NCBI GenBank assembly: GCA_035764725.1
Contig: DASTYT010000051.1
Location: forward strand, 4,603-68,602
DNA length: 64,000 nt
DNA from: Candidatus Methylomirabilota bacterium
Lineage (GTDB): Bacteria > Methylomirabilota > Methylomirabilia > Rokubacteriales > CSP1-6
Direction: 5' to 3'
In this document: one piece after another, positions 1-64,000 of the stretch
Layout of the letters: each line of letters starts with the position of its first letter
How positions within the stretch are numbered: position 1 is the stretch's first letter
Position numbers and translations under genes: made by a program
The notes under the pieces: model-generated
What the model was told of the DNA's origin: nothing
Databases searched by the model: none
Seen by the model: the letters and a program-made list of their open reading frames with translations, nothing else

Positions 1-56
1 AGGCCTGGCTGGAGCGCAAGGAGCGCGAGAAGGCGCAGCACGCCCCGCCCGCGTAG
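1..56 (+). CDS. 3' end of an upstream CDS (partial, product unknown; C-terminus ...AWLERKEREKAQHAPPA*)
   Basis: Open frame entering the window from the left and ending at TAG ~54-56, immediately before the GTG of the next gene. Too short to assign a family. Confidence 0.3.
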   Translation, partial: AWLERKEREKAQHAPPA

Positions 57-60
57 TCCT

Positions 61-774
61 GTGAACGGCATCCTGATCCTGACGGCCGTCGAGCTCGAGG
101 CCGCGGGGCTGGCGCGGGAGCTCGAGCTTCCCGCCCTCGCCGGTCTGCCATATCGTGCGTTCGGCCGTGGATCCACTCGCATCGTCCCCGTTGGACTGGG
201 CGCCGCGCTTCTGTCCGCGCGCTGGGCCGACGGGCTCGACGGGCTCACCGATCCGCTGGTGATCTCCGCCGGCATCTGCGGCGGCCTCGAACCGCGCCTC
301 GCCCCCGGCGACCTGGTGCTCCCCACGCGGATCCTCGGCGCGGGGGGAGAGACGCTGACCATCTCGGCGTCCGCGCACGCGCGCGCGCTGGCGCTCGCCG
401 GCCCGCGCGCCGAGACGGGTCTCCTCGCCACGTCGGCGGGCGTGCTGGCCACGCCCGGGGACAAGGCCGCGCTCCGCGCCGCCACCGGCGCCGTCGCGGT
501 GGACATGGAGTCGGGGCCAATCGTGGCGGCGGCCCGCGCGGCGCGCGCGCCGGCCCTGGTCGTGCGCGGCGTCTCCGACGACGCCGGATCCTCGGTGCCG
601 GCGGCGCTGAGCGCCTTGGTCTCCCCCGAAGGGCGCGTGCGCGGCGGCCGCGTCCTCTTGCTCGCGCTCACCCAGCCGCAGACGCTGCCGCGCGCGCTCG
701 CGCTCCGGCGGGGCAGCCGCCTGGCCCTCGCCACGGTGGCGCGGGTGCTCGCCGGGCTCGAGGCCGGAGCATGA
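61..774 (+). CDS. Purine/uridine nucleoside phosphorylase-family protein, hopanoid-associated phosphorylase (HpnG-like)
   Basis: 237 aa, GTG start. PNP_UDP_1-type motifs AVDMESGPIV and VVRGVSDDAG. ATGA overlap with the following epimerase. Sits beside an HpnA-like epimerase and a squalene-synthase-family gene. Confidence 0.6.
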   Translation: MNGILILTAVELEAAGLARELELPALAGLPYRAFGRGSTRIVPVGLGAALLSARWADGLDGLTDPLVISAGICGGLEPRLAPGDLVLPTRILGAGGETLTISASAHARALALAGPRAETGLLATSAGVLATPGDKAALRAATGAVAVDMESGPIVAAARAARAPALVVRGVSDDAGSSVPAALSALVSPEGRVRGGRVLLLALTQPQTLPRALALRRGSRLALATVARVLAGLEAGA

Positions 775-1784
775 GGCGCTCCCTCGTGACGGGCGGCACC
801 GGGTTCGTCGGCGCCAATCTCGTCCGCGAGCTCCTGGCCGACGGCGACCGGGTGCGCGTGCTCGCCCGGGCGGGCGGCGACCGCCGCGCCCTCGCGGGCT
901 GCGAGGTGGAGATCGTCGAGGGCGACCTGCTCGATTCCACCTCGGTGCGCCGGGCGGCCGCGGGCATGGAGCGGGTGTATCACGTCGCCGCCGACTACCG
1001 GCTCTGGGCGCCCGATCCGTCCGCGCTCTTTCGCGCCAACGTGAACGGGACCCGCCACGTGCTGGAGGCGGCCGCCCAGGCCGGGGCCAGCCGCATCGTC
1101 TACACGTCGACGGTGGGCGTGCTCGGCATCCCGAAGGACGGCCGGCCCGGCGACGAAGCCACGCCGGTGTCGCTCGCGGACATGGTCGGGCCGTACAAGG
1201 CCTCGAAGTTCGTGGCGGAGGAAGTCGCCCGCGAGCTCGCGGCGCGCGGCGCGCCCATCGTGATCGTGAATCCGTCCGCGCCGATCGGCCCCTGGGACGT
1301 CAAGCCCACGCCGACGGGCCAGATGGTCGTGGACTTCCTCCGCAGGAAGATGGTCGCGTCGTTCGACACCGGCCTCAACATCGCGCACGTCCGGGACGTC
1401 GCGCGCGGTCACATCCTCGCCGCCGAGCGCGGGCGCCTCGGCGAGCGGTACGTGCTCGGTCACGCCAACTTGACGCTGCTGGAGATCTTCAGCGCGCTCG
1501 CCCGGCTCACCGGCCTGCCCGCGCCGCGCTTCCGGGTGCCGTACGCGGTAGCCTGGCTGGCCGCGGCGGGCATGGAAGGCGTGGCGCGGCTGACCGGCCG
1601 CGCGCCCGCGGTGCCGCTCACCGCGGTGCGGATGGCGCGCAAGCGCATGTTCTTCAGCGTGGACAAGGCGGTGCGCGAGCTCGGCCTGCCCCAAACGCCC
1701 GCGGAGCGGGCGCTCGGCGACGCCGTCGACTGGTTCGTGGCGCGGGGCTACGCGGCCCCGCCGCGGGGACGGCGGGCCGCGTGA
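771..1784 (+). CDS. NAD-dependent epimerase/dehydratase, hopanoid-associated sugar epimerase (HpnA-like)
   Basis: 337 aa. N-terminal Rossmann motif VTGGTGFVGANLVREL and catalytic YxxxK (YKASK). Translationally coupled to both neighbours (ATGA / GTGA overlaps). Confidence 0.7.
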   Translation: MRRSLVTGGTGFVGANLVRELLADGDRVRVLARAGGDRRALAGCEVEIVEGDLLDSTSVRRAAAGMERVYHVAADYRLWAPDPSALFRANVNGTRHVLEAAAQAGASRIVYTSTVGVLGIPKDGRPGDEATPVSLADMVGPYKASKFVAEEVARELAARGAPIVIVNPSAPIGPWDVKPTPTGQMVVDFLRRKMVASFDTGLNIAHVRDVARGHILAAERGRLGERYVLGHANLTLLEIFSALARLTGLPAPRFRVPYAVAWLAAAGMEGVARLTGRAPAVPLTAVRMARKRMFFSVDKAVRELGLPQTPAERALGDAVDWFVARGYAAPPRGRRAA

Positions 1785-2662
1785 ACCCGGCCAGGTTCGT
1801 CTCGCGGCTCACGCGCAAGAGCCGGTCGAACTTCTTCTACGCCTTTCTCCTCCTGCCGCGCGCCCAGCGGGAGGCGATCTTCGCCGTCTACGCTTTCTGC
1901 CGCATCGTCGACGACGCGGTCGACGAGGGCGCGGACCGCGGCGCTCAGCGCGCCGAGCTCGCCCGCTGGCGCGAGGAGATCGCGCGGGTGTGGGGCGCCG
2001 GCGACCCCCAGCACCCCGCGGCGCAGCGGCTCCGCGAGGCGGTGCGACGGTTCCCCATCCCGCGAGAGGCGCTGGAGGAGATCATCGCCGGCGTGGAAAT
2101 GGACCTCGACGTCGCCAGCTACGAGACCTTCAAGGATCTCTACCCGTACTGCTATCGCGTGGCCTCCGCGGTGGGGCTCTGCAGCATCGCCATCTTCGGC
2201 TACACCGATCCGCGCGCGCAGGACTATGCCATCAACCTCGGCGTGGCTCTTCAGCTGACGAATATCCTCCGCGACGTTCAGGTCGACGCCCGCATCGGCC
2301 GGGTCTATCTGCCGCAGGAGGATCTGCGGCGCTTCGGCGTGAGCCCGGACGAGCTGCGCCTGGGGCGCTACTCGCCGGCCTTCGAGGCCCTCATGGCCTT
2401 CCAGGCCACGCGCGCCCGCGAGTACTACGCGCGGGCCTGGCGTGGATTTCCCCCGGCGGATCGCCGCTCGCTCTTCGCCGCGGAGATCATGGGCCGGACC
2501 TACTTCGCACTGCTCCAGGCCATCGAAGCGCGCGGCTTCGACGTCTTCGGCGAGCGCGTCACCGTGCCCTCCCGCCGGCGCATCGCCATCGCGCTCGCGT
2601 GCTGGGCGCGCTCCCGCCTGGGCACCCGCGGCCGCCCGCCTCTCGCGCGCCCGGCCCGATAG
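1781..2662 (+). CDS. Squalene/phytoene synthase family protein (HpnC/HpnD-type presqualene-diphosphate/hydroxysqualene synthase size class)
   Basis: 293 aa. Asp-rich motif 1 (YAFCRIVDDAVDE) and second motif (NILRDVQVDARIGRVYLPQEDL) are typical of trans-isoprenyl diphosphate synthase head-to-head enzymes. The length matches HpnC/HpnD rather than a eukaryote-like SQS. Confidence 0.7.
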   Translation: MNPARFVSRLTRKSRSNFFYAFLLLPRAQREAIFAVYAFCRIVDDAVDEGADRGAQRAELARWREEIARVWGAGDPQHPAAQRLREAVRRFPIPREALEEIIAGVEMDLDVASYETFKDLYPYCYRVASAVGLCSIAIFGYTDPRAQDYAINLGVALQLTNILRDVQVDARIGRVYLPQEDLRRFGVSPDELRLGRYSPAFEALMAFQATRAREYYARAWRGFPPADRRSLFAAEIMGRTYFALLQAIEARGFDVFGERVTVPSRRRIAIALACWARSRLGTRGRPPLARPAR

Positions 2663-2673
2663 CCGCCGCGCTC

Positions 2674-3684
2674 ATGAAAGCGTCCGTGCATGTGGGGTCC
2701 GGCCGCCTCGAGCTGCGCGAGTGGCCGGAGCCGCGGGCGGGCGCGGGCGAGCTGATCGTGCGGCTCCGCGGCTGCGGCCTTTGCGGCTCGGACCTCGCCA
2801 AGCTCGCCCGCGGGGCGGCGGCGGCGCCCGCGGTGCTGGGCCACGAGCTGGTGGGCGAGGTCGCGGCGGTCGGGCCGGGCGTGGGTCGCTTTGCGGAGGG
2901 AGACCGTGTGGTCGTCGCGCATCACGTGCCCTGCTTCGCTTGCCACTACTGCCGCCGCGGCAGTCCCTCCATGTGCCGGGAGTTCAAGCGCGTGAACCTC
3001 GACCCGGGCGGGTTCGCCGAGCTCGTGCGCGTGCCCGCGCCCAACGTCGCGCATGCGACGTTCGCCATCGGCGCGACCATGAGCGACGAAACCGCGTCGT
3101 TCACCGAGCCCCTCGCGTGCTGCCTCCGCGCGGTCAAGCGCACCGGTGCCCGCGCGGGCGACACCGTGGTGGTGGTAGGGCTCGGCTCCATCGGCTGTCT
3201 CCTCGCCCAGGGCTTTTGCCTGGCGGGTGCGCGCGTGCTGGGCGCCGATCTCCTCGCCGCGCGACGTCGGCTGGCCGCGGGGCTCGGTGTGGAGGTGTTC
3301 GAGGACGACGCAGCGCTGGATGGCGTCCTCCGCGAGGCCACCGGCGGGCGCGGCGCCGACGTGGTGATGCTTACCGCCGGCGCGGCGACCGCGGTGGCCG
3401 CGGCCGCGGCCCGCGTGCGGGACGGCGGCCACGTCCACTGCTTCGCGGGCGGGGCCGGCGACCTGCTCCCGCTGGCCCTCGACACGCTCTATCACCGCGA
3501 GCTCACGCTCAGCGCCACCTACTCGTCCTCGCCCACCGAGCTGGCCGAGGCCTTCGCGCACCTGGTCAGCGGGCGCGTGATGGTGGACGGTCTCATCACG
3601 CACCGCCTGCCCCTGGCACGACTCGAGGAGGGCGTGGCGCTGATGCGGCGGCAGGAGGCGGTGAAGGTGTACGTGACGCCGTGA
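2674..3684 (+). CDS. Zinc-dependent alcohol dehydrogenase (MDR superfamily)
   Basis: 336 aa. Catalytic Zn motif GHELVGEV, structural-Zn Cys cluster CFACHYCRRGSPSMC, Rossmann VVVVGLGSIG. Internal ATG inside a longer track ORF; located by residue counting from the ORF end. Confidence 0.8.
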   Translation: MKASVHVGSGRLELREWPEPRAGAGELIVRLRGCGLCGSDLAKLARGAAAAPAVLGHELVGEVAAVGPGVGRFAEGDRVVVAHHVPCFACHYCRRGSPSMCREFKRVNLDPGGFAELVRVPAPNVAHATFAIGATMSDETASFTEPLACCLRAVKRTGARAGDTVVVVGLGSIGCLLAQGFCLAGARVLGADLLAARRRLAAGLGVEVFEDDAALDGVLREATGGRGADVVMLTAGAATAVAAAAARVRDGGHVHCFAGGAGDLLPLALDTLYHRELTLSATYSSSPTELAEAFAHLVSGRVMVDGLITHRLPLARLEEGVALMRRQEAVKVYVTP

Positions 3685-3692
3685 CCGCGCGC

Positions 3693-4721
3693 ATGCGCGC
3701 CCAGGTCTTTCACGGGCCGGGCGATCTGCGCTTCGAGGAGGTGCCCGTGCCCGCTCCGGGCGCCGGCGAGATCCTGCTCCGGGTGGAGGCCGCGCTCACC
3801 TGCGGCACGGACGTGAAAACGCTGCGGCGGGGTCACCCCGTGATGATTCCCACCGTGCCCACGGTGTTCGGCCATGAGCTCGCGGGCACCGTGGCCGCGG
3901 TCGGGGCCGGGGTGCGGAGCTGGCGCGAGGGCGACCGTCTGGTGGCCGCGAACTCGGCGCCGTGCGGGGCCTGCCACCTGTGCCGCGCGGGGCGGCCCAA
4001 CCTCTGCGAGGACCTCTTGTTCGTCAACGGCGCCTACGGCGAGATGATCGCGCTGCCGCCGCGCCTGGTGGAGCGGAACGTGGTGCGGATCAGCCCGTCG
4101 CTGTCCGCCGCGCGCGCCGCCTTCGCGGAGCCGCTCGCCTGCGCGGTGCAGGGGATCGACCGCGGGCGCGTGGAAGCCGGGATGACGGTGGCAATCTTCG
4201 GCCCGGGTCCGCTGGGCTGCCTGCTCGCGCTGGTGGCCGCCCAACGCAAGGCGCGGGTGCTCGTGATCGGCAAGAGCGGCTGGCGCCTCGCGCGCGTGCG
4301 CGCGGCGGGCTTTGCCGAATGCGTGGATGCACGCGAGGGCGATGTGATCGAGCAGCTGCGCGCCCGCGCGGGCGGCGACGGCATCCACGTGGCCGTCGAC
4401 GCCACCGGGCGGCCGGAGGTGTGGGAGCTGGCCATGGACGCGGTCGGACGGGGCGGCACCGTGGTCTTCTTCGGCGGCTGCGCGCCGGGGACGCACGTGC
4501 GCGTCGACGCGAGGCGGGCGCACTACGAGGAGCTGACCCTGGCGGGAGCCTTTCACCACACCCCGGAGCTGATCCGCCGTGCGGTCGACCTCCTCGCCAC
4601 CGGCGCCCTGAACCCGGACCCGCTGGTCACCCACACGATGGGGCTGGCCGACGTGCCGCGGGCGCTCGGCCTCATGGGCGATGGCCAGGCACTCAAGGTG
4701 GCCATCGATCCTTCCGTTTGA
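3693..4721 (+). CDS. Zinc-dependent alcohol dehydrogenase (MDR superfamily), second paralog
   Basis: 342 aa. GHELAGTV, Cys cluster CGACHLCRAGRPNLC, Rossmann IFGPGPLGCL. An alternative in-frame GTG lies at 3681. Confidence 0.8.
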   Translation: MRAQVFHGPGDLRFEEVPVPAPGAGEILLRVEAALTCGTDVKTLRRGHPVMIPTVPTVFGHELAGTVAAVGAGVRSWREGDRLVAANSAPCGACHLCRAGRPNLCEDLLFVNGAYGEMIALPPRLVERNVVRISPSLSAARAAFAEPLACAVQGIDRGRVEAGMTVAIFGPGPLGCLLALVAAQRKARVLVIGKSGWRLARVRAAGFAECVDAREGDVIEQLRARAGGDGIHVAVDATGRPEVWELAMDAVGRGGTVVFFGGCAPGTHVRVDARRAHYEELTLAGAFHHTPELIRRAVDLLATGALNPDPLVTHTMGLADVPRALGLMGDGQALKVAIDPSV

Positions 4722-4746
4722 GCGGGGGTCGCCCCTCCGGTATACT
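4718..4746 (+). promoter_or_regulatory. Sigma70-like promoter upstream of ispH (-35 TTGAGC, 17-nt spacer, -10 TATACT)
   Basis: Read directly in the 58-bp ADH2-ispH gap. The -35 overlaps the ADH2 stop codon. AGGAGA RBS lies 5 nt upstream of the ispH ATG. Positions +/-1. Confidence 0.35.
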
Positions 4747-4779
4747 CGCGTGAGTCCTCACATTTACCCAGGAGACCCG

Positions 4780-5778
4780 ATGGCCACCATTCCGCTGCTC
4801 CAGGACATCGTGCTGGCCGGGCCCCGCGGCTTCTGCGCGGGCGTCGACCGGGCGATCGACATCGTCGAGCTGGCCCTGCAGGTGTGCCCGCCGCCGGTCT
4901 ACGTGCGGAAAGAGATCGTGCACAACCGGCACGTCGTGGAGGCCCTGCGGGCCAAGGGCGCGCACTTCGTGGACGAGCTCGACGAGGTACCGGACGATGC
5001 CACCGTGATCTTCAGCGCCCACGGCATCGCGCCGGCGGTGCGCGTGGAGGCGGAGCGGCGCGGGCTCCGCGTGATCGACGCCACCTGTCCCCTCGTGACC
5101 AAGGTGCATCTCGAGGCCGTTCGCTACGCGCGCGAGGGCTACTCGATCATCCTGGTGGGGCATGCCGACCACGATGAGGTGGTGGGGACGACGGGCGAGG
5201 CGCCGGACAAGATCCTGGTGATCGCGCACCCGGACGAGGTCGATCGCCTCGAGGTGCCGGATCCCAGCAAGGTCGCGTTCCTCACCCAGACCACGCTGTC
5301 GGTCGACGACACCCGCGACTGCATCGCCGCGCTGCGCCGCCGCTTCCCCAAGATCGTGGGGCCGTCGAAGGACGACATCTGCTACGCGACCCAGAACCGG
5401 CAGGCTGCGGCCAAGACGGTGGCGAGCGGCGTGGACGTGCTCCTCGTCATCGGCGCGGCGAACAGCTCCAACGCCAACCGCCTCGTCGAGGTCTCGAAGG
5501 GGCTGGGCACGGCGTCCTATCTCATCAACGACAAGAACGACATCCGCCCGGAGTGGCTGGAGGGGGCGACGCGCGTGGGCGTGACCGCCGGTGCCTCGAC
5601 GCCCGAGTTCCTCGTCACCGAGGTGGTGCACGCGCTGCAGGCGATGCGACCGGCCGAGGTGCGCGAGGTGCACGTGGTCGAGGAGGACGTCCGTTTCGGG
5701 CTGCCCAAGGAGCTCGAGGAGATCGCGCGCCAGGCTGGCAAGACCCTGCCCGCCCGGCGCGGCGTCGACGAGGAGTAG
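4780..5778 (+). CDS. ispH: 4-hydroxy-3-methylbut-2-enyl diphosphate reductase (IspH/LytB)
   Basis: 332 aa. N-terminus MATIPLLQDIVLAGPRGFCAGVDRAI is the conserved IspH start with the first Fe-S Cys. AGGAGA RBS present. Confidence 0.85.
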   Translation: MATIPLLQDIVLAGPRGFCAGVDRAIDIVELALQVCPPPVYVRKEIVHNRHVVEALRAKGAHFVDELDEVPDDATVIFSAHGIAPAVRVEAERRGLRVIDATCPLVTKVHLEAVRYAREGYSIILVGHADHDEVVGTTGEAPDKILVIAHPDEVDRLEVPDPSKVAFLTQTTLSVDDTRDCIAALRRRFPKIVGPSKDDICYATQNRQAAAKTVASGVDVLLVIGAANSSNANRLVEVSKGLGTASYLINDKNDIRPEWLEGATRVGVTAGASTPEFLVTEVVHALQAMRPAEVREVHVVEEDVRFGLPKELEEIARQAGKTLPARRGVDEE

Positions 5779-5781
5779 GCC

Positions 5782-6717
5782 ATGCATCTCGTCACGTTCC
5801 GCAAGGGGCGCAGCCAGGGGCGCGTGGGTGCGATCTGGCACGAGGCTGTGATCGATCTGGCCGGGGTGGCCAAGGATCTCGCCGCCCAGCGCAACGAGCC
5901 AGCGCGCGGCCGGGGATTTCCGAAGACCATGCTCGAGCTGGTGGAGGGCGGCGAGACCGCGCTCGCTCGCGCGCGCGAGGCCTTCGAGGCGGGCCAGCGC
6001 CTGGTCGATGCGCAGGGCATCGACGATCTCGCCGCGCGGAAGCTCGCGTACCCCCTCGCCAAGGTGCGTCTCCTCGCGCCGATCATTCCGCCCCGGAACG
6101 TGTTCTGCCTCGGCCGTAACTACGCCGACCATGCCGCCGAGCGCGGCGCCGCCGTGCCCGAGCATCCGGTGTACTTCACCAAGCCGGCCGACTGCGTGAT
6201 CGGGACGGGCGAGCGCGTCACCCATCATGCCGTCACCAAGGAGCTGGACTACGAGGTCGAGCTGACCGCGGTGATCGGCACCGGCGGGCGCGACATCCCG
6301 CGGGGGAACGCGCTCCGCCACGTCTTCGGCTACACGGTGATCAACGACGTGACCGCGCGCGATCTCCAGAAGAAGCACGGCCAGTGGTTCAAGGGGAAGT
6401 CGCTCGACACCTTCTGCCCCATGGGCCCGGTGCTCGTCACCGCCGACGAGATCCCCGATCCGCAGTCCCTCGCGGTGTCGCTGCGGGTGAACGGGCAGGC
6501 GCGTCAGTCCAGCCACACCTCCAAGATGATCTTCCCGGTGGATCAGTGCATCGAGGTGCTCTCGCAGGGCTTTACCTTGGTGCCCGGCGATGTCATCGCC
6601 ACCGGCACCCCCGACGGCGTGGGCGCGGCCACCGGCAACTTCCTCAAGATCGGCGACCGCATGGAGGCGGAGGTCGAACGGATCGGCGTGCTCGCCAACC
6701 GGGTCGCCGCGCCCTAG
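5782..6717 (+). CDS. Fumarylacetoacetate hydrolase (FAH) family protein
   Basis: 311 aa. FAH-fold motifs FCLGRNYADHAAE and a metal-binding Glu/Asp region (ELDYEVELTAVIG). Confidence 0.75.
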   Translation: MHLVTFRKGRSQGRVGAIWHEAVIDLAGVAKDLAAQRNEPARGRGFPKTMLELVEGGETALARAREAFEAGQRLVDAQGIDDLAARKLAYPLAKVRLLAPIIPPRNVFCLGRNYADHAAERGAAVPEHPVYFTKPADCVIGTGERVTHHAVTKELDYEVELTAVIGTGGRDIPRGNALRHVFGYTVINDVTARDLQKKHGQWFKGKSLDTFCPMGPVLVTADEIPDPQSLAVSLRVNGQARQSSHTSKMIFPVDQCIEVLSQGFTLVPGDVIATGTPDGVGAATGNFLKIGDRMEAEVERIGVLANRVAAP

Positions 6718-6842
6718 CGTCGTCGGGCGGCCCCGCGGGCCCCTAGAAGGGTCCGTCGCCGTGTGGTAGCATCCCCGTCACATCAGCCCTCTTCCTTCTT
6801 CGTCGTTCTATCCGTCGTGTCGGAATCAACGGGGAGGCGGAC

Positions 6843-8924
6843 ATGGCGCTCGATATCGCGAAGATCCGCAACATCGGCATGGTCGGCCACGGCGGGGTCG
6901 GCAAGACCTCGCTGGTGGAAGGCATGTTGTTCGTCGCCGGCGCGGTGAACCGGCTGGGCCGCGTCGATGATGGCACCACCACCACCGATTTCGACCCCGA
7001 CGAGATCAAGCGCAAGATCTCGCTGTCCACGTCGGCGGCCTACTGCGATTACAAGGGGCATCGCCTGAATTTCGTCGACACGCCGGGATACGGCGATTTC
7101 ATCTCCGACGCCCGGGCCGGCCTGCGGGCGGTGGGCGGGGCGATCGTGGTGGTGGACGCGGTGGCGGGGGTGCAGGTCCAGACCGAAAAGGTCTGGAAGA
7201 TGGCGAACGACTACGGCCTCCCGCGCATCGTGGTGATCAACAGGATGGACCGGGAGCGGGCCGACTTCTCGCGCGCCCTGGATTCCCTCCAGCGCCGGCT
7301 GAAGGGACGCCTCTGCCCCCTGCAGGTGCCGATCGGAGCGGAGGCGGGATTCCGGGGCGTGGTGGACCTCGTGAAGATGAAGGCGGCGCTCGTCGCCGAC
7401 GGCAAGCCGCGCGAGGCCGAGATACCGGGCGAGGTGATGGACACCGCCAAGGAATGGCGGGAGAAGCTCACCGAGGCCGTCGCGGAGACCGACGACGATC
7501 TCCTCGCCAAATATCTGGAGGAGGGCTCGATCGCCGAGGGCGAGATGCTGGGCGCTCTGCGCAAGGCCATCGCGAGCGGGACGCTCGTGCCCGTGCTCGC
7601 GGCCGCGGCCACGCGTCTCATCGGCATCCAACCCCTCATGGACCTCATCGTGGAAGAATTCCCGTCCCCCGCCGACGCCGGCGCCGTCGAGGGCACCGAC
7701 CTGAAGACCAAAGCCGCGGGCACGCGGGCCGTCGACCCCAAGGCCCCGTTCGCTGCGCTCGTCTTCAAGACCATCTCCGATCCCCACGTAGGCAAGCTCT
7801 CCGTCTTCCGCGTGTACTCGGGGACGCTGCGGTCGGACAGCCAGGTGTTCAACGCCACGCGCGGCACCAGGGAGCGGGTGGGGCACATCGGCTGGCTGCA
7901 GGGCAAGACTCAGAAGGCGATGGACGCGCTGGGCCCGGGCGAGATCGGGGTGGTCGCCAAGCTCAAGGACACGCTGACCGGCGACACGCTCTGCGACGAG
8001 GCCAGCCCCATCGTGCTGTCCGGCATCGCCTTCCCCGAGCCGGCCATCTCCTTCGCCATCCAGCCCAAGTCCCGCGGCGACGAGGACAAGATCTCCACTG
8101 CGCTGCACCGCATGGCCGAGGAAGATCCCACCCTCCACCACCACTTCGATCCCGAGACCAAGCAGCTCCTCGTCTCTGGCATGGGGCAGATGCACGTGGA
8201 GATGGTCGTCGAGCGCATGAAGCGCAAGTACAACGTGGACGTCCTGGTGCTCCCGCCGCGCATCCCGTACAAGGAGACGGTGAAGGGGCGCGCGGAGGTG
8301 CAGGGGAAGTACAAGAAGCAGACGGGCGGGCGCGGGCAGTACGGCGACACCTGGCTCCGGATCGAGCCGCTCACCCGCGGCGGCGGCTTCGAGTTCGTGG
8401 ACGACATCTTCGGGGGCGCCATCCCGCGGAACTTCATCCCCTCGGTGGAGAAGGGCGTGCGGGACTGCATGAAGCGCGGCATCTACGCGGGCTACCCGGT
8501 GGTTGACCTCAAGGTCACGCTCTACGACGGCTCCTATCACGACGTCGACTCCTCCGACATGGCCTTCCAGATCGCGGCGTCGATGGGGCTGCAGAAGGGC
8601 TTCATGGAGGCGCGCCCGATCCTGCTCGAGCCCGTGATGAACGTGGAGGTGACCGCGCCCGCCGACAACGCGGGTGACGTCATCGGCGACATCAACGGCC
8701 GGCGCGGCCGCGTGATCGGCATGGAGCCAGACGGCGAGATCGTCGCGGTGCGGGCGCAGGTGCCGATGGCGGAGATGCTCACCTACGAGTCCACCCTGCG
8801 CTCGATGACGGGCGGCCGCGGCGCCTACTCGATGGAGCCGTCGCACTACGAGGAAGTGCCCGCCCACATCGCGGAGAAGGTGGTCAAGGAAGCCAAGGCC
8901 GAGAAGGAGAAGGCGAGCCACTAG
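6843..8924 (+). CDS. Elongation factor G-like GTPase (EF-G paralog)
   Basis: 693 aa. G1 variant GHGGVGKTS, G3 DTPGYGDF, G4 NRMD, then EF-G domains II-V. Divergent N-terminus (TTTDFDPDEIKRKISL where canonical EF-G has ATMDWMEQE). GGGGAGG RBS. Confidence 0.8.
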   Translation: MALDIAKIRNIGMVGHGGVGKTSLVEGMLFVAGAVNRLGRVDDGTTTTDFDPDEIKRKISLSTSAAYCDYKGHRLNFVDTPGYGDFISDARAGLRAVGGAIVVVDAVAGVQVQTEKVWKMANDYGLPRIVVINRMDRERADFSRALDSLQRRLKGRLCPLQVPIGAEAGFRGVVDLVKMKAALVADGKPREAEIPGEVMDTAKEWREKLTEAVAETDDDLLAKYLEEGSIAEGEMLGALRKAIASGTLVPVLAAAATRLIGIQPLMDLIVEEFPSPADAGAVEGTDLKTKAAGTRAVDPKAPFAALVFKTISDPHVGKLSVFRVYSGTLRSDSQVFNATRGTRERVGHIGWLQGKTQKAMDALGPGEIGVVAKLKDTLTGDTLCDEASPIVLSGIAFPEPAISFAIQPKSRGDEDKISTALHRMAEEDPTLHHHFDPETKQLLVSGMGQMHVEMVVERMKRKYNVDVLVLPPRIPYKETVKGRAEVQGKYKKQTGGRGQYGDTWLRIEPLTRGGGFEFVDDIFGGAIPRNFIPSVEKGVRDCMKRGIYAGYPVVDLKVTLYDGSYHDVDSSDMAFQIAASMGLQKGFMEARPILLEPVMNVEVTAPADNAGDVIGDINGRRGRVIGMEPDGEIVAVRAQVPMAEMLTYESTLRSMTGGRGAYSMEPSHYEEVPAHIAEKVVKEAKAEKEKASH

Positions 8925-8938
8925 CGTCGCCCGCCCGG

Positions 8939-10279
8939 ATGCCGCCCCAGACCCGATACGCCAAGAGCGGTGACGTCAGCATTGCCTATCAGGTCGTCGG
9001 GGAGGGCCCGCGCGACCTGGTGGTGGTGCCGGGCTGGCTCTCGAACGTCGAGGTCTTCTGGGAAGAGCCCTCCGCGGTTCGGTTCTTCGAATCCCTCGCG
9101 CGGTTCTCCCGAGTGATTCTCTTCGACAAGCGCGGCACCGGTCTGTCCGATCGCGTGCCGGACATTCCGGGACTGGAGACCCGGATGGACGATGTCCGGG
9201 CCGTGATGGACGCAGTGGGTTCGGAGCGTGCCGCGCTCTTCGGCTACTCCGAGGGCGGTCCCATGTGCGTGCTCTTCGCCGCGACCTATCCGGACCGCGT
9301 GAGCGCCCTCATCACGCACGGCTCGTACGCGCGCCGGGTCCGATCGAGCGATCACCCGTGGATGCCGGTCCTGGAGGACTGGGAGCGGTTCATCGAGTCC
9401 ACCGTCAAGGGCTGGGGCGGCCCGGTGGGGCTCGCGGAGCGCGCGCCCAGCCGCATGCGTGACGAAGCCTTCGTGCAGTGGTGGTCGCGCTTCACCCGGA
9501 TGAGCGCGAGCCCCGCCTCGAGCGCGCAGGTGCTCCGGATGAACACGCAGATCGACGTCCGCCGCATCCTGTCGAGCGTCCGGGTGCCCACCCTGCTCCT
9601 CCACCCCACCGGCGATCGGGTGGTGCCCGTGGAGGCCAGCCGCTACATGGCCGAGCACATTCCCGGCGCGAAGCTCATCGAGCTGCCGGGGATCGACCAC
9701 CTGCCGTTCGCGGACAACGCCGAGCACGTCCTGCGGGAGATCCGAAGCTTCCTGGGCGAGCTCCCCACCGAGGCCGAGCCCGACCGGGTGCTCGCGACCG
9801 TGGTCTTCGCCGACATCGTGGGCTCGACGGAGCAGGCGGTGGCCCTGGGCGACCGCCGGTGGCGGGAGCTCCTCGGCGGCTTCCACGCGGCGGTCCGGCG
9901 CGAGGTGGGGCGCTTCCGGGGCCGCGAGATCGACTCCGCCGGCGACGGGGTCCTCGCCGCCTTCGACGGGCCCGCCCGCGCGGTGCGCGCAGCGTGCGCG
10001 GTGGGCGAGGCGGTGCGCCCGCTGGGCGTGACGGTGCGCGCCGGCGTGCACACCGGCGAGTGCGAGGTGCTTGGCAACAAGCTAGCCGGCATCGCCGTGC
10101 ACATCGGCGCGCGGGTCGCCTCGGTGGCAGGGCCCGACGAGGTCCTGGTGTCGAGCACTGTCCGCGACCTCGTCGCGGGCTCCGGCCTCGCCTTCGCCGA
10201 CCGGGGGCTGCACACGCTGAAGGGCGTGCCCGGCGACTGGCATCTCTTTGCCGTGGATCGGGGCGTGGCGCGCGTATGA
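8939..10279 (+). CDS. Alpha/beta-hydrolase domain fused to class III adenylate/guanylate cyclase domain (LipJ/Rv1900c-like architecture)
   Basis: 446 aa. N-terminal alpha/beta-hydrolase fold with GYSEGG nucleophile elbow. C-terminal cyclase homology domain (VVFADIVGSTEQ...HTGECEV...HIGARVA). Confidence 0.8.
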   Translation: MPPQTRYAKSGDVSIAYQVVGEGPRDLVVVPGWLSNVEVFWEEPSAVRFFESLARFSRVILFDKRGTGLSDRVPDIPGLETRMDDVRAVMDAVGSERAALFGYSEGGPMCVLFAATYPDRVSALITHGSYARRVRSSDHPWMPVLEDWERFIESTVKGWGGPVGLAERAPSRMRDEAFVQWWSRFTRMSASPASSAQVLRMNTQIDVRRILSSVRVPTLLLHPTGDRVVPVEASRYMAEHIPGAKLIELPGIDHLPFADNAEHVLREIRSFLGELPTEAEPDRVLATVVFADIVGSTEQAVALGDRRWRELLGGFHAAVRREVGRFRGREIDSAGDGVLAAFDGPARAVRAACAVGEAVRPLGVTVRAGVHTGECEVLGNKLAGIAVHIGARVASVAGPDEVLVSSTVRDLVAGSGLAFADRGLHTLKGVPGDWHLFAVDRGVARV

Positions 10280-11511
10280 GCTTCGTCACCCACGTCGAGT
10301 GCACCGTCTGCGGCAAGGCGCACGCGTCGACCCATCTCCTCACCATCTGCGAGGCCTGCGGCCAGATGCTGGCCGTGCGCTACGACCTCCCCGCCGTCGC
10401 GCGCGCCCTCACCAAGGACGCGCTGCGGTCGCGCCCCCCGGGCATGTATCGCTTCCGCGAGCTCTTGCCGCTGGGCGACGACGAGGCGCCGGTCACGCTG
10501 GGCGAGGGCGGCACGCCCGTGCTCGAGCTGCCGCGCCTGGCCGGCCATCTCGGGATGCGCCGGCTGTGGGCGAAGGACGAGGGACAGAATCCCACCGGCT
10601 CGTTCAAGGCCCGCGGGCTGGGCATGGCGATCACCCGCGCCCGCACGCTCGGCGTGAAGGGCCTCATGATCCCCTCCGCGGGCAATGCGGGCGGCGCCGC
10701 CGCGGTGTACGGCGCGCGCGCGGGCGTGCCCGTCGCGGTGGTGGTGCCGCGCGGCACGCCCGAAGCGGCGGTGGCCGAGGCCCTGATCGCGGGCGCCCAC
10801 GTGTTCACGGTGGAAGGCTCCATCGCGACCGCGGGCCGCCTCATCGCGCAAGTGGCCCCGCGCCTCGGCTGGTTCGACCTCGCCACGCTCAAGGAGCCCT
10901 ATCGCCTCGAGGGCAAGAAGACGATGGGCCTCGAGCTGGCCGAGCAGCTCGGCTGGGAGGCCCCCGATGTCCTCATGTATCCGACGGGCGGCGGCACCGG
11001 CCTCGTCGGGATCTGGAAGGCCTATGAGGAGCTGGCGGCGATGGGCTGGATCGGCTCCCCGCAGCCGCGCTTCTTCGCCGTGCAGGCCGAAGGCTGCGCG
11101 CCGGTGGTGAAGGCCTTCGAGGACAAGGCGGAGACCACGTCGATGTGGGAGAACCCCGTCACCCACGCGGCCGGGCTGCGGGTGCCCGGCCCCTTCGCCG
11201 GCCGCCAGATGCTGCGCATCCTGCGCGAGACCGGGGGCGGCGCGCTCGCGGTCAGCGAGGACGAGATCGTGGCGGCGCAGAAGCTCCTCGCGCGCGTCGA
11301 GGGCATCTGGACCGCGCCGGAGGCCGCCGCCGCGCTGGCGGCCCTGATGCGCTTGCGCGCGACCGGTGACGTCGCGCCCGGCGACCGCGTGGTCCTGGTC
11401 CTCACCGGCGCCGGCATCAAGTACGTCCCGCCGCCCCTCCCCGCGGCGATTCACCTCGAGGGTTCCCCCGACGAGGTGCTCGCGACCGTCCGCCGCGCCG
11501 TCGGCGCCTGA
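10276..11511 (+). CDS. thrC: Threonine synthase (PLP-dependent, with N-terminal Cys4 zinc ribbon)
   Basis: 411 aa, ATGA overlap with the upstream cyclase. PLP-lysine motif NPTGSFKARG. N-terminal CTVCGK...CEACGQ. Start located by residue counting. Confidence 0.85.
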   Translation: MSFVTHVECTVCGKAHASTHLLTICEACGQMLAVRYDLPAVARALTKDALRSRPPGMYRFRELLPLGDDEAPVTLGEGGTPVLELPRLAGHLGMRRLWAKDEGQNPTGSFKARGLGMAITRARTLGVKGLMIPSAGNAGGAAAVYGARAGVPVAVVVPRGTPEAAVAEALIAGAHVFTVEGSIATAGRLIAQVAPRLGWFDLATLKEPYRLEGKKTMGLELAEQLGWEAPDVLMYPTGGGTGLVGIWKAYEELAAMGWIGSPQPRFFAVQAEGCAPVVKAFEDKAETTSMWENPVTHAAGLRVPGPFAGRQMLRILRETGGGALAVSEDEIVAAQKLLARVEGIWTAPEAAAALAALMRLRATGDVAPGDRVVLVLTGAGIKYVPPPLPAAIHLEGSPDEVLATVRRAVGA

Positions 11512-11649
11512 GTGGCGCGCGGCCCACCGCATCCGGCCCTCACTCGGCGTGCGCGTTGCGGCGCCGTTCCGTGATAGCGTTGCCGATGGCCGTCGACCAG
11601 CGCGGCTGCGCAGTGCGGAAGGAGCCGAGCCCGGGCGGGGGGAGGACCC

Positions 11650-12915
11650 ATGGGGAAGCTGACGCGACGGACATTCCTCAGGGCGAGCGGCGCGGGCGTG
11701 GTCGGCACGGTGATGGCCGCCGGGCTCGCCGGCTGCGCGTCCACGATGGGCGAGACACAGCCCACGGGCCGCCGCCGGGTCGTGGTGATCGGCGGGGGCT
11801 GGGGCGGCGCCACCGCCGCCAAGTACGTCCGGATGGGTGATCCCCGCATCGACGTGGTGCTCCTCGAGCCGAATCGTCAGTTCATCTCCTGCCCGTTCAG
11901 CAATCTCGTCCTGGCCGGCCTGCGCAACGTCGAGAGCCTGAGCTTCGGCTACGACGGGCTGCGCCGGCGCGGCGTGACGGTGCGCCACGAGGCGGCGCTG
12001 GCCATCGAGCCCGACACCAAGCGCGTGCGACTGGCGAGCGGCTATCTCGCCTATGACCGTCTCATCGTGTCACCCGGCGTCGACTTTCTCTGGGACCAGG
12101 TGGACGGGCTGCCCGCTGCGCGCGACACCGTCCTCCATGCCTGGAAGGCCGGTCCGCAGACGGTGGAGCTGGCGCGGCAGATCCAGTCCATGCCGGACAA
12201 CGGAGTGTTCATTTTGACGGTTCCGCCGGTGGCCTATCGCTGCCCGCCCGGCCCCTACGAGCGCATCTCGATGGTGGCGTGGTACCTCAAGGCGAACAAG
12301 CCGCGCGCCAAGGTCCTGGTGCTCGACGCCAATCCCAACATCGTCTCGAAGACCGCGCTGTTCCGCGAGGCGTGGAAGGCGTACCCCAACATCGAGTACC
12401 GCGCCACCAATCGGGTGATCGCCGTCGATCCGGGCGCGAGGGAAGTGCGGACGGAGTTCGACCGGATCAAGTACGACGTGCTGAACCTGATCCCGCCGCA
12501 GCGCGCCGGGCAGATCGTGGTGGACGCGAACCTCGTGGGCGCCGACAAGCGCTGGTGCGAGGTCAGCCACCTGACGTACGAGTCGGTGAAGGCGCCCGGC
12601 GTGCACGTGGTGGGGGACGCGACCACCGGCCTCCCGGTGCCGAAGTCGGGGAACGTGGCCAACAACATGGGGAAGATTGCCGCGATCGCCGCGGTGTCTC
12701 TCCTCAACGACAAGCCGGCGCCCTCGGTGGCACCGGGCAATACCTGCTACAGCTGGGTGAGCGATCGCGAGGCCATCGCGGTGGTCAATGCGTACAAGAT
12801 CGAGAACGGCAAGGTGGTTCAGATCGAGCAGCGGCTCACCCCGGCGCAGTCCCCCGCGGTGGCGGCGCGCGCGGTCGGCTGGACCCAAAGTATCTGGCAG
12901 GACGTGGTCGGCTAG
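11650..12915 (+). CDS. fccB: Flavocytochrome c sulfide dehydrogenase flavoprotein subunit (FccB/SoxF-like), Tat-exported
   Basis: 421 aa. Twin-arginine signal RRTFLRASGAGVVGTVMAAGLAGCAS. FAD motif RVVVIGGGWGGATAAKYV. A diheme cytochrome c follows. Could alternatively be another periplasmic FAD disulfide oxidoreductase. Confidence 0.7.
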   Translation: MGKLTRRTFLRASGAGVVGTVMAAGLAGCASTMGETQPTGRRRVVVIGGGWGGATAAKYVRMGDPRIDVVLLEPNRQFISCPFSNLVLAGLRNVESLSFGYDGLRRRGVTVRHEAALAIEPDTKRVRLASGYLAYDRLIVSPGVDFLWDQVDGLPAARDTVLHAWKAGPQTVELARQIQSMPDNGVFILTVPPVAYRCPPGPYERISMVAWYLKANKPRAKVLVLDANPNIVSKTALFREAWKAYPNIEYRATNRVIAVDPGAREVRTEFDRIKYDVLNLIPPQRAGQIVVDANLVGADKRWCEVSHLTYESVKAPGVHVVGDATTGLPVPKSGNVANNMGKIAAIAAVSLLNDKPAPSVAPGNTCYSWVSDREAIAVVNAYKIENGKVVQIEQRLTPAQSPAVAARAVGWTQSIWQDVVG

Positions 12916-12932
12916 GCGCCAGGGAGACCAGC

Positions 12933-13547
12933 ATGCCCAGAGTCCACATCGCCGTCGTCGGTGCCGCGCTGCTCGCCGCCGCGAGCGCGCCGGCGCCCGC
13001 TTCCGCGCAGGCCTCCGCGCCCATGCTCTACGAGACCACGACCGCGCGTGTGGTCACGTGCGCCGCCTGCCACGGCGTCAACGGCAACAGCCGGTCCGAC
13101 GCCATGCCCATCATCGCCGGGATGGACGCCGGCTACTTCAAGAAGCAGGTGCAGGCGTACGCCGCCAACGCCCGGCCGTCCCCCGAGATGGGGCCCTACG
13201 CGAAGCAGATCCTCGACATCGGCCTCGATGCGGTGGCGGGCCACTTCGCCGCGCAGCGCATGGAGCCGACGCCGCTCAAGGCCGACGCGGCGGCGGTGGC
13301 GCGGGGGCGCACCGCGTCGGCGCCCTGCGTGGCGTGCCACGGCGCCGACGGCAAGGGCGATTCCGCCAAGGGCACTCCGAGCCTCGCCGGCCAGCCGCCG
13401 GGCTATCTGCGGGATCAGATCGGTCTCTTCCGGCAGGATGCGCGCAACCCGGGCGACACGACGCTCGCCGCGATCAAGGCTCTGATGAAGACGCTGCCGG
13501 AGGCGCAGGACGCCGACCTGGCCGCGTACTACTCGAGCCTGCGCTAG
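12933..13547 (+). CDS. fccA: Diheme c-type cytochrome (FccA/c4-like), secreted
   Basis: 204 aa. Signal peptide. Two CxxCH motifs (CAACHG, CVACHG). Confidence 0.75.
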   Translation: MPRVHIAVVGAALLAAASAPAPASAQASAPMLYETTTARVVTCAACHGVNGNSRSDAMPIIAGMDAGYFKKQVQAYAANARPSPEMGPYAKQILDIGLDAVAGHFAAQRMEPTPLKADAAAVARGRTASAPCVACHGADGKGDSAKGTPSLAGQPPGYLRDQIGLFRQDARNPGDTTLAAIKALMKTLPEAQDADLAAYYSSLR

Positions 13548-13603
13548 CGAACCCCGCGTTCCCGGGTGATTCGTCGCCCGTTTGTCCTGGAGGGGCTCTC
13601 ACC

Positions 13604-14413
13604 GTGCCCGAATGGCTGCTGCTGCTCATCGCCGGCCTGGTGATCGGCGCCTACGGCACCATCATCGGGGCCGGGGGCGGCTTCATCCTGGTGCCGCTGC
13701 TCTTGATCTTCTATCCCAACGAGAGCTCCGAGTCGATCGCCAGCGTGTCGCTGGCGGTTGTGTTCTTCAACGCGCTCTCGGGCACGATCGCCTACGCCCG
13801 GCTCAAGCGCGTCGACTACGGCTCCGGCGTCCTGCTCGCCCTCGCCACCGTGCCCGGCGCCATTCTCGGCGCCCTCACGACCCCGCTGATCCCGCGCCGC
13901 CCCTTCGACCTCATCGTGGGCTGTCTCCTCGTCGCCCTGTCGATCTTTCTGGTCCTCCGCCCGCTCGCCGAGGCGCGTGAGTGGACCGGGCGCTTCCGCA
14001 TGAGCCGCCGCATGATCGATCCCGATGGCACCGTGCAGTCGTGGAGCTATAACCCCGTGCTCGGTGTGGCGGTGAGCGTGGTGATCGGCTTCGTGTCGAG
14101 TCTGCTCGGCATCGGGGGCGGCTTCATCCACGTCCCCGTGATGGTGAATTTCCTCAACTTTCCCGTGCACGTCGCCTCCGCGACCTCCCACTTCACCTTG
14201 ACGGTGATGACGGCGGTGGGCTCGGTGGTGCACCTCCTCACCGGCACCCTCGTGGGCGCGGCGCCGCGGGTCGTGCCGCTCTCCCTCGGCGTGGTGGTCG
14301 GCGCGCAGGTCGGGGCCCGCCTCGCCCAGCGCATGCGCGGCGTCTGGATCATCCGCGCCCTCGTCCTCGCGCTGGCTTTCGTGGGGGCCCGCCTCATCTT
14401 CAAAGCCCTGTAG
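13604..14413 (+). CDS. TauE/SafE family sulfite/sulfonate exporter (DUF81)
   Basis: 269 aa, GTG start behind a GGAGGGG RBS. Duplicated 4-TM halves each carrying a GxGGGF motif (GAGGGFILVPLL and GIGGGFIHVPVM). Confidence 0.75.
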   Translation: MPEWLLLLIAGLVIGAYGTIIGAGGGFILVPLLLIFYPNESSESIASVSLAVVFFNALSGTIAYARLKRVDYGSGVLLALATVPGAILGALTTPLIPRRPFDLIVGCLLVALSIFLVLRPLAEAREWTGRFRMSRRMIDPDGTVQSWSYNPVLGVAVSVVIGFVSSLLGIGGGFIHVPVMVNFLNFPVHVASATSHFTLTVMTAVGSVVHLLTGTLVGAAPRVVPLSLGVVVGAQVGARLAQRMRGVWIIRALVLALAFVGARLIFKAL

Positions 14414-14446
14414 CCGCGCGGCGAACGGAGTAATATCAGTCTCCGC

Positions 14447-15994
14447 ATGCGCTACGGATTCGTCCTCGACCAGCGGAAGTGCATCGGGTGTCACGCCTGC
14501 ACGGTGGCTTGCAAGGAAGAGAACGGCGTCCCCCTCGGCGTCAACCGCACCTGGGTGAAGTACATCGAGAAGGGCACCTTTCCCGACACGCGGCGGTACT
14601 TCGCCGTGCTCCGCTGCAACCATTGTGACGATGCTCCGTGCGTGACGATCTGTCCCACCGTCGCCCTCTATCGCCGGCCCGACGGCATCGTAGACTTCGA
14701 CGGCGCGCGTTGCATCGGCTGCAAATCGTGCATGCAGGCTTGCCCCTACGATGCCCTCTACATCGATCCCGAGACCCAGACCGCGGCCAAGTGTCACTAC
14801 TGCGCCCATCGCGTCGAGGTGGGGCTCGAGCCCGCGTGCGCGATCGTGTGCCCGGTACAGGCCATCGTGGCGGGCGACCTCGACGATCCCGGCACTCCCA
14901 TTGCCCGCCTGGTCGCCTCGCAGCAGGTGCAGGTGCGGAAGCCGGAGCAGGGGACGCAGCCGAAGGTGTTCTACCTCGGCGCCGAGATGTCCGCGCTGGC
15001 GCCCGAGATGCAGCGGCGAGACGGGCAGTACGTGTTCTCCCAGGCTTCCACGATCCCGACGCCCGGCCAGCGCAACCACGCGGTGGCGCCCGCGCCGCCC
15101 GTGCCGGACGACCCCCTCGATCTCCGGGCACTCGCCCGCACCGTCTACGACGTCGCGCACCCCGCGCGGCCCTGGGGCGGCAAGGTGTCCTCCTATCTTT
15201 GGACCAAGTCGGTGTCCGCGGGCGCGATGCTCGTGGCGGGGGTGAGCATGCTGTCCGGACTGGCGTCGGGGAACGTCCTCGCCGGCCGCATCGCGCCCGT
15301 GATCGCGCTCGTGTTCCTCGTGCTGACGACCGCGCTCCTCATTGCGGATCTCAAGCGGCCGGAGCGCTTTCTCTATCTCCTCTTCAAGCCCAACTGGCGC
15401 TCGTGGCTCGTCTGGGGCGGCTGGATCCTGATCGCCTACGGCGGCGGCGTCACGCTCTGGCTGCTCGCCGCGCTCGCCGGGCGCCCGCAGGCCCTGGTGT
15501 GGCTGGCGGTGCCCGTCACCCTGCTCGCCGCCTCGACCGCCGGCTACAGCGCGTTCCTGTTCGGCCAGGCCGAGGGCCGCGATTTCTGGCAGAGCCCACT
15601 GACCCTGCCGCATCTCCTCGTTGCCGCGCTCGCCGCGGGCAGCGCGAGCCTGCTGCTCCCCGCGCTTGCGCTCGGCGGGGGCCCGGGCGCGCCGTGGGGG
15701 CTGCGCCTGGTCCTGCTCGGCTCGCTCATCGCGCTCGCCGTGGTCCTCGAAGCCGAGATCCTCACCCCCCATCCCACCCTCGACGCCGAGCGCGCCGCGC
15801 GGTTCCTCACCCGCGGGCCCCTCGCCGCCCCGCTCTGGGCCGGCGTGGGGGGGGCGGGGATCGTGCTCCCCGTCGCCCTCCTCTTCACGCCGTGGCACGC
15901 CGCGTGGGGGGTGGCGGCCGTGCTGTCCCTCGCCGGGCTCTGGCTCTACGAGGACCTCTGGATACGCGCGGGCCAATCCGTGCCGCTGAGCTGA
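14447..15994 (+). CDS. Fused 4x[4Fe-4S] ferredoxin subunit + NrfD/PsrC-type integral membrane anchor of a Mo-bisPGD oxidoreductase (SoeB-SoeC-like fusion)
   Basis: 515 aa. N-terminal ~200 aa has four Cys clusters (CIGCHACTVAC; CNHCDDAPCVTICP; CIGCKSCMQACP; CHYCAHRV...CAIVCP). C-terminal ~300 aa has 8+ predicted TM helices of the NrfD type. No signal peptide. Confidence 0.75.
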   Translation: MRYGFVLDQRKCIGCHACTVACKEENGVPLGVNRTWVKYIEKGTFPDTRRYFAVLRCNHCDDAPCVTICPTVALYRRPDGIVDFDGARCIGCKSCMQACPYDALYIDPETQTAAKCHYCAHRVEVGLEPACAIVCPVQAIVAGDLDDPGTPIARLVASQQVQVRKPEQGTQPKVFYLGAEMSALAPEMQRRDGQYVFSQASTIPTPGQRNHAVAPAPPVPDDPLDLRALARTVYDVAHPARPWGGKVSSYLWTKSVSAGAMLVAGVSMLSGLASGNVLAGRIAPVIALVFLVLTTALLIADLKRPERFLYLLFKPNWRSWLVWGGWILIAYGGGVTLWLLAALAGRPQALVWLAVPVTLLAASTAGYSAFLFGQAEGRDFWQSPLTLPHLLVAALAAGSASLLLPALALGGGPGAPWGLRLVLLGSLIALAVVLEAEILTPHPTLDAERAARFLTRGPLAAPLWAGVGGAGIVLPVALLFTPWHAAWGVAAVLSLAGLWLYEDLWIRAGQSVPLS

Positions 15995-16003
15995 GGCCGA
16001 CCC

Positions 16004-18832
16004 ATGACCGACCGCGTGACCGAGCCGCTGCATCCCGTCGCCCGCGATCTCCAAGCTCCCGCGGAGGGGCTGCATCGCTATCCGCCCGCTGCGCTCTGGG
16101 ACAACTGGGAGGAGTTCGACCCGCGCGCGTGGCCGCGGCGGGTGAAGCGGCAGTACTCGCTCATCCCGACGATCTGCTTCAATTGCGAGGCGGCGTGCGG
16201 GCTGCTCGCCTACGTGGACCAGCGCACGCTCAAGATCCAGAAGTTCGAGGGGAACCCCGCGCATCCCGGCAGCCGCGGCCGCAACTGCGCCAAGGGCCCG
16301 GCCACCCTCAACCAGGTGACGGATCCGGAGCGCATCCTCTATCCCCTCCGCCGGGCGGGCGCGCGCGGCGAGGGAACGTGGGAGCGCGTCACCTGGGACG
16401 AGGCTCTCGATGACATCGCGAGCCGCATCCGCAAGGCGCTGGTCGAGAAGCGTCCGACCGAGGTGATGTATCACCTGGGGCGCCCCGGCCACGAGCTCGT
16501 CTATCTGCAGCGGATCTTCCACGCGTGGGGTATCGACGGCCACAACAGCCACACCAATGTCTGCTCGGCGTCGGCGCGCGCAGGCTATGCCTTCTGGCAC
16601 GGGCTCGACCGGCCCTCGCCGGATCACGCCAAGGCGCGCGTGATCCTGCTGCTCTCCTCCCATCTCGAGGCCGGCCACTACTTCAATCCCCATGCGCAGC
16701 GCATCACCGAGGGCAAGCAGGCGGGCGCCAAGGTGTGCGTCGTGGACACGCGCCTGAGCAACACCGCCTCGATGGCGGACTGGTGGCTCTCCCCGTGGCC
16801 GGGCACCGAGGCCGCTCTGCTCCTCGCCATGTGCCACGTGCTCCTGCGCGAGGGCACGTGGGACCGCGACTTCGTCCGCCGCTGGGTGAACTGGGGGGAG
16901 TACCTGCGCGAGGAGCGTCCGGGCACGCCGGTGACGTTCGAGGCCTTCGAGACCGCACTGGTCGATCTCTACGCCGACTACACGCCGGAGTTTGCGGAGC
17001 GCGAGTCGGGCGTGCCCGCCGCGCGCATCGAGGAGATCGCGCGGGAGATCGGGCGCGCCGGCGGCGCGCTGTCCACGCACGTGTGGCGCAATGCCGCGGC
17101 GGGCAACCTGTGGGGCTGGGAGGTCGCGCGCGCCCTCGAGCTCCTGGTCGTCCTCGCTGGCGCGGTGGCCACGCCCGGCGGCACCGCGCCGTCGGGCTTC
17201 CACAAGGCGGTGCCCGCGCCGCCCATGATGCCGCCGCCCGGGAAGGTGTGGAGCGAGCTGCTCATGCCGCGCGAGTACCCGCTCGCCTTCTTCGAGATGA
17301 GCTTCCTCCTGCCCCATCTGCTCCGAGAGAATCGGGGCAAGCTCGCGATGTACTTCACGCGCGTGTACAACCCGGTGTGGACCAACCCCGATGGGATGTC
17401 GTGGATCGAGATGCTCACCGACGAGGCCAAGATCGAGCGCCACGCCTGCCTCACGCCGATCTGGAGCGAGACCGCGCACTTCGCGGACTACGTCCTCCCG
17501 ATGGGCCACGCCTCCGAGCGCCACGATCTCATGAGTCAGGAGACGCACGCCGCGCGCTGGATCGGCTTCCGCCAGCCCGTGCTGCGGGTGGCGCTCGAGA
17601 AGCAGGGGAAGCGCTTCGACTGGACGTGGCAGGCGCACGAGGCGGCCGGGCTCGGCCAGGTGTGGGAGGAGGACGAGTTCTGGATCGAGCTGTCCTGGCG
17701 GATCGATCCCGACGGCGCCCTCGGGATCCGCAAGTACTTCGAGTCCCCGTACCGCCCGGGGCAGAAGCTCACCATCGAGGAGTTCTACCGCTGGATCTTC
17801 GAGCACAGCGTGCCCGGCCTGCCCGCCGCCGCGCAGAAGGAAGGCCTGACCCCGCTCGCCTACATGCGGAAGTACGGCGCCTTCCTCGTGGAGGGCGGCG
17901 TGTACGCGTCGCACGAGAAGCCGCTGTCCGCCGCGGAGCGCGAGGGGGCGACGGTGGATCCCGTCACCAGCGTGGTGGCCAAGGGTGGCGCGGCCGTCGG
18001 CGTCGAGGTGGACGGGCGCGCCGCCGCGGGCTTTCCCACGCCCTCGCGCAAGCTCGAGTTCTACTCGAAGACGCTGAAAGACTGGAAGTGGCCCGAGCAC
18101 GCGGTGCCGACGTACGCGCGGAGCCATGTCCACTGGTCGCAGATCGACCGCGCTAAGGGCGAGATGCTGCTGCTGCCGACCTTCCGGCTGCCCACGCTCG
18201 TCCACTCGCGCTCGGGCAATGCGAAGTGGCTGTACGAGATCTCCCACAGTAACCCCCTGTGGCTGCACCCGGAGGACGCCGCGCGCCTCGGGGTGAAGAC
18301 GGGCGAGCTCCTCCGGATCGAGACGGAGATCGGCCACTTCGTGGACCGCGTGTGGGTGACGGAGTCCATCCGGCCCGGCGTGATCGCGTGCTCGCATCAC
18401 ATCGGGCGGTGGCGGCTCCACGAGTCGACCGGCGGCGAGCGCTGGTCGACCGCGCTGGTGGATCTCACGCGTGAGGCGCCGGGGCATTGGCGCATGCGCC
18501 ACGTCCACGGCATCCGTCCGTTCGCCAGCGCGGATCCCGACTCCGAGCGCGTGTGGTGGGAGGACGCGGGCGTGCACCAGAATTTGACGTTCCCCGTGCA
18601 TCCCGACCCGGTGAGCGGCCAGCACTGCTGGCATCAGAAGGTCCGCGCGGTGCGTCCGGGGCCGGACGACCGCTACGGCGACGTCTTCGTGGACACCAAC
18701 CGCTCGCAGGAGGTCTTCCGCCACTGGCTCGCGATGACGCGGCCGGCGCCGGGCCCCGGCGGCCTCCGCCGCCCGCTCTGGCTGCCCCGCGCCTTCAAGC
18801 CCGACGCGTCCGCGTATAAGCTGGAGGGGTGA
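16004..18832 (+). CDS. Molybdopterin (Mo-bisPGD) oxidoreductase catalytic subunit lacking a Tat signal, candidate sulfite dehydrogenase SoeA-like
   Basis: 942 aa. N-terminal FeS0 Cys motif CFNCEAACGL...C. No RRxFLK motif. Follows the FeS/NrfD fusion with a 10-nt gap. The Soe assignment is inferred from architecture and neighbours. Confidence 0.7.
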   Translation: MTDRVTEPLHPVARDLQAPAEGLHRYPPAALWDNWEEFDPRAWPRRVKRQYSLIPTICFNCEAACGLLAYVDQRTLKIQKFEGNPAHPGSRGRNCAKGPATLNQVTDPERILYPLRRAGARGEGTWERVTWDEALDDIASRIRKALVEKRPTEVMYHLGRPGHELVYLQRIFHAWGIDGHNSHTNVCSASARAGYAFWHGLDRPSPDHAKARVILLLSSHLEAGHYFNPHAQRITEGKQAGAKVCVVDTRLSNTASMADWWLSPWPGTEAALLLAMCHVLLREGTWDRDFVRRWVNWGEYLREERPGTPVTFEAFETALVDLYADYTPEFAERESGVPAARIEEIAREIGRAGGALSTHVWRNAAAGNLWGWEVARALELLVVLAGAVATPGGTAPSGFHKAVPAPPMMPPPGKVWSELLMPREYPLAFFEMSFLLPHLLRENRGKLAMYFTRVYNPVWTNPDGMSWIEMLTDEAKIERHACLTPIWSETAHFADYVLPMGHASERHDLMSQETHAARWIGFRQPVLRVALEKQGKRFDWTWQAHEAAGLGQVWEEDEFWIELSWRIDPDGALGIRKYFESPYRPGQKLTIEEFYRWIFEHSVPGLPAAAQKEGLTPLAYMRKYGAFLVEGGVYASHEKPLSAAEREGATVDPVTSVVAKGGAAVGVEVDGRAAAGFPTPSRKLEFYSKTLKDWKWPEHAVPTYARSHVHWSQIDRAKGEMLLLPTFRLPTLVHSRSGNAKWLYEISHSNPLWLHPEDAARLGVKTGELLRIETEIGHFVDRVWVTESIRPGVIACSHHIGRWRLHESTGGERWSTALVDLTREAPGHWRMRHVHGIRPFASADPDSERVWWEDAGVHQNLTFPVHPDPVSGQHCWHQKVRAVRPGPDDRYGDVFVDTNRSQEVFRHWLAMTRPAPGPGGLRRPLWLPRAFKPDASAYKLEG

Positions 18833-19422
18833 TGGCTCGCCTCCGCGTCCTCCGCCGCCGTCTCGCGTGGCGGTTCCTGCTCCTGGTCGCGCTTGTCGCG
18901 GCCGTCCTCGTCGGCGCGCCCGGCGCCGGGGACTCCGCCGAGCCGTCGGCCGAGGTGTTGTCCGCCCTCGAGTTGGCGCCGCTCCCGCGCGCGGCCGCGC
19001 CCGCCTTCACCCTCGCCGATCTCGACGGCCGCGCGCAGTCGCTCGCGAGCCTGCGAGGTCAGACGGTGTTGATCTACTTCTGGGCGACCTGGTGCCCCTA
19101 CTGCCAGAAGGAGCTCCCCACCACCGTGCAGGAGCTGGCGCGCCGCTATCGCGACCGGCGGCTCGTCGTGCTCGCGGTCAACCTGGAGGAAGGGCGGGAC
19201 AAGGTGCGTGCGTGGGTGAAGAAGCACGGCATCTCCGTCCCGGTGCTCCTGGACGGCAACGGTGAGGTCAGCGGCGACTACCGCGTGACCGCCACGCCCA
19301 CCGCGGTGCTCGTGGACCGCGATGGCCGCACCGTCGCCCGCGCGGTGGGCACCCGTTCCTGGACGTCAGACCGTGCCCGCCCCCTGTGGGACGCCCTGCT
19401 CCCGCCCGCGCAGACTCGCTAG
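18832..19422 (+). CDS. TlpA/ResA-like periplasmic thiol:disulfide oxidoreductase (thioredoxin fold)
   Basis: ~196 aa. N-terminal membrane anchor and WCPYC active site. Overlaps the Mo-subunit stop (GTGATGG; a GTG at 18829 is an alternative start). Confidence 0.75.
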   Translation: MARLRVLRRRLAWRFLLLVALVAAVLVGAPGAGDSAEPSAEVLSALELAPLPRAAAPAFTLADLDGRAQSLASLRGQTVLIYFWATWCPYCQKELPTTVQELARRYRDRRLVVLAVNLEEGRDKVRAWVKKHGISVPVLLDGNGEVSGDYRVTATPTAVLVDRDGRTVARAVGTRSWTSDRARPLWDALLPPAQTR

Positions 19423-19439
19423 GAGTGCGGCGTGCGAGA

Positions 19440-20273
19440 CTAGTCGATGCCGAAGTCGAACATGCGGCCGCTCGCAGTCGCACCGCTCAGGACGACGAAG
19501 CCATACTCGCCGGGCGCGAGCGGGCTTGCGGGCGTGATGCGGTAAAAGCCATTGGCTTCGCGCTCGCTCTTCACCGCGATCCGGTCCTCATTGCGCACGC
19601 CGTGGCGGATCGTGCCGCCGCCCGGGAAGAAGCCGCCGCTGCCCATCTTGAGGTTCCGGTCATTCTTGGTGTCGCCGGGCTTCAGCTTGACGAGCAGGGC
19701 CTCCGTCGGCGCGTAGTAGCTGTAGAACTGCGGCTGCTTCTCCGTGATGCGGGCCTCGGCCTTGCGCCCGCCCAGCACCACCTCGCTCTTCTGCGAGAAG
19801 AAGGCCACGTTGGTCTCGATCTCGATCACCTGGGGCTGCAGCTCCACGTATTTCGAGCCGTTGAGATAGTAGATCGAGTCGCGGGGCAGATTGGGCGCGG
19901 CCCCGCCGGCGCTGGAGCGCGCGGCGGATGACACCGCCGCCGGCGGCGCGCTCTGCGGGGTGCCCGCCGGCGAAGTCGGCGCGGCCGGTGCCGGGGCCGC
20001 CGCGGTGGCGCCCCCCGCCTTGGGCGCGCTCACCATGGCCTCGATGATCTTGTCGGAAACGCCCGCCTTCTTCAGATTCAGGAGCGCGTTGGTGCTCGTG
20101 TCGAAGTTGGCCGGGCCGGAGCGCACGCGCGCGAGCACGACCGCTTCGCTGAGCCCGCCCTTCACCATGGAGATGATCGACTCGTTGGTGAGCGTCTCCT
20201 GGGCGGCGGCGGTCAGGGGCATCACCGCGATCACGAGCAGGACGGCGACGACGAGGCGAGCGAGACTCCTCAT
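19440..20273 (-). CDS. Secreted hypothetical protein (signal peptide, Ala/Pro-rich linker)
   Basis: 277 aa from MRSLARLVVAVLLVIAVMPLTAAAQE. AGGAGGG RBS 5 nt upstream. No recognisable catalytic motif. Convergent with tlpA, 17-nt gap. Confidence 0.55.
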   Translation of the reverse strand: MRSLARLVVAVLLVIAVMPLTAAAQETLTNESIISMVKGGLSEAVVLARVRSGPANFDTSTNALLNLKKAGVSDKIIEAMVSAPKAGGATAAAPAPAAPTSPAGTPQSAPPAAVSSAARSSAGGAAPNLPRDSIYYLNGSKYVELQPQVIEIETNVAFFSQKSEVVLGGRKAEARITEKQPQFYSYYAPTEALLVKLKPGDTKNDRNLKMGSGGFFPGGGTIRHGVRNEDRIAVKSEREANGFYRITPASPLAPGEYGFVVLSGATASGRMFDFGID

Positions 20274-20316
20274 GGGATTCCCTCCTGCGGCATCAAAGCA
20301 TTCGCCCCCGCGACAA

Positions 20317-20354
20317 GTCAAGGCGCAGCCCCGGGGCAGGCACGTCGCCTTGAC
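20317..20354. promoter_or_regulatory. Nested palindrome GTCAAGGCG-N20-CGCCTTGAC with central GCCCCGGGGC: candidate operator in the divergent promoter region
   Basis: Perfect 9-bp inverted repeats with a perfect 10-bp palindrome in the spacer. The downstream arm overlaps a TTGACC -35-like hexamer. Lies in the 200-bp gap between the minus-strand secreted-protein gene and aconitase. Confidence 0.35.
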
Positions 20355-20400
20355 CTCTCCGGGGCCGACATGTTAGCGTAACGGCGAGATTTTTGACCGG

Positions 20401-20431
20401 TCGCCTCCCATCCGAAACGGGCGGGAGGCGA
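20401..20431 (+). promoter_or_regulatory. 5'UTR stem-loop of the aconitase mRNA (TCGCCTCCC-N13-GGGAGGCGA)
   Basis: 9-bp perfect stem, 13-nt loop, ~45 nt upstream of the aconitase ATG. The stem contains a GGGAGG sequence identical to the real RBS further downstream. Confidence 0.35.
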
Positions 20432-20472
20432 TACGTCTGTGTAGCCCCGGAAGCGAGCGAGGGAGGCCCACC

Positions 20473-22719
20473 ATGGCGGCAGACCAGATCAAGCGACTCT
20501 ACGAATCCATGCCCGCCAAGCTGGACCGGGCTCGCACGCGCTTCGGACGCGCGCTCACCCTCGCCGAGAAGATCCTCGTCGCGCACGCCGACGATTTCGA
20601 CAAGCAGGAGTGGAGCCGCGGCAAGGCCCAGCTCCGCCTGCGTGTGGACCGCGTGTCGCTACAGGACGCCACGGGCCAGATGGCGCTGCTCCAGTTCATG
20701 CAGGCGGGGAAGAAGCAGGTGGCGGTGCCGTCCACCGTGCACTGCGACCACCTCATCCGCGCGCAGACCGGGGCGCGCGAGGACATGGAGCGGGCGATCT
20801 CGGAGAACCGCGAGGTGTACGAGTTTCTCCATTCCGCCTCCAGGAAGTACGGGATTGGGTTCTGGAAGCCGGGCGCGGGGATCATCCACCAGGTGGTTCT
20901 GGAGAACTACGCGTTCCCCGGCGGGCTCATGATCGGCGCCGACTCGCACACGCCCAACGCGGGCGGCCTCGGCATGGCCGCGATCGGCGTGGGCGGGGCG
21001 GACTGCGGTGAGGCGATGGCGGGGCTCGCGTGGGAGGTGCTCGATCCCAAGCTCGTGGGCGTGCGGCTCACCGGGAAGTTCTCGGGCTGGACCTCCGCGA
21101 AGGACGTCATCACCTACCTCTGCGGGCTCCTCACCGTGAAGGGCGGCACCAACAAGATCATCGAGTACTTCGGTCCCGGCGCGGAGTCGATCAGCGCCAC
21201 TGGCAAGGGCACCATCTGCAACATGGGCGCGGAGCTCGGCGCCACCACCTCGCTCTTCCACTTCGACGACCGCATGGCCGCCTATCTCCGCGCGACGGAC
21301 CGGGCCGACCAGGCCGCGCTCGCGGAGGCGCACCGGGCGCATCTCGTCGCCGATCCCGAGGTGCTCGCCGACCCGAAGAAGTACTACGACGAGGTCGTCG
21401 AGGTGAACCTCTCCGAGCTCGAGCCTCACATCGTCGGCCCGCACTCGCCCGACCGCGCGCGGCCCGTCAGCAAGCTCGCCGCCGAGGTGAAGAAGGAGGG
21501 CTGGCCCGCCCAGATCAAGGCCGCCCTCATCGGCTCCTGCACCAACTCCTCCTACGAGGACATGCGACGCGCCGCCCACATCGCCACCCAGGCTCTCAAG
21601 GCCGGGCTCAAGGCGAAGACCCCCTTCCTCGTGACGCCGGGGTCGGAGCGCATCTACCAGACCATCAAGCGCGACGGCATCATGGATACCTTCCAGCAGA
21701 TCGGGGGCACCGTGCTCGCCAACGCGTGCGGCCCCTGCATCGGCCAGTGGAAGCGGTCGGACGTGAGCGCGACCGAGACCAACACCATCGTGTCGTCGTT
21801 CAACCGCAACTTCCCCGGGCGCAACGACGGCAGCGCGAGCACGCTGTCGTTCCTCACCAGCCCGGAGATCGTGACCGCGCTGGCCTTCGCGGGGTCGCTC
21901 GAGTTCGATCCCGTCAACGGCACCATCCCCGGTCCCGACGGGCGGGCGTTCCGCTTCACCGCGCCCGAGGGCGAGGAGCTGCCCGCCCGCGGCTTCGCCA
22001 AAGGCGAGGAGGGCTTCGAGGCGCCGGCGGCGAGCGGCGATGCGGTGCAGGTCGTGATCCCACCGGGGAGCGAGCGGCTCCAGCTCCTCCAGCCCTTCCC
22101 GCGGTGGGACGGCAAGGACTTCACCGAGCTCCCGATCCTCGTCAAGACCAAGGGCAAGACGACCACCGACCACATCTCGCCCGCCGGCGCGTGGCTCCGC
22201 TTCCGCGGGCACCTCGACAAGATCAGCGACAACATGTTCCTGGGCGCGGTCAATGCCTTCACCGGCGAAGCGGGGAAGGGCGTGAACCCCCTCACCGGCG
22301 AGGCGGGCAAGACCTTCACCCAGAACGCGCGCGATCTCAAGGCGCGCGGGATCTCCTGGATGGTGATCGGAGACGAGAACTACGGCGAGGGGTCGAGCCG
22401 CGAGCACGCGGCGATGTCGCCCCGCTACCTCGGCGCCAAGGTCGTCATCGTCCGGAGCTTCGCGCGCATCCACGAGACCAATCTCAAGAAGCAGGGCATC
22501 CTGCCCCTGACCTTCAGCGACCCCAAGGACTACGACCTCTTCGACCGGGCCGATCGCGTGAGCGTGCGCGGGCTCGCCGCGCTGATGCCGGGCCAGCCGG
22601 TGGAGGTGGTCATTCACAAGGCGGGTGGCGAGACCGTCACCATCAAGTGCAACCACACCTTGACCGACGAGCAGATCGGCTGGTTCAAGGCAGGCTCGGC
22701 GCTCAACGCGCTCACCTAA
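20473..22719 (+). CDS. Aconitate hydratase (mitochondrial-type, ~750-aa class)
   Basis: 748 aa. Fe-S ligand motifs [11 protein letters not shown] and [10 protein letters not shown]. The length is mAcn-like rather than AcnA/AcnB (~870-890 aa). GGAGG RBS. Confidence 0.85.
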
Positions 22720-22735
22720 CTTCGAGGAGACCTCA

Positions 22736-24927
<2,192 letters not shown>

Positions 24928-24947
24928 GAGCGCCCCCCGCCTTGTCC

Positions 24948-25790
24948 ATGCGTCCCATCCACGTCTCGGCGATTACCGACGCGGTGAAGAAGCTCTGCAT
25001 GGAGGCGAACTACGACCTGGAGCCGGACGTGCTCCGCGCCTTCGACCGCGCGCTGGGGGTCGAGCGCTCACCCGCCGGCCGCCAGGTGCTGCAGATCCTC
25101 AAGGACAACGCCGAGCTCGCCCGGACGAAGAAGATCCCGTACTGCCAGGACACCGGCTTCGTGGTCTGCTTCGCGGAGGTCGGCCAGGACGTGCACGTGG
25201 AGGGCGGTCTCCTCGCCGACGCGATCAACGCGGGGATCCGCGCTGGCTATACCGAGGGCTATCTGCGCGCCTCGATCGTGCGCTCGCCCTTCGACCGCGT
25301 GAACACCGCCGACAACACGCCCGGGGTCATCCACACCGAGCTCACGGCGGGCGCGAATCTCCGCATCCAGATCATGGCCAAGGGCGGCGGCTGCGAGAAC
25401 CGGTCGAAGTACAAGATGCTCACGCCGGCCGAGGGCATCGAGGGCGCCAAGGCCTGGGTGCTCGAGTGCATCAAGACGGCGGGGCCCGACGCGTGCCCGC
25501 CCCTCATCGCCGGCGTCGGCATCGGGGGCACATTCGAGAAGGCGGCAATCCTGTCCAAGAAGGCGCTGTTCCGCGAGCTGGGCTCGCCGAATCCCGATCC
25601 CGCCGCGGATGCCCTTGAGAAGGAGCTGCTCGAGCGGGCCAATCGCCTCGGCATCGGCCCCCAGGGCTACGGCGGCGACACCACCGCGCTCGGCATCCAC
25701 ATCCTGACCTATCCCTGCCACATCACGAGCCTTCCGGTGGCCGTCACTATCGAATGCCACGCCCACCGCCACAAGGAAGCCGTCCTGTGA
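24948..25790 (+). CDS. Class I fumarate hydratase / L(+)-tartrate dehydratase, alpha (N-terminal, Fe-S) subunit
   Basis: ~280 aa. KKIPYCQDTGF and further Cys ligands. Two-subunit FumA-type. A TTG at 24942 is an alternative start. Confidence 0.8.
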   Translation: MRPIHVSAITDAVKKLCMEANYDLEPDVLRAFDRALGVERSPAGRQVLQILKDNAELARTKKIPYCQDTGFVVCFAEVGQDVHVEGGLLADAINAGIRAGYTEGYLRASIVRSPFDRVNTADNTPGVIHTELTAGANLRIQIMAKGGGCENRSKYKMLTPAEGIEGAKAWVLECIKTAGPDACPPLIAGVGIGGTFEKAAILSKKALFRELGSPNPDPAADALEKELLERANRLGIGPQGYGGDTTALGIHILTYPCHITSLPVAVTIECHAHRHKEAVL

Positions 25791-26359
25791 TCAAGACGGC
25801 GGCGGACGGGATCAAGGACGTGACGCCGCCGCTGAGCGACGCCGACGTCGAATCGCTCACCGCAGGGGACCGCGTCCGCATCACCGGCACCCTGTACACG
25901 GCGCGGGACGCCGCCCACGGCCGCCTCTCGCCGCTGGTGGAGGCGGGCCGGCCGCTCCCCATCGACGTGAAGGGCCAGATCATCTACTACACGGGCCCCT
26001 CGCCGGCGCGGCCGGGGGATGTGGTGGGCTCCGTGGGGCCCACCACGGGGGGCCGCATGGACACGTTCACTCCCGGTCTCCTCGCCCTCGGGCTCAAGGG
26101 CACGATCGGGAAGGGGGCGCGCTCGCAGCCGGTGAAGGACGCCCTCGCCCGGCACAAGGGCGTGTACTTCGGCGCCATCGGGGGCGCCGGCGCGGTGCTC
26201 TCGCGCTTCGTGAAGAAGCTCGAGGTGGTGGCCTACGAGGACCTCGGCACGGAGGCCATCCGTTGCCTCGAGGTGGAAGGCTTCCCCGCCATCGTGATCA
26301 ACGACTGCCACGGCGGCGATCTCTACCAGGACGGCGTCAAGCAGTACGCACGCGACTAG
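25787..26359 (+). CDS. Class I fumarate hydratase, beta (C-terminal) subunit
   Basis: ~190 aa. Swivel-domain-like GTLYTARDAAHGRL...GAIGGAGAVLS. The GTG overlaps the alpha stop (GTGA). An in-frame ATG at 25754 is an alternative start. Confidence 0.7.
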   Translation: MIKTAADGIKDVTPPLSDADVESLTAGDRVRITGTLYTARDAAHGRLSPLVEAGRPLPIDVKGQIIYYTGPSPARPGDVVGSVGPTTGGRMDTFTPGLLALGLKGTIGKGARSQPVKDALARHKGVYFGAIGGAGAVLSRFVKKLEVVAYEDLGTEAIRCLEVEGFPAIVINDCHGGDLYQDGVKQYARD

Positions 26360-26375
26360 AGAAAGGGCTCGACGT

Positions 26376-27176
26376 ATGCCAGACGGGTTGTTGGGGAATC
26401 AACGTGGTGAAGTGGCCCTGCCGCGCGCGACCCTCCGCACCGACACGTGGTGGCTCCTGCCCGTCACCGTGGTGGTGGTGCTGGGGAGCTTCATCGTCTA
26501 CTCGACGTGGGCGGCTTTCCAGAACGCTCACTACTTCGTGGCGCCCTATCTCTCGCCGTTCTACTCCCCATGCATCTCCACGTCCTGCCTGCATTCGACA
26601 TTCGGCTTCGGGCTTCCCGACATCCACATGCCGATCATCGGGCTCGTGTCGCCGGCCTTCCTGATCCTGTGGGGACCCGGCCTCTTCCGGCTGACCTGTT
26701 ACTACTACCGTAAGGCCTACTACCGCTCGTTCTGGCTCTCGCCGCCCGCCTGCGCGGTGCCTGACGCCCACCGGCGCTACACCGGGGAGACGCGCTTCCC
26801 CCTCATCCTGCAGACCCTGCATCGCTACGCGTGGTACGTCGCGGTGGTGTTCATCGCGCTCCTCACGTGGGACGCCCTCCTCGCCTTCCGCTTCAAGGAT
26901 GGCTTCGGGATCGGGGTGGGGACGCTCGTGATGTGGGTGAACGTCATCTTCCTGGCCGCCTACACCTTCTCGTGCCACTCCTGCCGGCACGTCTGCGGCG
27001 GCCACGTGAGCTCGTTCCACAAGGCGCCCGCCCGACTCGCCGTGTGGCGCTTCATCACGACAATCAACGAGCGCCACCCGCTCTTCGCGTGGCTCTCCCT
27101 CTTCAGCGTGGGACTGACCGATCTCTACATCCGGCTCGTGTCCATGGGCGTCATCCACGACGTGAGGATCCTGTGA
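26376..27176 (+). CDS. Succinate dehydrogenase/fumarate reductase membrane anchor (single large subunit, type B/mycobacterial Sdh1-like gene order)
   Basis: 266 aa, ~6 TM helices, several His and a Cys-rich stretch (FSCHSCRHVCGGH). Directly precedes sdhA/sdhB with ATGA/TAATG overlaps. Confidence 0.6.
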   Translation: MPDGLLGNQRGEVALPRATLRTDTWWLLPVTVVVVLGSFIVYSTWAAFQNAHYFVAPYLSPFYSPCISTSCLHSTFGFGLPDIHMPIIGLVSPAFLILWGPGLFRLTCYYYRKAYYRSFWLSPPACAVPDAHRRYTGETRFPLILQTLHRYAWYVAVVFIALLTWDALLAFRFKDGFGIGVGTLVMWVNVIFLAAYTFSCHSCRHVCGGHVSSFHKAPARLAVWRFITTINERHPLFAWLSLFSVGLTDLYIRLVSMGVIHDVRIL

Positions 27177-28972
27177 TGGAGAATTTCAAGTCCTTCGAGT
27201 ACGACGTTCTCGTGATCGGCGCGGGGGGCGCGGGGCTGCGCGCGGCCATCGAGGCCCACGACAAGGGCGTCAAGACCGCGCTCATCTGCAAGTCCCTCCT
27301 CGGCAAGGCCCACACCGTGATGGCGGAGGGCGGCATGGCCGCCGCCATGGGCAATGTCTGGAAGGAGGACAACTGGCAGGTGCACTTCCGCGACACCATG
27401 CGGGGCGGCAAGCTCCTGAACAACTGGCGTATGGCCGAGCTCCACGCCAAGGAATCCCCCGACCGCGTGCTGGAGCTGGAGGAGTGGGGCGCGCTGTTCG
27501 ACCGCACCAAGGACGGCCTCATCTCCCAGCGCGACTTCGGTGGCCACCGCTACGCGCGGCTCGCCCACGTGGGTGACCGCACCGGGCTCGAGCTGATCCG
27601 CACGCTCCAGCAGCGGGCGGTGGCGCTGGGCATCGACGTCCACATGGAAGTGAACGTCCAGCGCCTCATCAAGGACGGCGACCGCGTGGCGGGGGCGGTG
27701 GGCTACTACCGAGCCAGCGGCGAGCTCGCGGTGTTCCGGAGCAAGGCGGTCGTCCTCGCCACCGGCGGCGTGGGCAAGGCGTGGAAGTACACCTCGAACT
27801 CGTGGGAGTGCACCGGCGACGGCATGACGCTGGCCCTCGATGCCGGCGCGGAGCTGATCGACATGGAGTGCATCCAGTTCCATCCCACCGGGATGGTCTG
27901 GCCGCCCTCGGTGCGAGGGATCCTCGTGACGGAAGGCGTGCGGGGCGACGGCGGCACCCTCAAGAACACCGAGGGGACGCGCTTCATGTTCAACTACATC
28001 CCCGAGTTCTTCAAGAGCGAGACCGCGGACAACGAAAAGGAAGCGGATGCCTGGTACGAGGACAAGAAGAACAATCGGCGCACGCCCGACCTCCTGCCGC
28101 GCGACGAGGTCGCTCGCGCCATCAACTCCGAGGTGAAGGCGGGGCGGGGGACGCCGCACGGCGGCGTGCTCCTCGACATCGCCAGCCGCCGTCCCGCCGA
28201 CTACATCCGCAAGCGCCTGCCGTCCATGTACCACCAGTTCAAGGAGCTGGCGGGCGTGGACATCACCAAGGACGCCATGGAAGTCGGCCCCACCTGCCAC
28301 TACATCATGGGCGGCGTGCGCGTGGAGGCGGAGACCGCAGCCACCCGCGTCCCCGGTCTCTACGCCGCCGGTGAAGTGGCGGGCGGTCTCCACGGCGCCA
28401 ATCGCCTCGGCGGCAACTCGCTCTCCGACCTCGTGGTGTTCGGCCGGCGCGCCGGTCTCGCCGCCGCCGAGTACGCGAAGGGGCTCAAGACGGCGCCTGC
28501 CCTCGATGCGGCGCAGGCGGACGCGGCGGTGCGCTCGCTGCTGTCGCCCTTCGATAGCAAGGGCAACGAGAACCCCTACGCCATCCACTCCGATCTCCAG
28601 GAGTGCATGCAGACGCTCGTCGGCATCATCCGCACCGAGGGCGAGCTGCGGAAGGCGCTCGAGGAGATCGCGGTGCTCAAGCAGCGGCTGGCGCGCGTGC
28701 GCGTGGAAGGCGGCCGCGCCTTCAATCCCGGCTGGCATCTCGCGCTGGATCTCCACTCGATGCTGTCGGTGTCCGAGGCGGTCACCCTCGGCGCCCTCGA
28801 GCGGAAAGAGAGCCGTGGGGGGCACACCCGCGACGATTATCCGTTCACCGACGAGCGCTTCGGCACCCTCAACGTGGTAATCCGCCGCTCCGCCGGCGCC
28901 TTGGGCGTGTCGATCGAGCCCATTCCCCCCCTGCCGCCCGAGCTCAAGGCGCTCCTCGGAGAGAAGAAGTAA
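27176..28972 (+). CDS. sdhA: Succinate dehydrogenase/fumarate reductase flavoprotein subunit
   Basis: 598 aa. FAD motif YDVLVIGAGGAGLRAA, HPTG, covalent-FAD His region. Start by residue counting inside a longer track ORF. Confidence 0.9.
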   Translation: MENFKSFEYDVLVIGAGGAGLRAAIEAHDKGVKTALICKSLLGKAHTVMAEGGMAAAMGNVWKEDNWQVHFRDTMRGGKLLNNWRMAELHAKESPDRVLELEEWGALFDRTKDGLISQRDFGGHRYARLAHVGDRTGLELIRTLQQRAVALGIDVHMEVNVQRLIKDGDRVAGAVGYYRASGELAVFRSKAVVLATGGVGKAWKYTSNSWECTGDGMTLALDAGAELIDMECIQFHPTGMVWPPSVRGILVTEGVRGDGGTLKNTEGTRFMFNYIPEFFKSETADNEKEADAWYEDKKNNRRTPDLLPRDEVARAINSEVKAGRGTPHGGVLLDIASRRPADYIRKRLPSMYHQFKELAGVDITKDAMEVGPTCHYIMGGVRVEAETAATRVPGLYAAGEVAGGLHGANRLGGNSLSDLVVFGRRAGLAAAEYAKGLKTAPALDAAQADAAVRSLLSPFDSKGNENPYAIHSDLQECMQTLVGIIRTEGELRKALEEIAVLKQRLARVRVEGGRAFNPGWHLALDLHSMLSVSEAVTLGALERKESRGGHTRDDYPFTDERFGTLNVVIRRSAGALGVSIEPIPPLPPELKALLGEKK

Positions 28973-29721
28973 TGGCCGCGACCACGGTGACGATGAAGGT
29001 CTGGCGGGGCGACGCCAAGGGCGGCGCCTTCCGCGAGTACCAGGTGCCCTCACAGGAGGGCATGGTGGTGCTGGACGTGATCCACACGCTGCAGGCCACC
29101 CAGGCGGGGGATCTCGCCTGCCGCTGGAACTGCAAGGCGGGCAAGTGCGGCTCGTGCAGCGCGGAGATCAACGGCAAGCCGCGCCTCATGTGCATGACCC
29201 GCATGGACACGTTCCAGCCCGGCGAGACCATCACCGTCGCGCCCATCAAGACGTTCCCGCTCTACCGTGACCTCGCCACCGACGTCTCGTTCAACTACGA
29301 GCGGGCCAAGGAGATCCCCGCGTTCAAGCCGGGCCCCAAGGAAGCCGACGGCACCCGGCGCATGTGGCAGGAAGACGTGGAGCGCAGCCAGGAGTTCCGC
29401 AAGTGCATCGAGTGCTTCCTGTGTCAGAACGTCTGCCACGTGATCCGCGACCATCCCGAGAACACGCCGCACTTCGCGGGCCCGCGCTTCCTCATGCGCA
29501 TCGCCGAGCTGGAGATGCACCCGCTGGACACCAACGACCGGCTGGAGCTGGCCCAGTCGAAGGCCGGGCTCGGGTTCTGTAACATCACCAAGTGCTGCAC
29601 CGAGGTCTGCCCCGAGCACATCCACATCACGGACAACGCGCTCATCCCTCTCAAGGAGCGCGTGATCAGCGAGAAGTACGATCCGCTGTTCTGGCTCGCC
29701 CGGAAGCTCAAGGGCAAGTAA
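28972..29721 (+). CDS. sdhB: Succinate dehydrogenase/fumarate reductase iron-sulfur subunit
   Basis: 250 aa. [2Fe-2S] motif [13 protein letters not shown] and [4Fe-4S]/[3Fe-4S] motifs [11 protein letters not shown] and CTEVCP. Confidence 0.9.
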
Positions 29722-29729
29722 CCAAGCCT

Positions 29730-30899
29730 TTGAAAATCCACGAGTATCAGGGCAAGGCGATCCTGCGAGAGTTCGGTGTCCCGGTGCCCAACGGGGACGT
29801 CGCGGACACGCCGGCGCAGGCCCGCGCGATCGCCCAGCGTCTGGGCGGCAAGGTCGTGGTCAAGGCGCAGATCCACGCGGGCGGGCGCGGCAAGGGTGGC
29901 GGCGTGAAGCTCGCCGACGATCCCGCGGCCGCGGAGGCGGCCGCCACGCAGATCCTCGGCATGATGCTGAAGACGCCCCAGACCGGCCCCGAGGGTATCA
30001 AGGTGCTCAAGGTCCTGATCGAGGAGGCTTCGCCCATCGAGCGCGAGCTCTACCTCTCGATCACGCTCGACCGCGGGCGAGGGCAGCACGTGGTGATGGC
30101 GTCCCAATCGGGCGGCATGGACATCGAGGAGGTCGCGGCCAGACATCCGGAGAAGATGATCCGTGAATCGGCCGATCCCGCGCTGGGGCTACAGGCCTTT
30201 CAGGCGCGTACCCTCGCCTACGGCCTGGGCCTGGCCGGTGAGCAGTTCAAGGCCGGGGTGACCCTGATCCTCAATGTCTTCCGCGCCTATCTCGAGAAGG
30301 ACTGCTCGCTGGCGGAGATCAATCCACTCGTCGTGACGGGGGATGGGAGGGTGCTGGCGCTCGACGCCAAGCTCAACTTCGACGACAACGCCCTCTATCG
30401 CCACAAGGACGTGGTGGCCCTCCGCGACGTCAACGAGGAGACGCCGCTCGACGTCGAGGCATCCAAGTACAGCCTCAACTACATCAAGCTGGACGGCAAT
30501 GTCGGCTGCATGGTGAATGGCGCGGGGCTGGCCATGGCCACCATGGACATCATCAAGCTCGCGGGCGGCGAGCCGGCCAACTTCCTCGACGTGGGGGGCG
30601 GCGCCTCCCCCGAGCAGATCGAGAATGCCTTCCGCATCCTCTCTTCCGATCCGAGCGTGAAGGCCGTCTTCATCAACGTCTTCGGAGGCATTCTGAGAGT
30701 CGACCGGCTCGCGGAGGGCATCATCGCCGCGGTGAAGAAGCTCGGGCTGAAGCTCCCGGTGGTCCTGCGCGCGGAAGGGACCAACGTGGAGCAGGGCAAG
30801 AAGATGCTGGCCGAGTCCGGCCTCGCGCTCGTCATGGCCGACGACATGGGCGAGGGTGCGAAGAAGGTGGTCGCGCTGGCTCGCGGCGCCGCGCGATGA
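29730..30899 (+). CDS. sucC: Succinyl-CoA synthetase beta subunit (ATP-grasp)
   Basis: 390 aa from a TTG start ([20 protein letters not shown] = canonical SucC N-terminus). ATGA overlap with sucD. Confidence 0.85.
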
Positions 30900-31771
30900 G
30901 CATTCTCGTCGACCGGAACACGAAGGTCCTCGTGCAGGGCATCACCGGCAAGGAAGGCGCCTTCCACGCCGCCCGCTGCAAGGAGTACGGCACCCAGATC
31001 ATGGGGGGCGTGACGCCGGGCAAGGGCGGCACCACCCACGAGGGCTTCGCGGTCTGGAACACGGTGGAGGACGCGGTCAAGGCCACCGGTGCGGACTGCG
31101 CGCTGATCTTCGTCCCGCCTCCCGCCGCCGCGGACGCGATCATGGAGGCGGCGGATGCCGGCATGCCGCTGATCGTGTGCATCACCGAGGGCGTGCCGGT
31201 GGCCGACATGGTGCGCGTGAAGGCGTTCCTCGCCCGGACCTCCAGCCGGCTGATCGGCCCCAATTGCCCGGGGCTCATCACGCCGGGCCAGGCCAAGATC
31301 GGCATCATGCCCGGCCACATCCACAAGGCGGGTCACGTGGGCGTCGTCTCGCGGAGCGGCACGCTGACCTACGAGGTCGTGCACCAGCTGACGCAACGTG
31401 GGCTCGGGCAATCGTCCTGCGTGGGGATCGGGGGCGATCCCGTCAACGGCACCACCTTCATCGACGTGCTGAAGCTCTTCCAGGCCGATCCCGACACCAC
31501 GTCGATCATGATGATCGGCGAGATCGGGGGCACCGCGGAGGAGGAGGCGGCCGCCTTCATCAAGCAGTACGTCACCAAGCCGGTCGTCGGCTTCATCTGC
31601 GGCCAGACCGCACCGCCGGGCCGCCGCATGGGCCACGCGGGCGCGATCATCGCGGGCGGCAAGGGGACCGCCGCCGAGAAGATGAAGGCGATGGAAACCG
31701 CCGGCATCACCACCGTCAAGAGTCCCGCCGACATGGGCGCCACCGTCGCACGCGTGCTCGGCAAGGGCTAG
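30896..31771 (+). CDS. sucD: Succinyl-CoA synthetase alpha subunit
   Basis: 291 aa. CoA-binding N-terminus and phospho-His loop [13 protein letters not shown]. Confidence 0.9.
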
Positions 31772-31778
31772 GGGAGTC

Positions 31779-32204
31779 ATGGCCATCGAGCGGACCCTCA
31801 CCATCATCAAGCCCGACGCGGTCGCGCGGAACGCGATCGGCCAGATCATCGCGCGCTTCGAGGCGGCCGGCCTCAAGGTGCTCGGCGCCAAGTTCGTGCG
31901 CCTGTCGCCCGATCAGGCGGCCGGCTTCTACGCCGTGCACAAGGCGCGGCCGTTCTTCGCGAGCCTCTGCGCGTTCATGACCCAGGGCCCGGTGATGCCC
32001 ATGGTGCTGGAGGGCGAGGGCGCCATCGCCAAGCTGCGCGACATCATGGGCGCCACCGACCCCGCCAAGGCCGCGCCGGGGACGATCCGCCGCGACTTCG
32101 CCTCCTCGATCGAGGCCAACGCCGTGCACGGGTCGGACTCGCCCGAATCCGCGGCCTTCGAGATCGAGTACTTCTTCGGCCCCCACGAGATCCACACGCG
32201 ATAG
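31779..32204 (+). CDS. ndk: Nucleoside diphosphate kinase
   Basis: 141 aa. [12 protein letters not shown] and active-site [17 protein letters not shown]. Confidence 0.9.
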
Positions 32205-32263
32205 AGACGTGGGCCCGGGTCGACGACGAGTTCTTTCCCGCCATCCTCGGCACACGACAGCGG

Positions 32264-32740
32264 GTGATCGCGGGCGTGGTCGGGATCGGCCTGGGCGTGG
32301 TGGCACCCTTCCTCCTCTCCGTCGCGGTGGTGGCCGCCACCGGCGATCTCCTCTTCACGATCTTCCCGCTGCCGTTCCTCGGCCTGGTCTGGGCGCTCCA
32401 ATCGATGGCGCCTGCCGGCTACACGCTGGAGCGCCGCGGTCTCCGACTCGAGCGCCGCTGGCTCGCCCGACGGCTCCCCTACGCGGCCATCACCGCCGCC
32501 GACCGCACGCCGCGGCCCATCGGCGGTTTCCTCGCCCTCGGCCTCAATGCGCTGTTCGGCTCGCACGGGCTCCGCTGGAACCGGCGGACGGGGCTCCACT
32601 ACCTCGCCATCACCAACACGCGCGACCTCGTCTACCTCCACACCCGCCGCGGCCTCGTGGTGATCTCCCCGAGCCGCCCGGACGAGTTCGTGGCCGCGCT
32701 CTCCGCCCGCCTCGGCAGGCGAGGGGAGGATTCGCCGTGA
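32264..32740 (+). CDS. Membrane protein with bacterial PH (bPH_2-like) domain, hypothetical
   Basis: 158 aa, GTG start. Two N-terminal TM helices followed by a ~100-aa soluble domain. High GC3. Confidence 0.5.
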   Translation: MIAGVVGIGLGVVAPFLLSVAVVAATGDLLFTIFPLPFLGLVWALQSMAPAGYTLERRGLRLERRWLARRLPYAAITAADRTPRPIGGFLALGLNALFGSHGLRWNRRTGLHYLAITNTRDLVYLHTRRGLVVISPSRPDEFVAALSARLGRRGEDSP

Positions 32741-33660
32741 CGAGCCGCATCCCGCTCGCCGTCTCGATCCCGCAGACGTTCCCTTCAGGCCCGATCGATC
32801 CCGAGCGCATCCGCCGGTATCTCGCCCGCGCCGAGGCCCTCGGCTTCACTGGCGCCTGGGTGGTCGAGCAGGTGGTGGGCACGATCCCGAGTCTCGAGCC
32901 CATCGAGCTGCTCACCTTTGCCGCCGCGGCCACGCGCCGGCTACGCGTCGGGGCGGCGGTGCTGTTGACCGCGCTGCGGACGCCGCTTCACACCGCCAAG
33001 AGCCTCGCCACGCTCGATCAGCTCTCGGGCGGACGACTCGACGTCGGCGTGGGCCTGGGCGGCCAGCCTGCGGTCTATCCCGCCTTCGGGCTCTCCGCCG
33101 AGCGTCGCGCCGCGCGCTTCGCGGAGGGGGTGACGCTCATGAAGCGCCTCTGGACCGAGCCCCGCGTGACATTCGACGGCGAGTTCTACCGGCTCAAGGA
33201 TCTGCCCATGGAGCCCAAGCCGCGCCAGCGTCCGCATCCACCGATCTGGTTCGGAGCGCATCACCCGGACGCGCTCCGGCGCGCCGTCGCTCTCGGCGAC
33301 GCGTTCATGGGCGCGGGCTCGGCCTCCACCGCGACGTTCGCCTCCGAGGTGGCGCAGCTGCGGCGCACGCTGGAGGAGGCGCGCCGCGACCCCGCGACGT
33401 TCCCTGTGGCCAAGCGCGTCTACATCGCCGTGGACGATGACCGCGCGCGGGCGGCCCGCCGCCTCACCGAGTGGTTCGGCGGCTTCTATCACCGGCCCCA
33501 GCTCGCCGAGGAGGTCTCGGTGTGGGGCTCGGCCGAGCAGTGCGCGGAGGGGCTCCGGGCGGTGGTGGCGGCGGGGGCCGGCATGCTCATGCTCAACCCC
33601 GTCTTCGACGACGAGGAGCAGCTCGAGCGCTTCGCCGCGGAGCTGGCGCCCCGGCTCTAG
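32737..33660 (+). CDS. LLM-class (luciferase-like) flavin/F420-dependent oxidoreductase
   Basis: 308 aa, GTG start with GAGGGGAGGA RBS. TIM-barrel LLM features (GFTGAWVVEQ..., GGRLDVGVGLG). Confidence 0.7.
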   Translation: MTSRIPLAVSIPQTFPSGPIDPERIRRYLARAEALGFTGAWVVEQVVGTIPSLEPIELLTFAAAATRRLRVGAAVLLTALRTPLHTAKSLATLDQLSGGRLDVGVGLGGQPAVYPAFGLSAERRAARFAEGVTLMKRLWTEPRVTFDGEFYRLKDLPMEPKPRQRPHPPIWFGAHHPDALRRAVALGDAFMGAGSASTATFASEVAQLRRTLEEARRDPATFPVAKRVYIAVDDDRARAARRLTEWFGGFYHRPQLAEEVSVWGSAEQCAEGLRAVVAAGAGMLMLNPVFDDEEQLERFAAELAPRL

Positions 33661-33664
33661 CGGC

Positions 33665-34447
33665 GTGAAGGTCATCGTCGACCGGCTCGGCAAGATCTAT
33701 CGCGACCGTCGCGGCCATGCGGTGACCGCGCTCGAGGACGTCACATTCACCGCCGAGCCCGAAGAGTTCCTCGCCATCCTCGGTCCCTCGGGCTGCGGGA
33801 AGTCGACCCTGCTCGGCGCCATCGCCGGGCTCCTGCCGGCCTCCTCCGGCGGCATCTTCTTCGAGGGCGCGCGGCGGTCGGGGCAGCCGCTCACCGCCAC
33901 CGTCTTCCAGGAGTTCGCGCTCTTTCCCTGGCGCACGGCGCGCGCCAACGTCGAGCTTGGGCTGGAAGAGCTGGGGCTGCCCGCGGCGGAACGGGCCACG
34001 CGGGCGCGGCGCTACATCGACCAGATGGGCCTCGGCGGCTTCGAGGACCGCTACCCGCATCAGCTCTCGGGGGGCATGCGGCAGCGCGTGGGCATCGCGC
34101 GCGCGCTCGTAGTGGATCCCGCGGTCTTGCTCATGGACGAGCCCTTCTCCGCGCTCGACGCGCAGACGCGCACCCTCATGATGGAGGAGCTGCTGGCGAT
34201 CTGGGAGCGCGCCCGCACCACGATCGTCTACATCACCCATAACATCCAGGAAGCGGTGTTCATGGCCGATCGCGTCCTCGTCCTCTCACGCCGGCCCGGC
34301 CGCGTGCTCGCGAGCGTGCCGGTGGCCTTGCCGCGCCCGCGCACCGAGGCCATGCTGGGCGATCCAGCCTTCGTGGCCACCGCCGACCGCATCTGGAGCC
34401 TCATCCGCTCGCAGGCCGAGGCCGCGCTCGTCGAGGGGCGGGCATGA
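33665..34447 (+). CDS. ABC transporter ATP-binding protein (NitT/TauT nitrate/sulfonate/bicarbonate family)
   Basis: ~260 aa, GTG start. Walker A GPSGCGKST, signature LSGGMRQRVGIARAL, Walker B LLMDEPFSALD. Confidence 0.8.
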   Translation: MKVIVDRLGKIYRDRRGHAVTALEDVTFTAEPEEFLAILGPSGCGKSTLLGAIAGLLPASSGGIFFEGARRSGQPLTATVFQEFALFPWRTARANVELGLEELGLPAAERATRARRYIDQMGLGGFEDRYPHQLSGGMRQRVGIARALVVDPAVLLMDEPFSALDAQTRTLMMEELLAIWERARTTIVYITHNIQEAVFMADRVLVLSRRPGRVLASVPVALPRPRTEAMLGDPAFVATADRIWSLIRSQAEAALVEGRA

Positions 34448-35256
34448 GCGTCTCGCGCGCGGCGGTGTCCCGCGTGCCGGTCGAGGACCGCACGCGCTTC
34501 CTCGTGCGCCGGCATCACCCGGCGCTGCGGGTCGCCGCGCTGGTCGGCGTGGTCGTGCTCTGGGAGCTCCTGTGCCGGGCGGGCTGGGTGCCCGCTCTCT
34601 TCCTGCCGTCGCCGCTCGGCGTCCTCCGGGAGGGGCGCGACATGCTCGTGTCGGGCGAGCTCCTCGTCCACCTGGCCGCGAGCCTCAAGCGCCTGCTCCT
34701 GGGCTTCGTCATCGGCAGCGCCGCGGGGATCGCGGTGGGCATCGTCGTCGGCGTGTTCTCGGTGGCGGAGGCGGTGGGGACGCCCCTCATCGCCGCGACC
34801 TTCCCCATTCCCAAGATCGCGCTCCTGCCGCTCCTCATCCTCTGGCTCGGCATCGGCGAGCCGTCGAAGGTCGCGGTGATCGCGCTCGGCGTGTTCTTCC
34901 CGCTCGCCCTCAACACCTACGCGGGGGCACGGCAGGTCGATCCCGTGCTGGTGCGCGCGGCCGTCGCCTTCGGTGCGGGGCGCTGGAGCATGATCCGCAA
35001 GGTGATCGTGCCGTCCACGCTCCCGATGGTCTTCGCGGGCCTCAAGCTGGGGGCGGGCACGGCGCTACTCCTGCTCGTGGCCGCGGAGATGATCGCGGTG
35101 GAGTCCGGGATCGGCTTCCTGATCCTGAACGCGGCCAATCTCATGGCCACGACCAAGCTCATGGTCGGCATCGTGCTGCTCTCGGCCCTGGGCGTGCTAT
35201 CGCACGGGGGCCTGGTGGCGCTGGAGCGCTTGGTCCTGCCCTGGCGCGAGGGGTGA
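34444..35256 (+). CDS. ABC transporter permease (NitT/TauT family, BPD_transp_1)
   Basis: 270 aa, 6 TM helices. Coupled to the ATPase by an ATGA overlap. Confidence 0.8.
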   Translation: MSVSRAAVSRVPVEDRTRFLVRRHHPALRVAALVGVVVLWELLCRAGWVPALFLPSPLGVLREGRDMLVSGELLVHLAASLKRLLLGFVIGSAAGIAVGIVVGVFSVAEAVGTPLIAATFPIPKIALLPLLILWLGIGEPSKVAVIALGVFFPLALNTYAGARQVDPVLVRAAVAFGAGRWSMIRKVIVPSTLPMVFAGLKLGAGTALLLLVAAEMIAVESGIGFLILNAANLMATTKLMVGIVLLSALGVLSHGGLVALERLVLPWREG

Positions 35257-35273
35257 GCAGTCGGCCGGCGCGA

Positions 35274-35411
35274 TCAGACCAGGTTGCCGACCTTCAGCAA
35301 CATCCACACGCCGATCGCGATCGCGAGCCAGACCGCCGCACCCATGGTGATGCCGAGCGCCAGGCCCCGGGCCGCGTCGAACCTTCGATCCCTCTGCGAA
35401 GAGGCGTGCAT
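35274..35411 (-). CDS. Unannotated small membrane protein (45 aa; MHASSQRDRRFDAARGLALGITMGAAVWLAIAIGVWMLLKVGNLV)
   Basis: Not in the ORF track (too short). ~91% GC at codon position 3 (41/45 codons), versus many A/T-ending codons in the overlapping +strand 78-aa track ORF. AAGGTGG RBS 2 nt upstream. Charged N-terminus plus one TM helix. Antisense in the permease-SBP gap. Confidence 0.45.
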   Translation of the reverse strand: MHASSQRDRRFDAARGLALGITMGAAVWLAIAIGVWMLLKVGNLV

Positions 35412-35557
35412 GACCACCTTAGAGAGCAATACTGAGACCAGGGATGCAAGTGGCCGATTCAGCAGGAGAAAGGCGTTATCATTCCTCTATAGTGCCGAGA
35501 AGCACCCGCTCGCCCTGTAATCTCTTCCGACAGGCGGGTCGTGATAGCCTACCCGCC

Positions 35558-36586
35558 ATGACTCGACTCCTGACTCCCCTCGCGGCCGCGCTGCTGATGA
35601 CCGCCTTCTTTCTTGCCCCGATGGCGACCGAGGCTCAGACCAAGGTCAAGGTCGGTGTGCTCAAGCTCACGTCCTCGGCTCCCATCTTCGTCGGCGTGGA
35701 GAAGGGATTCTTCAAGGAGTTCGGCGTCGAGCCCGAGCTGGTCTATTTCCAGGCCGCCGTCCCGATCGCCACCGCGCTGGCCGCCGGCCAGATCGAGGTC
35801 GGCGCCACCGGCCTCACCGCCGCCCTCTACAACATCGTGCTGCAGGGCGAAAAGCTGTGGATCGTGGCCGACAAGGGGCGCGAGTGGCCGGGCTTTCCGC
35901 TGGTGGGCATCATGGTGCAGAAGGAGCTGTGGGACGCCGGCACGCTGCGGTCGATCCGCGATCTCAAGGGCCGCAGCATCGGCGTGACCCAGCTCGGCTC
36001 CACGTTTCACTTCCAGATCGGCAACATTCTCGAGAAGGAAGGCCTCGCGCTCTCCGACGTGCGTATCGTGCCGCTGCAGGCGATACCGGCGACGGTGGAG
36101 GCGCTCAAGGGCAAGCAGGTGGACGCGATCCTTGTGCCGCAGCCCTTTCCCGGCGCGGCCGAGGCGGCCGGCTTCGGCAAGATTCTCGCCTGGGCCGGTG
36201 ATCTCTATCCGTGGCAGATCGCGGCGGTCTTCTACTCGAAGGGCTTCGCGGCGGATCGGTCCCGGGCGGTGGCCTTCATGAAGGGGTACGCCAAGGCTTC
36301 CCGCTACTACTTCGACGCGGCCCTCGTCCAGAAGGACGGCAAGGTCGTGCCCGGCACGGCATACGAGGAGGTCGTGGACATCACCGCGCGCTACACGGGG
36401 GCCAAGCCCGAGGTGATCAAGCTCGGCCTCCCGTACCAGGACCGCAACGGCCGCCTCCTCGTCCCCGACATCGAGAAGCAGATCGCGTGGTGGGTCAAGC
36501 ACGGCTTCATGAAGGAGGCGCTGCCCGTCAAGGACGTCATAGATCCCTCTTTCCTGGAAGAGGCGCTCAAGCAGCTGGGCGGGTGA
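35558..36586 (+). CDS. ABC transporter substrate-binding protein (NitT/TauT family, NMT1/SsuA-like), secreted
   Basis: 342 aa from MTRLLTPLAAALLMTAFFLAPMATEA (signal peptide). Periplasmic-binding-protein type 2 fold. Preceded by an AT-richer ~150-bp promoter region. Confidence 0.8.
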   Translation: MTRLLTPLAAALLMTAFFLAPMATEAQTKVKVGVLKLTSSAPIFVGVEKGFFKEFGVEPELVYFQAAVPIATALAAGQIEVGATGLTAALYNIVLQGEKLWIVADKGREWPGFPLVGIMVQKELWDAGTLRSIRDLKGRSIGVTQLGSTFHFQIGNILEKEGLALSDVRIVPLQAIPATVEALKGKQVDAILVPQPFPGAAEAAGFGKILAWAGDLYPWQIAAVFYSKGFAADRSRAVAFMKGYAKASRYYFDAALVQKDGKVVPGTAYEEVVDITARYTGAKPEVIKLGLPYQDRNGRLLVPDIEKQIAWWVKHGFMKEALPVKDVIDPSFLEEALKQLGG

Positions 36587-36643
36587 GCGGCGCCGCGACC
36601 TCGCGTTGCCGCGTCCGTATCCCCCTGCTATGATTCTCGGGTT

Positions 36644-38146
36644 GTGATTTCGCCCTTCAAGAAAGTCCTCATCGCCAACCGCGGCGAGATCGCGGTGCGC
36701 GTCATCCGGGCCTGCCGCGAGCTCGGCATCGCCACCGTCGCCGTCTACTCGGAGGCGGACCGCGAGTCGCTCCACGTGCTCATGGCCGACGAGGCCGTCG
36801 CCATCGGGCCGCCGGCGCCCGCCGAGAGCTACCTGGCGATCGACCGCGTCGTGGCGGCCGCGCGCGCGACGGGCGCCGACGCCGTGCACCCGGGCTACGG
36901 TTTCCTCGCCGAGAACGCGGCCTTCGCGGAGGCCTGCGTCGGCGCCGGCCTCGTCTTCATCGGGCCGCCGCCGTCCGCCATCCGCGCCATGGGCGACAAG
37001 GTGGCGGCCCGGCGCACGGCGAATCGCCTGGGTGTGCCGGTGGTGCCGGGCACCGAGACGCCCGTCACCGACGACGCGGAAGCCGCGCGTGTCGCCGCCA
37101 CCGTGGGCTATCCCGTCATGATCAAGGCGGCGATGGGCGGGGGCGGGAAGGGCATGCGCCTCGTGCGCGCCGCCGGCGAGCTCGCGGGCGCCCTCCGCGC
37201 CGCCCGCAGCGAGGCGGGCGGCGCCTTCGGCGACTCCTCCGTGTACATCGAGCGCTACGTCGAGGAGCCGCGCCACATCGAGATCCAGGTGCTCGCGGAC
37301 GCGCACGGCACCGTGCTCCACCTCGGCGAGCGCGAGTGCTCCATCCAGCGGCGGCACCAGAAGCTCGTGGAGGAATCGCCTTCGCCCTTCGTGAGCGCCG
37401 AGATGCGCCGGCAGATGGGCGAGGCCGCCTGCCGGCTCGCCGCCGCGGTGGGCTACGTCAACGCCGGGACGGTGGAGTTCCTGGTCGACCGGCAAGGCGC
37501 CTTCTACTTCCTCGAGATGAACACGCGGCTCCAGGTCGAGCACCCCGTGACCGAGCTGGTGACCGGACGCGATCTCGTGAAGGAGCAGCTCCGCATCGCC
37601 GCCGGCGAGAAGCTCGCCTTCGGCCAGGACGACGTGACGTGGCGGGGCTGGGCCATCGAGTGCCGCATCAACGCGGAGGATCCGCTCGCGGGCTTCGTGC
37701 CGTCGCCCGGCCGCATCGCCGGCCTGCGTGTCCCCGGCGGTCCGTGGGTGCGCGACGACTCCGGCGTGTACGCGGGCGCCACCGTGCCCCGCTTTTACGA
37801 CACGCTCATGGCCAAGCTCATCGTGTGGGGCCCCGATCGCGAGGCCGCCATCGCGCGCATGCGCCGCGCGCTGAGCGAGTACCGCATCACCGGCGTGCGC
37901 AGCACCATTCCCGTGCTCGAGCGCATCATGGCCGACGGCGAGTTCGTCGCGGGCCGTCTCCACACCGGCTTCATGGAGCGGCTGCTCGGGGCCGGGATCG
38001 GGGGCGGCGCCGGCCGCCGCCGCCTCGCGCTGGTGGCCGCGACGCTCGCCGCCTACGAGCAGGGGGAGCGCCGCGCGCCCGCGCCGCCCTCGACAATGCC
38101 GAGCGTCTGGACACAGAGCGGCCGCTCGTGGACCCGCCCGCGATGA
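36644..38146 (+). CDS. accC: Biotin carboxylase (acetyl-/acyl-CoA carboxylase AccC-type) with ~50-aa C-terminal extension
   Basis: 500 aa, GTG start. [20 protein letters not shown]-grasp and BC C-terminal domains (HTGFMERLL), then a high-GC3 Ala/Pro-rich tail. Confidence 0.85.
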
Positions 38147-38640
38147 AGTTCGAGGCCGAGCTCGACGGCGCGCTGAGCCCCGTGGAGGTGGAGGGCGAGG
38201 CCGGACGCTATCGCGTGCGCCTGGACGGCCAGACGCTGGAGGTCGACGCGCGGCGCGTCGGGGAGGGGCTCTGGTCCCTGGTGCTCGGCGGGGAATCCAT
38301 GGTCGCGGAGATCAGCGACGAGGACGGGGTGTCGGTGGTGCGCGTGGACGGCGAGATCTACCGCATCCGGGTCGAGGAGGAGTCGCGCTACCTCATCCGG
38401 ACGCGCGGCGGCACCGCCGCCGGCCGTGGCCAGGTCCTCAAGGCCCCGATGCCGGGCCGGGTGGTGCTCATCGAGGTCGCGGTGGGCCAGCGAGTGCAGA
38501 AGGGGGACGGCCTTGTAATCCTCGAGGCGATGAAGATGGAGAACGAGTTCCGCGCCTCGGGGGAAGGGACGGTGAAGGAGATCCGCGTCCAGGCCGGTCA
38601 AGCCGTGAACCCCGGCGACGTGCTGCTGGTGATCGAGTAG
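38143..38640 (+). CDS. Biotin carboxyl carrier / biotinyl-domain protein
   Basis: 165 aa. C-terminal biotinyl domain with EAMKMENE around the biotinylated Lys. ATGA overlap with accC. No carboxyltransferase gene adjacent. Confidence 0.75.
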
Positions 38641-38642
38641 GC

Positions 38643-39380
38643 ATGGCGGCGGCCATCGAGTTCGCGGGCGTCAACAAGTGGTTCGGGCCGCTGCACGTCC
38701 TCGCCGACGTCACCCTCGACGTGGCGGCGGGTGAGGTGATCGTGGTCTGCGGCCCGTCCGGCTCGGGCAAGAGCACCCTCATCCGCTGCGTCAACCGCCT
38801 CGAGCCCATCCAGGGCGGCGCGATCAAGGTGCACGGCAAGTCCATCACCGCCTCGGACGTCAACCTCTCGCGCCTGCGTGCCGAGGTGGGGATGGTGTTC
38901 CAGTCCTTCAACCTGTTCCCGCACATGACGGTGCTCGAGAACGTCACACTGGCCCCCGTGAAGGTGAAGGGGCTCGCGACCGCCGAGGCCGAGAAGATCG
39001 CGCGCGGCCTTCTCGAGCGGGTGCACATTCCCGACAAGGCCGACAAGTATCCGGCCAATCTCTCCGGCGGCCAGCAGCAGCGGGTGGCCATCGCGCGCGC
39101 CCTTGCGATGCAGCCCCGCATCATGCTGTTCGACGAGCCCACCTCGGCGCTGGACCCCGAGATGATCAACGAGGTGCTCGAGGTCATGACGGATCTCGCG
39201 AAGGACGGCATGACCATGATGGTGGTGACGCACGAGATGGGCTTCGCCCGCCGCGTCGCGCACCGCGTGGTCTTCATGGACGCCGGCCGCGTCGTCGAGG
39301 TCCAGACTCCCGAGACGTTCTTCGCCGCGCCGCGCTCGGAGCGCGCGAAGGACTTTCTGTCCAAGATCCTGTCCCACTAG
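38643..39380 (+). CDS. Polar amino-acid ABC transporter ATP-binding protein (GlnQ/HisP family)
   Basis: 245 aa. Walker [26 protein letters not shown], Walker [12 protein letters not shown]. Confidence 0.9.
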
Positions 39381-39404
39381 CTCCGCCCCGCAAGGAGGCC
39401 CTGC

Positions 39405-40271
39405 ATGAAGCGTGTCATTGGATTCATCACCGCCGTCGCCCTGCTCGCCGCCGGGGTCGCCCCGGTGACCGCGCAGCAGCTGACCGGCACCCTCGAGAAG
39501 ATCAGCCAGTCCGGCGTACTCACCATCGGCACCCGCACCGGCTCGCCGCCCTTCGCGTACGTCAACGCCAAGAACGAGTGGGTCGGCTTCTCCATCGATC
39601 TCGTCGAGGAGCTGGTGAAGCCCGCGATCGAGAGGAAGATCGGCAAGCCCATCAAGGTCGAGAAGAAGGAATCCACCCCGCCCACCCGCATTCCCCTCCT
39701 CACGTCGAACGCGGTGGATCTCATCGCGGGGACCATGACGGACACGCGGACGCGGCGGGAGAGCGTGGACTTCTCCATCACGTTCTTCGTGACGGGCGCC
39801 CAGTTCCTCGTGAAGAAGGGGAGCCCGATCAAGGGCATCCAGAACATCGACGGCAAGCGCATCGCCGCCCAGCAGGGCTCGACGAACGCCCGCATCATCC
39901 GCGAGAAGGCGCCCAAGGCGCAGCTCCGCGAGTTCCCCGACCAGCCCGCCGCCTTCCAGGCGCTCCTCCAGGGGCAGGTCGACGCGTACACCAACGACGG
40001 CATCCAGCTCGCCGGCCTGAAGTCCAAGGCGCCGAATCCGGCGCAGTGGGACATCGTCGGCGACTTCTTCTCCTACGAGCCCTACGGGATGGCCCTGCGG
40101 AAGGGTGACGCCGACTTCCGCGCGGTGGTGAACGCCGGCCTCATGGAGGGGATCGAATCCGGCAAGTACTTCGAGATCTACGACAAGTGGTTCGGCGCCA
40201 AGGGCGAATTGCCGTACCCCATGAGCGCCGCTGTCCGGTCCTTCATGATCTACCAGGTCGTCCCGAAATAG
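39405..40271 (+). CDS. Polar amino-acid ABC transporter substrate-binding protein (PBP2 family), secreted
   Basis: 288 aa. Signal peptide, AAGGAGG RBS, lysine-arginine-ornithine/glutamine-binding-protein-like fold. Confidence 0.85.
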   Translation: MKRVIGFITAVALLAAGVAPVTAQQLTGTLEKISQSGVLTIGTRTGSPPFAYVNAKNEWVGFSIDLVEELVKPAIERKIGKPIKVEKKESTPPTRIPLLTSNAVDLIAGTMTDTRTRRESVDFSITFFVTGAQFLVKKGSPIKGIQNIDGKRIAAQQGSTNARIIREKAPKAQLREFPDQPAAFQALLQGQVDAYTNDGIQLAGLKSKAPNPAQWDIVGDFFSYEPYGMALRKGDADFRAVVNAGLMEGIESGKYFEIYDKWFGAKGELPYPMSAAVRSFMIYQVVPK

Positions 40272-40297
40272 AAGGCGTTCGAGCCACGCGACGGGAA

Positions 40298-40375
40298 GCG
40301 GGGTCGGGGCCGGGGGCATGCTCGCGGCGCAATGCTTCACTGAGCGAGCGAGCGTGCCTCCGGTCCCGGCCCCGC
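40298..40375 (+). promoter_or_regulatory. Intercistronic RNA stem-loop (19-bp stem with 3 G:U pairs, structured 40-nt loop) between the SBP and permease genes
   Basis: 5' arm GCGGGGTCGGGGCCGGGGG pairs with 3' arm CCTCCGGTCCCGGCCCCGC. The loop contains a GCTCGC/GCGAGC sub-helix. No U-tract follows. Sits in the 135-nt SBP-permease gap. Confidence 0.4.
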
Positions 40376-40406
40376 GTGCTTTCACGAGCGTGATGGATCA
40401 ACGGCC

Positions 40407-41132
40407 GTGAACTATCGATTCGACTGGTCGGTGCTGTGGACGGGGCAGTCCGGCCAGTGGCTGCTCTCCGGGCTCATCACCACGCTCGAGCTGTCGCTCT
40501 GCGCGTGGGTGCTGGCGATGGTGCTCGGGATTGTCTCGGGGGCGATGCGCACTGTGCCGTATCGGGCGCTTCGGGGCATCGCGACGTTCTACGTGGAGTT
40601 CTTCCGGAACGTCCCGTTGCTGGTGTGGATGTTCTTCTGGTACTTCGCGGTGCCGCCGCTGCTCCCCGAGGTGGTGCGGGAGTGGCTGTTCGGGCACGGG
40701 CTCGAGTTCTGGGCGGCGGTGTGCGCGCTGGGCGTGTACAGCGGCGCGCGCTTCTCCGAGGTGCTGCGCTCGGGCATCCAGTCGATCCCGCGCACGCAGC
40801 TCGAGGCCTCGGTGGCCTCCGGGCTCACCGTGGTGCAGGCGTATCGTTACGTGATCCTCCCCATCGCGCTGCGGCTCATCATTCCTCCCGGCACGAACGA
40901 GTCCCTGAACCTCCTCAAGAACTCCTCGGTCGCGCTGACCATCAGCGTGGCCGAGCTGACCTTCCAGACCCGCCAGATCGAGACCTATACCGCGAAGGCC
41001 ATCGAGGCTCTCACCGCCGGCACCGTGATCTACCTCGTCCTCTGTCTCTCGCTCTCCGCCCTCATGGGCTGGGTCGAGCGGCGGACCGCGATTCCCGGGC
41101 TGATCGCGGGCGGGAGGCGGCGGCGCGCATGA
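40407..41132 (+). CDS. Polar amino-acid ABC transporter permease (HisQ/GlnP family)
   Basis: 241 aa, GTG start. BPD_transp_1 EAA-like loop. Confidence 0.85.
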   Translation: MNYRFDWSVLWTGQSGQWLLSGLITTLELSLCAWVLAMVLGIVSGAMRTVPYRALRGIATFYVEFFRNVPLLVWMFFWYFAVPPLLPEVVREWLFGHGLEFWAAVCALGVYSGARFSEVLRSGIQSIPRTQLEASVASGLTVVQAYRYVILPIALRLIIPPGTNESLNLLKNSSVALTISVAELTFQTRQIETYTAKAIEALTAGTVIYLVLCLSLSALMGWVERRTAIPGLIAGGRRRRA

Positions 41133-41809
41133 GCCTCGATCTCGGCGTCATCTGGCGGAACCTCGACTTCCTGCTCGTCCAGGGCTTCCTGGGCTTCGGC
41201 GCCTTCGTGGGCGGCACGGTACGGCTGGCCATTCCCTCCATCGTCCTGGGTTTCCTCCTCGGCGTCTTCGTCGGGCTGGCCCGCCTGTCGCCGCGCGCCT
41301 GGGTCCGCATCCCCGCCACGATCTACGTCGAGTTCTTCCGCGGCGTCCCCCTCGTCATGGTGATCTTCTGGATCTGGTTCATCCTCCCCATCCTGCTCAA
41401 GACCAAGATCCCCGAGTTCGGCGTGGCGCTGACCGCCTTCGTGATCTTCGAGGCGGCGTACCTCGGCGAGATCGTGCGCGCGGGCATCCAGTCGGTGGCG
41501 CGCGGGCAGGTGGAGGCGGCGACCGCGCTGGGCCTGCGCCCCGGCGGCACCATGCGCTTCGTGGTGCTGCCGCAGGCCCTCAAGAACATGATTCCCTCTC
41601 TGGTCACCCAGTTCATCGTGCTGTTCAAGGACACCTCGCTGGCGTCCATCATCGGCTTCATGGACCTGACCAAGGCCGCCCAGGTCGTGAACAATCGCGA
41701 GATCCGCCCCTTCGAGCTCTACCTCTTCATTGCCGTCGTCTACTGGATCTGCACCTACTCGATGTCTCGCTACGCCCGCGCGTTGGAGAAGAGGCTCGGC
41801 CCTGCCTGA
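41129..41809 (+). CDS. Polar amino-acid ABC transporter permease, second subunit (HisM-like)
   Basis: 226 aa. ATGA overlap with the first permease. Start by residue counting from the ORF end. Confidence 0.85.
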   Translation: MSLDLGVIWRNLDFLLVQGFLGFGAFVGGTVRLAIPSIVLGFLLGVFVGLARLSPRAWVRIPATIYVEFFRGVPLVMVIFWIWFILPILLKTKIPEFGVALTAFVIFEAAYLGEIVRAGIQSVARGQVEAATALGLRPGGTMRFVVLPQALKNMIPSLVTQFIVLFKDTSLASIIGFMDLTKAAQVVNNREIRPFELYLFIAVVYWICTYSMSRYARALEKRLGPA

Positions 41810-42626
41810 GACCGTCCTGCCCTCCGGCGTCCGGCTGCACTGGCGCGAGGCGGGCGATCCGAGCCGGCCGCCGCTCGTGTGGATCCACGGGGGCTCCGTC
41901 GAGGAGTCCTCGGTGATGCTGCCCGACGTGGAGCCCTTCCTCGGCCGGGTGCGGGCGCTCCTCCCGGACACACGCGGCCACGGCCGGTCCAGCAAGTTCG
42001 AGCGCCCGGAGGACTACACCTATGCCCGCAAGGCCGAGGATCTCGGCCCCTGGCTGGACGCGCTCGGCGTGGGGCCGGCGGTGTGGGGCGGCGCCTCGAT
42101 GGGGGCGGCGCTGTCGCTCTGGATGGCCGTTCACGAGCCGGCGCGCGTCCGCGGCGTGATCTCGATCAGCGGCCCCCCCTACGAGCCCCCGCCCGAGGAC
42201 AAGGCCTGGTGGGCGGCCCACCGGCCCCTGGTCGCGGCGGGACGCTTCGACGAGTACTTCGACGCCAACCTGCGCCTGCGCATGGGCGAGGCGGCCCTCG
42301 CGCGGCTCAAGGCACGGCCCGCCCGCTACGCCGAGCTCACCGGCGTGCTCCGGCAGCACTCGGTGGCGTCGCTGCTCGCGCTCCTCGACGAGACCTACTC
42401 GCGCGGCGAGTGGCTGGCCGACTGCGCGCGGATCCGATGCCCCGTCCAGATCATCGCGGGCGCGGACGACCGCTTTCCCACCGTGGCGATGTCGGAACGG
42501 CTCGCTGACACCATCCCCGGCGCTCGTCTGCACGCGGTCGCGGGCGGGCCGCACTTTCCCAATCGCACCCATCGCGCCGAGGTACAAGGCGTGATGGACG
42601 CCTTCTTCCGCTCCCTCGGCATCTAG
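41730..42626 (+). CDS. Alpha/beta-fold hydrolase (start uncertain)
   Basis: Alpha/beta-hydrolase core LVWIHGG...GASMGAALSLW (GxSxG nucleophile) ...IAGADD. The only upstream in-frame ATG (41730) overlaps the permease gene by 80 nt. The next in-frame start (GTG ~41877) would truncate strand 1. Confidence 0.55.
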   Translation: MPSSTGSAPTRCLATPARWRRGSALPETVLPSGVRLHWREAGDPSRPPLVWIHGGSVEESSVMLPDVEPFLGRVRALLPDTRGHGRSSKFERPEDYTYARKAEDLGPWLDALGVGPAVWGGASMGAALSLWMAVHEPARVRGVISISGPPYEPPPEDKAWWAAHRPLVAAGRFDEYFDANLRLRMGEAALARLKARPARYAELTGVLRQHSVASLLALLDETYSRGEWLADCARIRCPVQIIAGADDRFPTVAMSERLADTIPGARLHAVAGGPHFPNRTHRAEVQGVMDAFFRSLGI

Positions 42627-42712
42627 GGCGCCGCCGCGGCGTCCCCCTGTTCTTGCGACCCCCAGACCCGCGTGCTACGCTCACGCGCCATGTGGACCCG
42701 CGAGGGCGCACG

Positions 42713-43045
42713 ATGAGCCGGCTGGCGCGCTGGCAGACCTGGGTGATCGTGGCCGCTGCGCTCGCGGTGCTCCTCGCGGTGGAGGACCTGTTCTTGTTCG
42801 AGCGCAATCGTACGCTCCAGGTGCAGGTCGCCAATCGTCAGGCCTTCCTGCAGCGCGCGAGTCAGCTCGAGGTCCTGCACCGCGAGCTCGTGAACGCCAT
42901 TGCCACGCTGGCCGCGCGCAACAACGACGCCGCCCTTCGCGCGGTCCTCGAGCAGGCGCCCGCGCCGAGCGCGCCGTCCCCAGGGCCGTCCGCGCCGTCG
43001 CCCGCGCCGTCCGTCCCCGCGCCCGCCGCGGGCAGCGGGCGCTGA
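42713..43045 (+). CDS. Hypothetical single-pass membrane protein with coiled-coil region and Ala/Pro/Ser-rich C-terminal repeats
   Basis: 110 aa from MSRLARWQTWVIVAAALAVLLAV. High GC3. C-terminus APAPSAPSPGPSAPSPAPSVPAPAAG. Confidence 0.5.
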   Translation: MSRLARWQTWVIVAAALAVLLAVEDLFLFERNRTLQVQVANRQAFLQRASQLEVLHRELVNAIATLAARNNDAALRAVLEQAPAPSAPSPGPSAPSPAPSVPAPAAGSGR

Positions 43046-43054
43046 GCGCCACCC

Positions 43055-43432
43055 ATGACCTCCGACGAGCTGCTCCTCGAGACCGAGCCTCCCGCGCCGC
43101 GGCCGGCGGCGCCTCCGAGCCCCTGGGCCGCGGTGGTGCTCCTCGTGCTCGCCATGCTGATCTGGTTCGGCTACCAGGCCTGGAATCTCCAGCGCGAGTA
43201 CCAGAACCTCCAGGGGATCCATGCCGGCCAGGAAGGGCCTCTCGAGCAGGCGCGGCGCCGCCAGGCGCAGCTCGAGACCACCGCGCGCCGGGTCTACGCG
43301 CTGTCCCAGCAGGGAAACCCGAGCGCCACCCTGATCGTCCAGGAGCTCGCTCGGCGCGGCGTCAACTTCGCCCCCGGCACACCGCCGACCGCCCCGTCGA
43401 CGCCCGACGCGCCCGCCACCCCGATGAAATAG
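43055..43432 (+). CDS. Hypothetical single-pass membrane protein (Pro-rich N-terminus, TM helix, Gln/Arg-rich helix)
   Basis: 125 aa. 9-nt gap after the previous small gene. TM segment WAAVVLLVLAMLIWFGY. Convergent with the minus-strand coxL-like gene. Confidence 0.5.
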   Translation: MTSDELLLETEPPAPRPAAPPSPWAAVVLLVLAMLIWFGYQAWNLQREYQNLQGIHAGQEGPLEQARRRQAQLETTARRVYALSQQGNPSATLIVQELARRGVNFAPGTPPTAPSTPDAPATPMK

Positions 43433-43442
43433 CGGCGAACGC

Positions 43443-45701
43443 TCAGCTCCCTCGCGTCGCCGCCTCGATCGCGGCGCGCACCCGCGCAGGTGTCACCGGC
43501 AGGGCGGTGAGGCTCACGCCGAGGCCGCGGAGGGCGTCGCACACCGCATTCGCGATGGCCGCGCCGAGCCCGGGATTGCCGCATTCCCCCACGCCGCGGA
43601 GGCCGAGCGGATTCGTGTGCGCGGGGATCTCCTGGTAGAAGGCGTCGATGAGGGGCACGTCGGTCGTGAGCGGCAGCGCGTAGTCGAGCAGGGTGCCGGT
43701 GAGGAGCTGGCCGTCGGCATCGTACTCGAGGCTCTCCAGCATGGCGTTGCCGAGGCCGAACGCCGCGCCCCCCGCGAGCTGGGCCTCGATCAGCGCGGGA
43801 TTCACCGCACGGCCGACGTCGGCGCCCACCACGATCCTGCGCAGCGTGATCTGCCCGGTCTCGGCGTCCACCTCCACGATCACGGCCACGCCGCAGCCGG
43901 CATAGGTGAGCTTGGGCACGGTGAACGAGGCGCCGGCGGCGAGGGGTCCGGCGGCCGCCAGCTCGTCGAGGCCCACGCGCCGGCCGCGCGCGGAGCAGGC
44001 GCCGGCGGCGTAGACGACCTCCTCCGCGGGCACGCGCAGGACGACGGCGGCGCGCGTGCGAGCCTCTTCCAGCAGCTTGCCCGCCGCCATGTGCGCCGCG
44101 TTACCGGCGGTGACAGTGGCGCGCGAGCCATAGGTGCCCACACCGCTCTCCACGGCGGCGGTATCGGGATGGCGAACCACGAAGCGGTCCGCGGGCAGGC
44201 CGAGGGCCGAACCCAGGATCTGCGCGAGCGCGGTCTCGAGGCCGGGCCCCATGGACGAGGCGCCGGTGTCCACCGTGAATCGCCCGTCCGGCCGGGCTTC
44301 CACGCGCGCGGTCTCGAAGGGGCCGAGCCCCGTCTTTTCCACGTACATGGCGAGCCCGATGCCGAGCTGTTTCGGTGCCGCCGCCTGGACGGCGCGCGCG
44401 CCCGCGTAGTCGAGCCGATCGAGCAGCCGCTCGAAGAGGGCGGGGAAGTCGCCGGAGTCGTAGACCGTCTTCACTCCGAACGAGACGGTGCCGCAGTCCC
44501 ACGGCATCTCGTCCGATCGAACGAGGTTTCTTCGCCGGATGTCGGCGGGATCGAGGCCGAGCCGGGCCGCCGCAGCATCGAGGAGCCGCTCGCGCGCGAA
44601 GTTGCACTCCGGGCGGCCGGGCGAGCGGAGCGTGCCCACCGGCGTCTTGTTGGTCACCACACTCCAGAGATCGCAGGCGTAGTCGGGCATGCGGTAGGGG
44701 CCGGGCAGGAGGGCCGCGCCAAATTCGGCCGGCACCAGCGCGGCGGTGCGCACGTAGGCGCCGATGTCGGCGCGGATCACGACCCGCACGCCCTGGATGC
44801 GCCCGTCCCGGTCGAAACCCATCTCGAGCTCGTAGACGACCTCGCGAGCGTGATTGGCCGCCATCAGGTTCTCGCGCCGCTCTTCGATCCAGCGCACCGG
44901 CCGGCCGACGCGCAGGGCCGCGAGCGGGATCAGGATGTCCTCGGGGTAGAGCTCGCCGCGCACACCGAAGCCCCCGCCCACATCCACCTCGGTGAGGCGG
45001 AGGGCGCCCGGCGGCAGTCCGAAGATCGGGGCGAGGATGCCGCGATTGATGTGGATGCACTTGGTCGACCCGAGGAGATGCAGCTCGCCGCCGCTCGCCG
45101 CGGGCGGTACCGCCACCAGCCCGCGCGTCTCCAGCGCGGCCGCCGTCTGGCGGGGATGCGTGAAGCGCTCGCGGAGCACGAGGTGGGCGCGGGCGAGGGC
45201 GCTGTCGGTGTCGCCCACCCGCATCCGGATGAGGGCGACGTTGTTCGAGTCGGTGCCGGCGAAGAGCCGCGGCGCCCCGGGCGCGAGGGCGACGTCCACC
45301 GACGCCGCCACGGGCAGGGGCGCGTACTCGACGCCGATCACCTCCAGCGCATCCTCGGCGAGATAGCGGGTGTCGGCCAGCACCACCGCCACCGGCTCGC
45401 CGACGTAGCGGACCACCTCGCGCGCGATCGCCGGCTGCAGATAGCGCGTGGCGCCGTCGGGCACCGGCACGCGGTTGGGGATGACGGCGGCGGCGGGCAC
45501 GTCGGCGGCGGTGAGCACGACGCGGACGCCGGGCAGGGCCAGCGCCCGCCGCGCGTCGACGCTCACGAGCCGTGCATGCGCGTGGCGCGAGCGGAGCACC
45601 GCGGCCTCGAGCGCGCCCTCGGGGCGCACGTCCGCCACGAAGCGGCCGCGGCCGGTGAGGAGTGGCTCCGCGCCGAGCCGGGTGAGGGACGCGCCGATCA
45701 T
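43443..45701 (-). CDS. Xanthine dehydrogenase/CoxL-family molybdopterin-binding large subunit, orphan (no adjacent FAD or 2Fe-2S subunit genes)
   Basis: 752 aa. N-terminal Ald_Xan_dh_C domain (LTGRGRFVADV..., HAHARLVSVD) and MoCo-binding domains. Active-site loop GTLRSPGRPE instead of form I VAYRCSFR or form II AYRGAGR. Confidence 0.8.
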   Translation of the reverse strand: MIGASLTRLGAEPLLTGRGRFVADVRPEGALEAAVLRSRHAHARLVSVDARRALALPGVRVVLTAADVPAAAVIPNRVPVPDGATRYLQPAIAREVVRYVGEPVAVVLADTRYLAEDALEVIGVEYAPLPVAASVDVALAPGAPRLFAGTDSNNVALIRMRVGDTDSALARAHLVLRERFTHPRQTAAALETRGLVAVPPAASGGELHLLGSTKCIHINRGILAPIFGLPPGALRLTEVDVGGGFGVRGELYPEDILIPLAALRVGRPVRWIEERRENLMAANHAREVVYELEMGFDRDGRIQGVRVVIRADIGAYVRTAALVPAEFGAALLPGPYRMPDYACDLWSVVTNKTPVGTLRSPGRPECNFARERLLDAAAARLGLDPADIRRRNLVRSDEMPWDCGTVSFGVKTVYDSGDFPALFERLLDRLDYAGARAVQAAAPKQLGIGLAMYVEKTGLGPFETARVEARPDGRFTVDTGASSMGPGLETALAQILGSALGLPADRFVVRHPDTAAVESGVGTYGSRATVTAGNAAHMAAGKLLEEARTRAAVVLRVPAEEVVYAAGACSARGRRVGLDELAAAGPLAAGASFTVPKLTYAGCGVAVIVEVDAETGQITLRRIVVGADVGRAVNPALIEAQLAGGAAFGLGNAMLESLEYDADGQLLTGTLLDYALPLTTDVPLIDAFYQEIPAHTNPLGLRGVGECGNPGLGAAIANAVCDALRGLGVSLTALPVTPARVRAAIEAATRGS

Positions 45702-45859
45702 ACGCGGGCGGCCGGAGCGGGGAGGGAGCGGCGCGTCACCGGCGGATCATAGCCCGCGTTCGCCGGCACGATCAACCCCGCGAGCCTTGACAGGTCACGG
45801 GCCGTTTGTTACTTGTGTTTCGCCTACATGCCGAGCCTCTCGCCCCGGAGGACCAGCGG

Positions 45860-46273
45860 ATGACCCTCTTCAAGGCTTTCAATCACGTCTCCATTACCGT
45901 GACCGATCTCGCGAAGGCCAAGGAGTTCTACGGCGGGCTGCTCGGATTCAAGGAGATTCCGCGGCCGGCGTTCAACTTTCCCGGGGTCTGGTACGGCATC
46001 GGAGGGGATCTCTCGCTTCACATCATCGTCAACGAGGCGCTCGTGCGGCCGCCGGTCGAGCGCGCCTCGTTCGAGGGCCGATATCCGCACTTCGCCCTGT
46101 GGACGGACGACTGCGACGCGACGGCCGAGCAGCTCACCGCCACCGGCATCCACGTCCATGACCTCGTGTCCACGCCCACCGGGCTCCGCCAGCTCTTCGT
46201 GAAAGATCCCGACGGCAACATGCTGGAGTTCATCGGTCCCACCAAGGCGTCGCGCGTACGCCGCATGGAGTAG
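45860..46273 (+). CDS. VOC (glyoxalase/bleomycin-resistance/extradiol-dioxygenase) family protein
   Basis: 137 aa from MTLFKAFNHVSITVTDLAKAKEFY. GGAGG RBS 7 nt upstream. A TTGACA -35-like hexamer lies ~70 nt upstream. Confidence 0.7.
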   Translation: MTLFKAFNHVSITVTDLAKAKEFYGGLLGFKEIPRPAFNFPGVWYGIGGDLSLHIIVNEALVRPPVERASFEGRYPHFALWTDDCDATAEQLTATGIHVHDLVSTPTGLRQLFVKDPDGNMLEFIGPTKASRVRRME

Positions 46274-46308
46274 CGGTTCCCACACCCGCGACACAAAAGG
46301 AGACGACG

Positions 46309-47544
46309 ATGAAGTCGATGACCCGCCGCAGCTTCCTGGCCGCCAGCGGTGCCGCCGCCGGCATGGCGGCGACCCAGGGATTCTTCCCCGCCGTACTCCG
46401 CGCGCAGAGCGATCCCATCCGGATCGGTTGCCCCCTCCCGCTCACCGGCCCCTTCGCCGCGCTCGCCGCCGACATGCAGCGCGGCGCTCAGCTCGCCCAG
46501 GATGAGATCAATGCCAAGGGCGGCGTGATGGGCCGCAAGGTCGAGGTGCTGTTCCGCGACGACCAGCTCAAGCCCGCGGTAGGCGCCCAGCGCACGAAGG
46601 AGCTGATCGAGAACGAGAAGGTGCAGTTCGTGGTGGGCGGCCTCGCCGCGCACGTGCAGATGGCCATCAACGAGCAGACCAAGAAGTCCAAGGTGCTGTT
46701 CATCTCCACCAGCCAGTCCGACGAGATCAGCGCCAAGCCGGACACCAGCAACATCACCTTCCACGAGGCGCTCAATCCCACGATTACCTCGCGGGTGATG
46801 GGCAAGTGGACGTGCGACAACCTCGGCAAGAAGTGGTGGATCATCTACGCCGACTACGCCTGGGGCAAGCAGAACAACCAGGTGCTCACCGACACGCTCA
46901 AGGCCAACGGCGGCACCCTGCTCGGCTCCACGCCGTACCCGCTGGGGAGCGCGGAGTTCTCCGCGCATCTCCCGAAGATCCAGGCGGCCAAGCCCGACGT
47001 GCTCATGTCGGTGACCCCGGGTGCGGACAACATCGCGTTCCTCAAGCAAGCGCGGAGCTTCGGGATGGACAAGCAGATGAAGCTCGCCCAGCCGCTGCTG
47101 TGGATTTCCTATCTCAAGGAGGGTGGCCCCGAGCTCTACCAGGACGTGCACGGCGCGCTCAACTGGTATTGGGAGCTGCAGGAGACGATCCCGACGGCCA
47201 GGAAGTTCGTCGAGGCGTCCATGAAGAAGTTCAACATGCCGCCCGGCGACTACGGCGCGTACTCGTACTCCGGCGTCCTGGAAGTCGCGCGCGGGGTGGA
47301 GCTGGCCAAGTCCACGGACTCCTTCGCGGTGGCCGACGCCCTGCGGAAGAGTCCCACCTACGACCACTTCAAGGGCAAGCAGTGGTGGCGGGCGTGCGAC
47401 AACAAGTCCTTCCAGGACATGTGGATCGTGAAGGGGCGCGGCCCCGGTAAGACCAAGGGCGAGTGGGGCCTCGCCGACATCGTGGCTCGCGTGCCGGCCG
47501 ACGAGAAGTACGATCGCACCTGCGCCGAGAAGGGGTTCGCATGA
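46309..47544 (+). CDS. Branched-chain amino-acid ABC transporter substrate-binding protein (LivK/LivJ-like, PBP1), Tat/Sec signal
   Basis: 411 aa. Signal MKSMTRRSFLAASGAAAGMAATQGF. Leu/Ile/Val-binding-protein fold. AAAGGAGA RBS. Confidence 0.8.
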   Translation: MKSMTRRSFLAASGAAAGMAATQGFFPAVLRAQSDPIRIGCPLPLTGPFAALAADMQRGAQLAQDEINAKGGVMGRKVEVLFRDDQLKPAVGAQRTKELIENEKVQFVVGGLAAHVQMAINEQTKKSKVLFISTSQSDEISAKPDTSNITFHEALNPTITSRVMGKWTCDNLGKKWWIIYADYAWGKQNNQVLTDTLKANGGTLLGSTPYPLGSAEFSAHLPKIQAAKPDVLMSVTPGADNIAFLKQARSFGMDKQMKLAQPLLWISYLKEGGPELYQDVHGALNWYWELQETIPTARKFVEASMKKFNMPPGDYGAYSYSGVLEVARGVELAKSTDSFAVADALRKSPTYDHFKGKQWWRACDNKSFQDMWIVKGRGPGKTKGEWGLADIVARVPADEKYDRTCAEKGFA

Positions 47545-47654
47545 AGTGGATTGGCGAGGCGCAGCCGAAGGCGAGCCGAGCGGATATGGTAGTGGGTGCC
47601 GAGCGGAGCGAGGGCGGCGAGGCGCAGCCGAAGGCGAGCCGAGCGGATACGTAG
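47541..47654 (+). CDS. Small ORF (37 codons) between livK and livH carrying an internal exact 34-bp tandem duplication (peptide repeat GEAQPKASRAD x2)
   Basis: ATG overlaps the livK stop (ATGA). The TAG lies 3 nt before the livH ATG. ~80% GC3. Coding status uncertain. Confidence 0.3.
   Translation: MKWIGEAQPKASRADMVVGAERSEGGEAQPKASRADT
47553..47649. repeat. Two exact copies of the 34-bp direct repeat GGCGAGGCGCAGCCGAAGGCGAGCCGAGCGGATA, period 63 bp (29-bp spacer)
   Basis: Seen directly in the livK-livH intergenic region (copies at 47553-47586 and 47616-47649). Only two copies. Confidence 0.8.
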
Positions 47655-47656
47655 AC

Positions 47657-48532
47657 ATGGATTTGGCCGCCATCCTGCCCCAGGTGTTCACCGGGCTCGT
47701 GCTGGGGATGATCTTCGTGCTGCTCGCGATCGGGCTCTCCCTGATCTTCGGGCTCATGACGGTGGTGAACTTCGCCCACGGCTCGCTCTACATGCTGGGC
47801 GCGTACTTCACGGTGTTCCTGCTCGCGTACACCCGGAGCTTCTGGGTGGCGCTGGTGGTGGCGCCGATCCTGGTGGGGGTTCTCGGGTTCGCGATCGAGC
47901 GGCTGCTCATCCGGCGGCTCTACGGTCGCGGGCCCGACGACCCCCTGCTGCTCACCTTCGGGCTCTCGCTGGTGCTCATCGAGACGGCCAAGCTCATCTG
48001 GGGGAAGATCGGGCTCACCCTCGATCCGCCGCGCGCGCTGGCCGGCGCGGTCGACCTCGGCTTCATGGCATTTCCCGTCTATCGCCTCTTCGTCATCGCG
48101 GTCACCATCGTCGTGCTCATCGGTCTCTGGGCGTTCGTGAACCGCACCAACGTGGGCCTGATCATCCGTGCCGGCTCGCGCGATCCGCTGATGGTGCGGG
48201 CCCTGGGCGTGGATCTCAATCGGATCTGGCTGCTCGTGTTCGGCGTCGGCTGCGGCCTGGCCGGACTCGCGGGCGCCCTTGCCGGCCCCATGCGGGGCGC
48301 CTACGCCGACATGGGCGTGACGATGATCATCGAGTCGTTCGTGGTGGTGGTGGTGGGCGGCATGGGCAGCCTGCTGGGCGCGGTGGTGGCGGGCATCATG
48401 ATGGGGCAGGTGGTGGGCATCACGACCCTCTTCGCCCCCAAGCTCGCCGAGATCATGGTCTTCGTCGTGATGGCGGTGGTCCTGCTGATCCGGCCCAGCG
48501 GCATCTTCGGCGAGGCCGGACTCGCGGAGTAG
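47657..48532 (+). CDS. livH: Branched-chain amino-acid ABC transporter permease LivH
   Basis: 291 aa from MDLAAILPQVFTGLVLGMIFVLLAIGLSLIFG (conserved LivH N-terminus). Confidence 0.85.
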   Translation: MDLAAILPQVFTGLVLGMIFVLLAIGLSLIFGLMTVVNFAHGSLYMLGAYFTVFLLAYTRSFWVALVVAPILVGVLGFAIERLLIRRLYGRGPDDPLLLTFGLSLVLIETAKLIWGKIGLTLDPPRALAGAVDLGFMAFPVYRLFVIAVTIVVLIGLWAFVNRTNVGLIIRAGSRDPLMVRALGVDLNRIWLLVFGVGCGLAGLAGALAGPMRGAYADMGVTMIIESFVVVVVGGMGSLLGAVVAGIMMGQVVGITTLFAPKLAEIMVFVVMAVVLLIRPSGIFGEAGLAE

Positions 48533-48536
48533 GCCG

Positions 48537-49493
48537 GTGCGGACTGTCACGAGATGGGTGGCGCGCCACCCGGTCTTCGCCTTCGCCCTCGTCTTCGCGG
48601 TCTTTCCGTTCGTCGTCCCCTACAAGGCCCTCGCGGCGCAGGTGCTGATCTTCGGGCTCCTCGCCATGGGCTTCAACCTGCTCTACGGCTACACCGGGCT
48701 CCTGTCCTTCGGCCACGCCGCGTACTACGGGCTCGGCGCGTATGGCACCGGGCTCGTCCTCGCCAAGACGAAGCTCGGCTCGCTGTGGCTGGGCGTGCTC
48801 GCGGGCCCACTGCTCGCGATGGTCGGGGGCGCCCTGATCGGCTTCTTCTGCCTGCGCCGGCGCGGCATCTACTTCGCCATGCTCACACTGGCCTTCGCGC
48901 AGCTGCTCTACTTCGTAGCCTTCCACCTCGCCGATCTCACCGGCGGCGATGACGGGCTGCGCGGCATCCCTCAGCTGCCGCTCCGGCTCCTCGGGTGGAC
49001 GATTCCATTGGAATCGACCCTTGCCTTCTATTACTTCGCCTACGTGCTGGTAGTGCTGGCGGTGGCCGCGCTCAAGCGCATCCTCGACTCGCCCTTCGGC
49101 ACCGTGCTCCAGGCCATTCGCGAGAATCCCGATCGCGCCGCCGCCTGCGGCTACGACGTGAACCGCATCAAGCATCTCTCGTTCGTGTTCTCGGCGACCT
49201 TCGCGGGGCTCGCGGGCGGGCTTGACGCGCTCCGCCTCGCGGTGGTGCCGGTCGAGTCGCTGTACTGGACCACCTCGGGCCAGGTGGTCATCATGACGCT
49301 CTTGGGCGGGGCGGGGACGTTCTTCGGGCCCTTCGTGGGCGCGGGCACTTACCTCGTGCTGGAAGACCGCCTGAGCGTCTTCACCGAGTCGTGGCCCCTC
49401 GTCATCGGCCTCATCTTCATGGCGTTCGTCCTGTTCCTGCCCAAGGGCATCTGGGGCACGCTGGTCGGACGCCTTCCCATTGGGAGGATCTGA
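48537..49493 (+). CDS. livM: Branched-chain amino-acid ABC transporter permease LivM
   Basis: 318 aa. LivM-type motifs (GYTGLLSFGHAAYYGLGAY). No ATPase genes follow. Confidence 0.85.
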   Translation: MRTVTRWVARHPVFAFALVFAVFPFVVPYKALAAQVLIFGLLAMGFNLLYGYTGLLSFGHAAYYGLGAYGTGLVLAKTKLGSLWLGVLAGPLLAMVGGALIGFFCLRRRGIYFAMLTLAFAQLLYFVAFHLADLTGGDDGLRGIPQLPLRLLGWTIPLESTLAFYYFAYVLVVLAVAALKRILDSPFGTVLQAIRENPDRAAACGYDVNRIKHLSFVFSATFAGLAGGLDALRLAVVPVESLYWTTSGQVVIMTLLGGAGTFFGPFVGAGTYLVLEDRLSVFTESWPLVIGLIFMAFVLFLPKGIWGTLVGRLPIGRI

Positions 49494-49494
49494 C

Positions 49495-49962
49495 ATGGCG
49501 ATCAAGGTGCTCGAGCTCCACCATCACGGCATTCGCGTCCGCCCGGAGAAGGCCGATGAGGTGAAGGCGTTCTACGAGGACGTGCTGGGTCTCAGCGCCG
49601 ATCCGGGCCGGCCGAACATTCCCGGCATCCCCGGCTACTGGATGGACTGCGGCAACGACACGCAGATCCACATCATGGGCTGCGAGGGGATGTCACGCTA
49701 CGCCCAGGGCAGCCCCGACAAGGATCCCACGCGCCTGCACGTCGCCCTCGCCATCCCCGACATCCAGGAGGCCAAGAAGGAGCTGGACCGGCTGGGCGTG
49801 AAGTACTGGACCATCAAGTCGGTGGTGGGCCCGGAGCTGGAGCAGATCTTCATGGACGACCCCAACGGCAACCTGGTCGAGCTCCATCAGATCGGCACCT
49901 GCCGATGCAAACAGTCGTCGCGCCCGTATCGAGTGACGCCGCCGGCCAGCATGGCCGGCTAG
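49495..49962 (+). CDS. VOC family protein (glyoxalase-like)
   Basis: 155 aa from MAIKVLELHHHGIRV. GGGAGG RBS. His/Glu metal ligands. Confidence 0.65.
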   Translation: MAIKVLELHHHGIRVRPEKADEVKAFYEDVLGLSADPGRPNIPGIPGYWMDCGNDTQIHIMGCEGMSRYAQGSPDKDPTRLHVALAIPDIQEAKKELDRLGVKYWTIKSVVGPELEQIFMDDPNGNLVELHQIGTCRCKQSSRPYRVTPPASMAG

Positions 49963-49965
49963 GTC

Positions 49966-51150
49966 ATGGCGGTTTCGGACAGCCAGACGGCCTACGTCGA
50001 GCGCATCGACGAGGTCACGCGGACGCGCATCGCGCCGCGGGCGGCCGCGTACGACCGCGAGGGCAAGAACCCCGTCGAGAGCTGGCGGGATCTCTGGCGG
50101 GCGGGTTTCCTCGCCGCCGCCGTGCCCGCCGCCTACGGCGGGCGCGGGCTCGACATGGGGACCTACATCGCCTGCCTCCGCGCCATCGCGCGCGGCTGCG
50201 CCAATACCGCCATGACCGTGCACATGCACTCCACGGTCATGCGCTTCATCGACGCCCTCTGCACCGACGCACAGAAGCGCCGGTACTACGCGGAGGTGGT
50301 GGACCACGGCAAGCTCTTCGGCTCCTGGGGTAGCGAGCCGGCGGTGAGCCTCTCGCGCACGTTCCAGATCGAGACGGTGGTGCGCCGCCGCGACGGCGGC
50401 TACGTGGTGGATGGTCTCAAGCACTTCTGCACCATGGCGCTCGGCGCCTCCTACTACATGGTCTGGTGCGCGCTCGACGGCGAGGCCGACATGTCGAAGG
50501 CGCTGATCCAGGTGCTGGTCCCGGCGGACAGCCCGGGCATCCACACCGACGGCAAGTGGGACACCCTCGGCATGCGGGCGACCTTCAGCCCGAGCGTGGA
50601 GCTCCGCGACGTGCGGGTGACGCCGGAGGCCCTCATGGGCGAGCCGGGCAATGCGCTCAAGGTCGGCGTCGTCGAGAGCTTTGCGTTGGGCTATGCCGCG
50701 GTGTACGTGGCGCTGGCCGAGGCGGCGCTCGCCTTCGCCATCGAGGCGGTGAAGAAGCGAGTGGTCAAGCCGGAGAACATCCCAGTGGCCCACGATCCCG
50801 CGGTCCAGCGTCACATCGGGGAGTTGGAGGCGCGTCTCCACGCGGTGCTGCTGGTGCTCGGGGATGCCGCTGCTCGCTGGGACAAAGCCGACATGCTCCA
50901 GCGGGGGCTCCTCGCCAATCGCGCCAAGCTCCTCGCGACCGAGGTGGGGCTGGCCGTGACCGGCCACGCCATCCAGACCGTGGGCGGCCGGGCCGCCTAC
51001 AAGGAATTTCCGGTGGAGCGCGCCTTCCGCGATCTCCGCACCGCGACCCTCATGCCGCCCACCATGGACCGGATGATGGAGGCCATCGGCAAGGCCGCGC
51101 TCGGCCTCGAGGCGGCGATGTTCCGCGTGGGCGGCGCGCCGAGCGCCTGA
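49966..51150 (+). CDS. Acyl-CoA dehydrogenase family protein
   Basis: 394 aa. ACAD N-terminal, middle and C-terminal domains (YGGRGLD..., GSWGSEP..., catalytic Glu region near the C-terminus). Confidence 0.8.
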   Translation: MAVSDSQTAYVERIDEVTRTRIAPRAAAYDREGKNPVESWRDLWRAGFLAAAVPAAYGGRGLDMGTYIACLRAIARGCANTAMTVHMHSTVMRFIDALCTDAQKRRYYAEVVDHGKLFGSWGSEPAVSLSRTFQIETVVRRRDGGYVVDGLKHFCTMALGASYYMVWCALDGEADMSKALIQVLVPADSPGIHTDGKWDTLGMRATFSPSVELRDVRVTPEALMGEPGNALKVGVVESFALGYAAVYVALAEAALAFAIEAVKKRVVKPENIPVAHDPAVQRHIGELEARLHAVLLVLGDAAARWDKADMLQRGLLANRAKLLATEVGLAVTGHAIQTVGGRAAYKEFPVERAFRDLRTATLMPPTMDRMMEAIGKAALGLEAAMFRVGGAPSA

Positions 51151-51155
51151 GCGGC

Positions 51156-52043
51156 ATGGGCGCAGTCGGCTTCGTGGGCCTCGGCGCCATGGGCACACCC
51201 ATGGCGAGGCGTCTCCTCGCCGCCGGGCACACCGTGACCGGGTACAACCGCACGCGGGCCAAGGCGGAGGCGCTGGTCCCGCTGGGCCTGCGCGTGGCCG
51301 GCTCCCCGCGCGAGGCCGCCGCGGCGGGCGACGCGGTGCTCAGCATGGTGACGGACTCGGAGGCCCTGCGCCGCATCGCCGAAGGCCCCGACGGCATCCT
51401 CGCCGGGCTCAAGCCGGGCGCGGTGTGGGCGGACATGAGCACGGTGAGCCCCGCCGTGTCGCGCGCGATGGGCGCGGAGGTGGCCGCGCGCGGCGCCGCG
51501 TTCCTCGACGCGCCGGTCTCGGGCAGCGCCGTCACCGTGGAGCAGGGGAAGCTCGCCTACCTCGTGGGCGGCGACACCGCCGCACTGGAGCGAGTGCGCC
51601 CCTATCTCCTCGCCATCGGCGCCACCATCACCCACATGGGCGCGCTGGGCATGGCGGTCACCATGAAGGTCGCGCTCAATCTCGGCATCGGCGTGCAGCT
51701 CACCGCCTACGCCGAGACGGTGCTCCTCGCCGAGAAGGCGGGCATCAGCCGCGAGCGCGCCGTGGAGGCCTTCGCCCGGAGCGTGCTCGCCTCGCCGATG
51801 CTTCAGTACCGGAGCACGTTCGTGCTCGCCTCGCCCGCCGAGCCCCTGTTCGACTGCGTGATGATGCAGAAGGATCTCGGCCTCGCGCTGGAGCTGGGGC
51901 ACGCGGCGGGCGTGCCGCTGCCCACCACCGCCATCGTCCACGAGCTGCTGACGGCTGCGCGGGCGCTCGGGCTCGGTGACCGCGACTGCGCGGCGGTGTT
52001 CGACGTGCTCGCGCGTCTCTCCGGCCAGCCGGGAAGCGTGTAG
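51156..52043 (+). CDS. NAD(P)-dependent 3-hydroxyisobutyrate/6-phosphogluconate-dehydrogenase-like oxidoreductase
   Basis: 295 aa. VGFVGLGAMGTPMARRLL Rossmann motif and HIBADH-family catalytic Lys region. Start by residue counting. Confidence 0.8.
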   Translation: MGAVGFVGLGAMGTPMARRLLAAGHTVTGYNRTRAKAEALVPLGLRVAGSPREAAAAGDAVLSMVTDSEALRRIAEGPDGILAGLKPGAVWADMSTVSPAVSRAMGAEVAARGAAFLDAPVSGSAVTVEQGKLAYLVGGDTAALERVRPYLLAIGATITHMGALGMAVTMKVALNLGIGVQLTAYAETVLLAEKAGISRERAVEAFARSVLASPMLQYRSTFVLASPAEPLFDCVMMQKDLGLALELGHAAGVPLPTTAIVHELLTAARALGLGDRDCAAVFDVLARLSGQPGSV

Positions 52044-52182
52044 TGCAGCGGCGTGTAGGACGCCGCCCTCGCTTCGCTCGGGAACCCATCATGTATCCGC
52101 TCGCCTCGCCTGCGGCTGCGGCTCGCCCATCTTCCTCCTCAAGCTCTTCCTGACGCCCACGCTGATCGCCTCGGCGAGCCTC

Positions 52183-52896
52183 GTGGGGCGGCGCTGGGGG
52201 CAGGGAGTGGGCGGGGTGATCGTGGCACTGCCTCTCACCTCGGGGCCCGTGGCCTTCTTCCTCGTGCTCGAGCACGGGCCGGCCTTCGCGGCGGGCGCGG
52301 CGCTGGGCTCGATGGCCGGCGCGCTCGCCCAGGGCGTCTTCTGCCTGGCCTACGCGGCGCTCGCCGCCCGCGGCTGGCCGCTCGCCTTCGCCGGCGGCAC
52401 GGCCGCGTTCGCGCTGGCGGGGCTCGTGCTGCAACGCCTCGCGCTGCGGCTCGGGACCCTCACCATCGTGGTCGCGGTGGGGCTGGTGCTCGCTCTCCTC
52501 GCGATGCCGCACGGCGAGGAGACGCGCCGCCCGGGCCCGCCACCGCGATGGGACATTCCCGCGCGGATGATCGTGGCGACGGTGCTCGTGCTCTCGCTCA
52601 CCGCCGCCGCCACGACCCTGGGGCCTCGCCTCAGCGGTCTCCTCGCGACGTTTCCGGTCTACGCCGGCATTCTCGCGGTATTCGCCCACGCCCAGGACGG
52701 CCCCGGCCCCGCGACGCGGGCGCTGCGGGGGCTCCTCGCCGGGCTCTTCAGCTTCGCCGCCTTCTTCGTGGTGATCGCCGCCCTGATCGAGCGGCTCGGT
52801 ATCGTGCCGGCCTTCGCCGCCGCATTCGTCACCACGCTCGCGCTCCAGGCGCTCGCCCTGGTGGTGATCCACGACCCGCCCACGGTGGCTGCCTAG
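52183..52896 (+). CDS. Hypothetical polytopic membrane protein (start uncertain)
   Basis: ~237 aa, 6-7 TM helices, high GC3. No ATG in the N-terminal region; the GTG at 52183 is the first plausible start. The real start may lie within 52044-52190. Confidence 0.4.
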   Translation: MGRRWGQGVGGVIVALPLTSGPVAFFLVLEHGPAFAAGAALGSMAGALAQGVFCLAYAALAARGWPLAFAGGTAAFALAGLVLQRLALRLGTLTIVVAVGLVLALLAMPHGEETRRPGPPPRWDIPARMIVATVLVLSLTAAATTLGPRLSGLLATFPVYAGILAVFAHAQDGPGPATRALRGLLAGLFSFAAFFVVIAALIERLGIVPAFAAAFVTTLALQALALVVIHDPPTVAA

Positions 52897-52899
52897 GCC

Positions 52900-53220
52900 T
52901 CAGCGGGCTGGATCGGCGGTCCCCGGCGCGCGCACCGCGACGCCATTGACCACACGCTGCACGCCGCCCACGCTCGCGGCGACGGTGCCGGCCCGCTCCC
53001 TCTCTTCGTCCGACCGGACGTCGCCGGAGAGGTACACGACCGCGCGCCGGCTCACCACGCCCAGCCGGGTGAGGTTCGCATCGGTCTCTGCGACCAGGCG
53101 GGCCTTCACCTCGCTCTCGATCCTGGCGTCCGTCCAGGGGCTCATGGTGGCGCAGGCCCCGAGAAGGAGAGCCACAGCGACGATCAGCGAGGCAATGAGG
53201 CGGCCGCGCATCGGCGTCAC
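52900..53220 (-). CDS. BON-domain lipoprotein
   Basis: 106 aa. Lipobox LLLGAC. BON-like region (VKARLVAETD..., VYLSGDVRSDEERERA...VQRVVNGVAV). Confidence 0.65.
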   Translation of the reverse strand: MTPMRGRLIASLIVAVALLLGACATMSPWTDARIESEVKARLVAETDANLTRLGVVSRRAVVYLSGDVRSDEERERAGTVAASVGGVQRVVNGVAVRAPGTADPAR

Positions 53221-56200
53221 TTCGAGCGCTCCCCGAGACCGAACGGCTCCAGGAGCCGGCGAATGGGGCTCGGCCGCGACGGCGCATCCGGCTCGAGCAG
53301 GGTCACGCGCACCTGGCCGGCGACCTCATCCCCATCCGTTGCCGGCTCGGCTCGGAGCCGTCCACCGTCGGCGCCCGCCTTCTCGATGCCCTTCTTGACC
53401 GCTTCCACACGCTTGGCGGCCAGCGTGGCAGGCTTCGTGCCGTCGAGCGCGGCGCGATCCGCCGCGGAGACCACGGGGACGAGCGCGAGCCGGACGTCCG
53501 GCACCTGCTCGAGGAACGTGGCCAGTCGCGTCACCTGCTCGTGAGCCTCTGGCGCCAGGACGGCGGAGCCCGCCGCGAACGGGACGGGGTTCACATCCAC
53601 CTGCTGAATCATCGAGTCGCTGCCCGTCCGGACCCGGCCGATCCAGCTGAGCGGTGCCGTGACGGTCTTGACGGCGACGTTGCGCAGCGTGCTCCAGAGC
53701 GCGTTCCTCATGTCGAAGTGTGGATCGTTCAACCGGCCGTCCACGGGCAAGGACACCCGGATGTCGCCGTGGCGATCCTTCATCAGGGCGACGATCGTAC
53801 CGAGAGGCAGGCCGATGCGCGCCTGTGCCTCGTCCGAGCCGGACACGCGGGCCACCTCGAGGCGCCGTATCAGAATCTCGGTCTTGGCGTCGAGCGCGTT
53901 GCCGTCGACATGGCAGCTGACGGTGGCGCTCAGGGAGCCGGAGCGTGCCTCCCACGCGACCTGCTGGAGCAGATAGGAGTTCGTCCGCGGCACCGCGAAG
54001 TCGTGCAGCTCGGCGCCGAGGTCGAGGCGGAGCGGCCCGCCCAGCGACCCCACGCGGCCGTTGACGACCAGGCGTGCATCGCCTCCCACACGTCCGACCA
54101 GCTCGACACGGGCCGGCCGCGCCGCCGGGTCGGTGGAAAGCCCCTCGACCCGGCCGTTCAGTGCGTACGTGTCCAGCGCGAACGGAGGCGCCACGCGCTG
54201 ATCGACGGTGCGAGCGCCGCCGTTCTCGACGGCTATACGACGAATCGTGAGGCGCAGCGGCTCCTCGTCGGACGACGTCGATACGTCCGACGGCGCGCCG
54301 GCGCGGCCGCTCCGGCGCGGGGCGAGCAGCGTCTTGAGCGACAGCTCCCCCTGGCGATCGCGCTCCAGCAGCACCCACGGGCGTTGCAGCGCGGCATCAC
54401 GGATGGTCACGCGGCGGGGCCAGTCGACGTCGACCCCCTCCGCCCGGGCTCGATCGACGCGGAGAAGGGTGCGCTCGCCGTCACGGACGTCGAGCCCCGC
54501 GGCCCCCGCCTCGCCGCGCGCCGTCACCCGTCTCGGCTCGCCCGTTCCCATGGCCACCGCGAGATCGAAGTCGACGCGGCCTCGGATTCGCGCGGGGATG
54601 TCCGCATATGCCAGATACGGGCCGACCTCCGTGCCTTGCGCCCGCGCGCGCCCCTCGATGGTGACCGGATCGAGCGCCACGCGTCCGTCGAACCCGAGCT
54701 GGCCGCCGCCGGGCGGTTGCCCCTGCACGCGTATTCCGAGCGGACCCTGGAAGGGCCAGGTCACCCCGGTGACACGAGCGGTGAGATCTGCGAGCTCGAG
54801 CGCGACAACGGGTTGAACGCTCTGATCGCGCCACGCCACGCGTCCGTCCTGCACGAGGATCTCGCCCACCGCGAGGGCGATCGAGGCCGCGTCACCCTTC
54901 CCCTCGCTCTTGCCGGGCGCGCCCGGGGTGGCCGGCGCCCCTGGCAGTACGAGCTGTCCCTCGCGATCCCGTTGGAGCGCGACGCGGGGTCCCGCGACGA
55001 TCAGCCGTCGTGCGGCGAGGTGGGGCCAGTCCGCCTCGATATCGCGCGCCTCGATCCGGCGCGCCCTCCCGAGCTCCATCGTCCCATCGGCGACGCCGAG
55101 CTGGCTCACGGCAACGTACCCCTTGACATGGCGCGGCACCGCCGGAGCCAGCGGCTCGTCGATGTGCAGGTCGGCCTCCGCGAATCCCTCGACGCGCATG
55201 GAGCCAGGCACCAGTCTCGCCCACGGGCGGAGATCGACGCGCGCGAGCTGAAGGCGCAGCTGGCTCGCCGCCGGGGGCGGGCTCAGGCTTCCACCCAGAC
55301 GAAGCGTGCCACCGCCGGGAACGCTGCTGCGAATGTCGAGGCGACCGGGCCGCACCACCGGCCAGGTCACATCGCCCAGGCTCGCCTGAAGCGTCGTCTG
55401 CTGGAAGCGGCCGCGGCCGCTCGGGGTGGGATCCTTCACGCTCGCCTCGCCCGCCACCTCGAGGCCGCCGATCTCGAGCTGATCCTCGCGGTACCGGAGG
55501 TCTCGGAACTCCGTGGTGAGACGAGGCACCACGACGGAGGGATCTTGCTCGCCGCGTCGCAGCAGCGCCACGTCCTCGATCCGGCTCGTCCCGTTCGCGT
55601 GCACGCCCTCCCGTGCGTCCAGGCGGACCCGCACCGTGGAGGTGGCGCGTCCCCGCTCCAGCACGAGCGCCGCGTCGGGCGGAACATAGAGGCGCGCCAG
55701 CGAGAGATCGAGATTCGAGGTCTCCACGACCGCCTCGAGGTGAATCGGGTAGAGGCGCACGTCGCGTAGCTCGAGCGAGGCCGGCGCGCCCACGGTCACC
55801 GAGCGCGCGATGGCCCGGCCATCGTTGCGACGGGTGGAGAGGTTGTGGCCCTCGATCTCGATCTGCTCCGATGTCCAGGTCCGCGGCTCGGCCAGCGCCC
55901 GGTCCTCGAGGGCGGCGCGGCTCGCCGTGACGACGAGGTGATCCACCGTCACGTCCAGGAATCGGCGGCTCGACGAAGGCCCCTCGAAGAGATCCGCGAT
56001 GTTGAACCCGTCGGCGAGCCGCACGATGCGCACCGCCGAGCCCTCGATCCGCGCTTCGCGGAGCCACAGGTGACCCCGGAGAAGGGCCCAGGGACGGAGG
56101 CGGAGCTCGACACGATTGACGTCGACGAAGGGTGAGACGCCGTCCCGGTCCTGCATGCTGAGGCCGCGGACGACGATGCTGGCCCGGAACGGATCGAGCT

Positions 56201-56375
56201 GGACAGCCTCGACGCGCACGGGCCGATGGGAGATCGCATGGATCCGCGCAATCAAGAGGTGTCGAAACAAGACGGGCGATGCGTAGGCAGCCGCCAGCAT
56301 CAGCAGTGCCAAGACGACGCCCGTGACGACGAGCCACCGAACAGACCTCGAAGATCGCGCTGGCATCCACCGCAT
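53217..56375 (-). CDS. AsmA/DUF748-like giant envelope protein with N-terminal TM anchor and C-terminal OmpA-like domain
   Basis: ~1052 aa from MRWMPARSSRSVRWLVVTGVVLALLMLAAAYA (TM). Long beta-rich repeat-like body. C-terminal ~110 aa resembles an OmpA_C peptidoglycan-binding domain (FAAGSAVLAPEAHEQVTRLATFLEQVPDVRLALV...AAKRVEAVKKGIEKAG). ATGA-like 4-nt overlap with the BON gene. Confidence 0.6.
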   Translation of the reverse strand: MRWMPARSSRSVRWLVVTGVVLALLMLAAAYASPVLFRHLLIARIHAISHRPVRVEAVQLDPFRASIVVRGLSMQDRDGVSPFVDVNRVELRLRPWALLRGHLWLREARIEGSAVRIVRLADGFNIADLFEGPSSSRRFLDVTVDHLVVTASRAALEDRALAEPRTWTSEQIEIEGHNLSTRRNDGRAIARSVTVGAPASLELRDVRLYPIHLEAVVETSNLDLSLARLYVPPDAALVLERGRATSTVRVRLDAREGVHANGTSRIEDVALLRRGEQDPSVVVPRLTTEFRDLRYREDQLEIGGLEVAGEASVKDPTPSGRGRFQQTTLQASLGDVTWPVVRPGRLDIRSSVPGGGTLRLGGSLSPPPAASQLRLQLARVDLRPWARLVPGSMRVEGFAEADLHIDEPLAPAVPRHVKGYVAVSQLGVADGTMELGRARRIEARDIEADWPHLAARRLIVAGPRVALQRDREGQLVLPGAPATPGAPGKSEGKGDAASIALAVGEILVQDGRVAWRDQSVQPVVALELADLTARVTGVTWPFQGPLGIRVQGQPPGGGQLGFDGRVALDPVTIEGRARAQGTEVGPYLAYADIPARIRGRVDFDLAVAMGTGEPRRVTARGEAGAAGLDVRDGERTLLRVDRARAEGVDVDWPRRVTIRDAALQRPWVLLERDRQGELSLKTLLAPRRSGRAGAPSDVSTSSDEEPLRLTIRRIAVENGGARTVDQRVAPPFALDTYALNGRVEGLSTDPAARPARVELVGRVGGDARLVVNGRVGSLGGPLRLDLGAELHDFAVPRTNSYLLQQVAWEARSGSLSATVSCHVDGNALDAKTEILIRRLEVARVSGSDEAQARIGLPLGTIVALMKDRHGDIRVSLPVDGRLNDPHFDMRNALWSTLRNVAVKTVTAPLSWIGRVRTGSDSMIQQVDVNPVPFAAGSAVLAPEAHEQVTRLATFLEQVPDVRLALVPVVSAADRAALDGTKPATLAAKRVEAVKKGIEKAGADGGRLRAEPATDGDEVAGQVRVTLLEPDAPSRPSPIRRLLEPFGLGERSK

Positions 56376-56544
56376 GTGACGGATGTTGACGCATCGGCCG
56401 TGCCACTCCCGCAGGACCCGAATCGCGACTCGACGGTGCCTTTCGTGACGAACGGACGACGCACGCGGGAGGCGAACGGGTACGATCTGCCGGGACCTGT
56501 CAAAAAGTACCCGGTGGACGGCATCGCCGCCCACCGCCGCGAGG

Positions 56545-56724
56545 CTAGGCCTCGTATTCCCGGCTGACCTCGACGGCGGTCTCGCCGTCGTCGTCGATCA
56601 CGAGGGCGATGACGTTCGGCCGGCAGCACACCGCACAGTCCTCGGTGAAGCGCTGCCGCCGTCCGCCGCTGGGATCGACGTCGAGGTGGTTCTCCTCGCC
56701 GCAGAAGGCGCAGGTGTAGGTCAC
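56545..56724 (-). CDS. Unannotated CPxCG-related zinc-ribbon protein (59 aa; VTYTCAFCGEENHLDVDPSGGRRQRFTEDCAVCCRPNVIALVIDDDGETAVEVSREYEA)
   Basis: Not in the ORF track (<60 aa). GTG start 13 nt after the livF stop. Motif CxxCGE...DCxVCCRP...DDDGE matches the small Cys-rich CPXCG family. High GC3. Confidence 0.55.
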   Translation of the reverse strand: MTYTCAFCGEENHLDVDPSGGRRQRFTEDCAVCCRPNVIALVIDDDGETAVEVSREYEA

Positions 56725-56737
56725 GTTCGGCGCCGGG

Positions 56738-57453
<716 letters not shown>

Positions 57454-57457
<4 letters not shown>

Positions 57458-58200
57458 CGGGTCGACCCGAGATAGGTCTGCTGCACGAGCGTGTTGGCTC
57501 GGATCTCGGCGGGCGAGCCCTCGGCCAGGACCTGCCCCTGGTGCAGCACGGTGATGCGGTCGGAGATGTTCATGACGACCTTCATCTTGTGCTCGACCAG
57601 GATGACGGTGCGGCCGTCGGCGATCTTCCGGATGAGGCGGATGGTCTCGTCGGTCTCCTCCGGGCTCATCCCCGCGGTGGGCTCGTCGAGAAGGAGCAGC
57701 GAGGGCTCGGTGGCCAGCGCGATCCCGAGCTCCAGGTGGCGCTTCTCCCCGTGCGAGAGCTGGGCGGCGGTGAGCATGCGCTTCTCCCACAGCGCGACTT
57801 CGTGGAGGATGGCCTCCGCCCGCTCCCGCACCCCGTCGAGCGACGAGGCGCGCGCCCAGAAGTTGAACGAGTGGCGGTAGGATTGCACGGCCACCCGGAC
57901 GTTCTCGAGCACGGAGAGATGGGGGAACACGTTGGTGATCTGGTAGGACTTCGAGACGCCGAGGCGGGACACGCGATGCTGGGGCATCCCGGTGACGTCC
58001 TGGCCCTTGAAGCGGATGCGGCCGCTGCTCGGCACCATCTCGCCGGAGATCAGCCGGAAGAAGGTGGTCTTGCCCGCGCCGTTGGGACCGATGATGGCGC
58101 GGAGCTCGCCGGGCGCCACCGCGAAGTCCACCGCATTGACGGCGGTGAGGCTGCCGAAGCTGCGGGTGAGCTTGCTCGTCTCGAGAATCAACTCGGCCAT
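57454..58200 (-). CDS. livG: Branched-chain amino-acid ABC transporter ATP-binding protein LivG
   Basis: 248 aa from MAELILETSKLTRSFG. Walker A GPNGAGKTT, LSHGEKRHLELGIAL, LivG-specific insertion. Confidence 0.85.
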
Positions 58201-58271
58201 GTGGCGGCGGGGCGTAACATAGCAGCCCGTTTTTCCAGGTGTCAAGGTAGACTTCCCGCGGACTTGGCCCG

Positions 58272-59132
58272 ATGAAACCGGCGCCCTTCGCGTATTGCCG
58301 TCCCGCCACGCTCGACGAGGCGCTCGAGTCGCTCGCGCGGCTCGGCCCCGAGGCCCGCGTGCTCGCCGGCGGGCAGAGCCTGGTCCCCGCGCTCAACATG
58401 CGCCTCGCCCAGCCCTCCGCCCTCGTCGACATCAACCGCGTGCCCGGGCTGGACGGGATCCGCCTGGCGCCCGAGGGCCTCGTGATCGGCGCTCTCGCGC
58501 GCCAGGAGGCGGTGCTGCGCTCGCCGCTCGTCGCGCAGCATGCTCAGCTGATCGCCCAGGCCATGCCCCACGTCGCGCACCTCGCGCTGCGGACGCGCGG
58601 CACCTTCGGGGGCAGCCTGGCCCTCGGCGATCCCGCCGCCGAGCTGCCGGCCTGCGCGGTGGCGCTGGACGCCATCCTCCGCGTGGCGCGACGGGCCGGC
58701 GAGCGCGAGATTCCCGCCGCGCGCTTCTTTCGCGGCATCTACGCGACCGCGCTCGAGCCCGGCGAGATCCTGACCGCCGCGGTGTTTCCGACGCGGGCGG
58801 CGGCGTGGCGCTTCCACTTCGACGAGCTGGCGCGGCGCCACGGCGACTACGCCCTCGTCGCCCTCGCCGCCGCCGCGCGTGTCGACGGCGGCGCGATCGC
58901 GGAGGCGCGGCTCGTCTTCGCGGGGGTGGGGCTCACGCCGGTGCGGGCGACGCGCGGCGAGGCGGTCCTGGCGGGCCGACACCCGGACGCGGCCACGCTC
59001 GCCGAGGCTGGGCGCGCGCTCGATGCCGACCTCGATCCGCCGAGCGACGTGCACGCCAGCGCGGCCCTACGTCGCCACCTCGCCCGGGTGCTGATGGCGC
59101 GCGCGCTGGCCGCCCTCGTGACGGGCGCGTAA
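58272..59132 (+). CDS. Xanthine dehydrogenase/CO-dehydrogenase-family FAD-binding medium subunit (CoxM-like)
   Basis: 286 aa. FAD_binding_5 motifs (VLAGGQSLVPALNMR, GTFGGSLA) and CO_deh_flav_C. Confidence 0.85.
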   Translation: MKPAPFAYCRPATLDEALESLARLGPEARVLAGGQSLVPALNMRLAQPSALVDINRVPGLDGIRLAPEGLVIGALARQEAVLRSPLVAQHAQLIAQAMPHVAHLALRTRGTFGGSLALGDPAAELPACAVALDAILRVARRAGEREIPAARFFRGIYATALEPGEILTAAVFPTRAAAWRFHFDELARRHGDYALVALAAAARVDGGAIAEARLVFAGVGLTPVRATRGEAVLAGRHPDAATLAEAGRALDADLDPPSDVHASAALRRHLARVLMARALAALVTGA

Positions 59133-59136
59133 GGCG

Positions 59137-59631
59137 ATGGACGCCCGCCACGAGGTCGAGATCGCGCTCATCGTCAACGGCGTCGCCGTCCGCCGGCGGG
59201 TGGAGGCGCGCAAGAGCCTCGTCGACTTCCTCAGGGAGGACCTCGAGCTGACCGGGTCGCATGTGGGCTGTGAGCACGGTGTCTGCGGCGCCTGCACGCT
59301 GCGGGTGGACGGGGCCCTCGCGCGCGGCTGCCTCATGCTGGCTGCGCAGTGCGACGGCAGCCGGGTGGAGACCATCGAGGGCGTGGCCGCCTCCGGCGAG
59401 ATCGCGGATCTGCAGCGCGCCTTCGCCGAGGCCAACGCGCTCCAGTGCGGCTTCTGCACGCCGGCCATGCTCCTCACCGCGGACGCCCTCCTGCGCGACG
59501 ATCCCGCCCTCGACGCGGCGTCGGCGCGCCGCGGCCTGTCGGGCAACTACTGCCGCTGCACCGGCTACCACGCCATCGTGGAAGCCGTCCTCACCGCCGC
59601 TCGCGTGCGCCGGGAAGCCTCGCATGGCTGA
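59137..59631 (+). CDS. (2Fe-2S)-binding small subunit of a molybdenum hydroxylase (CoxS-like)
   Basis: 164 aa. Plant-type ferredoxin motif CEHGVCGACT and second cluster motif CGFCTPAM...CRCTGY. Confidence 0.9.
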   Translation: MDARHEVEIALIVNGVAVRRRVEARKSLVDFLREDLELTGSHVGCEHGVCGACTLRVDGALARGCLMLAAQCDGSRVETIEGVAASGEIADLQRAFAEANALQCGFCTPAMLLTADALLRDDPALDAASARRGLSGNYCRCTGYHAIVEAVLTAARVRREASHG

Positions 59632-62002
59632 CGCGCCCGCGCGCATCCCCGAGGGCGAGAGCTACATCGGCCGCAGCATCGTGCGCCCGCAGGCGGCGCG
59701 CCTCCTGGCCGGGCGGGGGCAGTTCACCGACGATCTCCACCTCCCGCGCATGCTCCACGCGGCCTTCCTGCGCTGCCCGCACGCCCACGCCCGCGTGGTG
59801 TCCCTGGACGCGCGCGCCGCCGCGTCGCTCGCGGGTGTCGTGCGGGTGATTGCGGGCGACGAGATGGCGAGCGTCTGCGCGGGCTGGGTGGGTACCCTGG
59901 CGCACTTCCAGGGCATGAAGTCGGCGCGCCAGCATCCGCTCGCCCGCGGGCGCGCGACCTGGCAGGGGGAACCGGTGGCGGCGGTGGTGGCGGAGAGCCG
60001 TGCGCTCGCCGAGGACGGGGTGGCGCGCCTCGCGGTCGAGTGGGCTCCGCTGCCCGCGGTCACCGACGCCGAGAGGGCGCTGGCCCCGGAGACGCCGGTG
60101 ATCCATCCGGAGCTCGGCGACAACCTCGCGTTCTCCCTCGAGCTCGAGTCCGGCGATCCCGACGGCGCCTTCGCGGGCGCCGATCACGTGTACCGCGACA
60201 CCTTCTGGATGGGCCGCCACACCGGCGTCACGCTGGAGCCGCGGGCCATCCTCGCCGACTTCGATCCCACCGAGCGCCGGCTCACCGTGTATCACTCGTT
60301 CCAGGCGCCGAACATGATGCAGGACATCCTCGCCCGCCATCTCGCGCTGCCCGAGGAGAACGTACGGGTGATCTGCAAGGACGTGGGCGGCTCCTTCGGC
60401 ATCAAGGTCCACATCTATCCCGACGAGATGGCGACCTGCGCCCTGGCGGTGCTGCTGGGCCGGCCGGTCAAGTTCGTCGCCGACCGCCTCGAGTCGTTCC
60501 AGTCGGACATTCACGCGCGGGATCATCGCGTCACCGCCGAGGTGGCGGTGCGGCGCGACGGTACCATCCTCGGCATGCGGGTCGACGATCTCACCGGCAT
60601 CGGCCCCTACTCGGTGTACCCGCGGACCAGCGCGGTGGAGGGGAACCAGACGGTGAGGCTCACGCCGGGCGTCTACCGCTTCCGCAACTACGCGGCCCGG
60701 CTGCGCGTGGTCTTCCAGAACAAGACGCCGATGTGCCAGTACCGCGCGGTGGGTCACCCGGTCGCCTTCGCGGTCATGGAGGGCATGGTGGATCGCGTGG
60801 CGCGGGAGCTGGGGCTCGATCCCGTGGAGGTGCGGCGGCGGAACTACGTCACGGCGGAGATGTACCCCTACACGTCGCAGACCGGCTACTTCTTCGAGCG
60901 CCTGTCCCACGAGGAGTGCCTCGACCGCCTGCTCGCGCTCGCGAGCTATCGCGCGCTCTGCGCCGAGCGCGACGCCTTGCGCGCCCGCGGCGTCTACCGC
61001 GGTCTGGGCCTCTGCGCCTTCATCGAGCTGACCACCCCCGGGCCCGCCTTCTACGGCGTGGGCGGGGCCCGCATCTCCTCACAGGACGGCTGCACGCTGA
61101 AGCTCGAGCCCAGCGGCGCGGTGACCTGCACCACCGGCGTCACCGAGCAGGGGCAGGGAACCGACGCCATGCTCGCGCAGGTGGTCGCGACCGCGGTGGG
61201 CGTGCCGATCGAGCGCGTGCGCGTGCTCACCGGCGACACCCTCGTGTCGCCATACGGCGGCGGGACGTGGGCCTCGCGGGGCGCCGGGATCGGCGGCGAG
61301 GCGGCGCTCCAGTCGGGCAAGGCGCTCAAGGCGAACATCCTCCGCGTCGCCGGCGCCATGCTCCAGTGCGAGCCCGACGACCTGGACCTCCGCCGCGGCA
61401 AGGTGGTCGACGCGGCCAGCGGCGAGGTGCGCTTCGATCTCGCCGAGCTGGGGCGGGTCGCCTACTTCCGGCCCGATACCCTGCCCAAGGATTTCCAGGC
61501 CGAGCTGACGGTGACCCGGCACTACGTGCCGCGCCACCAGGGCTTCGCCTTCACCAACGGCATCCAGCTCTCGCACGTCGAGGTCGACGTCGCCACCGGC
61601 TTCGTGCGGCTGCTGGGCCACTGGGTGGTCGAGGACTGCGGCCGCATCATCAACCCGCGGCTCGTCGACGAGCAGCTCCGCGGCGCCATCGTGCAGGGCA
61701 TCGGCGCCGCGCTCTTCGAGCACTGCGTGTACGACGACGCCGGCCAGCTCCTCACCGGGACCATGGCCGACTATCTCGTGCCCATGGCCGCCGAGATGCC
61801 GGACATCGTGGTGGGGCACGTCGAGACGCCGACCGCGTTCGCCGAGGGCGGGTTCAAGGGCGCGGGAGAAGCGGGCACGGCGGGCGCGCCGGGCGCGGTG
61901 CTCAATGCAGTCAACGACGCGCTCGCGCCGCTCGGCGCGCGGGTCACGCGCCAGCCCATCACGCCGGAGGTCGTGCTGCGCGCGCTGGGAACCCTCGCAT
62001 AA
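59624..62002 (+). CDS. Xanthine dehydrogenase/CoxL-family molybdopterin-binding large subunit (coxMSL gene order, non-canonical active-site loop)
   Basis: 792 aa. 8-nt overlap with the small subunit. Loop MCQYRAVGHP aligns where form I has VAYRCSFR and form II AYRGAGR, so it is neither a bona fide CO dehydrogenase nor a classical XDH. Start by residue counting. Confidence 0.85.
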   Translation: MADAPARIPEGESYIGRSIVRPQAARLLAGRGQFTDDLHLPRMLHAAFLRCPHAHARVVSLDARAAASLAGVVRVIAGDEMASVCAGWVGTLAHFQGMKSARQHPLARGRATWQGEPVAAVVAESRALAEDGVARLAVEWAPLPAVTDAERALAPETPVIHPELGDNLAFSLELESGDPDGAFAGADHVYRDTFWMGRHTGVTLEPRAILADFDPTERRLTVYHSFQAPNMMQDILARHLALPEENVRVICKDVGGSFGIKVHIYPDEMATCALAVLLGRPVKFVADRLESFQSDIHARDHRVTAEVAVRRDGTILGMRVDDLTGIGPYSVYPRTSAVEGNQTVRLTPGVYRFRNYAARLRVVFQNKTPMCQYRAVGHPVAFAVMEGMVDRVARELGLDPVEVRRRNYVTAEMYPYTSQTGYFFERLSHEECLDRLLALASYRALCAERDALRARGVYRGLGLCAFIELTTPGPAFYGVGGARISSQDGCTLKLEPSGAVTCTTGVTEQGQGTDAMLAQVVATAVGVPIERVRVLTGDTLVSPYGGGTWASRGAGIGGEAALQSGKALKANILRVAGAMLQCEPDDLDLRRGKVVDAASGEVRFDLAELGRVAYFRPDTLPKDFQAELTVTRHYVPRHQGFAFTNGIQLSHVEVDVATGFVRLLGHWVVEDCGRIINPRLVDEQLRGAIVQGIGAALFEHCVYDDAGQLLTGTMADYLVPMAAEMPDIVVGHVETPTAFAEGGFKGAGEAGTAGAPGAVLNAVNDALAPLGARVTRQPITPEVVLRALGTLA

Positions 62003-62039
62003 CTTGACACGCGCCCGGCGCGGCCCCGATAGTGCGGAC

Positions 62040-63203
62040 ATGGCGGGGCCAGCGCCGCAGGGGCCGGGAGGCCAGCCCTCGTTCTTCCGCAAGCCGCCCG
62101 AGCCATCCTCCTCCGGATCCGCGCCGCCGGCGCCGTCCGTCGTGACGCCTCCGCCGCCCGCGCCGCCGTCCGGAATCACGCCGCCCCCGCCGCCGCCTCC
62201 GGTGATCGTGCCGCCGCCGCCTGCGCCGCGGCCCAGCGAGCCGCCGCCTCCGTTCGCGGGGGGCGAGACGCATCGCTTCGTCTTCCACGGACGGGGCGGG
62301 TCGCTGTTCGGCATTCACATCGTCAACGTGCTCCTGACCATCGCCACCCTCGGCGTCTACTATTTCTGGGGCAAGACGCGGGTGCGGAAGTACGTCTGGG
62401 GGCAGTCGGAGATCGCGGGCGATCGGTTCGCCTATCACGGCACGGGGCGCGAGCTCTTCCTCGGCTTCCTGAAGGCCATGCTCTTCTTCTTGCTGCCGCT
62501 CTACCTCCTGTACCTCCTGCGAGCGTTCGCCCCCTGGGTGGCCCTCAAGGTGGTGGCGACGGTCCTCAGCTCCATCATCGCGACCGTGTTCCTGCCCCTC
62601 GCCATCGTGGGCGCGCGCCGCTACCGGCTGAGCCGCAGCTCCTGGCGCGGCATCCGCTTCTCGTTCCGCGGCTCGGCGTGGGAGTTCGTCAAGTTCTTCA
62701 TCGTCAACACGCTGCTCGTCTCGCTCACGCTGGGCCTCTGGTACCCGGTGCTCGACGTGGGCCGTCACGCCTTCCTCACCCGTCACTCGTGGTTCGGCAA
62801 CCGCAAGTTCGACTTCGACGGCACGAGCGGAGGACTCTTCGGCCGCTTCGTGCTCAGCCTCGTCCTGACCCCCTTGACGCTGGGGCTCTGCTGGTTCTGG
62901 TATCTCGCGCGCAGGCGTCGCTACTTCTGGGAGCACACCACGTTCGGCGCCGCACGCTTCCGTAACACCACGCGCGGCGGTCCCCTTCTATGGCTGATGC
63001 TCGGGAATTTCATTCTGCTCATCGTCACGCTGGGGCTCGGCTGGCCGTGGGCCCAGGTGCGGTCGGCGCGCTTCCTGGCGCGCAACCTCTCCCTGGTGGG
63101 AGCGCTCGACCTCGACACGATCCAGCAGGACGCGCGCGCTGCCTCGACCACCGGCGAGGGTCTCGCCGGTCTGCTCGACGTCGGCACCCTCGACCTCGGC
63201 TAG
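62040..63203 (+). CDS. DUF898 (YjgN-like) family inner-membrane protein with Pro-rich N-terminal region
   Basis: 387 aa. N-terminal PPPPAPPSGITPPPPPPPV tract, then DUF898 signature (RFVFHGRGGSLFGIHIVN...YFWGKT; repeated half with RFSFRGSAWEF). Confidence 0.65.
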   Translation: MAGPAPQGPGGQPSFFRKPPEPSSSGSAPPAPSVVTPPPPAPPSGITPPPPPPPVIVPPPPAPRPSEPPPPFAGGETHRFVFHGRGGSLFGIHIVNVLLTIATLGVYYFWGKTRVRKYVWGQSEIAGDRFAYHGTGRELFLGFLKAMLFFLLPLYLLYLLRAFAPWVALKVVATVLSSIIATVFLPLAIVGARRYRLSRSSWRGIRFSFRGSAWEFVKFFIVNTLLVSLTLGLWYPVLDVGRHAFLTRHSWFGNRKFDFDGTSGGLFGRFVLSLVLTPLTLGLCWFWYLARRRRYFWEHTTFGAARFRNTTRGGPLLWLMLGNFILLIVTLGLGWPWAQVRSARFLARNLSLVGALDLDTIQQDARAASTTGEGLAGLLDVGTLDLG

Positions 63204-63219
63204 GTCGAGTCTCCTCGGC

Positions 63220-64000
63220 ATGCGCACGGACTGGACCGGCCACTATCTCGACGGGCGCGCGCCGGTGCGCCGCCCCGCGCGGGTGCACCTCACGCGCACC
63301 GGGATCGAGATCGTGCCCGAGGGCGGCGCCACCGCGTTCTGGCCCTACGCCGAGGTGCGGCAGACGCAGGGCTGGCATGTCGGCGAAGAGGTACGGCTCG
63401 AGCGGGGGAGCGACCTGCCAGAGTCGATCGTCATCGCCGATTCCGCCTTCCTCGAGGACCTGCGCGAGATCGCCCAGGCGCCGGGGCGGCGCTTCCACGA
63501 TCCGCGCCGTCGCGGGCGGCGAGTGGCCTACACGGTTGCGGCCGCGGTGGCCATCGTGGCCATCTGCGCCGGCCTCTATCTCTGGGGCATTCCCGCCGCC
63601 GCGAGCGTGGTGGCGGCACGGGTGCCCGTCGCGTGGGAGCAGGATCTCGGCCGCTCGGTGATCGACAGCATGGTCCCGAAGGAGAAGGTCTGCCGCGAGC
63701 CGGACGGCCAGCGGGCGCTCGAGTCGCTGCTGGCCACCCTGGTCGCCGCCGGGCCGCCGTCACCTTACACGTTCCGCATTCAGGTGGTCGACACGAAGAC
63801 CGTGAACGCCTTCGCGGCGCCCGGCGGCTACATCGTCGTGCTGCGCGGGCTCATCGACGAGGCGCGCAGCCCCGAGGAGCTCGCGGGGGTGCTCGCCCAC
63901 GAGATGCAGCACGTGCTGCAGCGTCACTCCACCAAGGCCCTCGTGCAGCATCTCTCGACGGGCCTCCTCATCACCGCGCTCACCGGGGACGTGAGCGGCG
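63220..64000 (+). CDS. M48-family zinc metallopeptidase (partial, 3' end beyond window)
   Basis: HExxH motif HEMQHV. TM helix VAYTVAAAVAIVAICAGLYLWGI. M48 peptidases frequently neighbour DUF898 genes. Confidence 0.65.
   Translation, partial: MRTDWTGHYLDGRAPVRRPARVHLTRTGIEIVPEGGATAFWPYAEVRQTQGWHVGEEVRLERGSDLPESIVIADSAFLEDLREIAQAPGRRFHDPRRRGRRVAYTVAAAVAIVAICAGLYLWGIPAAASVVAARVPVAWEQDLGRSVIDSMVPKEKVCREPDGQRALESLLATLVAAGPPSPYTFRIQVVDTKTVNAFAAPGGYIVVLRGLIDEARSPEELAGVLAHEMQHVLQRHSTKALVQHLSTGLLITALTGDVSG

Follow-up and report, generated by a model that had tools for sequence, protein, structure and literature searches.

A probable hopanoid operon of Methylomirabilota with a conserved pair of zinc-dependent dehydrogenases

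The window analysed here is a stretch of 64,000 nucleotides from an uncultured soil bacterium of the Rokubacteria type. Profile scores confirm six plus-strand genes where an earlier note on this DNA had placed them, coding for an HpnG-like protein, HpnA, HpnD, two Zn-dependent alcohol dehydrogenases (ADHs) and IspH. These genes and the features around them are as follows.

1 to 56, plus strand: 3' end of orf108 (last 17 codons and TAG stop), by tblastn match to orf108 of contig L005
61 to 774, plus strand: hpnG-like nucleosidase/phosphorylase gene (237 aa, GTG start, PF01048)
771 to 1784, plus strand: hpnA, hopanoid-associated extended-SDR "sugar epimerase" (337 aa, TIGR03466)
1781 to 2662, plus strand: hpnD, presqualene diphosphate synthase family (293 aa, TIGR03465)
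2674 to 3684, plus strand: adh1, Zn-dependent MDR dehydrogenase of the polyol-DH/Tdh branch (336 aa, ADH_N and ADH_zinc_N)
3693 to 4721, plus strand: adh2, paralogous Zn-dependent MDR dehydrogenase (342 aa, ADH_N and ADH_zinc_N)
4718 to 4746, plus strand: sigma-70-like putative internal promoter of ispH (TTGAGC, 17 nt, TATACT)
4780 to 5778, plus strand: ispH (lytB), HMBPP reductase (332 aa, NF002188, PF02401)
5782 to 6717, plus strand: fumarylacetoacetate-hydrolase-family gene (PF01557, E = 2e-72)

The spacing of these genes is tight throughout. The GTG start of the hpnG-like gene lies 4 nt past the orf108 stop, and the translational coupling proposed earlier is borne out by an ATGA overlap at the hpnG/hpnA junction and a GTGA overlap between hpnA and hpnD, where the GTG start of hpnD overlaps the hpnA stop. 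The gaps between hpnD and adh1 and between adh1 and adh2 are 11 and 8 nt. The promoter that had been proposed for ispH is the sole sigma-70-like site in positions 1 to 7000 of the window, with 0.1 expected by chance, and its -35 hexamer shares bases with the stop codon of adh2. A match to TTGxxx-16 to 18-TAxxxT precedes ispH in 12 of 72 related loci, nearly always as TTGA..-17-TATACT; in most related loci lacking such a match, ispH follows the preceding gene by 8-30 nt. The open reading frame's start at 4681 is rejected as the start of ispH, as it would precede the promoter and fall within adh2; the most likely start is the ATG at 4780, behind a Shine-Dalgarno sequence, AGGAGA, at 4770-4775. 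The fumarylacetoacetate-hydrolase-family gene begins 3 nt after ispH and holds the same place in 41 of 80 loci, a set in which many loci stop short of it. Because no hopanoid role is known for this gene, its membership in the operon is uncertain.

The earlier note had presumed that the cluster continues upstream of position 1, and related contigs show that it does. L001, a contig 99.5% identical to the window, encodes the last 202 aa of HpnH (289 bits; cut-off 225) and, downstream of hpnH and directly 5' of hpnG, carries an open reading frame of 108 aa. This gene, orf108, is entire between hpnH and hpnG on L001 (627-953) and on L005 (7057-7383); the L005 copy matches window positions 3-53 at 94% by tblastn. 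It was found in 65 of 80 related loci and matches no Pfam or NCBIfam model. In L005 and L057, two collinear relatives with 90% nucleotide identity, hpnH (548 bits) is accompanied by a divergently oriented shc (TIGR01507, 767 bits) and by genes for an Mla-like lipid transporter, MlaEFDC, of which the MlaC component comes nearest to HpnM. In such close relatives shc and the transporter genes lie upstream of hpnH and are transcribed away from it. Among the 54 related loci that extend far enough upstream, 46 have shc adjacent. For the exact organism of the window no shc was seen, only those of its relatives. As had been stated of squalene-hopene cyclase, hpnE and hpnH, the window itself holds none of these genes: its other 58 kb contain no shc, hpnH, hpnC, hpnE or second SQS_PSY gene. 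Many related loci also have a gene for a membrane protein of the CruF-like carotenoid-hydratase family before hpnH.

Several products of the locus pass the cut-offs of their families. IspH scores 445 bits on NF002188 (cut-off 420; PF02401, E = 1e-96) and HpnA 467 bits on TIGR03466 (cut-off 368). The HpnG-like protein has the PNP_UDP_1 fold (PF01048, E = 1e-18), and HpnG (TIGR03468) is its top NCBIfam match, at 125 bits, below the cut-off of 187. It is the least conserved product of the operon (38-87% identity across related loci), and its slot between hpnH/orf108 and hpnA is kept in 67 of 80 loci.

The 293-aa synthase, a member of SQS_PSY, is classed as HpnD by its NCBIfam cut-off, scoring 326 bits on TIGR03465 against 279. 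The HpnC and CrtB models give 190 and 195 bits, short of their cut-offs of 250 and 550, so that of the earlier "HpnC/D-like" label only the second half stands, and readings of it as HpnC, CrtB or an SQS-type enzyme are rejected. Its Asp-rich motifs, DDAVD and DVQVD, are of the DDxxD type, unlike the DTxxD of Sqs (PMC7306690), and it is closer to HpnD (164 bits) than to HpnC (110 bits) of Terriglobus. The hopanoid reading had been staked in part on the synthase not grouping with phytoene synthases; it scores as HpnD, not CrtB, and that reading stands. A carotenoid or other terpenoid cluster, in which a phytoene or dehydrosqualene synthase would work with an SDR and ADHs that tailor a carotenoid, could draw on the similar scores of CrtM (128 bits), HpnC (117) and phytoene synthase (115) in a search of PDB sequences, and on the CruF-like gene 5' of hpnH. 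However, the CrtB models fail by a wide margin where HpnD passes, HpnH, HpnA and Shc pass equivalog cut-offs, and a desaturase (CrtI/CrtN) is absent from every locus examined. We regard this explanation as effectively refuted by family scores and gene context.

We compared the locus among 80 species-level Methylomirabilota/Rokubacteria genomes, taking up to 10 kb on either side. The genes hpnD, adh1 and adh2 are consecutive in 77 of them, and adh2 was found in 79. ADH1 proteins of these genomes are 57-89% identical, and the recurrence of one gene order at such divergence places the arrangement far beyond chance. The ADH pair is neither an interruption of the cluster, as the earlier note had it, nor an insertion; throughout this phylum it belongs to the operon as an integral and conserved component. 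Taken together, window positions 1 to 5778 probably represent the distal two-thirds of a Methylomirabilota ("Rokubacteria") hopanoid operon of which the ADH pair is an integral part, with the order hpnH-orf108-hpnG-hpnA-hpnD-adh1-adh2-(internal promoter)-ispH.

This kind of cluster is already known, and the locus is a lineage-specific variant of it. Canonical hpn clusters of Proteobacteria (Zymomonas, Rhodopseudomonas, Burkholderia) have the order hpnA-hpnB-hpnC-hpnD-hpnE-shc-hpnG-hpnH, with ispH nearby. The Rokubacterial locus likewise groups hpnH, hpnG, hpnA, hpnD and ispH (and, in relatives, shc) in a tight operon, adjoined by an Mla/HpnM-like transport component. Unlike them, it has no hpnC, hpnE, hpnB, hpnI/J/K, hpnN or hpnO within 10 kb (hpnC and hpnE were found in none of the 80 related loci), shc is transcribed divergently, and orf108 and two Zn-ADHs are added, along with CruF-like membrane and PagL-like outer-membrane proteins in most relatives.

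A zinc-dependent ADH beside hpn genes is not unique to this phylum. The earlier remark that ADHs are no standard hpn component is therefore half right, since in Acidobacteria a Zn-binding ADH, "ug2", has already been noted in association with hpnCDE ("cluster A", ug2-hpnC-hpnD-hpnE; Sinninghe Damste et al. 2017, PMC5462960). In both groups SQS_PSY genes are co-transcribed with the gene of a Zn-ADH some 350 aa long; in Acidobacteria a single ADH precedes hpnC, and both hpnC and hpnE are retained, whereas in Rokubacteria the pair follows an orphan hpnD. In Terriglobus roseus, with the order adh-hpnC-hpnD-hpnE, the ADH gene overlaps hpnC, MlaE and MlaF genes adjoin, and the protein shares 44% identity with ADH2, which it matches at 279 bits as compared with 139 bits for ADH1. 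This putative orthology is drawn from best-hit scores and a neighbour-joining tree without support values. A third lineage, L097, has the order ispH-shc-hpnA-hpnG-[broken adh]-adh-hpnC-hpnD, and its ADH beside hpnC and hpnD is 49% identical to ADH2.

ADH1 and ADH2 are 36% identical to each other, and their sequences assign them to the polyol/threonine-dehydrogenase branch of the MDR superfamily. With it they share the fold, the GxGxxG Rossmann motif, the catalytic Cys/His/Glu(+Glu) and structural Cys4 zinc sites and a CG(S/T)D motif, their best matches being Tdh, IolM and sorbitol, galactitol-1-P and glucose dehydrogenases, the last archaeal. Their top equivalog models (Tdh, IolM) give about 150 bits where 380-458 would be required, and no named enzyme therefore has its equivalog in either protein. 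Zinc ligands are all kept in both: among 81 ADH1 orthologues C37/H57/E58/E145 and C87/C90/C93/C101 are invariant. These orthologues have D/E192 at the end of beta-2, an NAD-type signature, while the 78 ADH2 orthologues lack an acidic residue there and have a nearly invariant G193-K194-x-G196-W197-R198, an NADP-type signature. An AlphaFold2 model of ADH1 (pLDDT 85.6) has a generic MDR fold. Two-enzyme redox couples include aldose reductase with sorbitol dehydrogenase in the polyol pathway and IolG/IolW in inositol epimerisation. The ADH genes, side by side with opposite cofactor signatures, recall such NADPH-reductase/NAD-dehydrogenase couples by analogy, although classical couples take their reductase from a different enzyme family.

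The pair could also be dehydrogenases of an ordinary kind, with a sugar, a polyol or an amino alcohol as substrate, that ride in the operon with no link to hopanoids. Models of threonine and inosose dehydrogenases are their best matches, although at scores under the cut-offs, the nearest homologues outside Rokubacteria (42-47% identity) include genes in sugar-related, sugar-catabolic or unrelated settings, and ADH genes also stand in tandem where there are no hpn genes. We nevertheless consider this quite improbable: unlike the genes of the named enzymes of the branch, adh1 and adh2 lie in a lipid-biosynthesis operon with no sugar transporter, kinase or regulator, their position with gaps of about 9 nt is fixed in the 77 genomes despite ADH1 divergence to 57% identity, and the hpn association recurs independently in Acidobacteria and the third lineage.

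From family membership, IspH would supply IPP and DMAPP, and HpnD would join two farnesyl diphosphates into presqualene diphosphate. Shc would cyclise squalene, HpnH would then add a 5'-deoxyadenosyl unit to diploptene, and the HpnG-like enzyme would remove adenine from adenosylhopane to give ribosylhopane. Our preferred but tentative reading, at less than even chances, is that the ADH pair would carry out redox steps on the polyol side chain that C35 hopanoids derive from ribose. An NADPH-linked step might, for example, reduce open-chain ribosylhopane to bacteriohopanetetrol (BHT), and an NAD-linked step might oxidise a side-chain hydroxyl. The modified side-chain chemistry suggested earlier is possible. 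The CG(S/T)D motif and best matches suggest vicinal-diol, polyol or hemiacetal substrates, and the C35 side chain is the pathway's only such moiety, which supports this role. To our knowledge, well-studied Proteobacteria make BHT with hpn clusters that have no Zn-ADH. Chloracidobacterium thermophilum likewise makes BHT derivatives without ug2 (PMC5462960), so an ADH2-type enzyme cannot be a universal ribosylhopane reductase. The enzyme for the step from ribosylhopane to BHT is not established, and no genes are known for BHpentol and BHhexol (PMC12583986); the pair provides candidates that can be tested for hopanoid steps still missing.

Counting against the side-chain role, the Terriglobus ADH sits with hpnCDE, away from hpnG and hpnA. 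An ADH directly adjoins an SQS_PSY gene in all three lineages, the ADH2-like gene following hpnD in Rokubacteria, overlapping hpnC in Terriglobus and preceding hpnC-hpnD in L097, a placement that a squalene-stage role fits equally well. Working with HpnD, the pair could then have as its substrate an oxygenated isoprenoid of C15 or C30 size, for example farnesol/farnesal, presqualene alcohol or hydroxysqualene, and in Rokubacteria it might make up for the absence of HpnC and HpnE. We think this unlikely, although less so than an ordinary dehydrogenase function. We know of no polyol-DH-type MDR enzyme that deoxygenates an allylic alcohol. The presence of an ADH alongside the full HpnC/HpnD/HpnE set in Terriglobus indicates that it is no replacement there, and an acidobacterium without ug2 still makes squalene (PMC5462960). 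The orphan HpnD of Rokubacteria/NC10, for which functional versatility has been suggested, speaks for a squalene-stage role, but Sqs co-occurs with orphan HpnD in these phyla (PMC7306690), so that the supply of squalene needs no new route.

The stretch at the start of the window (window G+C ~70%) is a hopanoid cluster of known kind, with six plus-strand genes within 61-5778 behind the tail of a small ORF, orf108, whose full length is seen in the related contigs L001 and L005:

1-56, 3' end of orf108, its final 17 codons at 3-53 (tblastn; full gene at L001:627-953 and L005:7057-7383)
61-774, plus strand, hpnG-like gene, PNP_UDP_1 fold (best NCBIfam match HpnG, TIGR03468, 125 bits; cut-off 187)
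771-1784, plus strand, hpnA (TIGR03466, 467 bits; cut-off 368)
1781-2662, plus strand, hpnD, SQS_PSY family (TIGR03465, 326 bits; cut-off 279)
2674-3684, plus strand, adh1, Zn-dependent medium-chain dehydrogenase (ADH_N and ADH_zinc_N)
3693-4721, plus strand, adh2, Zn-dependent medium-chain dehydrogenase (ADH_N and ADH_zinc_N)
4780-5778, plus strand, ispH (NF002188, 445 bits; cut-off 420)

Start and stop codons overlap between hpnG and hpnA (ATGA) and between hpnA and hpnD (GTGA), and gaps of 11 nt and 8 nt separate hpnD from adh1 and adh1 from adh2; the junctions from hpnG to adh2 are those of a packed operon. Across the first 7 kb a single sigma-70-like site occurs, TTGAGC-17-TATACT at 4718-4746, against 0.1 expected by chance. 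Because a Shine-Dalgarno sequence (AGGAGA, 4770-4775) and an ATG at 4780 follow it, the functional start of ispH is most likely 4780, not the ORF start at 4681. An earlier note on this DNA had described the six genes, their coupling and the ispH promoter in these terms, and small corrections such as this start codon were all that was needed. IspH is further supported by TIGR00216 (331 bits; cut-off 188) and by the LYTB domain (PF02401, E = 1e-96). Further downstream the window encodes an FAH-family protein, an EF-G paralogue, a molybdo-oxidoreductase, TCA-cycle enzymes and similar functions. By tblastn and Pfam/NCBIfam, the remainder of the 64-kb window contains no shc, hpnH, hpnC, hpnE or second SQS_PSY gene, and Rfam and tRNA scans of the window gave no matches.

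HpnA matches its model over nearly the full length (residues 3-327 on model positions 2-326 of 327). The hpnG-like protein falls short of the HpnG cut-off, aligning over residues 66-229 only, and its N-terminus resembles futalosine hydrolase models. Although it scores below the family cut-off, the conserved position of its gene between hpnH and hpnA across related loci indicates that it probably works like HpnG.

By HMM score the 293-aa synthase is HpnD, passing that equivalog cut-off and failing its sister families: HpnC gave 190 bits (cut-off 250), CrtB at most 195 bits (cut-offs 480-550) and eukaryote-type SQS 24 bits. Of the earlier label “HpnC/D-like”, the HpnD half therefore stands and the HpnC half is dropped. 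The synthase does not group with the phytoene synthases by these scores, and the reading of the locus as a carotenoid cluster is effectively excluded. Its Asp-rich motifs, DDAVD and DVQVD, are of the DDxxD type that has been contrasted with the DTxxD of Sqs (PMC7306690). Compared with the hpnC-hpnD-hpnE operon of Terriglobus, it scores 164 bits to the gene in the HpnD position and 110 to HpnC. There is no solved HpnD structure; in a PDB sequence search CrtM, HpnC and a phytoene synthase score alike, and eukaryote-type SQS is not among the matches.

An exact-protein look-up with the HpnG-like protein returned four metagenome contigs, the longest being L001. This contig aligns gap-free with window 1-4262 at 99.5% identity, and thus comes from the same population. 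It reaches 897 bp past the window start, a stretch that encodes the C-terminal 202 residues of HpnH (289 bits; cut-off 225) followed by orf108, an ORF of 108 aa to which no Pfam or NCBIfam family matches. Window 1-11000 has collinear counterparts, at 90.3% nucleotide identity, in contigs L005 and L006 and in the GTDB representative L057. The three carry, on the minus strand, a PEP-mutase/nucleotidyltransferase fusion, MlaC-MlaD-MlaF-MlaE and shc, and on the plus strand hpnH, orf108, hpnG, hpnA, hpnD, adh1, adh2, ispH, the FAH-family gene and the EF-G paralogue. In L005 and L057 shc (767 bits on TIGR01507) is divergent from hpnH; HpnH of the collinear relatives scores 548 bits, and their MlaC-like protein comes nearest to HpnM, at 94 bits, a score under the cut-off. 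The presumption that the cluster continues upstream of position 1 is borne out, for hpnH directly on L001 and for shc through close synteny in L005 and L057, shc being seen in relatives and not for this exact organism.

Soil metagenomes contain abundant ADH1 homologues at 67-97% identity, and the named ones are mostly Rokubacteria. A scan with one genome per GTDB species gave 213 relatives, the best 80 of which were analysed (ADH1 identity 57-89%; G+C 64-72%, Rokubacteriales-like). Almost all are Methylomirabilota/Rokubacteria MAGs, and gene presence was counted by tblastn with reference proteins. The order hpnD-adh1-adh2 is consecutive in 77 of the 80 loci and adh2 is present in 79, the departures being in keeping with contig ends. 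Of the 54 loci with enough upstream DNA, 46 have shc alongside. The two dehydrogenase genes had been taken to interrupt the cluster. Their conservation behind hpnD instead marks them as an integral, selected part of the operon. The ispH promoter motif in its strict pattern occurs in 12/72 loci and TATACT in more, while in other loci ispH is coupled to the preceding gene at 8-30 nt. Neither hpnC nor hpnE was found by tblastn in any of the 80 loci, up to 10 kb either side. The cluster thus lacks the complete HpnC-HpnD-HpnE squalene route and has HpnD alone, in the window as in these relatives; PMC7306690 describes an orphan HpnD in Rokubacteria and NC10, with Sqs encoded at another place in the genome, and for this phylum a degenerate HpnCDE likewise accompanied by a separate Sqs.

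In most Rokubacterial lineages a gene for a CruF-like membrane protein precedes hpnH and one for a PagL-like protein stands between adh2 and ispH; the window's own subgroup has neither. The CruF-like gene (PF04240, carotenoid 1,2-hydratase family; 54/80 loci, e.g. L007:5166-5909) is not in the window's closest relatives and has no carotenoid desaturase near it; its product might hydrate a terminal double bond of squalene or diploptene. In one subgroup (L015, L017, L025, L026, L028, L029, L033 and L037) MlaE and the CruF-like gene are immediate neighbours, shc being absent between them, and the cyclase must lie elsewhere in these genomes or be missing. A gene for the outer-membrane protein of the PagL family (lipid A deacylase-like) occurs in 53/80 loci (e.g. 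L008:12075-12644) and nowhere in the window. In some Bradyrhizobium a C35 hopanediolic acid is attached to lipid A (PMC4620461); a link of the PagL-like gene to hopanoid-lipid A is conceivable. The small orf108 lies between hpnH and hpnG in 65 of the 80 loci and may correspond to “ug3”, the gene after hpnH in Acidobacteria (PMC5462960). Eight contigs with the typical Rokubacterial hpn operon (L015, L017, L022, L029, L034, L046, L057 and L066) are filed under other taxa, as Nitrosotalea (an archaeon), Verrucomicrobiia, Limnocylindria, Dormiibacterota, Binatia, Deferrimicrobiaceae and Acidoferrum MAGs, which is probably mis-binning and not horizontal transfer.

The Mla set beside shc in Rokubacteria reads MlaE-MlaF-MlaD-MlaC (L005:1249-3949, minus strand), and in Terriglobus MlaE and MlaF adjoin the ADH-hpnCDE operon (L090:8287-9878). 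This Mla/hpn adjacency extends beyond Proteobacteria the proposed idea of Mla-like hopanoid transport (PMC12324291). The PEP-mutase/nucleotidyltransferase fusion is beside the same region (L005:1-1220, minus strand), and in another subgroup its place is taken by LPG_synthase_TM (HpnL-like), CDP-alcohol phosphatidyltransferase and NTP-transferase genes (L008:1-2256), which hints at phosphonate or head-group lipid chemistry nearby.

ADH1 and ADH2 are 36% identical to each other, and both carry the catalytic and structural zinc ligands and the GxGxxG nucleotide-binding motif of Zn-dependent MDR dehydrogenases. In ADH1 the ligands C37, H57, E58, E145 and C87/C90/C93/C101 are invariant in 81/81 orthologues. 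In ADH2, C37, H61 and E62 of the catalytic site do not vary in the aligned residues of 78 orthologues, with one gap at C37; the window sequence also has E146 and the structural cysteines C91/C94/C97/C105. The models for threonine and scyllo-inosose dehydrogenase (IolM) give both proteins their highest scores, 150 and 148 bits against cut-offs of 380-458, and neither reaches the cut-off of any named MDR equivalog (L-threonine 3-DH, IolM, galactitol-1-P DH, L-idonate 5-DH, etc.). Their nearest solved relatives are a Thermus ADH, threonine and sorbitol dehydrogenases and a putative rhizobial dehydrogenase. The second Rossmann strand ends in an acidic residue in ADH1 (D in 75, E in 6) and in a nearly invariant G-K-x-G-W-R, with no acidic residue, in ADH2, which by general Rossmann-fold rules suggests NAD for ADH1 and NADP for ADH2. 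A Foldseek search of the PDB with the ADH1 AlphaFold2 model (pLDDT 85.6) gave generic MDR neighbours only (TADH, Tdh, AibC, YdjJ), which give no indication of the substrate. An NCBIfam match named “HpnZ_proposed” (116 bits; cut-off 328) was discarded as a lead, the name referring to phosphonate catabolism, not hopanoids.

Both proteins show CG(S/T)D, a typical motif of the polyol/threonine-dehydrogenase branch, whose members act on vicinal diols, polyols and hemiacetals. From family knowledge, IspH would supply C5 units, HpnD would make presqualene diphosphate, Shc would cyclise squalene, HpnH would add a 5'-deoxyadenosyl group and the HpnG-like enzyme would release adenine to leave ribosylhopane. 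No enzyme has been assigned to the onward step to bacteriohopanetetrol (BHT), and the function of HpnA is not established (PMC12583986, PMC5462960). Since the groups used by this dehydrogenase branch occur in the pathway only on the ribose-derived side chain, we tentatively favour redox tailoring of that side chain as the role of the pair. In one version, the NADP-type ADH2 would reduce open-chain ribosylhopane and the NAD-type ADH1 would oxidise a side-chain hydroxyl. However, the dehydrogenase genes always adjoin SQS_PSY genes, the Terriglobus gene sits with hpnCDE and not with hpnG or hpnA, and BHT producers without such a dehydrogenase exist (PMC5462960). That the pair acts at the squalene stage instead is, in our judgement, unlikely.

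Genes like adh2 are also found beside hopanoid genes outside Rokubacteria. When 50%-identity representatives were scanned in full with HMMER, Rokubacterial ADH2 fell into one full-length cluster (484 bits) and fragment clusters, followed by many representatives at 42-47% identity; the neighbourhoods of eight ADH2-like representatives were looked up. In Terriglobus roseus (Acidobacteria), a divergent MlaF-MlaE is followed by ADH-hpnC-hpnD-hpnE (HpnC 312 bits, HpnE 436 bits), the ADH gene overlapping hpnC by 4 nt. Its product shares 44% identity with ADH2 (279 bits); its score to ADH1 is 139 bits. This gene is evidently “ug2”, which precedes hpnC in all subdivision 1 and 3 Acidobacteria (Sinninghe Damste et al., PMC5462960). 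In a neighbour-joining tree without support values it falls in a clade next to Rokubacterial ADH2, the two sharing one broader clade, and non-hpn homologues score similarly. Contig L097 (58% GC), from a third lineage, has ispH-shc-hpnA-hpnG, a frameshifted Zn-ADH, an ADH2-like gene (49% identity) and hpnC-hpnD. Its shc is split into two ORFs (L097:3164-5156) and the first of its two Zn-ADH genes is in frameshifted pieces (6877-8001), breaks that could be long-read assembly errors or real pseudogenisation.

Three of the eight neighbourhoods have the ADH2-like gene directly behind another Zn-ADH with no hpn genes nearby, and the tandem pair has the look of a two-gene module that can be reused. 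In another three the context is sugar-related or unrelated. A hopanoid-specific dehydrogenase family is ruled out by such contexts among representatives at 42-47% identity, and ADH2-like genes are thus recurrent but non-exclusive companions of hpn clusters. That the Rokubacterial pair are hitch-hiking sugar or polyol enzymes we consider very unlikely, the pair being fixed behind hpnD.

The Rokubacterial cluster differs from known hopanoid clusters in its orphan hpnD without hpnC or hpnE, its conserved orf108 and its conserved pair of NAD-type and NADP-type Zn-dehydrogenases, and in relatives also in the CruF-like and PagL-like genes and the adjacent Mla/HpnM-like transporter. A Zn-ADH with hpnCDE has been noted once already, for Acidobacteria, without a function. 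A full-text literature search of incomplete coverage found no description of the Rokubacterial pair, and the dehydrogenase passages of a 2025 microsynteny study (PMC12324291) mention no alcohol dehydrogenase.

Hopanoids are major membrane lipids of bacteria and serve as key biomarkers in geology, and Rokubacteria, which are abundant in soil and uncultured, may be an important origin of the hopanoids found there. No gene is assigned to the conversion of ribosylhopane into BHT or to the formation of BHpentol and BHhexol, and HpnA and orphan HpnD are without an established role (PMC12583986, PMC7306690). An oxidoreductase pair fixed in the Rokubacterial hpn operon, with a relative in the hpn clusters of cultivable Acidobacteria, offers concrete, cloneable candidates for missing hopanoid steps; were the dehydrogenases unrelated to hopanoids, the locus would be a routine hopanoid operon. 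A more specific proposal, that ADH2 is a lineage-specific form of the missing NADPH-dependent reductase from ribosylhopane to BHT and that ADH1 oxidises a side-chain hydroxyl, is taken as a whole distinctly unlikely. If true, it would amount to a hopanoid “polyol pathway” leading to keto, epimeric or acid/lactone C35 hopanoids, which might feed hopanoid attachment to lipid A in PagL-like-bearing Rokubacteria, and ADH2/“ug2” would be a new cross-phylum family of hopanoid side-chain tailoring enzymes.

Other genes of the window deserve brief mention. The FAH-family hydrolase (5782-6717) begins 3 nt behind ispH and the EF-G paralogue lies at 6843-8924; both positions are kept in many relatives, and we know of no hopanoid link for either. 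A 446-aa fusion of an alpha/beta-hydrolase domain and an adenylate/guanylate cyclase catalytic domain (8939-10279) is kept downstream of the EF-G paralogue in L005. A sulfide:quinone reductase-like gene is found at 11650-12915 and a molybdopterin oxidoreductase pair at 14447-18832, its first gene (515 aa) fusing a 4Fe-4S subunit (TtrB/DsrO-like) to an NrfD/DsrP-like membrane domain and its second encoding a 942-aa catalytic subunit under every equivalog cut-off. At 53217-56534 (minus strand) is a 1105-aa DUF748/AsmA/YhdP-like protein, of a family implicated in inter-membrane lipid transport, and two xanthine-dehydrogenase-family molybdoenzymes are encoded at 43443-45701 (minus strand) and 59261-62002.

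What the first reader, a model, noticed from the sequence alone, without database searches (positions are those of the whole stretch)
11650..19422. Candidate sulfur-oxidation island: FccBA sulfide dehydrogenase + TauE exporter + cytoplasm-facing SoeABC-like molybdoenzyme + TlpA
Seen in sequence: a Tat-exported FAD protein with the FCSD-type GGGWGGATAAKY motif is followed by a diheme (2x CxxCH) cytochrome. Next come a TauE/SafE exporter, a 4x[4Fe-4S]+NrfD protein and a 942-aa Mo-bisPGD catalytic subunit; both FeS and Mo subunits lack any Tat/Sec signal. A WCPYC thioredoxin follows.

Established knowledge: SoeABC of Allochromatium vinosum is the only well-characterised Mo-bisPGD/FeS/NrfD complex whose subunits all lack signal peptides and face the cytoplasm. 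It oxidises sulfite to sulfate. TauE/SafE proteins export sulfite and sulfoacetate. FccAB oxidises sulfide.

Inference: the block encodes a coupled sulfide and sulfite oxidation module in a lineage not classically viewed as a sulfur oxidiser. Polysulfide, thiosulfate or tetrathionate reductase catalytic subunits, the alternatives, normally carry Tat signals.
Basis: partly seen in the sequence, partly recalled or inferred. Interest (0 to 1): 0.7.

Follow-up and report, generated by a model that had tools for sequence, protein, structure and literature searches.

The report
Sulfide and sulfite oxidation gene cluster
A soil bacterium of the Rokubacteria group carries a tight six-gene cluster for oxidising sulfide outside the cell membrane and, most likely, sulfite inside it; the inner enzyme is a known type first described in green sulfur bacteria, so this is a useful annotation, not a new kind of system.

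Summary
Window 11650-19422 holds six co-directional, tightly packed genes:
- a Tat-exported FCSD flavoprotein
- a diheme cytochrome c
- a TauE permease
- a single fused 4x[4Fe-4S]+NrfD protein
- a 942-aa Mo-bisPGD subunit
- a TlpA-like thioredoxin

The FeS-NrfD and Mo proteins have no signal peptide. In-frame stops 11 and 3 codons upstream rule out a hidden one.

The organism is Methylomirabilota ('Rokubacteria'). The Mo subunit belongs to a conserved, Tat-less clade that was paired with a fused FeS-NrfD gene wherever enough flank was available. The clade includes the two-gene PSRLC3 complex of Chlorobium (61-62% identity). The literature treats PSRLC3 as the green-sulfur-bacterial counterpart of SoeABC sulfite dehydrogenase. 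The Mo subunit lies outside the Psr/Phs-like proteins sampled.

Across phyla the pair sits beside persulfide dioxygenase, rhodanese, TusA, DsrE and TauE genes. All of these point to cytoplasmic sulfite.

The SoeABC-like reading is therefore largely right, with four limits:
- It is the known PSRLC3 variant.
- It is not a compositional 'island'.
- The step from sulfur to sulfite is missing from the window.
- Direct clustering with A. vinosum SoeA could not be tested.

Verdict: new member of a known kind, modest interest.

The parts
11650..12915 (+). fccB: flavocytochrome c sulfide dehydrogenase flavoprotein, Tat-exported and probably lipid-anchored
   Evidence: Pfam FCSD_central scores 125.7 bits and FCSD-flav_bind 43.9 bits. 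PDB 3VRD_B matches at 3.7e-93 and 1FCD_A at 3.7e-92 over nearly the full length. Cys42 (covalent FAD), Cys161 and Cys337 are aligned and conserved. The N-terminus reads TRRTFLR...LAGC.
12933..13547 (+). fccA-like diheme cytochrome c with a Sec signal
   Evidence: Two CxxCH motifs. Pfam Cytochrom_C has two stretches. The FCSD heme subunit 3VRD_A matches at 2.5e-15 over residues 41-202, and cytochrome c4 at 2.9e-16.
13604..14413 (+). TauE/SafE-family anion permease
   Evidence: Pfam PF01925 at 5.5e-44, covering the full profile. GTG start with GGAGG 9 nt upstream. A TauE gene also lies next to the BC-A pair in Chlorobium, in other Rokubacteria and in the P0348 genome.
14447..15994 (+). Fused SoeB/SoeC-like subunit: an N-terminal 4x[4Fe-4S] ferredoxin domain joined to an 8-helix NrfD quinone-interacting membrane domain. 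No signal peptide; the N-terminus is predicted to be cytoplasmic.
   Evidence: Fer4_11 and NrfD lie in one ORF. There are four Cys motifs (16 Cys), and Lys/Arg residues concentrate in the loops on the same side as the FeS domain. An in-frame stop lies 11 codons upstream. The fusion is conserved in T. roseum, R. jostii, Natrinema and Chlorobium at 47-64% identity.
16004..18832 (+). SoeA/PSRLC3-type Mo-bisPGD catalytic subunit, Tat-less and facing the cytoplasm
   Evidence: Three Mo-enzyme Pfam domains. The FS0 motif is C58-x2-C61-x3-C65...C95. The predicted Mo-ligand Cys187 sits in the conserved HTNVCS motif. An in-frame stop lies 3 codons upstream. It is 61-62% identical to the Chlorobium PSRLC3 subunit. 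It falls in the Tat-less clade with bootstrap 88. The AF2 model has pLDDT 87.9, and the nearest solved folds are ArrA and PsrA at 21-22% identity.
18829..19422 (+). TlpA/ResA-like membrane-anchored periplasmic thiol:disulfide oxidoreductase (WCPYC), translationally coupled to the Mo gene
   Evidence: Pfam AhpC-TSA and Redoxin. NCBIfam ResA and TlpA score below their cut-offs. One N-terminal hydrophobic helix at residues 12-30. A homologous redoxin follows SoxYZ in the sister Rokubacteria clusters.

Best explanation
The cluster encodes two sulfur-oxidising enzymes on opposite sides of the cytoplasmic membrane of a Methylomirabilota ('Rokubacteria') bacterium.

Outside the membrane:
- The Tat-exported, probably lipid-anchored flavoprotein FccB and its diheme cytochrome FccA oxidise sulfide to zero-valent sulfur or polysulfide.
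- The electrons pass to the c-type cytochrome pool.

Inside the membrane:
- A two-gene complex of the PSRLC3/Soe type oxidises sulfite to sulfate at a Cys-ligated Mo-bisPGD site.
- Electrons pass through FS0 and the four [4Fe-4S] clusters of the fused subunit to quinone in its NrfD domain.
- This NrfD domain sits in the membrane in the opposite orientation to PsrC.

The TauE permease moves the anion across the membrane, either exporting sulfate or excess sulfite, or taking sulfite up. The TlpA-like thioredoxin keeps periplasmic thiols reduced, such as those of SoxYZ-type carriers or cytochrome maturation.

Shown here: gene content, signal peptides and topology, family placement, and conserved neighbours.
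Inferred: substrate, direction of electron flow, TauE cargo, and any metabolic coupling between the two enzymes.
For: FCSD identity:
- Full-length matches to solved FCSD flavoproteins, with all three catalytic Cys conserved.
- An adjacent diheme cytochrome that matches FCSD heme subunits.

Cytoplasmic orientation of the Mo complex:
- No Tat or Sec signal, and none possible given the upstream stops.
- The positive-inside bias places the FeS domain on the N-side.

Family placement:
- At least 587 relatives in species genomes. The best 80 are 59-86% identical to the window protein. In the census of the 88 loci held (these 80, the window and seven earlier loci), 78 had a BC-type ORF within the flank held. 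For the loci read in full, that ORF is one fused gene next to the Mo gene.
- Three Chlorobium genomes are included at 61-62% identity. In Chlorobium sp. N1 the locus reads fused BC, A, TauE-like, DsrE-like, rhodanese, TusA.
- This matches the literature description of PSRLC3: 'two genes' (PMC5473276), an 'alternative sulfite-oxidizing system' (PMC6338057), and 'inferred to be sulfite oxidase' (PMC9324843).
- It also matches Dahl et al. 2013, as quoted in PMC8232776, that SoeABC genes are universal in purple and green sulfur bacteria.
- In the NJ tree the window protein sits inside the Tat-less clade with bootstrap 88. Psr/Phs-like proteins lie outside.

Context pointing to cytoplasmic sulfite:
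- R. jostii RHA1: DsrE, TusA, BC, A, with divergently transcribed MBL-fold hydrolases (the persulfide dioxygenase fold) and an ArsR-family regulator.
- T. roseum: a CsoR/CstR-type regulator immediately upstream.
- P0348 genome: BC, A, NarJ-like, DsrE, TusA, MBL-fold (PDO-like), rhodanese, TauE.
- Sister Rokubacteria: PDO-rhodanese, YeeE-type transporter, FccB, FccA, TauE, BC, A, SoxY, SoxZ, redoxin.

Established knowledge: persulfide dioxygenase and reverse Dsr both release sulfite in the cytoplasm. A. vinosum SoeABC has genetic evidence and A. aeolicus SoeABC has biochemical evidence for sulfite:quinone oxidoreductase activity (PMC8076601).
Against: - No PSRLC3-type complex has been assayed. 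Its sulfite-oxidase role is an inference in every paper cited.
- The 64-kb window contains no persulfide dioxygenase, Dsr, sHdr, rhodanese, TusA, DsrE, YeeE or SoxYZ gene. The source of cytoplasmic sulfite in this organism is therefore not shown.
- The nearest relatives outside the clade are the Tat-bearing ~1110-aa proteins of Sulfurovum and Sulfurimonas, at 41-48% identity. By gene order they appear to be the 'PsrA1' linked in the literature to sulfur reduction (PMC10045233).
- The A. aeolicus family member also reduces sulfur, polysulfide and tetrathionate (PMC4378227).
- IMG, NCBI and UniRef give the family only generic names. None calls it SoeA.
- Clustering with A. vinosum SoeA itself was not tested.
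- A weak terminator-like hairpin at 13563-13580 lies between fccA and tauE. This could mean two transcription units. The count of such sites is not above chance.
Confidence: 0.6

Rival explanations
1. The Mo complex runs in the reductive direction. It would be a cytoplasm-facing quinol-dependent reductase of sulfane sulfur, polysulfide, thiosulfate or tetrathionate (Sre/Psr-like). Its role would be to dispose of or recycle intracellular persulfide rather than to oxidise sulfite.
For: - The closest relatives outside the clade are Tat-type proteins of Sulfurovum and Sulfurimonas. By gene order they look like the Campylobacterota 'PsrA1' associated with sulfur respiration (PMC10045233).
- The A. 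aeolicus family member was first purified as a sulfur, polysulfide and tetrathionate reductase (PMC4378227, PMC10100899).
- The frequent neighbours DsrE, TusA and rhodanese handle sulfane sulfur, not sulfite.
- The best NCBIfam and PDB sequence hits are PhsA, PsrA and ArrA.
Against: - The family is widespread in aerobic soil and marine heterotrophs, including Rhodococcus, Thermomicrobium, Flavobacteriia and haloarchaea. It sits next to persulfide dioxygenase-like genes, whose product is sulfite.
- In green sulfur bacteria it accompanies the sulfite-producing oxidative pathway. That co-occurrence with Dsr is from literature and own knowledge.
- Reducing sulfur to sulfide beside a sulfide dehydrogenase would be a futile cycle.
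- The recurrent TauE partner fits an oxyanion product.
Confidence: 0.18
2. The complex oxidises carrier-bound or sulfane sulfur delivered by TusA, DsrE or rhodanese, or thiosulfate, rather than free sulfite. It would be a third cytoplasmic route from S(0) to S(IV)/S(VI), alongside reverse Dsr and sHdr.
For: - DsrE and TusA genes lie immediately beside BC-A in R. jostii RHA1, the P0348 genome, a Ktedonobacteraceae genome and Chlorobium.
- Many carriers of the pair show no dsr or shdr genes in the flanks examined.
- The window itself has no sulfite-generating enzyme nearby.
Against: - There is no biochemical precedent among Mo-bisPGD enzymes of this family.
- PDO-like genes, which already convert persulfide to sulfite, are the commonest neighbour (about 30 of 88 loci by a permissive HMM).
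- Many loci carry the pair alone, without sulfur-relay genes.
Confidence: 0.1
3. The substrate is a different oxyanion such as arsenite, selenite or tellurite. This would parallel the uncharacterised 'Soe-like cluster 2' of Thioalkalivibrio, which is induced by arsenite.
For: - Soe-like complexes without Tat signals are induced by arsenite in Thioalkalivibrio (PMC6620896).
- ArsR/SmtB-family regulators flank the pair in R. jostii and in an actinobacterial MAG.
Against: - No ars, aio or arx genes lie next to the pair in the window or in any locus examined.
- ArsR-family members include persulfide sensors.
- The consistent neighbours are sulfur genes.
Confidence: 0.05

Closest known systems
PSRLC3 (polysulfide-reductase-like complex 3) of green sulfur bacteria (Frigaard & Bryant 2008; Gregersen et al. 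2011)
   Same: - Two genes, fused FeS-NrfD then the Mo subunit, neither with a signal peptide.
- 61-62% identity for the Mo subunit and 47% for the fused subunit.
- A TauE-like gene adjacent.
- Same clade in the tree.
   Different: - The Chlorobium locus continues with DsrE-like, rhodanese and TusA genes and has no FccAB or TlpA beside it.
- The window has FccBA upstream and TlpA downstream, and no sulfur-relay genes.
- The host here is a non-phototrophic soil lineage.
SoeABC sulfite:quinone oxidoreductase of Allochromatium vinosum (Dahl et al. 2013) and Aquifex aeolicus (Boughanemi et al. 2020)
   Same: - A Mo-bisPGD subunit of about 950 aa with FS0 and a Cys ligand, a 4x[4Fe-4S] module and an NrfD module.
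- All parts lack signal peptides.
- The complex is predicted to face the cytoplasm with an inverted NrfD orientation (PMC8076601).
   Different: - Canonical soeABC is described as three subunits (PMC8076601). The gene order A-B-C is from my own knowledge. Here B and C are one polypeptide encoded upstream of A.
- Sequence relationship to A. vinosum SoeA was not measured.
- IMG does not name this family SoeA.
Periplasmic 'PsrA1B1CDE' of Sulfurovum and Sulfurimonas (Campylobacterota)
   Same: - Nearest relatives outside the clade, at 41-48% identity.
- They share the N-terminal (R)YPPxxxW extension and the motifs NSHTN[VI]CS and HPDP[VI]SGxHCWHQ.
   Different: - Tat signal, about 1110 aa, separate B and C genes, and a TorD-like chaperone plus an extra FeS protein.
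- Linked in the literature to sulfur reduction (PMC10045233). The match of this locus type to 'PsrA1B1CDE' rests on gene order and is my inference.
Flavocytochrome c sulfide dehydrogenase FccAB of Allochromatium vinosum and Thermochromatium tepidum (PDB 1FCD, 3VRD)
   Same: - Flavoprotein alignable end to end, with the FAD-binding and disulfide Cys conserved.
- A diheme cytochrome partner encoded next to it.
   Different: - Gene order is fccB then fccA.
- The flavoprotein has a lipobox after its Tat motif, suggesting membrane anchoring.
- The cytochrome is only distantly similar (E about 1e-15).
Staphylococcus aureus cst operon (tauE-cstR-cstA-cstB-sqr) and related heterotrophic sulfide-detoxification clusters
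   Same: Same logic across the family's loci: a sulfide oxidase, persulfide dioxygenase/rhodanese, TusA/DsrE sulfurtransferases, a TauE permease and a CsoR- or ArsR-type regulator. The cst operon layout is from own knowledge.
   Different: - cst has no molybdoenzyme and stops at thiosulfate or sulfite, which is exported.
- Here a quinone-linked Mo complex is added.
- The window itself lacks the dioxygenase and the regulator.

Membership tests
FCSD (flavocytochrome c sulfide dehydrogenase, FccAB) | Flavoprotein with FCSD-specific central and flavin-binding domains | tested here: met
   PF21706 scores 125.7 bits (cut-off 27) and PF09242 43.9 bits (cut-off 26). 3VRD_B, 1FCD_A and 5N1T_A match at 1e-88 to 1e-93, against 1e-11 to 1e-12 for the best SQR structures.
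FCSD (flavocytochrome c sulfide dehydrogenase, FccAB) | Cys for the covalent 8-alpha-S-cysteinyl FAD link, and the redox-active Cys pair | tested here: met
   Query Cys residues align with Cys42, Cys161 and Cys337 of 3VRD_B. The roles of these residues come from the 1FCD structure (own knowledge).
FCSD (flavocytochrome c sulfide dehydrogenase, FccAB) | Periplasmic location and an adjacent c-type cytochrome partner | tested here: met
   Tat motif TRRTFLR. The next gene has a Sec signal and 2x CxxCH, and matches FCSD heme subunits at 2.5e-15.
FCSD (flavocytochrome c sulfide dehydrogenase, FccAB) | Sulfide:cytochrome c oxidoreductase activity | not testable with these tools
   Needs an enzyme assay.
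PSRLC3 of green sulfur bacteria | Two genes only: a PsrA-like Mo subunit and a fused PsrB-PsrC-like subunit | tested here: met
   Window 14447-15994 (fused) and 16004-18832. Chlorobium sp. N1 has the same layout. '2 genes encoding PSRLC3' (PMC5473276).
PSRLC3 of green sulfur bacteria | No signal peptide on either subunit (cytoplasmic orientation) | tested here: met
   Upstream in-frame stops and N-terminal sequences. Positive-inside bias. No dedicated predictor (TatP/SignalP) was available.
PSRLC3 of green sulfur bacteria | Catalytic subunit clusters with the Chlorobium protein to the exclusion of other Mo-bisPGD enzymes | tested here: met
   61-62% identity to three Chlorobium loci. NJ clade bootstrap 88. 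That the Chlorobium two-gene Tat-less complex is PSRLC3 rests on the literature description, not on gene numbers checked here.
SoeABC (A. vinosum type, KEGG K21307-K21309) | Mo-bisPGD subunit with an FS0 [4Fe-4S] motif and a Cys Mo ligand, a 4-cluster FeS module and an NrfD anchor, all without signal peptides | tested here: met
   Features as listed in PMC8076601 and PMC10100899.
SoeABC (A. vinosum type, KEGG K21307-K21309) | Three separate subunits SoeA, SoeB and SoeC | tested here: not met
   B and C are fused in one 515-aa ORF placed upstream of A. In the census of 88 loci, 78 had a BC-type ORF within the flank held. Every locus read in full shows one fused gene.
SoeABC (A. vinosum type, KEGG K21307-K21309) | Phylogenetic clustering with experimentally characterised SoeA (A. 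vinosum D3RNN8, A. aeolicus) | not testable with these tools
   No reference SoeA sequence could be retrieved. It is absent from PLSDB hits. The genome scan kept only the best 80 loci, all at 59% identity or above. The link is indirect, through PSRLC3 and the literature.
SoeABC (A. vinosum type, KEGG K21307-K21309) | Recognised as soeA by current annotation resources | tested here: not met
   IMG gives only the generic name 'anaerobic selenocysteine-containing dehydrogenase'. NCBI and UniRef give 'molybdopterin-dependent oxidoreductase', 'formate dehydrogenase' or 'hypothetical', including for the Chlorobium members. No NCBIfam model reaches its cut-off.
Psr/Phs/Ttr/Arr periplasmic reductases | Tat signal on the catalytic subunit | tested here: not met
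Psr/Phs/Ttr/Arr periplasmic reductases | Score above the family model cut-off, or a position inside these clades | tested here: not met
   PhsA scores 198 against a cut-off of 694, TtrA 88 against 1750, and ArrA 117 against 1600. Identity is 26% to PhsA and 29-36% to the Tat-type Psr-like proteins sampled. The protein lies outside those proteins in the tree. No TtrA, ArrA or SrdA sequence was in the tree.
TauE/SafE anion permease | Full-length match to PF01925 | tested here: met
   151 bits against a cut-off of 32.6, profile positions 1-237 of 237. The cargo is not testable here.
TlpA/ResA thiol:disulfide oxidoreductase | Thioredoxin fold with a CxxC motif and an N-terminal membrane anchor; equivalog-level match | tested here: inconclusive
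   WCPYC and Redoxin/AhpC-TSA domains are present, with one N-terminal helix. ResA (102.6 against 170) and TlpA (72.6 against 230) are below their cut-offs. Placement is therefore at superfamily level only.

The most novel reading that the evidence does not exclude
The PSRLC3-type two-gene complex may not be a free-sulfite dehydrogenase at all. It could be a quinone-linked enzyme acting on sulfane or carrier-bound sulfur handed over by TusA, DsrE or rhodanese, or on thiosulfate. That would make it a third, oxygen-independent cytoplasmic route of sulfur oxidation beside reverse Dsr and sHdr. It would be present, unannotated, in many soil and marine phyla including Methylomirabilota, Acidobacteriota, Chloroflexota, Actinomycetota, Bacteroidota, Planctomycetota and haloarchaea.
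Probability: 0.1. Interest if true: 0.75.

Novelty: new member of a known kind. Interest (0 to 1): 0.3.

Why it matters
- **Annotation gap.** If the assignment holds, Rokubacteria and many other abundant soil and marine phyla carry a cytoplasmic, energy-conserving sulfite:quinone oxidoreductase. No current annotation resource names it (IMG, NCBI PGAP, UniRef, NCBIfam). Gene-centric sulfur-cycle surveys that rely on the soeABC KEGG orthologs would probably miss this capacity.
- **Testability.** The role of PSRLC3 has stood as an inference since 2008. This analysis shows that the same complex occurs in cultured organisms, including Rhodococcus jostii RHA1, Thermomicrobium roseum, Natrinema, Lutibacter and Flavilitoribacter. 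From my own knowledge, R. jostii RHA1 is genetically tractable. The question is therefore testable outside the green sulfur bacteria.
- **For the window itself.** The result is mainly a sound functional annotation.

Tried and rejected
Attempts to obtain a reference SoeA sequence all failed:
- tblastn of the Mo subunit against PLSDB plasmids found only family members and unrelated Mo enzymes.
- The 50%-representative search returned mostly fragments and no named proteins.
- Three homologous-protein searches gave only generic names.
- Foldseek against AFDB50 was not installed.
- The single genome-contig scan kept only the best 80 loci, all at 59% identity or above and with no canonical split soeABC among those read.
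- The supplement of the MopB phylogeny paper holds no sequences.
- Dahl 2013, Boughanemi 2020 and Gregersen 2011 are not in the library.

Candidates considered as 'Soe-like' and rejected:
- Azoarcus sp. KH32C plasmid locus. It carries a Tat signal, so it is Psr-like.
- Sulfurovum mangrovi locus. It looked Tat-less, but it is a frameshifted, N-terminally truncated copy of a Tat-bearing ~1110-aa protein.
- Agrobacterium locus (soluble 708-aa enzyme), Ralstonia locus (no annotated features; only a partial match) and Deinococcus locus (nitrate-reductase-like with a Rieske protein). None is related.
- P0125, first taken as a possible canonical SoeA. It is a degenerate paralogue without the Mo-ligand Cys.

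Other rejected leads:
- A 'SoxY' hit in the window was an alternate-frame artefact of my own HMM.
- A viral-contig scan found nothing.
- The promoter scan found no sigma-70-like site, and terminator-like sites are not above chance.

Full report
**1. What is there**

The window is about 70% G+C throughout. Close homologues of its proteins are labelled Methylomirabilota or 'Candidatus Rokubacteria'. The Mo protein is identical to NCBI HEU5189789.1 from a Methylomirabilota MAG.

Between 11650 and 19422 there are six + strand ORFs, with gaps of 17, 56, 33, 9 and -4 nt:
- an FCSD-type flavoprotein
- a diheme cytochrome c
- a TauE permease
- one fused ferredoxin-NrfD protein
- a 942-aa Mo-bisPGD protein
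- a TlpA-like thioredoxin

These are the Tat motif and GGGWGGATAAKY in the flavoprotein, two CxxCH motifs in the cytochrome, four Cys clusters plus NrfD, the Mo domains, and WCPYC. I add that the flavoprotein's Tat motif is followed by a lipobox-like LAGC.

The flanks are housekeeping genes. An EF-G-like gene, an alpha/beta-hydrolase-cyclase gene and threonine synthase lie upstream. A run of TCA-cycle genes lies downstream. There is no compositional break, so 'island' is not warranted.

**2. Signal peptides and topology**

The FeS-NrfD ORF begins MRYGFVLDQRKCIGCHAC, that is, directly at the first cluster motif. An in-frame stop lies 11 codons upstream. The Mo ORF has a stop 3 codons upstream, so no longer N-terminus is possible for either.

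The only RR in the Mo protein's N-terminus (PRRVKRQYSLIPTICFNCEAAC) runs straight into the FS0 cluster motif, with no hydrophobic region between.

In the fused protein, Lys and Arg concentrate in the loops on the same side as the FeS domain. By my segmentation there are about 12 on that side and 0-3 on the other. The positive-inside rule therefore puts the FeS domain, and with it the Mo subunit, in the cytoplasm. The NrfD domain is then inverted relative to PsrC, as proposed for SoeC (PMC8076601). No dedicated predictor was available, so this rests on inspection.

**3. The periplasmic half**

The flavoprotein matches the solved FCSD flavin subunits of Thermochromatium tepidum and Allochromatium vinosum at 1e-92 to 1e-93 over nearly their whole length. 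The best SQR structures reach only 1e-11 to 1e-12. The residues aligned with Cys42, Cys161 and Cys337 are all Cys.

The next gene matches FCSD heme subunits and cytochrome c4. This is a bona fide FccAB pair by sequence.

**4. The Mo complex: which family**

No NCBIfam model reaches its cut-off. PhsA scores 198 against 694, TtrA 88 against 1750 and ArrA 117 against 1600. The nearest solved proteins are PsrA and ArrA, with sequence matches confined mostly to the N-terminal third. A good AlphaFold model (pLDDT 87.9, pTM 0.90) superposes best on ArrA and PsrA, at only 21-22% identity.

Full-length relatives exist in cultured organisms. Each is Tat-less and each sits next to a fused FeS-NrfD gene:
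- Thermomicrobium roseum, 64%
- Rhodococcus jostii RHA1 plasmid pRHL3, 60%
- several haloarchaea, 50-56%

A scan of one genome per species found at least 587 relatives. The best 80, at 59-86% identity, span Methylomirabilota, Acidobacteriota, Chloroflexota, Bacteroidota, Planctomycetota, Gemmatimonadales and Binatia. They also include three Chlorobium genomes at 61-62%.

In Chlorobium sp. N1 the locus reads fused BC (521 aa), A (955 aa), a TauE-like permease, a DsrE-like protein, a rhodanese and TusA. A two-gene, signal-less Psr-like complex in green sulfur bacteria is what the literature calls PSRLC3:
- '2 genes encoding PSRLC3' (PMC5473276)
- 'inferred to be sulfite oxidase' (PMC9324843)

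The abstract of Dahl et al. 2013, as quoted in PMC8232776, states that SoeABC genes are universally present in purple and green sulfur bacteria.

I built a neighbour-joining tree of 34 sequences. One mis-extracted short sequence degrades some deep nodes. The tree places the window protein inside the Tat-less clade with Chlorobium, at bootstrap 88. The sister group is the Tat-bearing ~1110-aa proteins of Sulfurovum and Sulfurimonas, with weak support. Psr/Phs-like proteins lie outside.

The clade and its Tat-type sister share three signatures:
- an N-terminal (R)YPPxxxW extension
- the active-site motif NSHTN[VI]CS, with the predicted Mo-ligand Cys at position 187 in the window protein
- HPDP[VI]SGxHCWHQ

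**5. What I could not do**

I never obtained a sequence of an experimentally characterised SoeA (A. vinosum, R. pomeroyi or A. aeolicus); the routes tried are listed under tried and rejected. The statement 'clusters with SoeA' therefore rests on the PSRLC3 link and the cited literature, not on a tree made here.

Two indirect observations are compatible with one conserved family:
- The family is very tight, at 55-65% identity between phyla and even between domains.
- A published survey notes that clustering at 50% identity collapses the 'bSreA/SoeA' family to about 16 sequences (PMC10100899).

Against a simple equation with SoeABC, three points stand:
- The gene order is BC then A, and B and C are fused.
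- IMG assigns no SoeA name even to the Chlorobium members.
- A survey of NrfD proteins reported SoeC only in Proteobacteria, Clostridia and Aquificae (PMC8076601).

I therefore file it under the PSRLC3 variant, not under canonical SoeABC.

**6. Function from context**

Wherever enough flank is available, the BC-A pair is the conserved core. The neighbours recur:
- MBL-fold persulfide-dioxygenase-like genes, often fused or adjacent to rhodanese
- TusA and DsrE
- TauE
- FCSD/SQR-like flavoproteins
- a NarJ/TorD-type chaperone and Mrp/NBP35
- CsoR- or ArsR-type regulators

Three other Rokubacteria carry a longer version of this very cluster: PDO-rhodanese, YeeE-type sulfur transporter, FccB, FccA, TauE, BC, A, SoxY, SoxZ, redoxin. 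In one of them it lies directly after the EF-G-like gene.

The neighbour census used my own iterated HMMs on six-frame ORFs. It is permissive: rhodanese and PDO calls bleed into each other, and 'FccB' may include SQR-like proteins. The counts are indicative only.

The common denominator of these neighbours is production of sulfite in the cytoplasm from persulfide. A cytoplasm-facing sulfite:quinone oxidoreductase is the simplest role for the complex. A TauE-family permease as exporter of the anion fits that role.

In the window itself the dioxygenase, YeeE, SoxYZ, rhodanese, TusA and DsrE genes are absent.

**7. Rivals**

- Reductive direction. The A. aeolicus family member also reduces sulfur compounds, according to PMC4378227 and PMC10100899. 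The Campylobacterota sister group appears, by gene order, to be the 'PsrA1' connected with sulfur respiration in PMC10045233. A reductive or sulfane-sulfur role cannot be excluded.
- Other oxyanions. Arsenite-type substrates are suggested only by analogy with the Thioalkalivibrio 'Soe-like' genes (PMC6620896).
- Carrier-bound sulfur. The tight linkage with TusA and DsrE in several phyla leaves room for a carrier-bound substrate. This is the most novel reading not excluded.

**8. Verdict**

- It overstates novelty. This is the PSRLC3 type known from green sulfur bacteria, and it is not an island.
- It overstates coupling, because no sulfite source lies nearby.
- It is a new member of a known kind.

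The wider points of interest come from the comparison, not from the window. The family is widespread, conserved, unannotated, and present in cultured organisms, including R. jostii RHA1, where its long-inferred function could be tested.

Noticed in passing
window 11650-11740 (FccB N-terminus): The Tat motif TRRTFLR is followed by a lipobox-like LAGC. The sulfide dehydrogenase flavoprotein may therefore be a Tat-exported lipoprotein, not a soluble periplasmic enzyme.
   Followed up: no
L010 1031-12432; L017; L018 (other Rokubacteria): Sister genomes carry a longer cluster: PDO-rhodanese, YeeE/Sulf_transp, FccB, FccA, TauE, BC, A, SoxY, SoxZ, redoxin. In L010 it lies directly after the EF-G-like gene. 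The window has an alpha/beta-hydrolase-cyclase gene and threonine synthase in place of PDO and YeeE, and no SoxYZ.
   Followed up: partly
proteins P0124, P0125, P0128, P0152: Relatives at 35-49% identity lack the Mo-ligand Cys. Three of them (P0124, P0125, P0128) also lack the final Cys of the FS0 motif, and P0124 lacks further FS0 Cys. Three have no Tat motif at the N-terminus; P0152 has one. They look like catalytically dead paralogues, comparable to QrcB or ActB.
   Followed up: no
L004 7001-10169 (Sulfurovum mangrovi plasmid): The Psr-like catalytic gene is split by a frameshift and lacks the ~55-aa Tat-bearing N-terminus of its 1090-1120-aa homologues. It is probably a pseudogene or an assembly error.
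   Followed up: partly
window 19440-20321 (- strand): A 293-aa ORF convergent with the cluster. It has a signal peptide and an Ala/Pro-rich linker, and no Pfam or NCBIfam match at E<=0.001.
   Followed up: no
window 13563-13580: A weak terminator-like hairpin lies in the 56-nt gap between the cytochrome gene and tauE. It could separate fccBA from tauE-BC-A-tlpA. The number of such sites in the region is not above shuffled expectation.
   Followed up: no
window 20473-31771: A long run of TCA-cycle genes lies immediately downstream: aconitase, isocitrate dehydrogenase, malate dehydrogenase, class I fumarase, a succinate-dehydrogenase-type flavoprotein and succinyl-CoA synthetase.
   Followed up: partly
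window 43443-45701 (-) and 59261-62002 (+): Two large subunits of the xanthine-dehydrogenase / CO-dehydrogenase molybdenum hydroxylase family. They are unrelated to the finding.
   Followed up: no
L021 (MAG labelled 'delta proteobacterium'): Two copies of the BC-A pair lie head to head, with a TauE gene beside one of them.
   Followed up: no
L003 1281-4964 (Azoarcus sp. KH32C plasmid): A Tat-type Psr-like B-C-A-TorD cluster sits next to a PhnD-like binding protein, a sensor kinase and a sigma-54 regulator, an arrangement that recalls (from memory) the AioXSR/ArxXSR arsenite-sensing systems, and next to an ACR3 arsenite pump. It may be an arsenic-responsive Mo enzyme.
   Followed up: no

Follow-up and report, generated by a model that had tools for sequence, protein, structure and literature searches.

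The stretch of DNA analysed here (the window, 64,000 nucleotides in full) carries a gene in which a four-cluster ferredoxin (B) and an NrfD-type membrane anchor (C) are encoded as one polypeptide, BC, and it is virtually certain that BC is a true and evolutionarily stable fusion of the two subunits. BC and the neighbouring catalytic subunit (A) make up a two-gene complex iron-sulfur molybdoenzyme module. Judged from its sequence, the BC-A complex very probably faces the cytoplasm, as has been proposed for SoeABC, and the favoured reading of the whole, which has a fair likelihood of being right, is that of a fused, cytoplasm-facing, SoeABC/PSRLC3-like sulfite:quinone oxidoreductase. The fusion itself is not new, and the BC-A of the window is an ordinary member of an already described type, to which it is likened by gene architecture; what is added here is that both subunits lack a Tat signal and that the Lys/Arg bias of the anchor is inverted when set against E. 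coli NrfD and unfused, Tat-dependent B-C-A relatives. The cytoplasm-facing complex with its inverted anchor, which the initial annotation of this DNA missed, is more informative than the fusion.

Architecture of the BC-A module

The fused BC gene (14447..15994, plus strand) begins with ATG and encodes a protein of 515 aa and 55.0 kDa that combines a ferredoxin with a putative quinone-binding anchor. The B domain (residues 1-186; 14447..15004, plus strand) is a four-cluster [4Fe-4S] ferredoxin for electron transfer, which lacks a signal peptide and opens directly at its first Cys motif, and its 16 cysteines are arranged as C12xxC15xxC18xxxC22, C57xxC60x4C65xxxC69, C89xxC92xxC95xxxC99 and C116xxC119x11C131xxxC135. 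These four motifs (residues 12-22, 57-69, 89-99 and 116-135) are invariant across 34 homologs. Pfam places Fer4_11 (PF13247) on BC residues 51-144 (E 2.5e-23), Thermus thermophilus PsrB (2vpw_B) matches residues 2-181 (E 1.8e-51), and the domain can be aligned over its whole length with stand-alone B subunits, and likewise with E. coli NrfC once the Tat signal of NrfC is removed. The B domain is followed by a Pro/Ala-rich linker (residues ~187-240; 15005..15166, plus strand) of variable length and weak conservation, which scores 0.3-0.5 among 49 diverse fused homologs, with 37-73% gaps at residues 201-220, and has low pLDDT in the AlphaFold2 model. The ends of stand-alone B subunits and the starts of stand-alone C subunits both map inside this linker, which may thus correspond to the old B C-terminus joined to the old C N-terminus.

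The C domain (residues 241-515; 15167..15991, plus strand) is an NrfD/PsrC-type anchor of eight transmembrane helices with an inverted charge bias. NrfD (PF03916) is recognised by Pfam on BC residues 242-499 (E 2.4e-15; 57.4 bits vs a cut-off of 25.8), and AlphaFold2, run on the whole of BC with an input alignment of 34 sequences of 68-90% identity, predicts eight confident transmembrane helices (pLDDT 70-97) at residues 244-270, 277-301, 320-343, 347-371, 386-408, 414-439, 460-479 and 484-511. The Fe-S domain is unreliable in the same model (pLDDT 20-30), and the B-C docking and the path of the linker are unreadable in it. Foldseek matched the C domain best to ActC (8k9e_C, E 2e-5), followed by T. 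thermophilus PsrC (2vpw_C, E 2.4e-5, TM 0.69); a single-sequence search of the C half against the PDB gave no match even at E 10. Among the invariant columns, DLKRPERF, FGQAEGRDFWQSP and a C-terminal WxRAGQ form conserved polar loops on the Fe-S side. The ORF, Pfam, AlphaFold2 and Foldseek therefore agree with the initial annotation, which had read one 515-aa polypeptide with four complete Cys motifs (16 located cysteines, with a Fer4_11 match) and an NrfD-like C-terminal half of about eight helices (PF03916 above cut-off and a PsrC/ActC fold); the high GC3 that it reported for the ORF was likewise recovered, with in-frame values of 0.80-1.0 in each 30-codon block, junction included.

The A gene (16004..18832, plus strand) encodes a Mo/W-bisPGD catalytic subunit of 942 aa and 106.7 kDa that lacks a Tat signal. 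Its start at 16004 is the first start codon past the BC stop, which lies only 9 bp away, and the gene order is thus BC-A, with BC upstream of A as had been proposed. Pfam identifies the domains Molybdop_Fe4S4, Molybdopterin and Molydop_binding; the FS0 motif reads C58xxC61xxxC65...C95, and Cys187 is aligned with Cys173, the Mo ligand of PsrA. T. thermophilus PsrA is the best solved-structure match of A (E 7e-39). None of the NCBIfam equivalog cut-offs is reached by A, the best being PhsA with 197.8 bits vs 694, and a SoeA model is absent among its NCBIfam matches. Existing names are generic as well, IMG giving homologs of A only a COG-type name, and JGI and NCBI giving the fused protein only a generic annotation.

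Gene neighbourhood and candidate substrates

The cluster in the window runs in the order PALP enzyme, fccB, fccA, tauE, BC, A and tlpA. The product of fccB (11650..12915, plus strand) is a flavoprotein that resembles the FccB/SoxF sulfide dehydrogenases and bears a clear Tat signal (MGKLTRRTFLRASG...), while fccA (12933..13547, plus strand) encodes an FccA-like dihaem cytochrome c with two CxxCH motifs and a signal peptide. Located 33 bp upstream of BC, tauE (13604..14413, plus strand) has a GTG start and a GGAGGGG ribosome-binding site, and its product belongs to the TauE/SafE family of anion (sulfite) exporters (Pfam TauE, E 7e-44). On the other side, tlpA (18832..19422, plus strand) encodes a TlpA/ResA-like membrane-anchored thioredoxin with a WCPYC motif (AhpC-TSA/Redoxin, E 1e-25); the A stop and the tlpA start overlap (TGATG), which makes co-translation of tlpA with A probable, and a TlpA-like gene is also found 3' of A in 6 related loci. 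Five further ORFs, at 12961-13485 (+), 12912-13340 (-), 19386-19931 (+), 19891-20376 (+) and 20393-20932 (+), have no Pfam match and were not accepted as genes, and the translations of 12961-13485 and 19386-19931 have an Arg-rich junk composition.

Among 84 related loci, sulfur genes lie near BC-A in 30, mostly in Methylomirabilota, and in the other 54 none is recognised in the flanking sequence available; BC and A are the only genes whose linkage is kept in all of them. A persulfide dioxygenase-rhodanese occurs in 16 of the 84 loci, distributed over Methylomirabilota, Chloroflexota, Actinomycetota and Binatia, and the other neighbours include TauE (~15 loci, where it adjoins BC), YeeE-like Sulf_transp (11), FccAB (11-12), SoxY (7) and TusA (6). 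In Rhodococcus jostii the locus reads DsrE-TusA-BC-A-Mrp, amid MBL-fold hydrolases and ArsR/SmtB regulators, and a CsoR/CstR-family repressor lies directly upstream in Thermomicrobium roseum and its relatives. These recurrent neighbours probably point to sulfur oxidation. Gene context and host lifestyle make it likely that BC-A is a sulfur-compound dehydrogenase, and put sulfite as its specific substrate at a little under an even chance.

In the favoured reading as a sulfite:quinone oxidoreductase, A would take electrons from a cytoplasmic reduced sulfur compound, most likely sulfite, which might be supplied by persulfide dioxygenase, reverse Dsr or organosulfur breakdown. The electrons would pass from FS0 through the four [4Fe-4S] clusters to menaquinone, and TauE would offer an alternative outlet for sulfite. 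If true, this would be a widespread route by which the electrons of cytoplasmic sulfite reach the quinone pool in aerobic soil bacteria and haloarchaea, and one that detoxifies what persulfide dioxygenase and the breakdown of organosulfur compounds produce. A more far-reaching suggestion, which is tentative and on balance doubtful, is that BC-A forms a distinct, horizontally mobile, cytoplasm-turned clade that supplies the as yet unassigned cytoplasmic sulfite (or protein-persulfide) oxidase of SQR/persulfide-dioxygenase sulfide detoxification in the abundant soil phyla Methylomirabilota, Acidobacteriota, Chloroflexota and Binatia, as well as in actinomycetes and haloarchaea; the B-C fusion would then be an adaptation that tethers the ferredoxin co-translationally, with no need for Tat export or a TorD-type chaperone. 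Culturable hosts such as Rhodococcus jostii RHA1 (BC-A genes RHA1_RS43840/43835 on pRHL3) and T. roseum (TRD_RS12035/12030) make the module open to experiment.

A cytoplasm-facing enzyme might instead act on sulfane sulfur, either by reducing polysulfide, persulfide or thiosulfate (Psr/Phs chemistry inside the cell) or by oxidising persulfide or thiosulfonate bound to TusA/DsrE and handing the electrons to quinone. Among solved or curated proteins, A and B are indeed nearest to T. thermophilus PsrA/PsrB and to the models for PhsA and TtrB, and the fused type was annotated as polysulfide reductase by Wright et al. 2014 (PMC3906813); however, the scores against the Psr/Phs/Ttr models are far under the cut-offs. 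DsrE and TusA share the R. jostii operon, TusA is near BC-A in the 6 loci counted above, and rhodanese domains are frequent nearby; the Rhodococcus neighbours suit protein-bound sulfane or thiosulfonate as well as sulfite. On the other hand, the recurrent persulfide dioxygenase and TauE suggest that sulfite needs disposal, and the known hosts are chiefly aerobes (T. roseum, Rhodococcus and haloarchaea), in which quinol-driven polysulfide reduction on the cytoplasmic face would presumably waste energy. Sulfane sulfur as the substrate, instead of sulfite, is therefore considered unlikely.

Less probable again is a quinone-linked molybdoenzyme that faces the cytoplasm but acts on a substrate without sulfur, such as an organic compound or one of the oxyanions arsenate, selenate, chlorate and nitrate; the sulfur neighbours would then be coincidental or lineage-specific. 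The restriction of universal linkage to BC and A and the 54 loci with no recognised sulfur gene would suit such an enzyme, as would the failure of A to fit any curated equivalog and the presence of CsoR-like and ArsR/SmtB regulators, which sense metals or metalloids in other systems. Nevertheless, persulfide dioxygenase-rhodanese, TauE, YeeE-like proteins, SoxY and TusA keep company with BC-A repeatedly over several phyla, whereas no arsenic, selenium or nitrogen genes are among the recurrent neighbours of the 84 loci.

Membrane orientation, conservation and origin of the fusion

A Tat motif is absent from both A and BC, the two ORFs starting at the first possible start codon, and the Tat signal of FccB serves as an internal positive control for Tat recognition in the window. 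No Tat motif precedes the first Cys motif in any of 49 diverse fused proteins, and the few RR strings 5' of A in other loci are Arg-rich read-through. Lys and Arg residues, counted on loops delimited by the helix cores of the AlphaFold2 model, are concentrated on the Fe-S side of the anchor, with 10 vs 2 on the opposite loops in the BC of the window, 9 vs 3 in T. roseum and 10 vs 1 in R. jostii; the fused family averages 10.3 vs 1.4, and the bias is seen in 49/49. The opposite bias is found in Azoarcus (2 vs 10), Sulfurovum (4 vs 15) and E. coli NrfD (5 vs 12). The missing Tat signals together with the inverted positive-inside bias thus argue for placing the Fe-S domain and A on the cytoplasmic face. 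A previous study described NrfD-family anchors as usually carrying their Fe-S partner on the periplasmic side and SoeABC as facing the cytoplasm with an inverted anchor (PMC8076601). The usual arrangement would favour an ordinary periplasm-facing Psr/Nrf-type module in which B is simply fused to C, but this is highly improbable given the Tat-less state of A, BC and the 49 homologs, the reversal of charge relative to E. coli NrfD and Tat-dependent relatives, and the near lack of TorD-like chaperone genes (1 of 84 fused-type loci).

In a cytoplasm-facing BC-A complex, the N-terminal ferredoxin would be kept inside while the eight helices are inserted co-translationally, leaving both termini inside, and the predicted quinone pocket would adjoin the Fe-S domain close to the cytoplasmic surface. 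A periplasm-facing, Tat-exported enzyme would be difficult to construct as a BC fusion, and the Tat-less state and inverted bias of all 49 fused proteins would follow from this difficulty. As a naturally single-chain B-C unit, BC also lends itself to the study of how NrfD-type anchors can function in either membrane orientation.

The fusion is widely conserved. The best-matching protein clusters (n=120, 67-98% identity) are nearly all ~515 aa long and all contain Fer4 and NrfD; the fusion is uninterrupted in >120 protein clusters, and dozens of cluster representatives at 50% identity are full-length fusions of 490-591 aa. By tblastn against the best 80 species genomes of at least 596 relatives, one segment spans residues 1-515 in ~77 of the 80, the alignment in the other three being broken by contig ends, and A lies directly downstream of BC in ~70 of the 80 loci. 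Fusions range over Methylomirabilota, Binatia, Chloroflexota, Acidobacteriota, Actinomycetota and haloarchaea, with one homolog in Heimdallarchaeota, and RefSeq-annotated examples are present in T. roseum, R. jostii RHA1 and Natrinema halophilum. The search for the same fusion in orthologs, which the initial annotation had suggested, thus bore it out. Its statement that the characterised Psr, Soe, Nrf and Dms systems keep B and C as separate genes also stands, but the rarity that it implied does not, since the fusion is already described in the literature (Wright et al. 2014, PMC3906813) and is present in ~77/80 species genomes. As a finding from a genome scan, it amounts to a correct domain call on a known architecture and not to a discovery.

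Unfused relatives with the gene order B, C, A suggest how the fusion may have originated. In Azoarcus sp. KH32C and Sulfurovum mangrovi, B and C are separated by gaps of 10 nt and 1 nt, respectively, A has a Tat signal, and TorD chaperone genes are present. The stop codon of B might have been lost where B and C lay 1-10 nt apart, and the old termini of the two subunits would then have turned into the floppy Pro/Ala-rich linker. That the fusion is instead an assembly or sequencing artefact of this contig, with a lost stop or a frameshift, has a negligible probability even though indels do occur in high-GC metagenome assemblies and a frameshift interrupts Sulfurovum A in its database record, because orthologs share the unbroken frame, both across independent assemblies and in the complete genomes that cultured members of two domains have yielded, and GC by codon position is continuous over the junction, where the initial annotation had likewise seen neither stop nor frameshift.

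Comparison with known systems

The closest counterpart is the PSRLC3 or fused psrBC-psrA type, which resembles the module of the window in its single BC gene upstream of a Tat-less A and in its predicted cytoplasmic location. Wright et al. 2014 (PMC3906813) described the psrBC fusion, the psrBC-A order and the Tat-less PsrA in Marine Group A fosmid FPPP_13C3, Caldilinea aerophila and Haladaptatus paucihalophilus, and orthologs of the window genes share broad groups with those homologs, namely Chloroflexota and haloarchaea. The PSRLC3 fusion of green sulfur bacteria goes back to Frigaard & Bryant 2008, as cited in PMC3906813, and this fused PSRLC3 was inferred to be a sulfite oxidase (PMC9324843; PMC6338057). 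Green sulfur bacteria with PSRLC3 include Chlorobium luteolum, Prosthecochloris aestuarii and C. chlorochromatii. Unlike PSRLC3 and Marine Group A, the window belongs to a Methylomirabilota (Rokubacteria)-like soil-type bacterium, and its cluster has fccAB and tauE, not dsr genes. The literature on DsrOP homologs of cable bacteria, on Sulfobacillus SoeABC and on Rhodococcus desulfurization has no bearing on the fusion.

SoeABC of Allochromatium vinosum, Aquifex aeolicus and Ruegeria pomeroyi likewise combines a Mo-bisPGD subunit, a four-cluster ferredoxin and an NrfD-type anchor, and it carries its peripheral subunits on the cytoplasmic (N) side of an anchor thought to be inverted, which is also the side predicted for the window from its sequence. 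SoeA (Alvin_2491, UniProt D3RNN8, in A. vinosum), for which Dahl et al. in 2013 are said to have given ~109 kDa, is similar in size to the A of the window (106.7 kDa). However, SoeABC is encoded by three genes in the order A-B-C, whereas the window has two in the order BC-A. Candidates for SoeA on plasmids of Agrobacterium, Ralstonia, Sulfuricella and Tritonibacter (PLSDB) proved to be other molybdoenzymes.

Azoarcus sp. KH32C (pAZKH) and Sulfurovum mangrovi (plasmid) resemble the window in gene order and have homologous A, B and C, their A being 33-38% identical to that of the window over >90% of its length, but they differ in their separate B and C, the Tat signal on A, the TorD-family chaperone and a charge bias of the periplasm-facing kind. 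T. thermophilus PsrABC (PDB 2VPW-2VPZ) shares the Cys ligand to Mo and an eight-helix anchor that lacks haem; in contrast to the window, it has three separate subunits, its PsrA is Tat-exported and ~180 residues shorter than the A of the window, and the complex faces the periplasm. The anchor bias of the window is opposite to that of the periplasm-facing anchors of E. coli NrfD, Azoarcus and Sulfurovum, a count that did not include Thermus PsrC. More generally, PsrABC and PhsABC have a Tat-exported A with a periplasmic active site, whereas the A of the window is Tat-less. As well, ActB of alternative complex III (ACIII) is a natural fusion in the same modular superfamily, but there a cofactor-less A-like domain is fused to a B ferredoxin, not B to C, and ACIII faces the periplasm and has cytochrome subunits.

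The fused gene, its partner and its distribution

The BC gene (14447-15994, + strand; ATG start, 515 codons) encodes an Fe-S subunit (B) and an NrfD-type anchor (C) in one frame. The B part occupies the N-terminal 186 residues, with 16 cysteines arranged in four classical [4Fe-4S] motifs (12-22, 57-69, 89-99 and 116-135); it matches Pfam Fer4_11 (E 2.5e-23), and PsrB of Thermus thermophilus polysulfide reductase (2vpw_B) aligns with the whole domain (E 1.8e-51). Pfam NrfD covers residues 242-499 at 57.4 bits (cut-off 25.8), and an AlphaFold2 model, built on an alignment of 34 homologs, contains eight confident transmembrane helices in residues 244-511, for which Foldseek retrieved ActC of alternative complex III and PsrC (2vpw_C, E 2.4e-5, TM 0.69). 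The Pro/Ala-rich linker (~187-240) shows the lowest conservation and greatest length variation in the family, and GC3 in the BC frame is 0.80-1.0, unbroken across the junction. The Mo/W-bisPGD catalytic subunit A (16004-18832, + strand, 942 aa) starts 9 bp 3' of BC and carries the FS0 cysteine motif, while its Cys187 aligns with the PsrA Mo ligand Cys173. Thus, the ORF, four Cys motifs, eight-helix NrfD domain and BC-A order described in the initial annotation were all confirmed. An antisense ORF (13544-18724, - strand, 1726 aa) covering tauE, BC and most of A was rejected as a gene, being a shadow ORF typical of ~70% GC DNA with very high GC3.

The BC fusion is genuine and conserved across homologs. 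In a 5.8-billion-protein collection, the best 120 clusters (67-98% identity) are nearly all ~515 aa, and every one contains both domains; searching the 50%-identity representatives exhaustively with HMMER added dozens of full-length fusions of 490-591 aa, down to ~38% identity, including one from Heimdallarchaeota. When GTDB was scanned with one genome for each species, at least 596 relatives came up; among the best 80 of these, residues 1-515 lie in one unbroken tblastn segment with B and C in frame, save three contig-truncated cases, and A is directly downstream in about 70. Among the matches listed, the nearest hosts are Methylomirabilota/Rokubacteria (83-91% identity, a closeness that puts the window's own organism in this group), and further hosts include Binatia, Acidobacteriota, Dormibacterota, Actinomycetota, Desulfobacterota-like MAGs and Chloroflexota (Thermomicrobia, Ktedonobacteria, Limnocylindria). 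RefSeq annotates a single CDS in the finished genomes of Thermomicrobium roseum DSM 5159, Rhodococcus jostii RHA1 (pRHL3) and Natrinema halophilum. An assembly artefact was therefore rejected, since the fusion is uninterrupted in independent genomes and in finished genomes of cultured organisms. Across phyla, identity is 58-91% for A versus 47-83% for fused BC (related loci L001-L080), a pattern which, together with unrelated neighbourhoods and, in cultured hosts, a plasmid or megaplasmid location, suggests frequent horizontal transfer of BC-A.

Membrane orientation and origin of the fusion

No twin-arginine signal was found on A or BC, both of which start at the first start codon past the upstream stop, and in 49 diverse fused proteins the sequence ahead of the first cysteine motif contains no Tat motif. 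RR strings occasionally seen upstream of A in other loci were rejected as Tat signals, being Arg-rich read-through. As positive controls, the Tat signals of E. coli NrfC and of the FccB-like gene 2.8 kb upstream of BC (a textbook example, MGKLTRRTFLRASG...) were recognised. Lys and Arg were then counted on the Fe-S-side and opposite loops, with helix cores taken from the model. The counts were 10 versus 2 for the window protein, 9 versus 3 for T. roseum and 10 versus 1 for R. jostii, with a mean of 10.3 versus 1.4 and a bias in all 49 family members, whereas the unfused anchors of Azoarcus sp. KH32C (2 versus 10), Sulfurovum mangrovi (4 versus 15) and E. coli NrfD (5 versus 12) are biased the other way. 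The A subunits of Azoarcus (TRRTFLK) and Sulfurovum (SRRSFLKG, in a frameshifted gene) bear clear Tat signals, and each operon also has a gene for a TorD-family chaperone; of 84 fused-type loci, a single one, in a Chloroflexota MAG (L031), has a TorD-like gene, directly 3' of A (10640-11203). Judged from these sequence features, Tat-less A and BC, inverted Lys/Arg bias and rare TorD, the fused clade is predicted to be a topologically inverted, cytoplasm-facing form of the module. The initial annotation had the architecture right and did not note this orientation, its most informative feature.

Azoarcus and Sulfurovum, whose A subunits are more distant relatives, both have the order B-C-A, with B and C separated by 10 nt in Azoarcus (A, 33% identity) and 1 nt in Sulfurovum (A, 38% identity), and in alignments their B C-termini and C N-termini fall within the window protein's linker. 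The fusion would most simply have arisen in such an operon when the B gene lost its stop codon, which would also explain the BC-A order. A chain of an N-terminal cofactor-loaded ferredoxin and eight helices would be simple to build with the ferredoxin left in the cytoplasm and difficult with a ferredoxin that Tat must export, and this difference could plausibly underlie the association of fusion with inverted topology. The Sulfurovum A gene (plasmid NZ_CP087125.1, locus L085, ~5826-9052) is frameshifted as deposited: one frame carries the Tat signal and two further frames carry the body. The PLSDB gene table has no entry for this gene, which represents a pseudogene or else an error of assembly.

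Gene context and likely function

In the window, all on the + strand, BC-A follows a PLP-dependent PALP gene of cysteine synthase/cystathionine beta-synthase type (~10490-11511), an fccB-like flavoprotein (11650-12915; Tat signal, lipobox-like LAGC), an fccA-like dihaem cytochrome c (12933-13547; CAACH, CVACH, signal peptide) and tauE/safE (13604-14413). The fccB-fccA genes form a flavocytochrome-c-type sulfide dehydrogenase pair; fccA was found by frame analysis, hidden within a longer listed ORF (12279..13547). In 13 Methylomirabilota/Binatia loci, a PALP gene of this type accompanies both fccB and BC-A. Downstream, a TlpA/ResA-like thioredoxin (18829-19422, ATG 18832; WCPYC, N-terminal membrane anchor) overlaps the A stop (TGATG, preceded by GGAGGGG) and is probably translationally coupled to A; such a gene lies 3' of A in six related loci. 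This coupling would pair a periplasmic thiol-disulfide oxidoreductase with a putatively cytoplasm-facing molybdoenzyme. Farther out are an ORF (8939-10279, +) with an alpha/beta-hydrolase domain and, after it, a weak adenylate/guanylate cyclase match, overlapped by ORFs in other frames, and three TCA-cycle genes in a row (20473-24927, +): aconitase (20473-22719), isocitrate/isopropylmalate dehydrogenase (22736-23998) and malate/lactate dehydrogenase (23950-24927).

Within the available flanks of 84 loci, constant linkage is limited to BC and A, and sulfur-oxidation or persulfide-detoxification genes occur near BC-A in 30: persulfide dioxygenase-rhodanese fusions (16; Methylomirabilota, Chloroflexota, Actinomycetota, Binatia), TauE (~15), YeeE-like Sulf_transp (11), FccAB (11-12), SoxY (7) and TusA (6). 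The R. jostii RHA1 operon (L082, pRHL3, record 215276-231975) reads DsrE-TusA-BC-A-Mrp/NBP35 in a plasmid-borne sulfur island flanked by three MBL-fold hydrolases, two ArsR/SmtB regulators, two DUF202 genes, a thioredoxin and an MFS transporter. The Mrp/NBP35 Fe-S carrier gene is also 3' of A in Natrinema halophilum (L084). T. roseum, like three related loci, has a CsoR/CstR-family repressor gene directly upstream.

For A, no curated equivalog was reached (top NCBIfam match PhsA, 198 bits where the cut-off is 694), the top PDB match, PsrA (E 7e-39), covers mainly the N-terminal half (residues 53-412), and public names are generic only, so gene context was the main guide. Cytoplasmic sulfite is the product of persulfide dioxygenase, TauE belongs to a sulfite exporter family, and the cultured hosts are aerobes; for such organisms, a dehydrogenase that delivers electrons to the quinone pool is a more sensible enzyme than a reductase that consumes quinol. 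These neighbours and hosts favour, tentatively, a SoeABC/PSRLC3-like sulfite:quinone oxidoreductase. The main rival, that BC-A handles sulfane sulfur or thiosulfate, appears unlikely, and a non-sulfur substrate is more doubtful still.

Relation to known systems

NrfD family reviews do not mention fusions (PMC8076601, PMC6303296), and no paper was found in which a fused member had been characterised biochemically. Wright et al. (2014) described a Marine Group A fosmid with a psrBC fusion upstream of psrA, whose product lacks a Tat signal, and found the fusion also in Marine Group II archaea, Haladaptatus paucihalophilus and Caldilinea aerophila; as they cite, it was already known in green sulfur bacteria (Frigaard and Bryant, 2008), namely in P. 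aestuarii, in C. chlorochromatii and in C. luteolum (PMC3906813). The green sulfur bacterial version, PSRLC3, has been interpreted as an enzyme that oxidises sulfite (PMC6338057, PMC9324843). The contrast drawn in the initial annotation with characterised Psr, Soe, Nrf and Dms systems was justified, but the architecture is not new, and not rare either, given that report (PMC3906813) and the wide ortholog spread. The present analysis adds how widely the fusion is distributed, an association of BC-A with persulfide dioxygenase and TauE that extends across phyla, the identity of culturable hosts in which BC-A could be studied, and, by comparison with unfused Tat-dependent relatives, a tie between fusion and inverted topology. 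BC-A belongs to a previously noticed class of complex iron-sulfur molybdoenzymes predicted to face the cytoplasm, and a cytoplasm-facing inverted topology like that predicted for the fused clade has also been proposed for SoeABC (PMC8076601).
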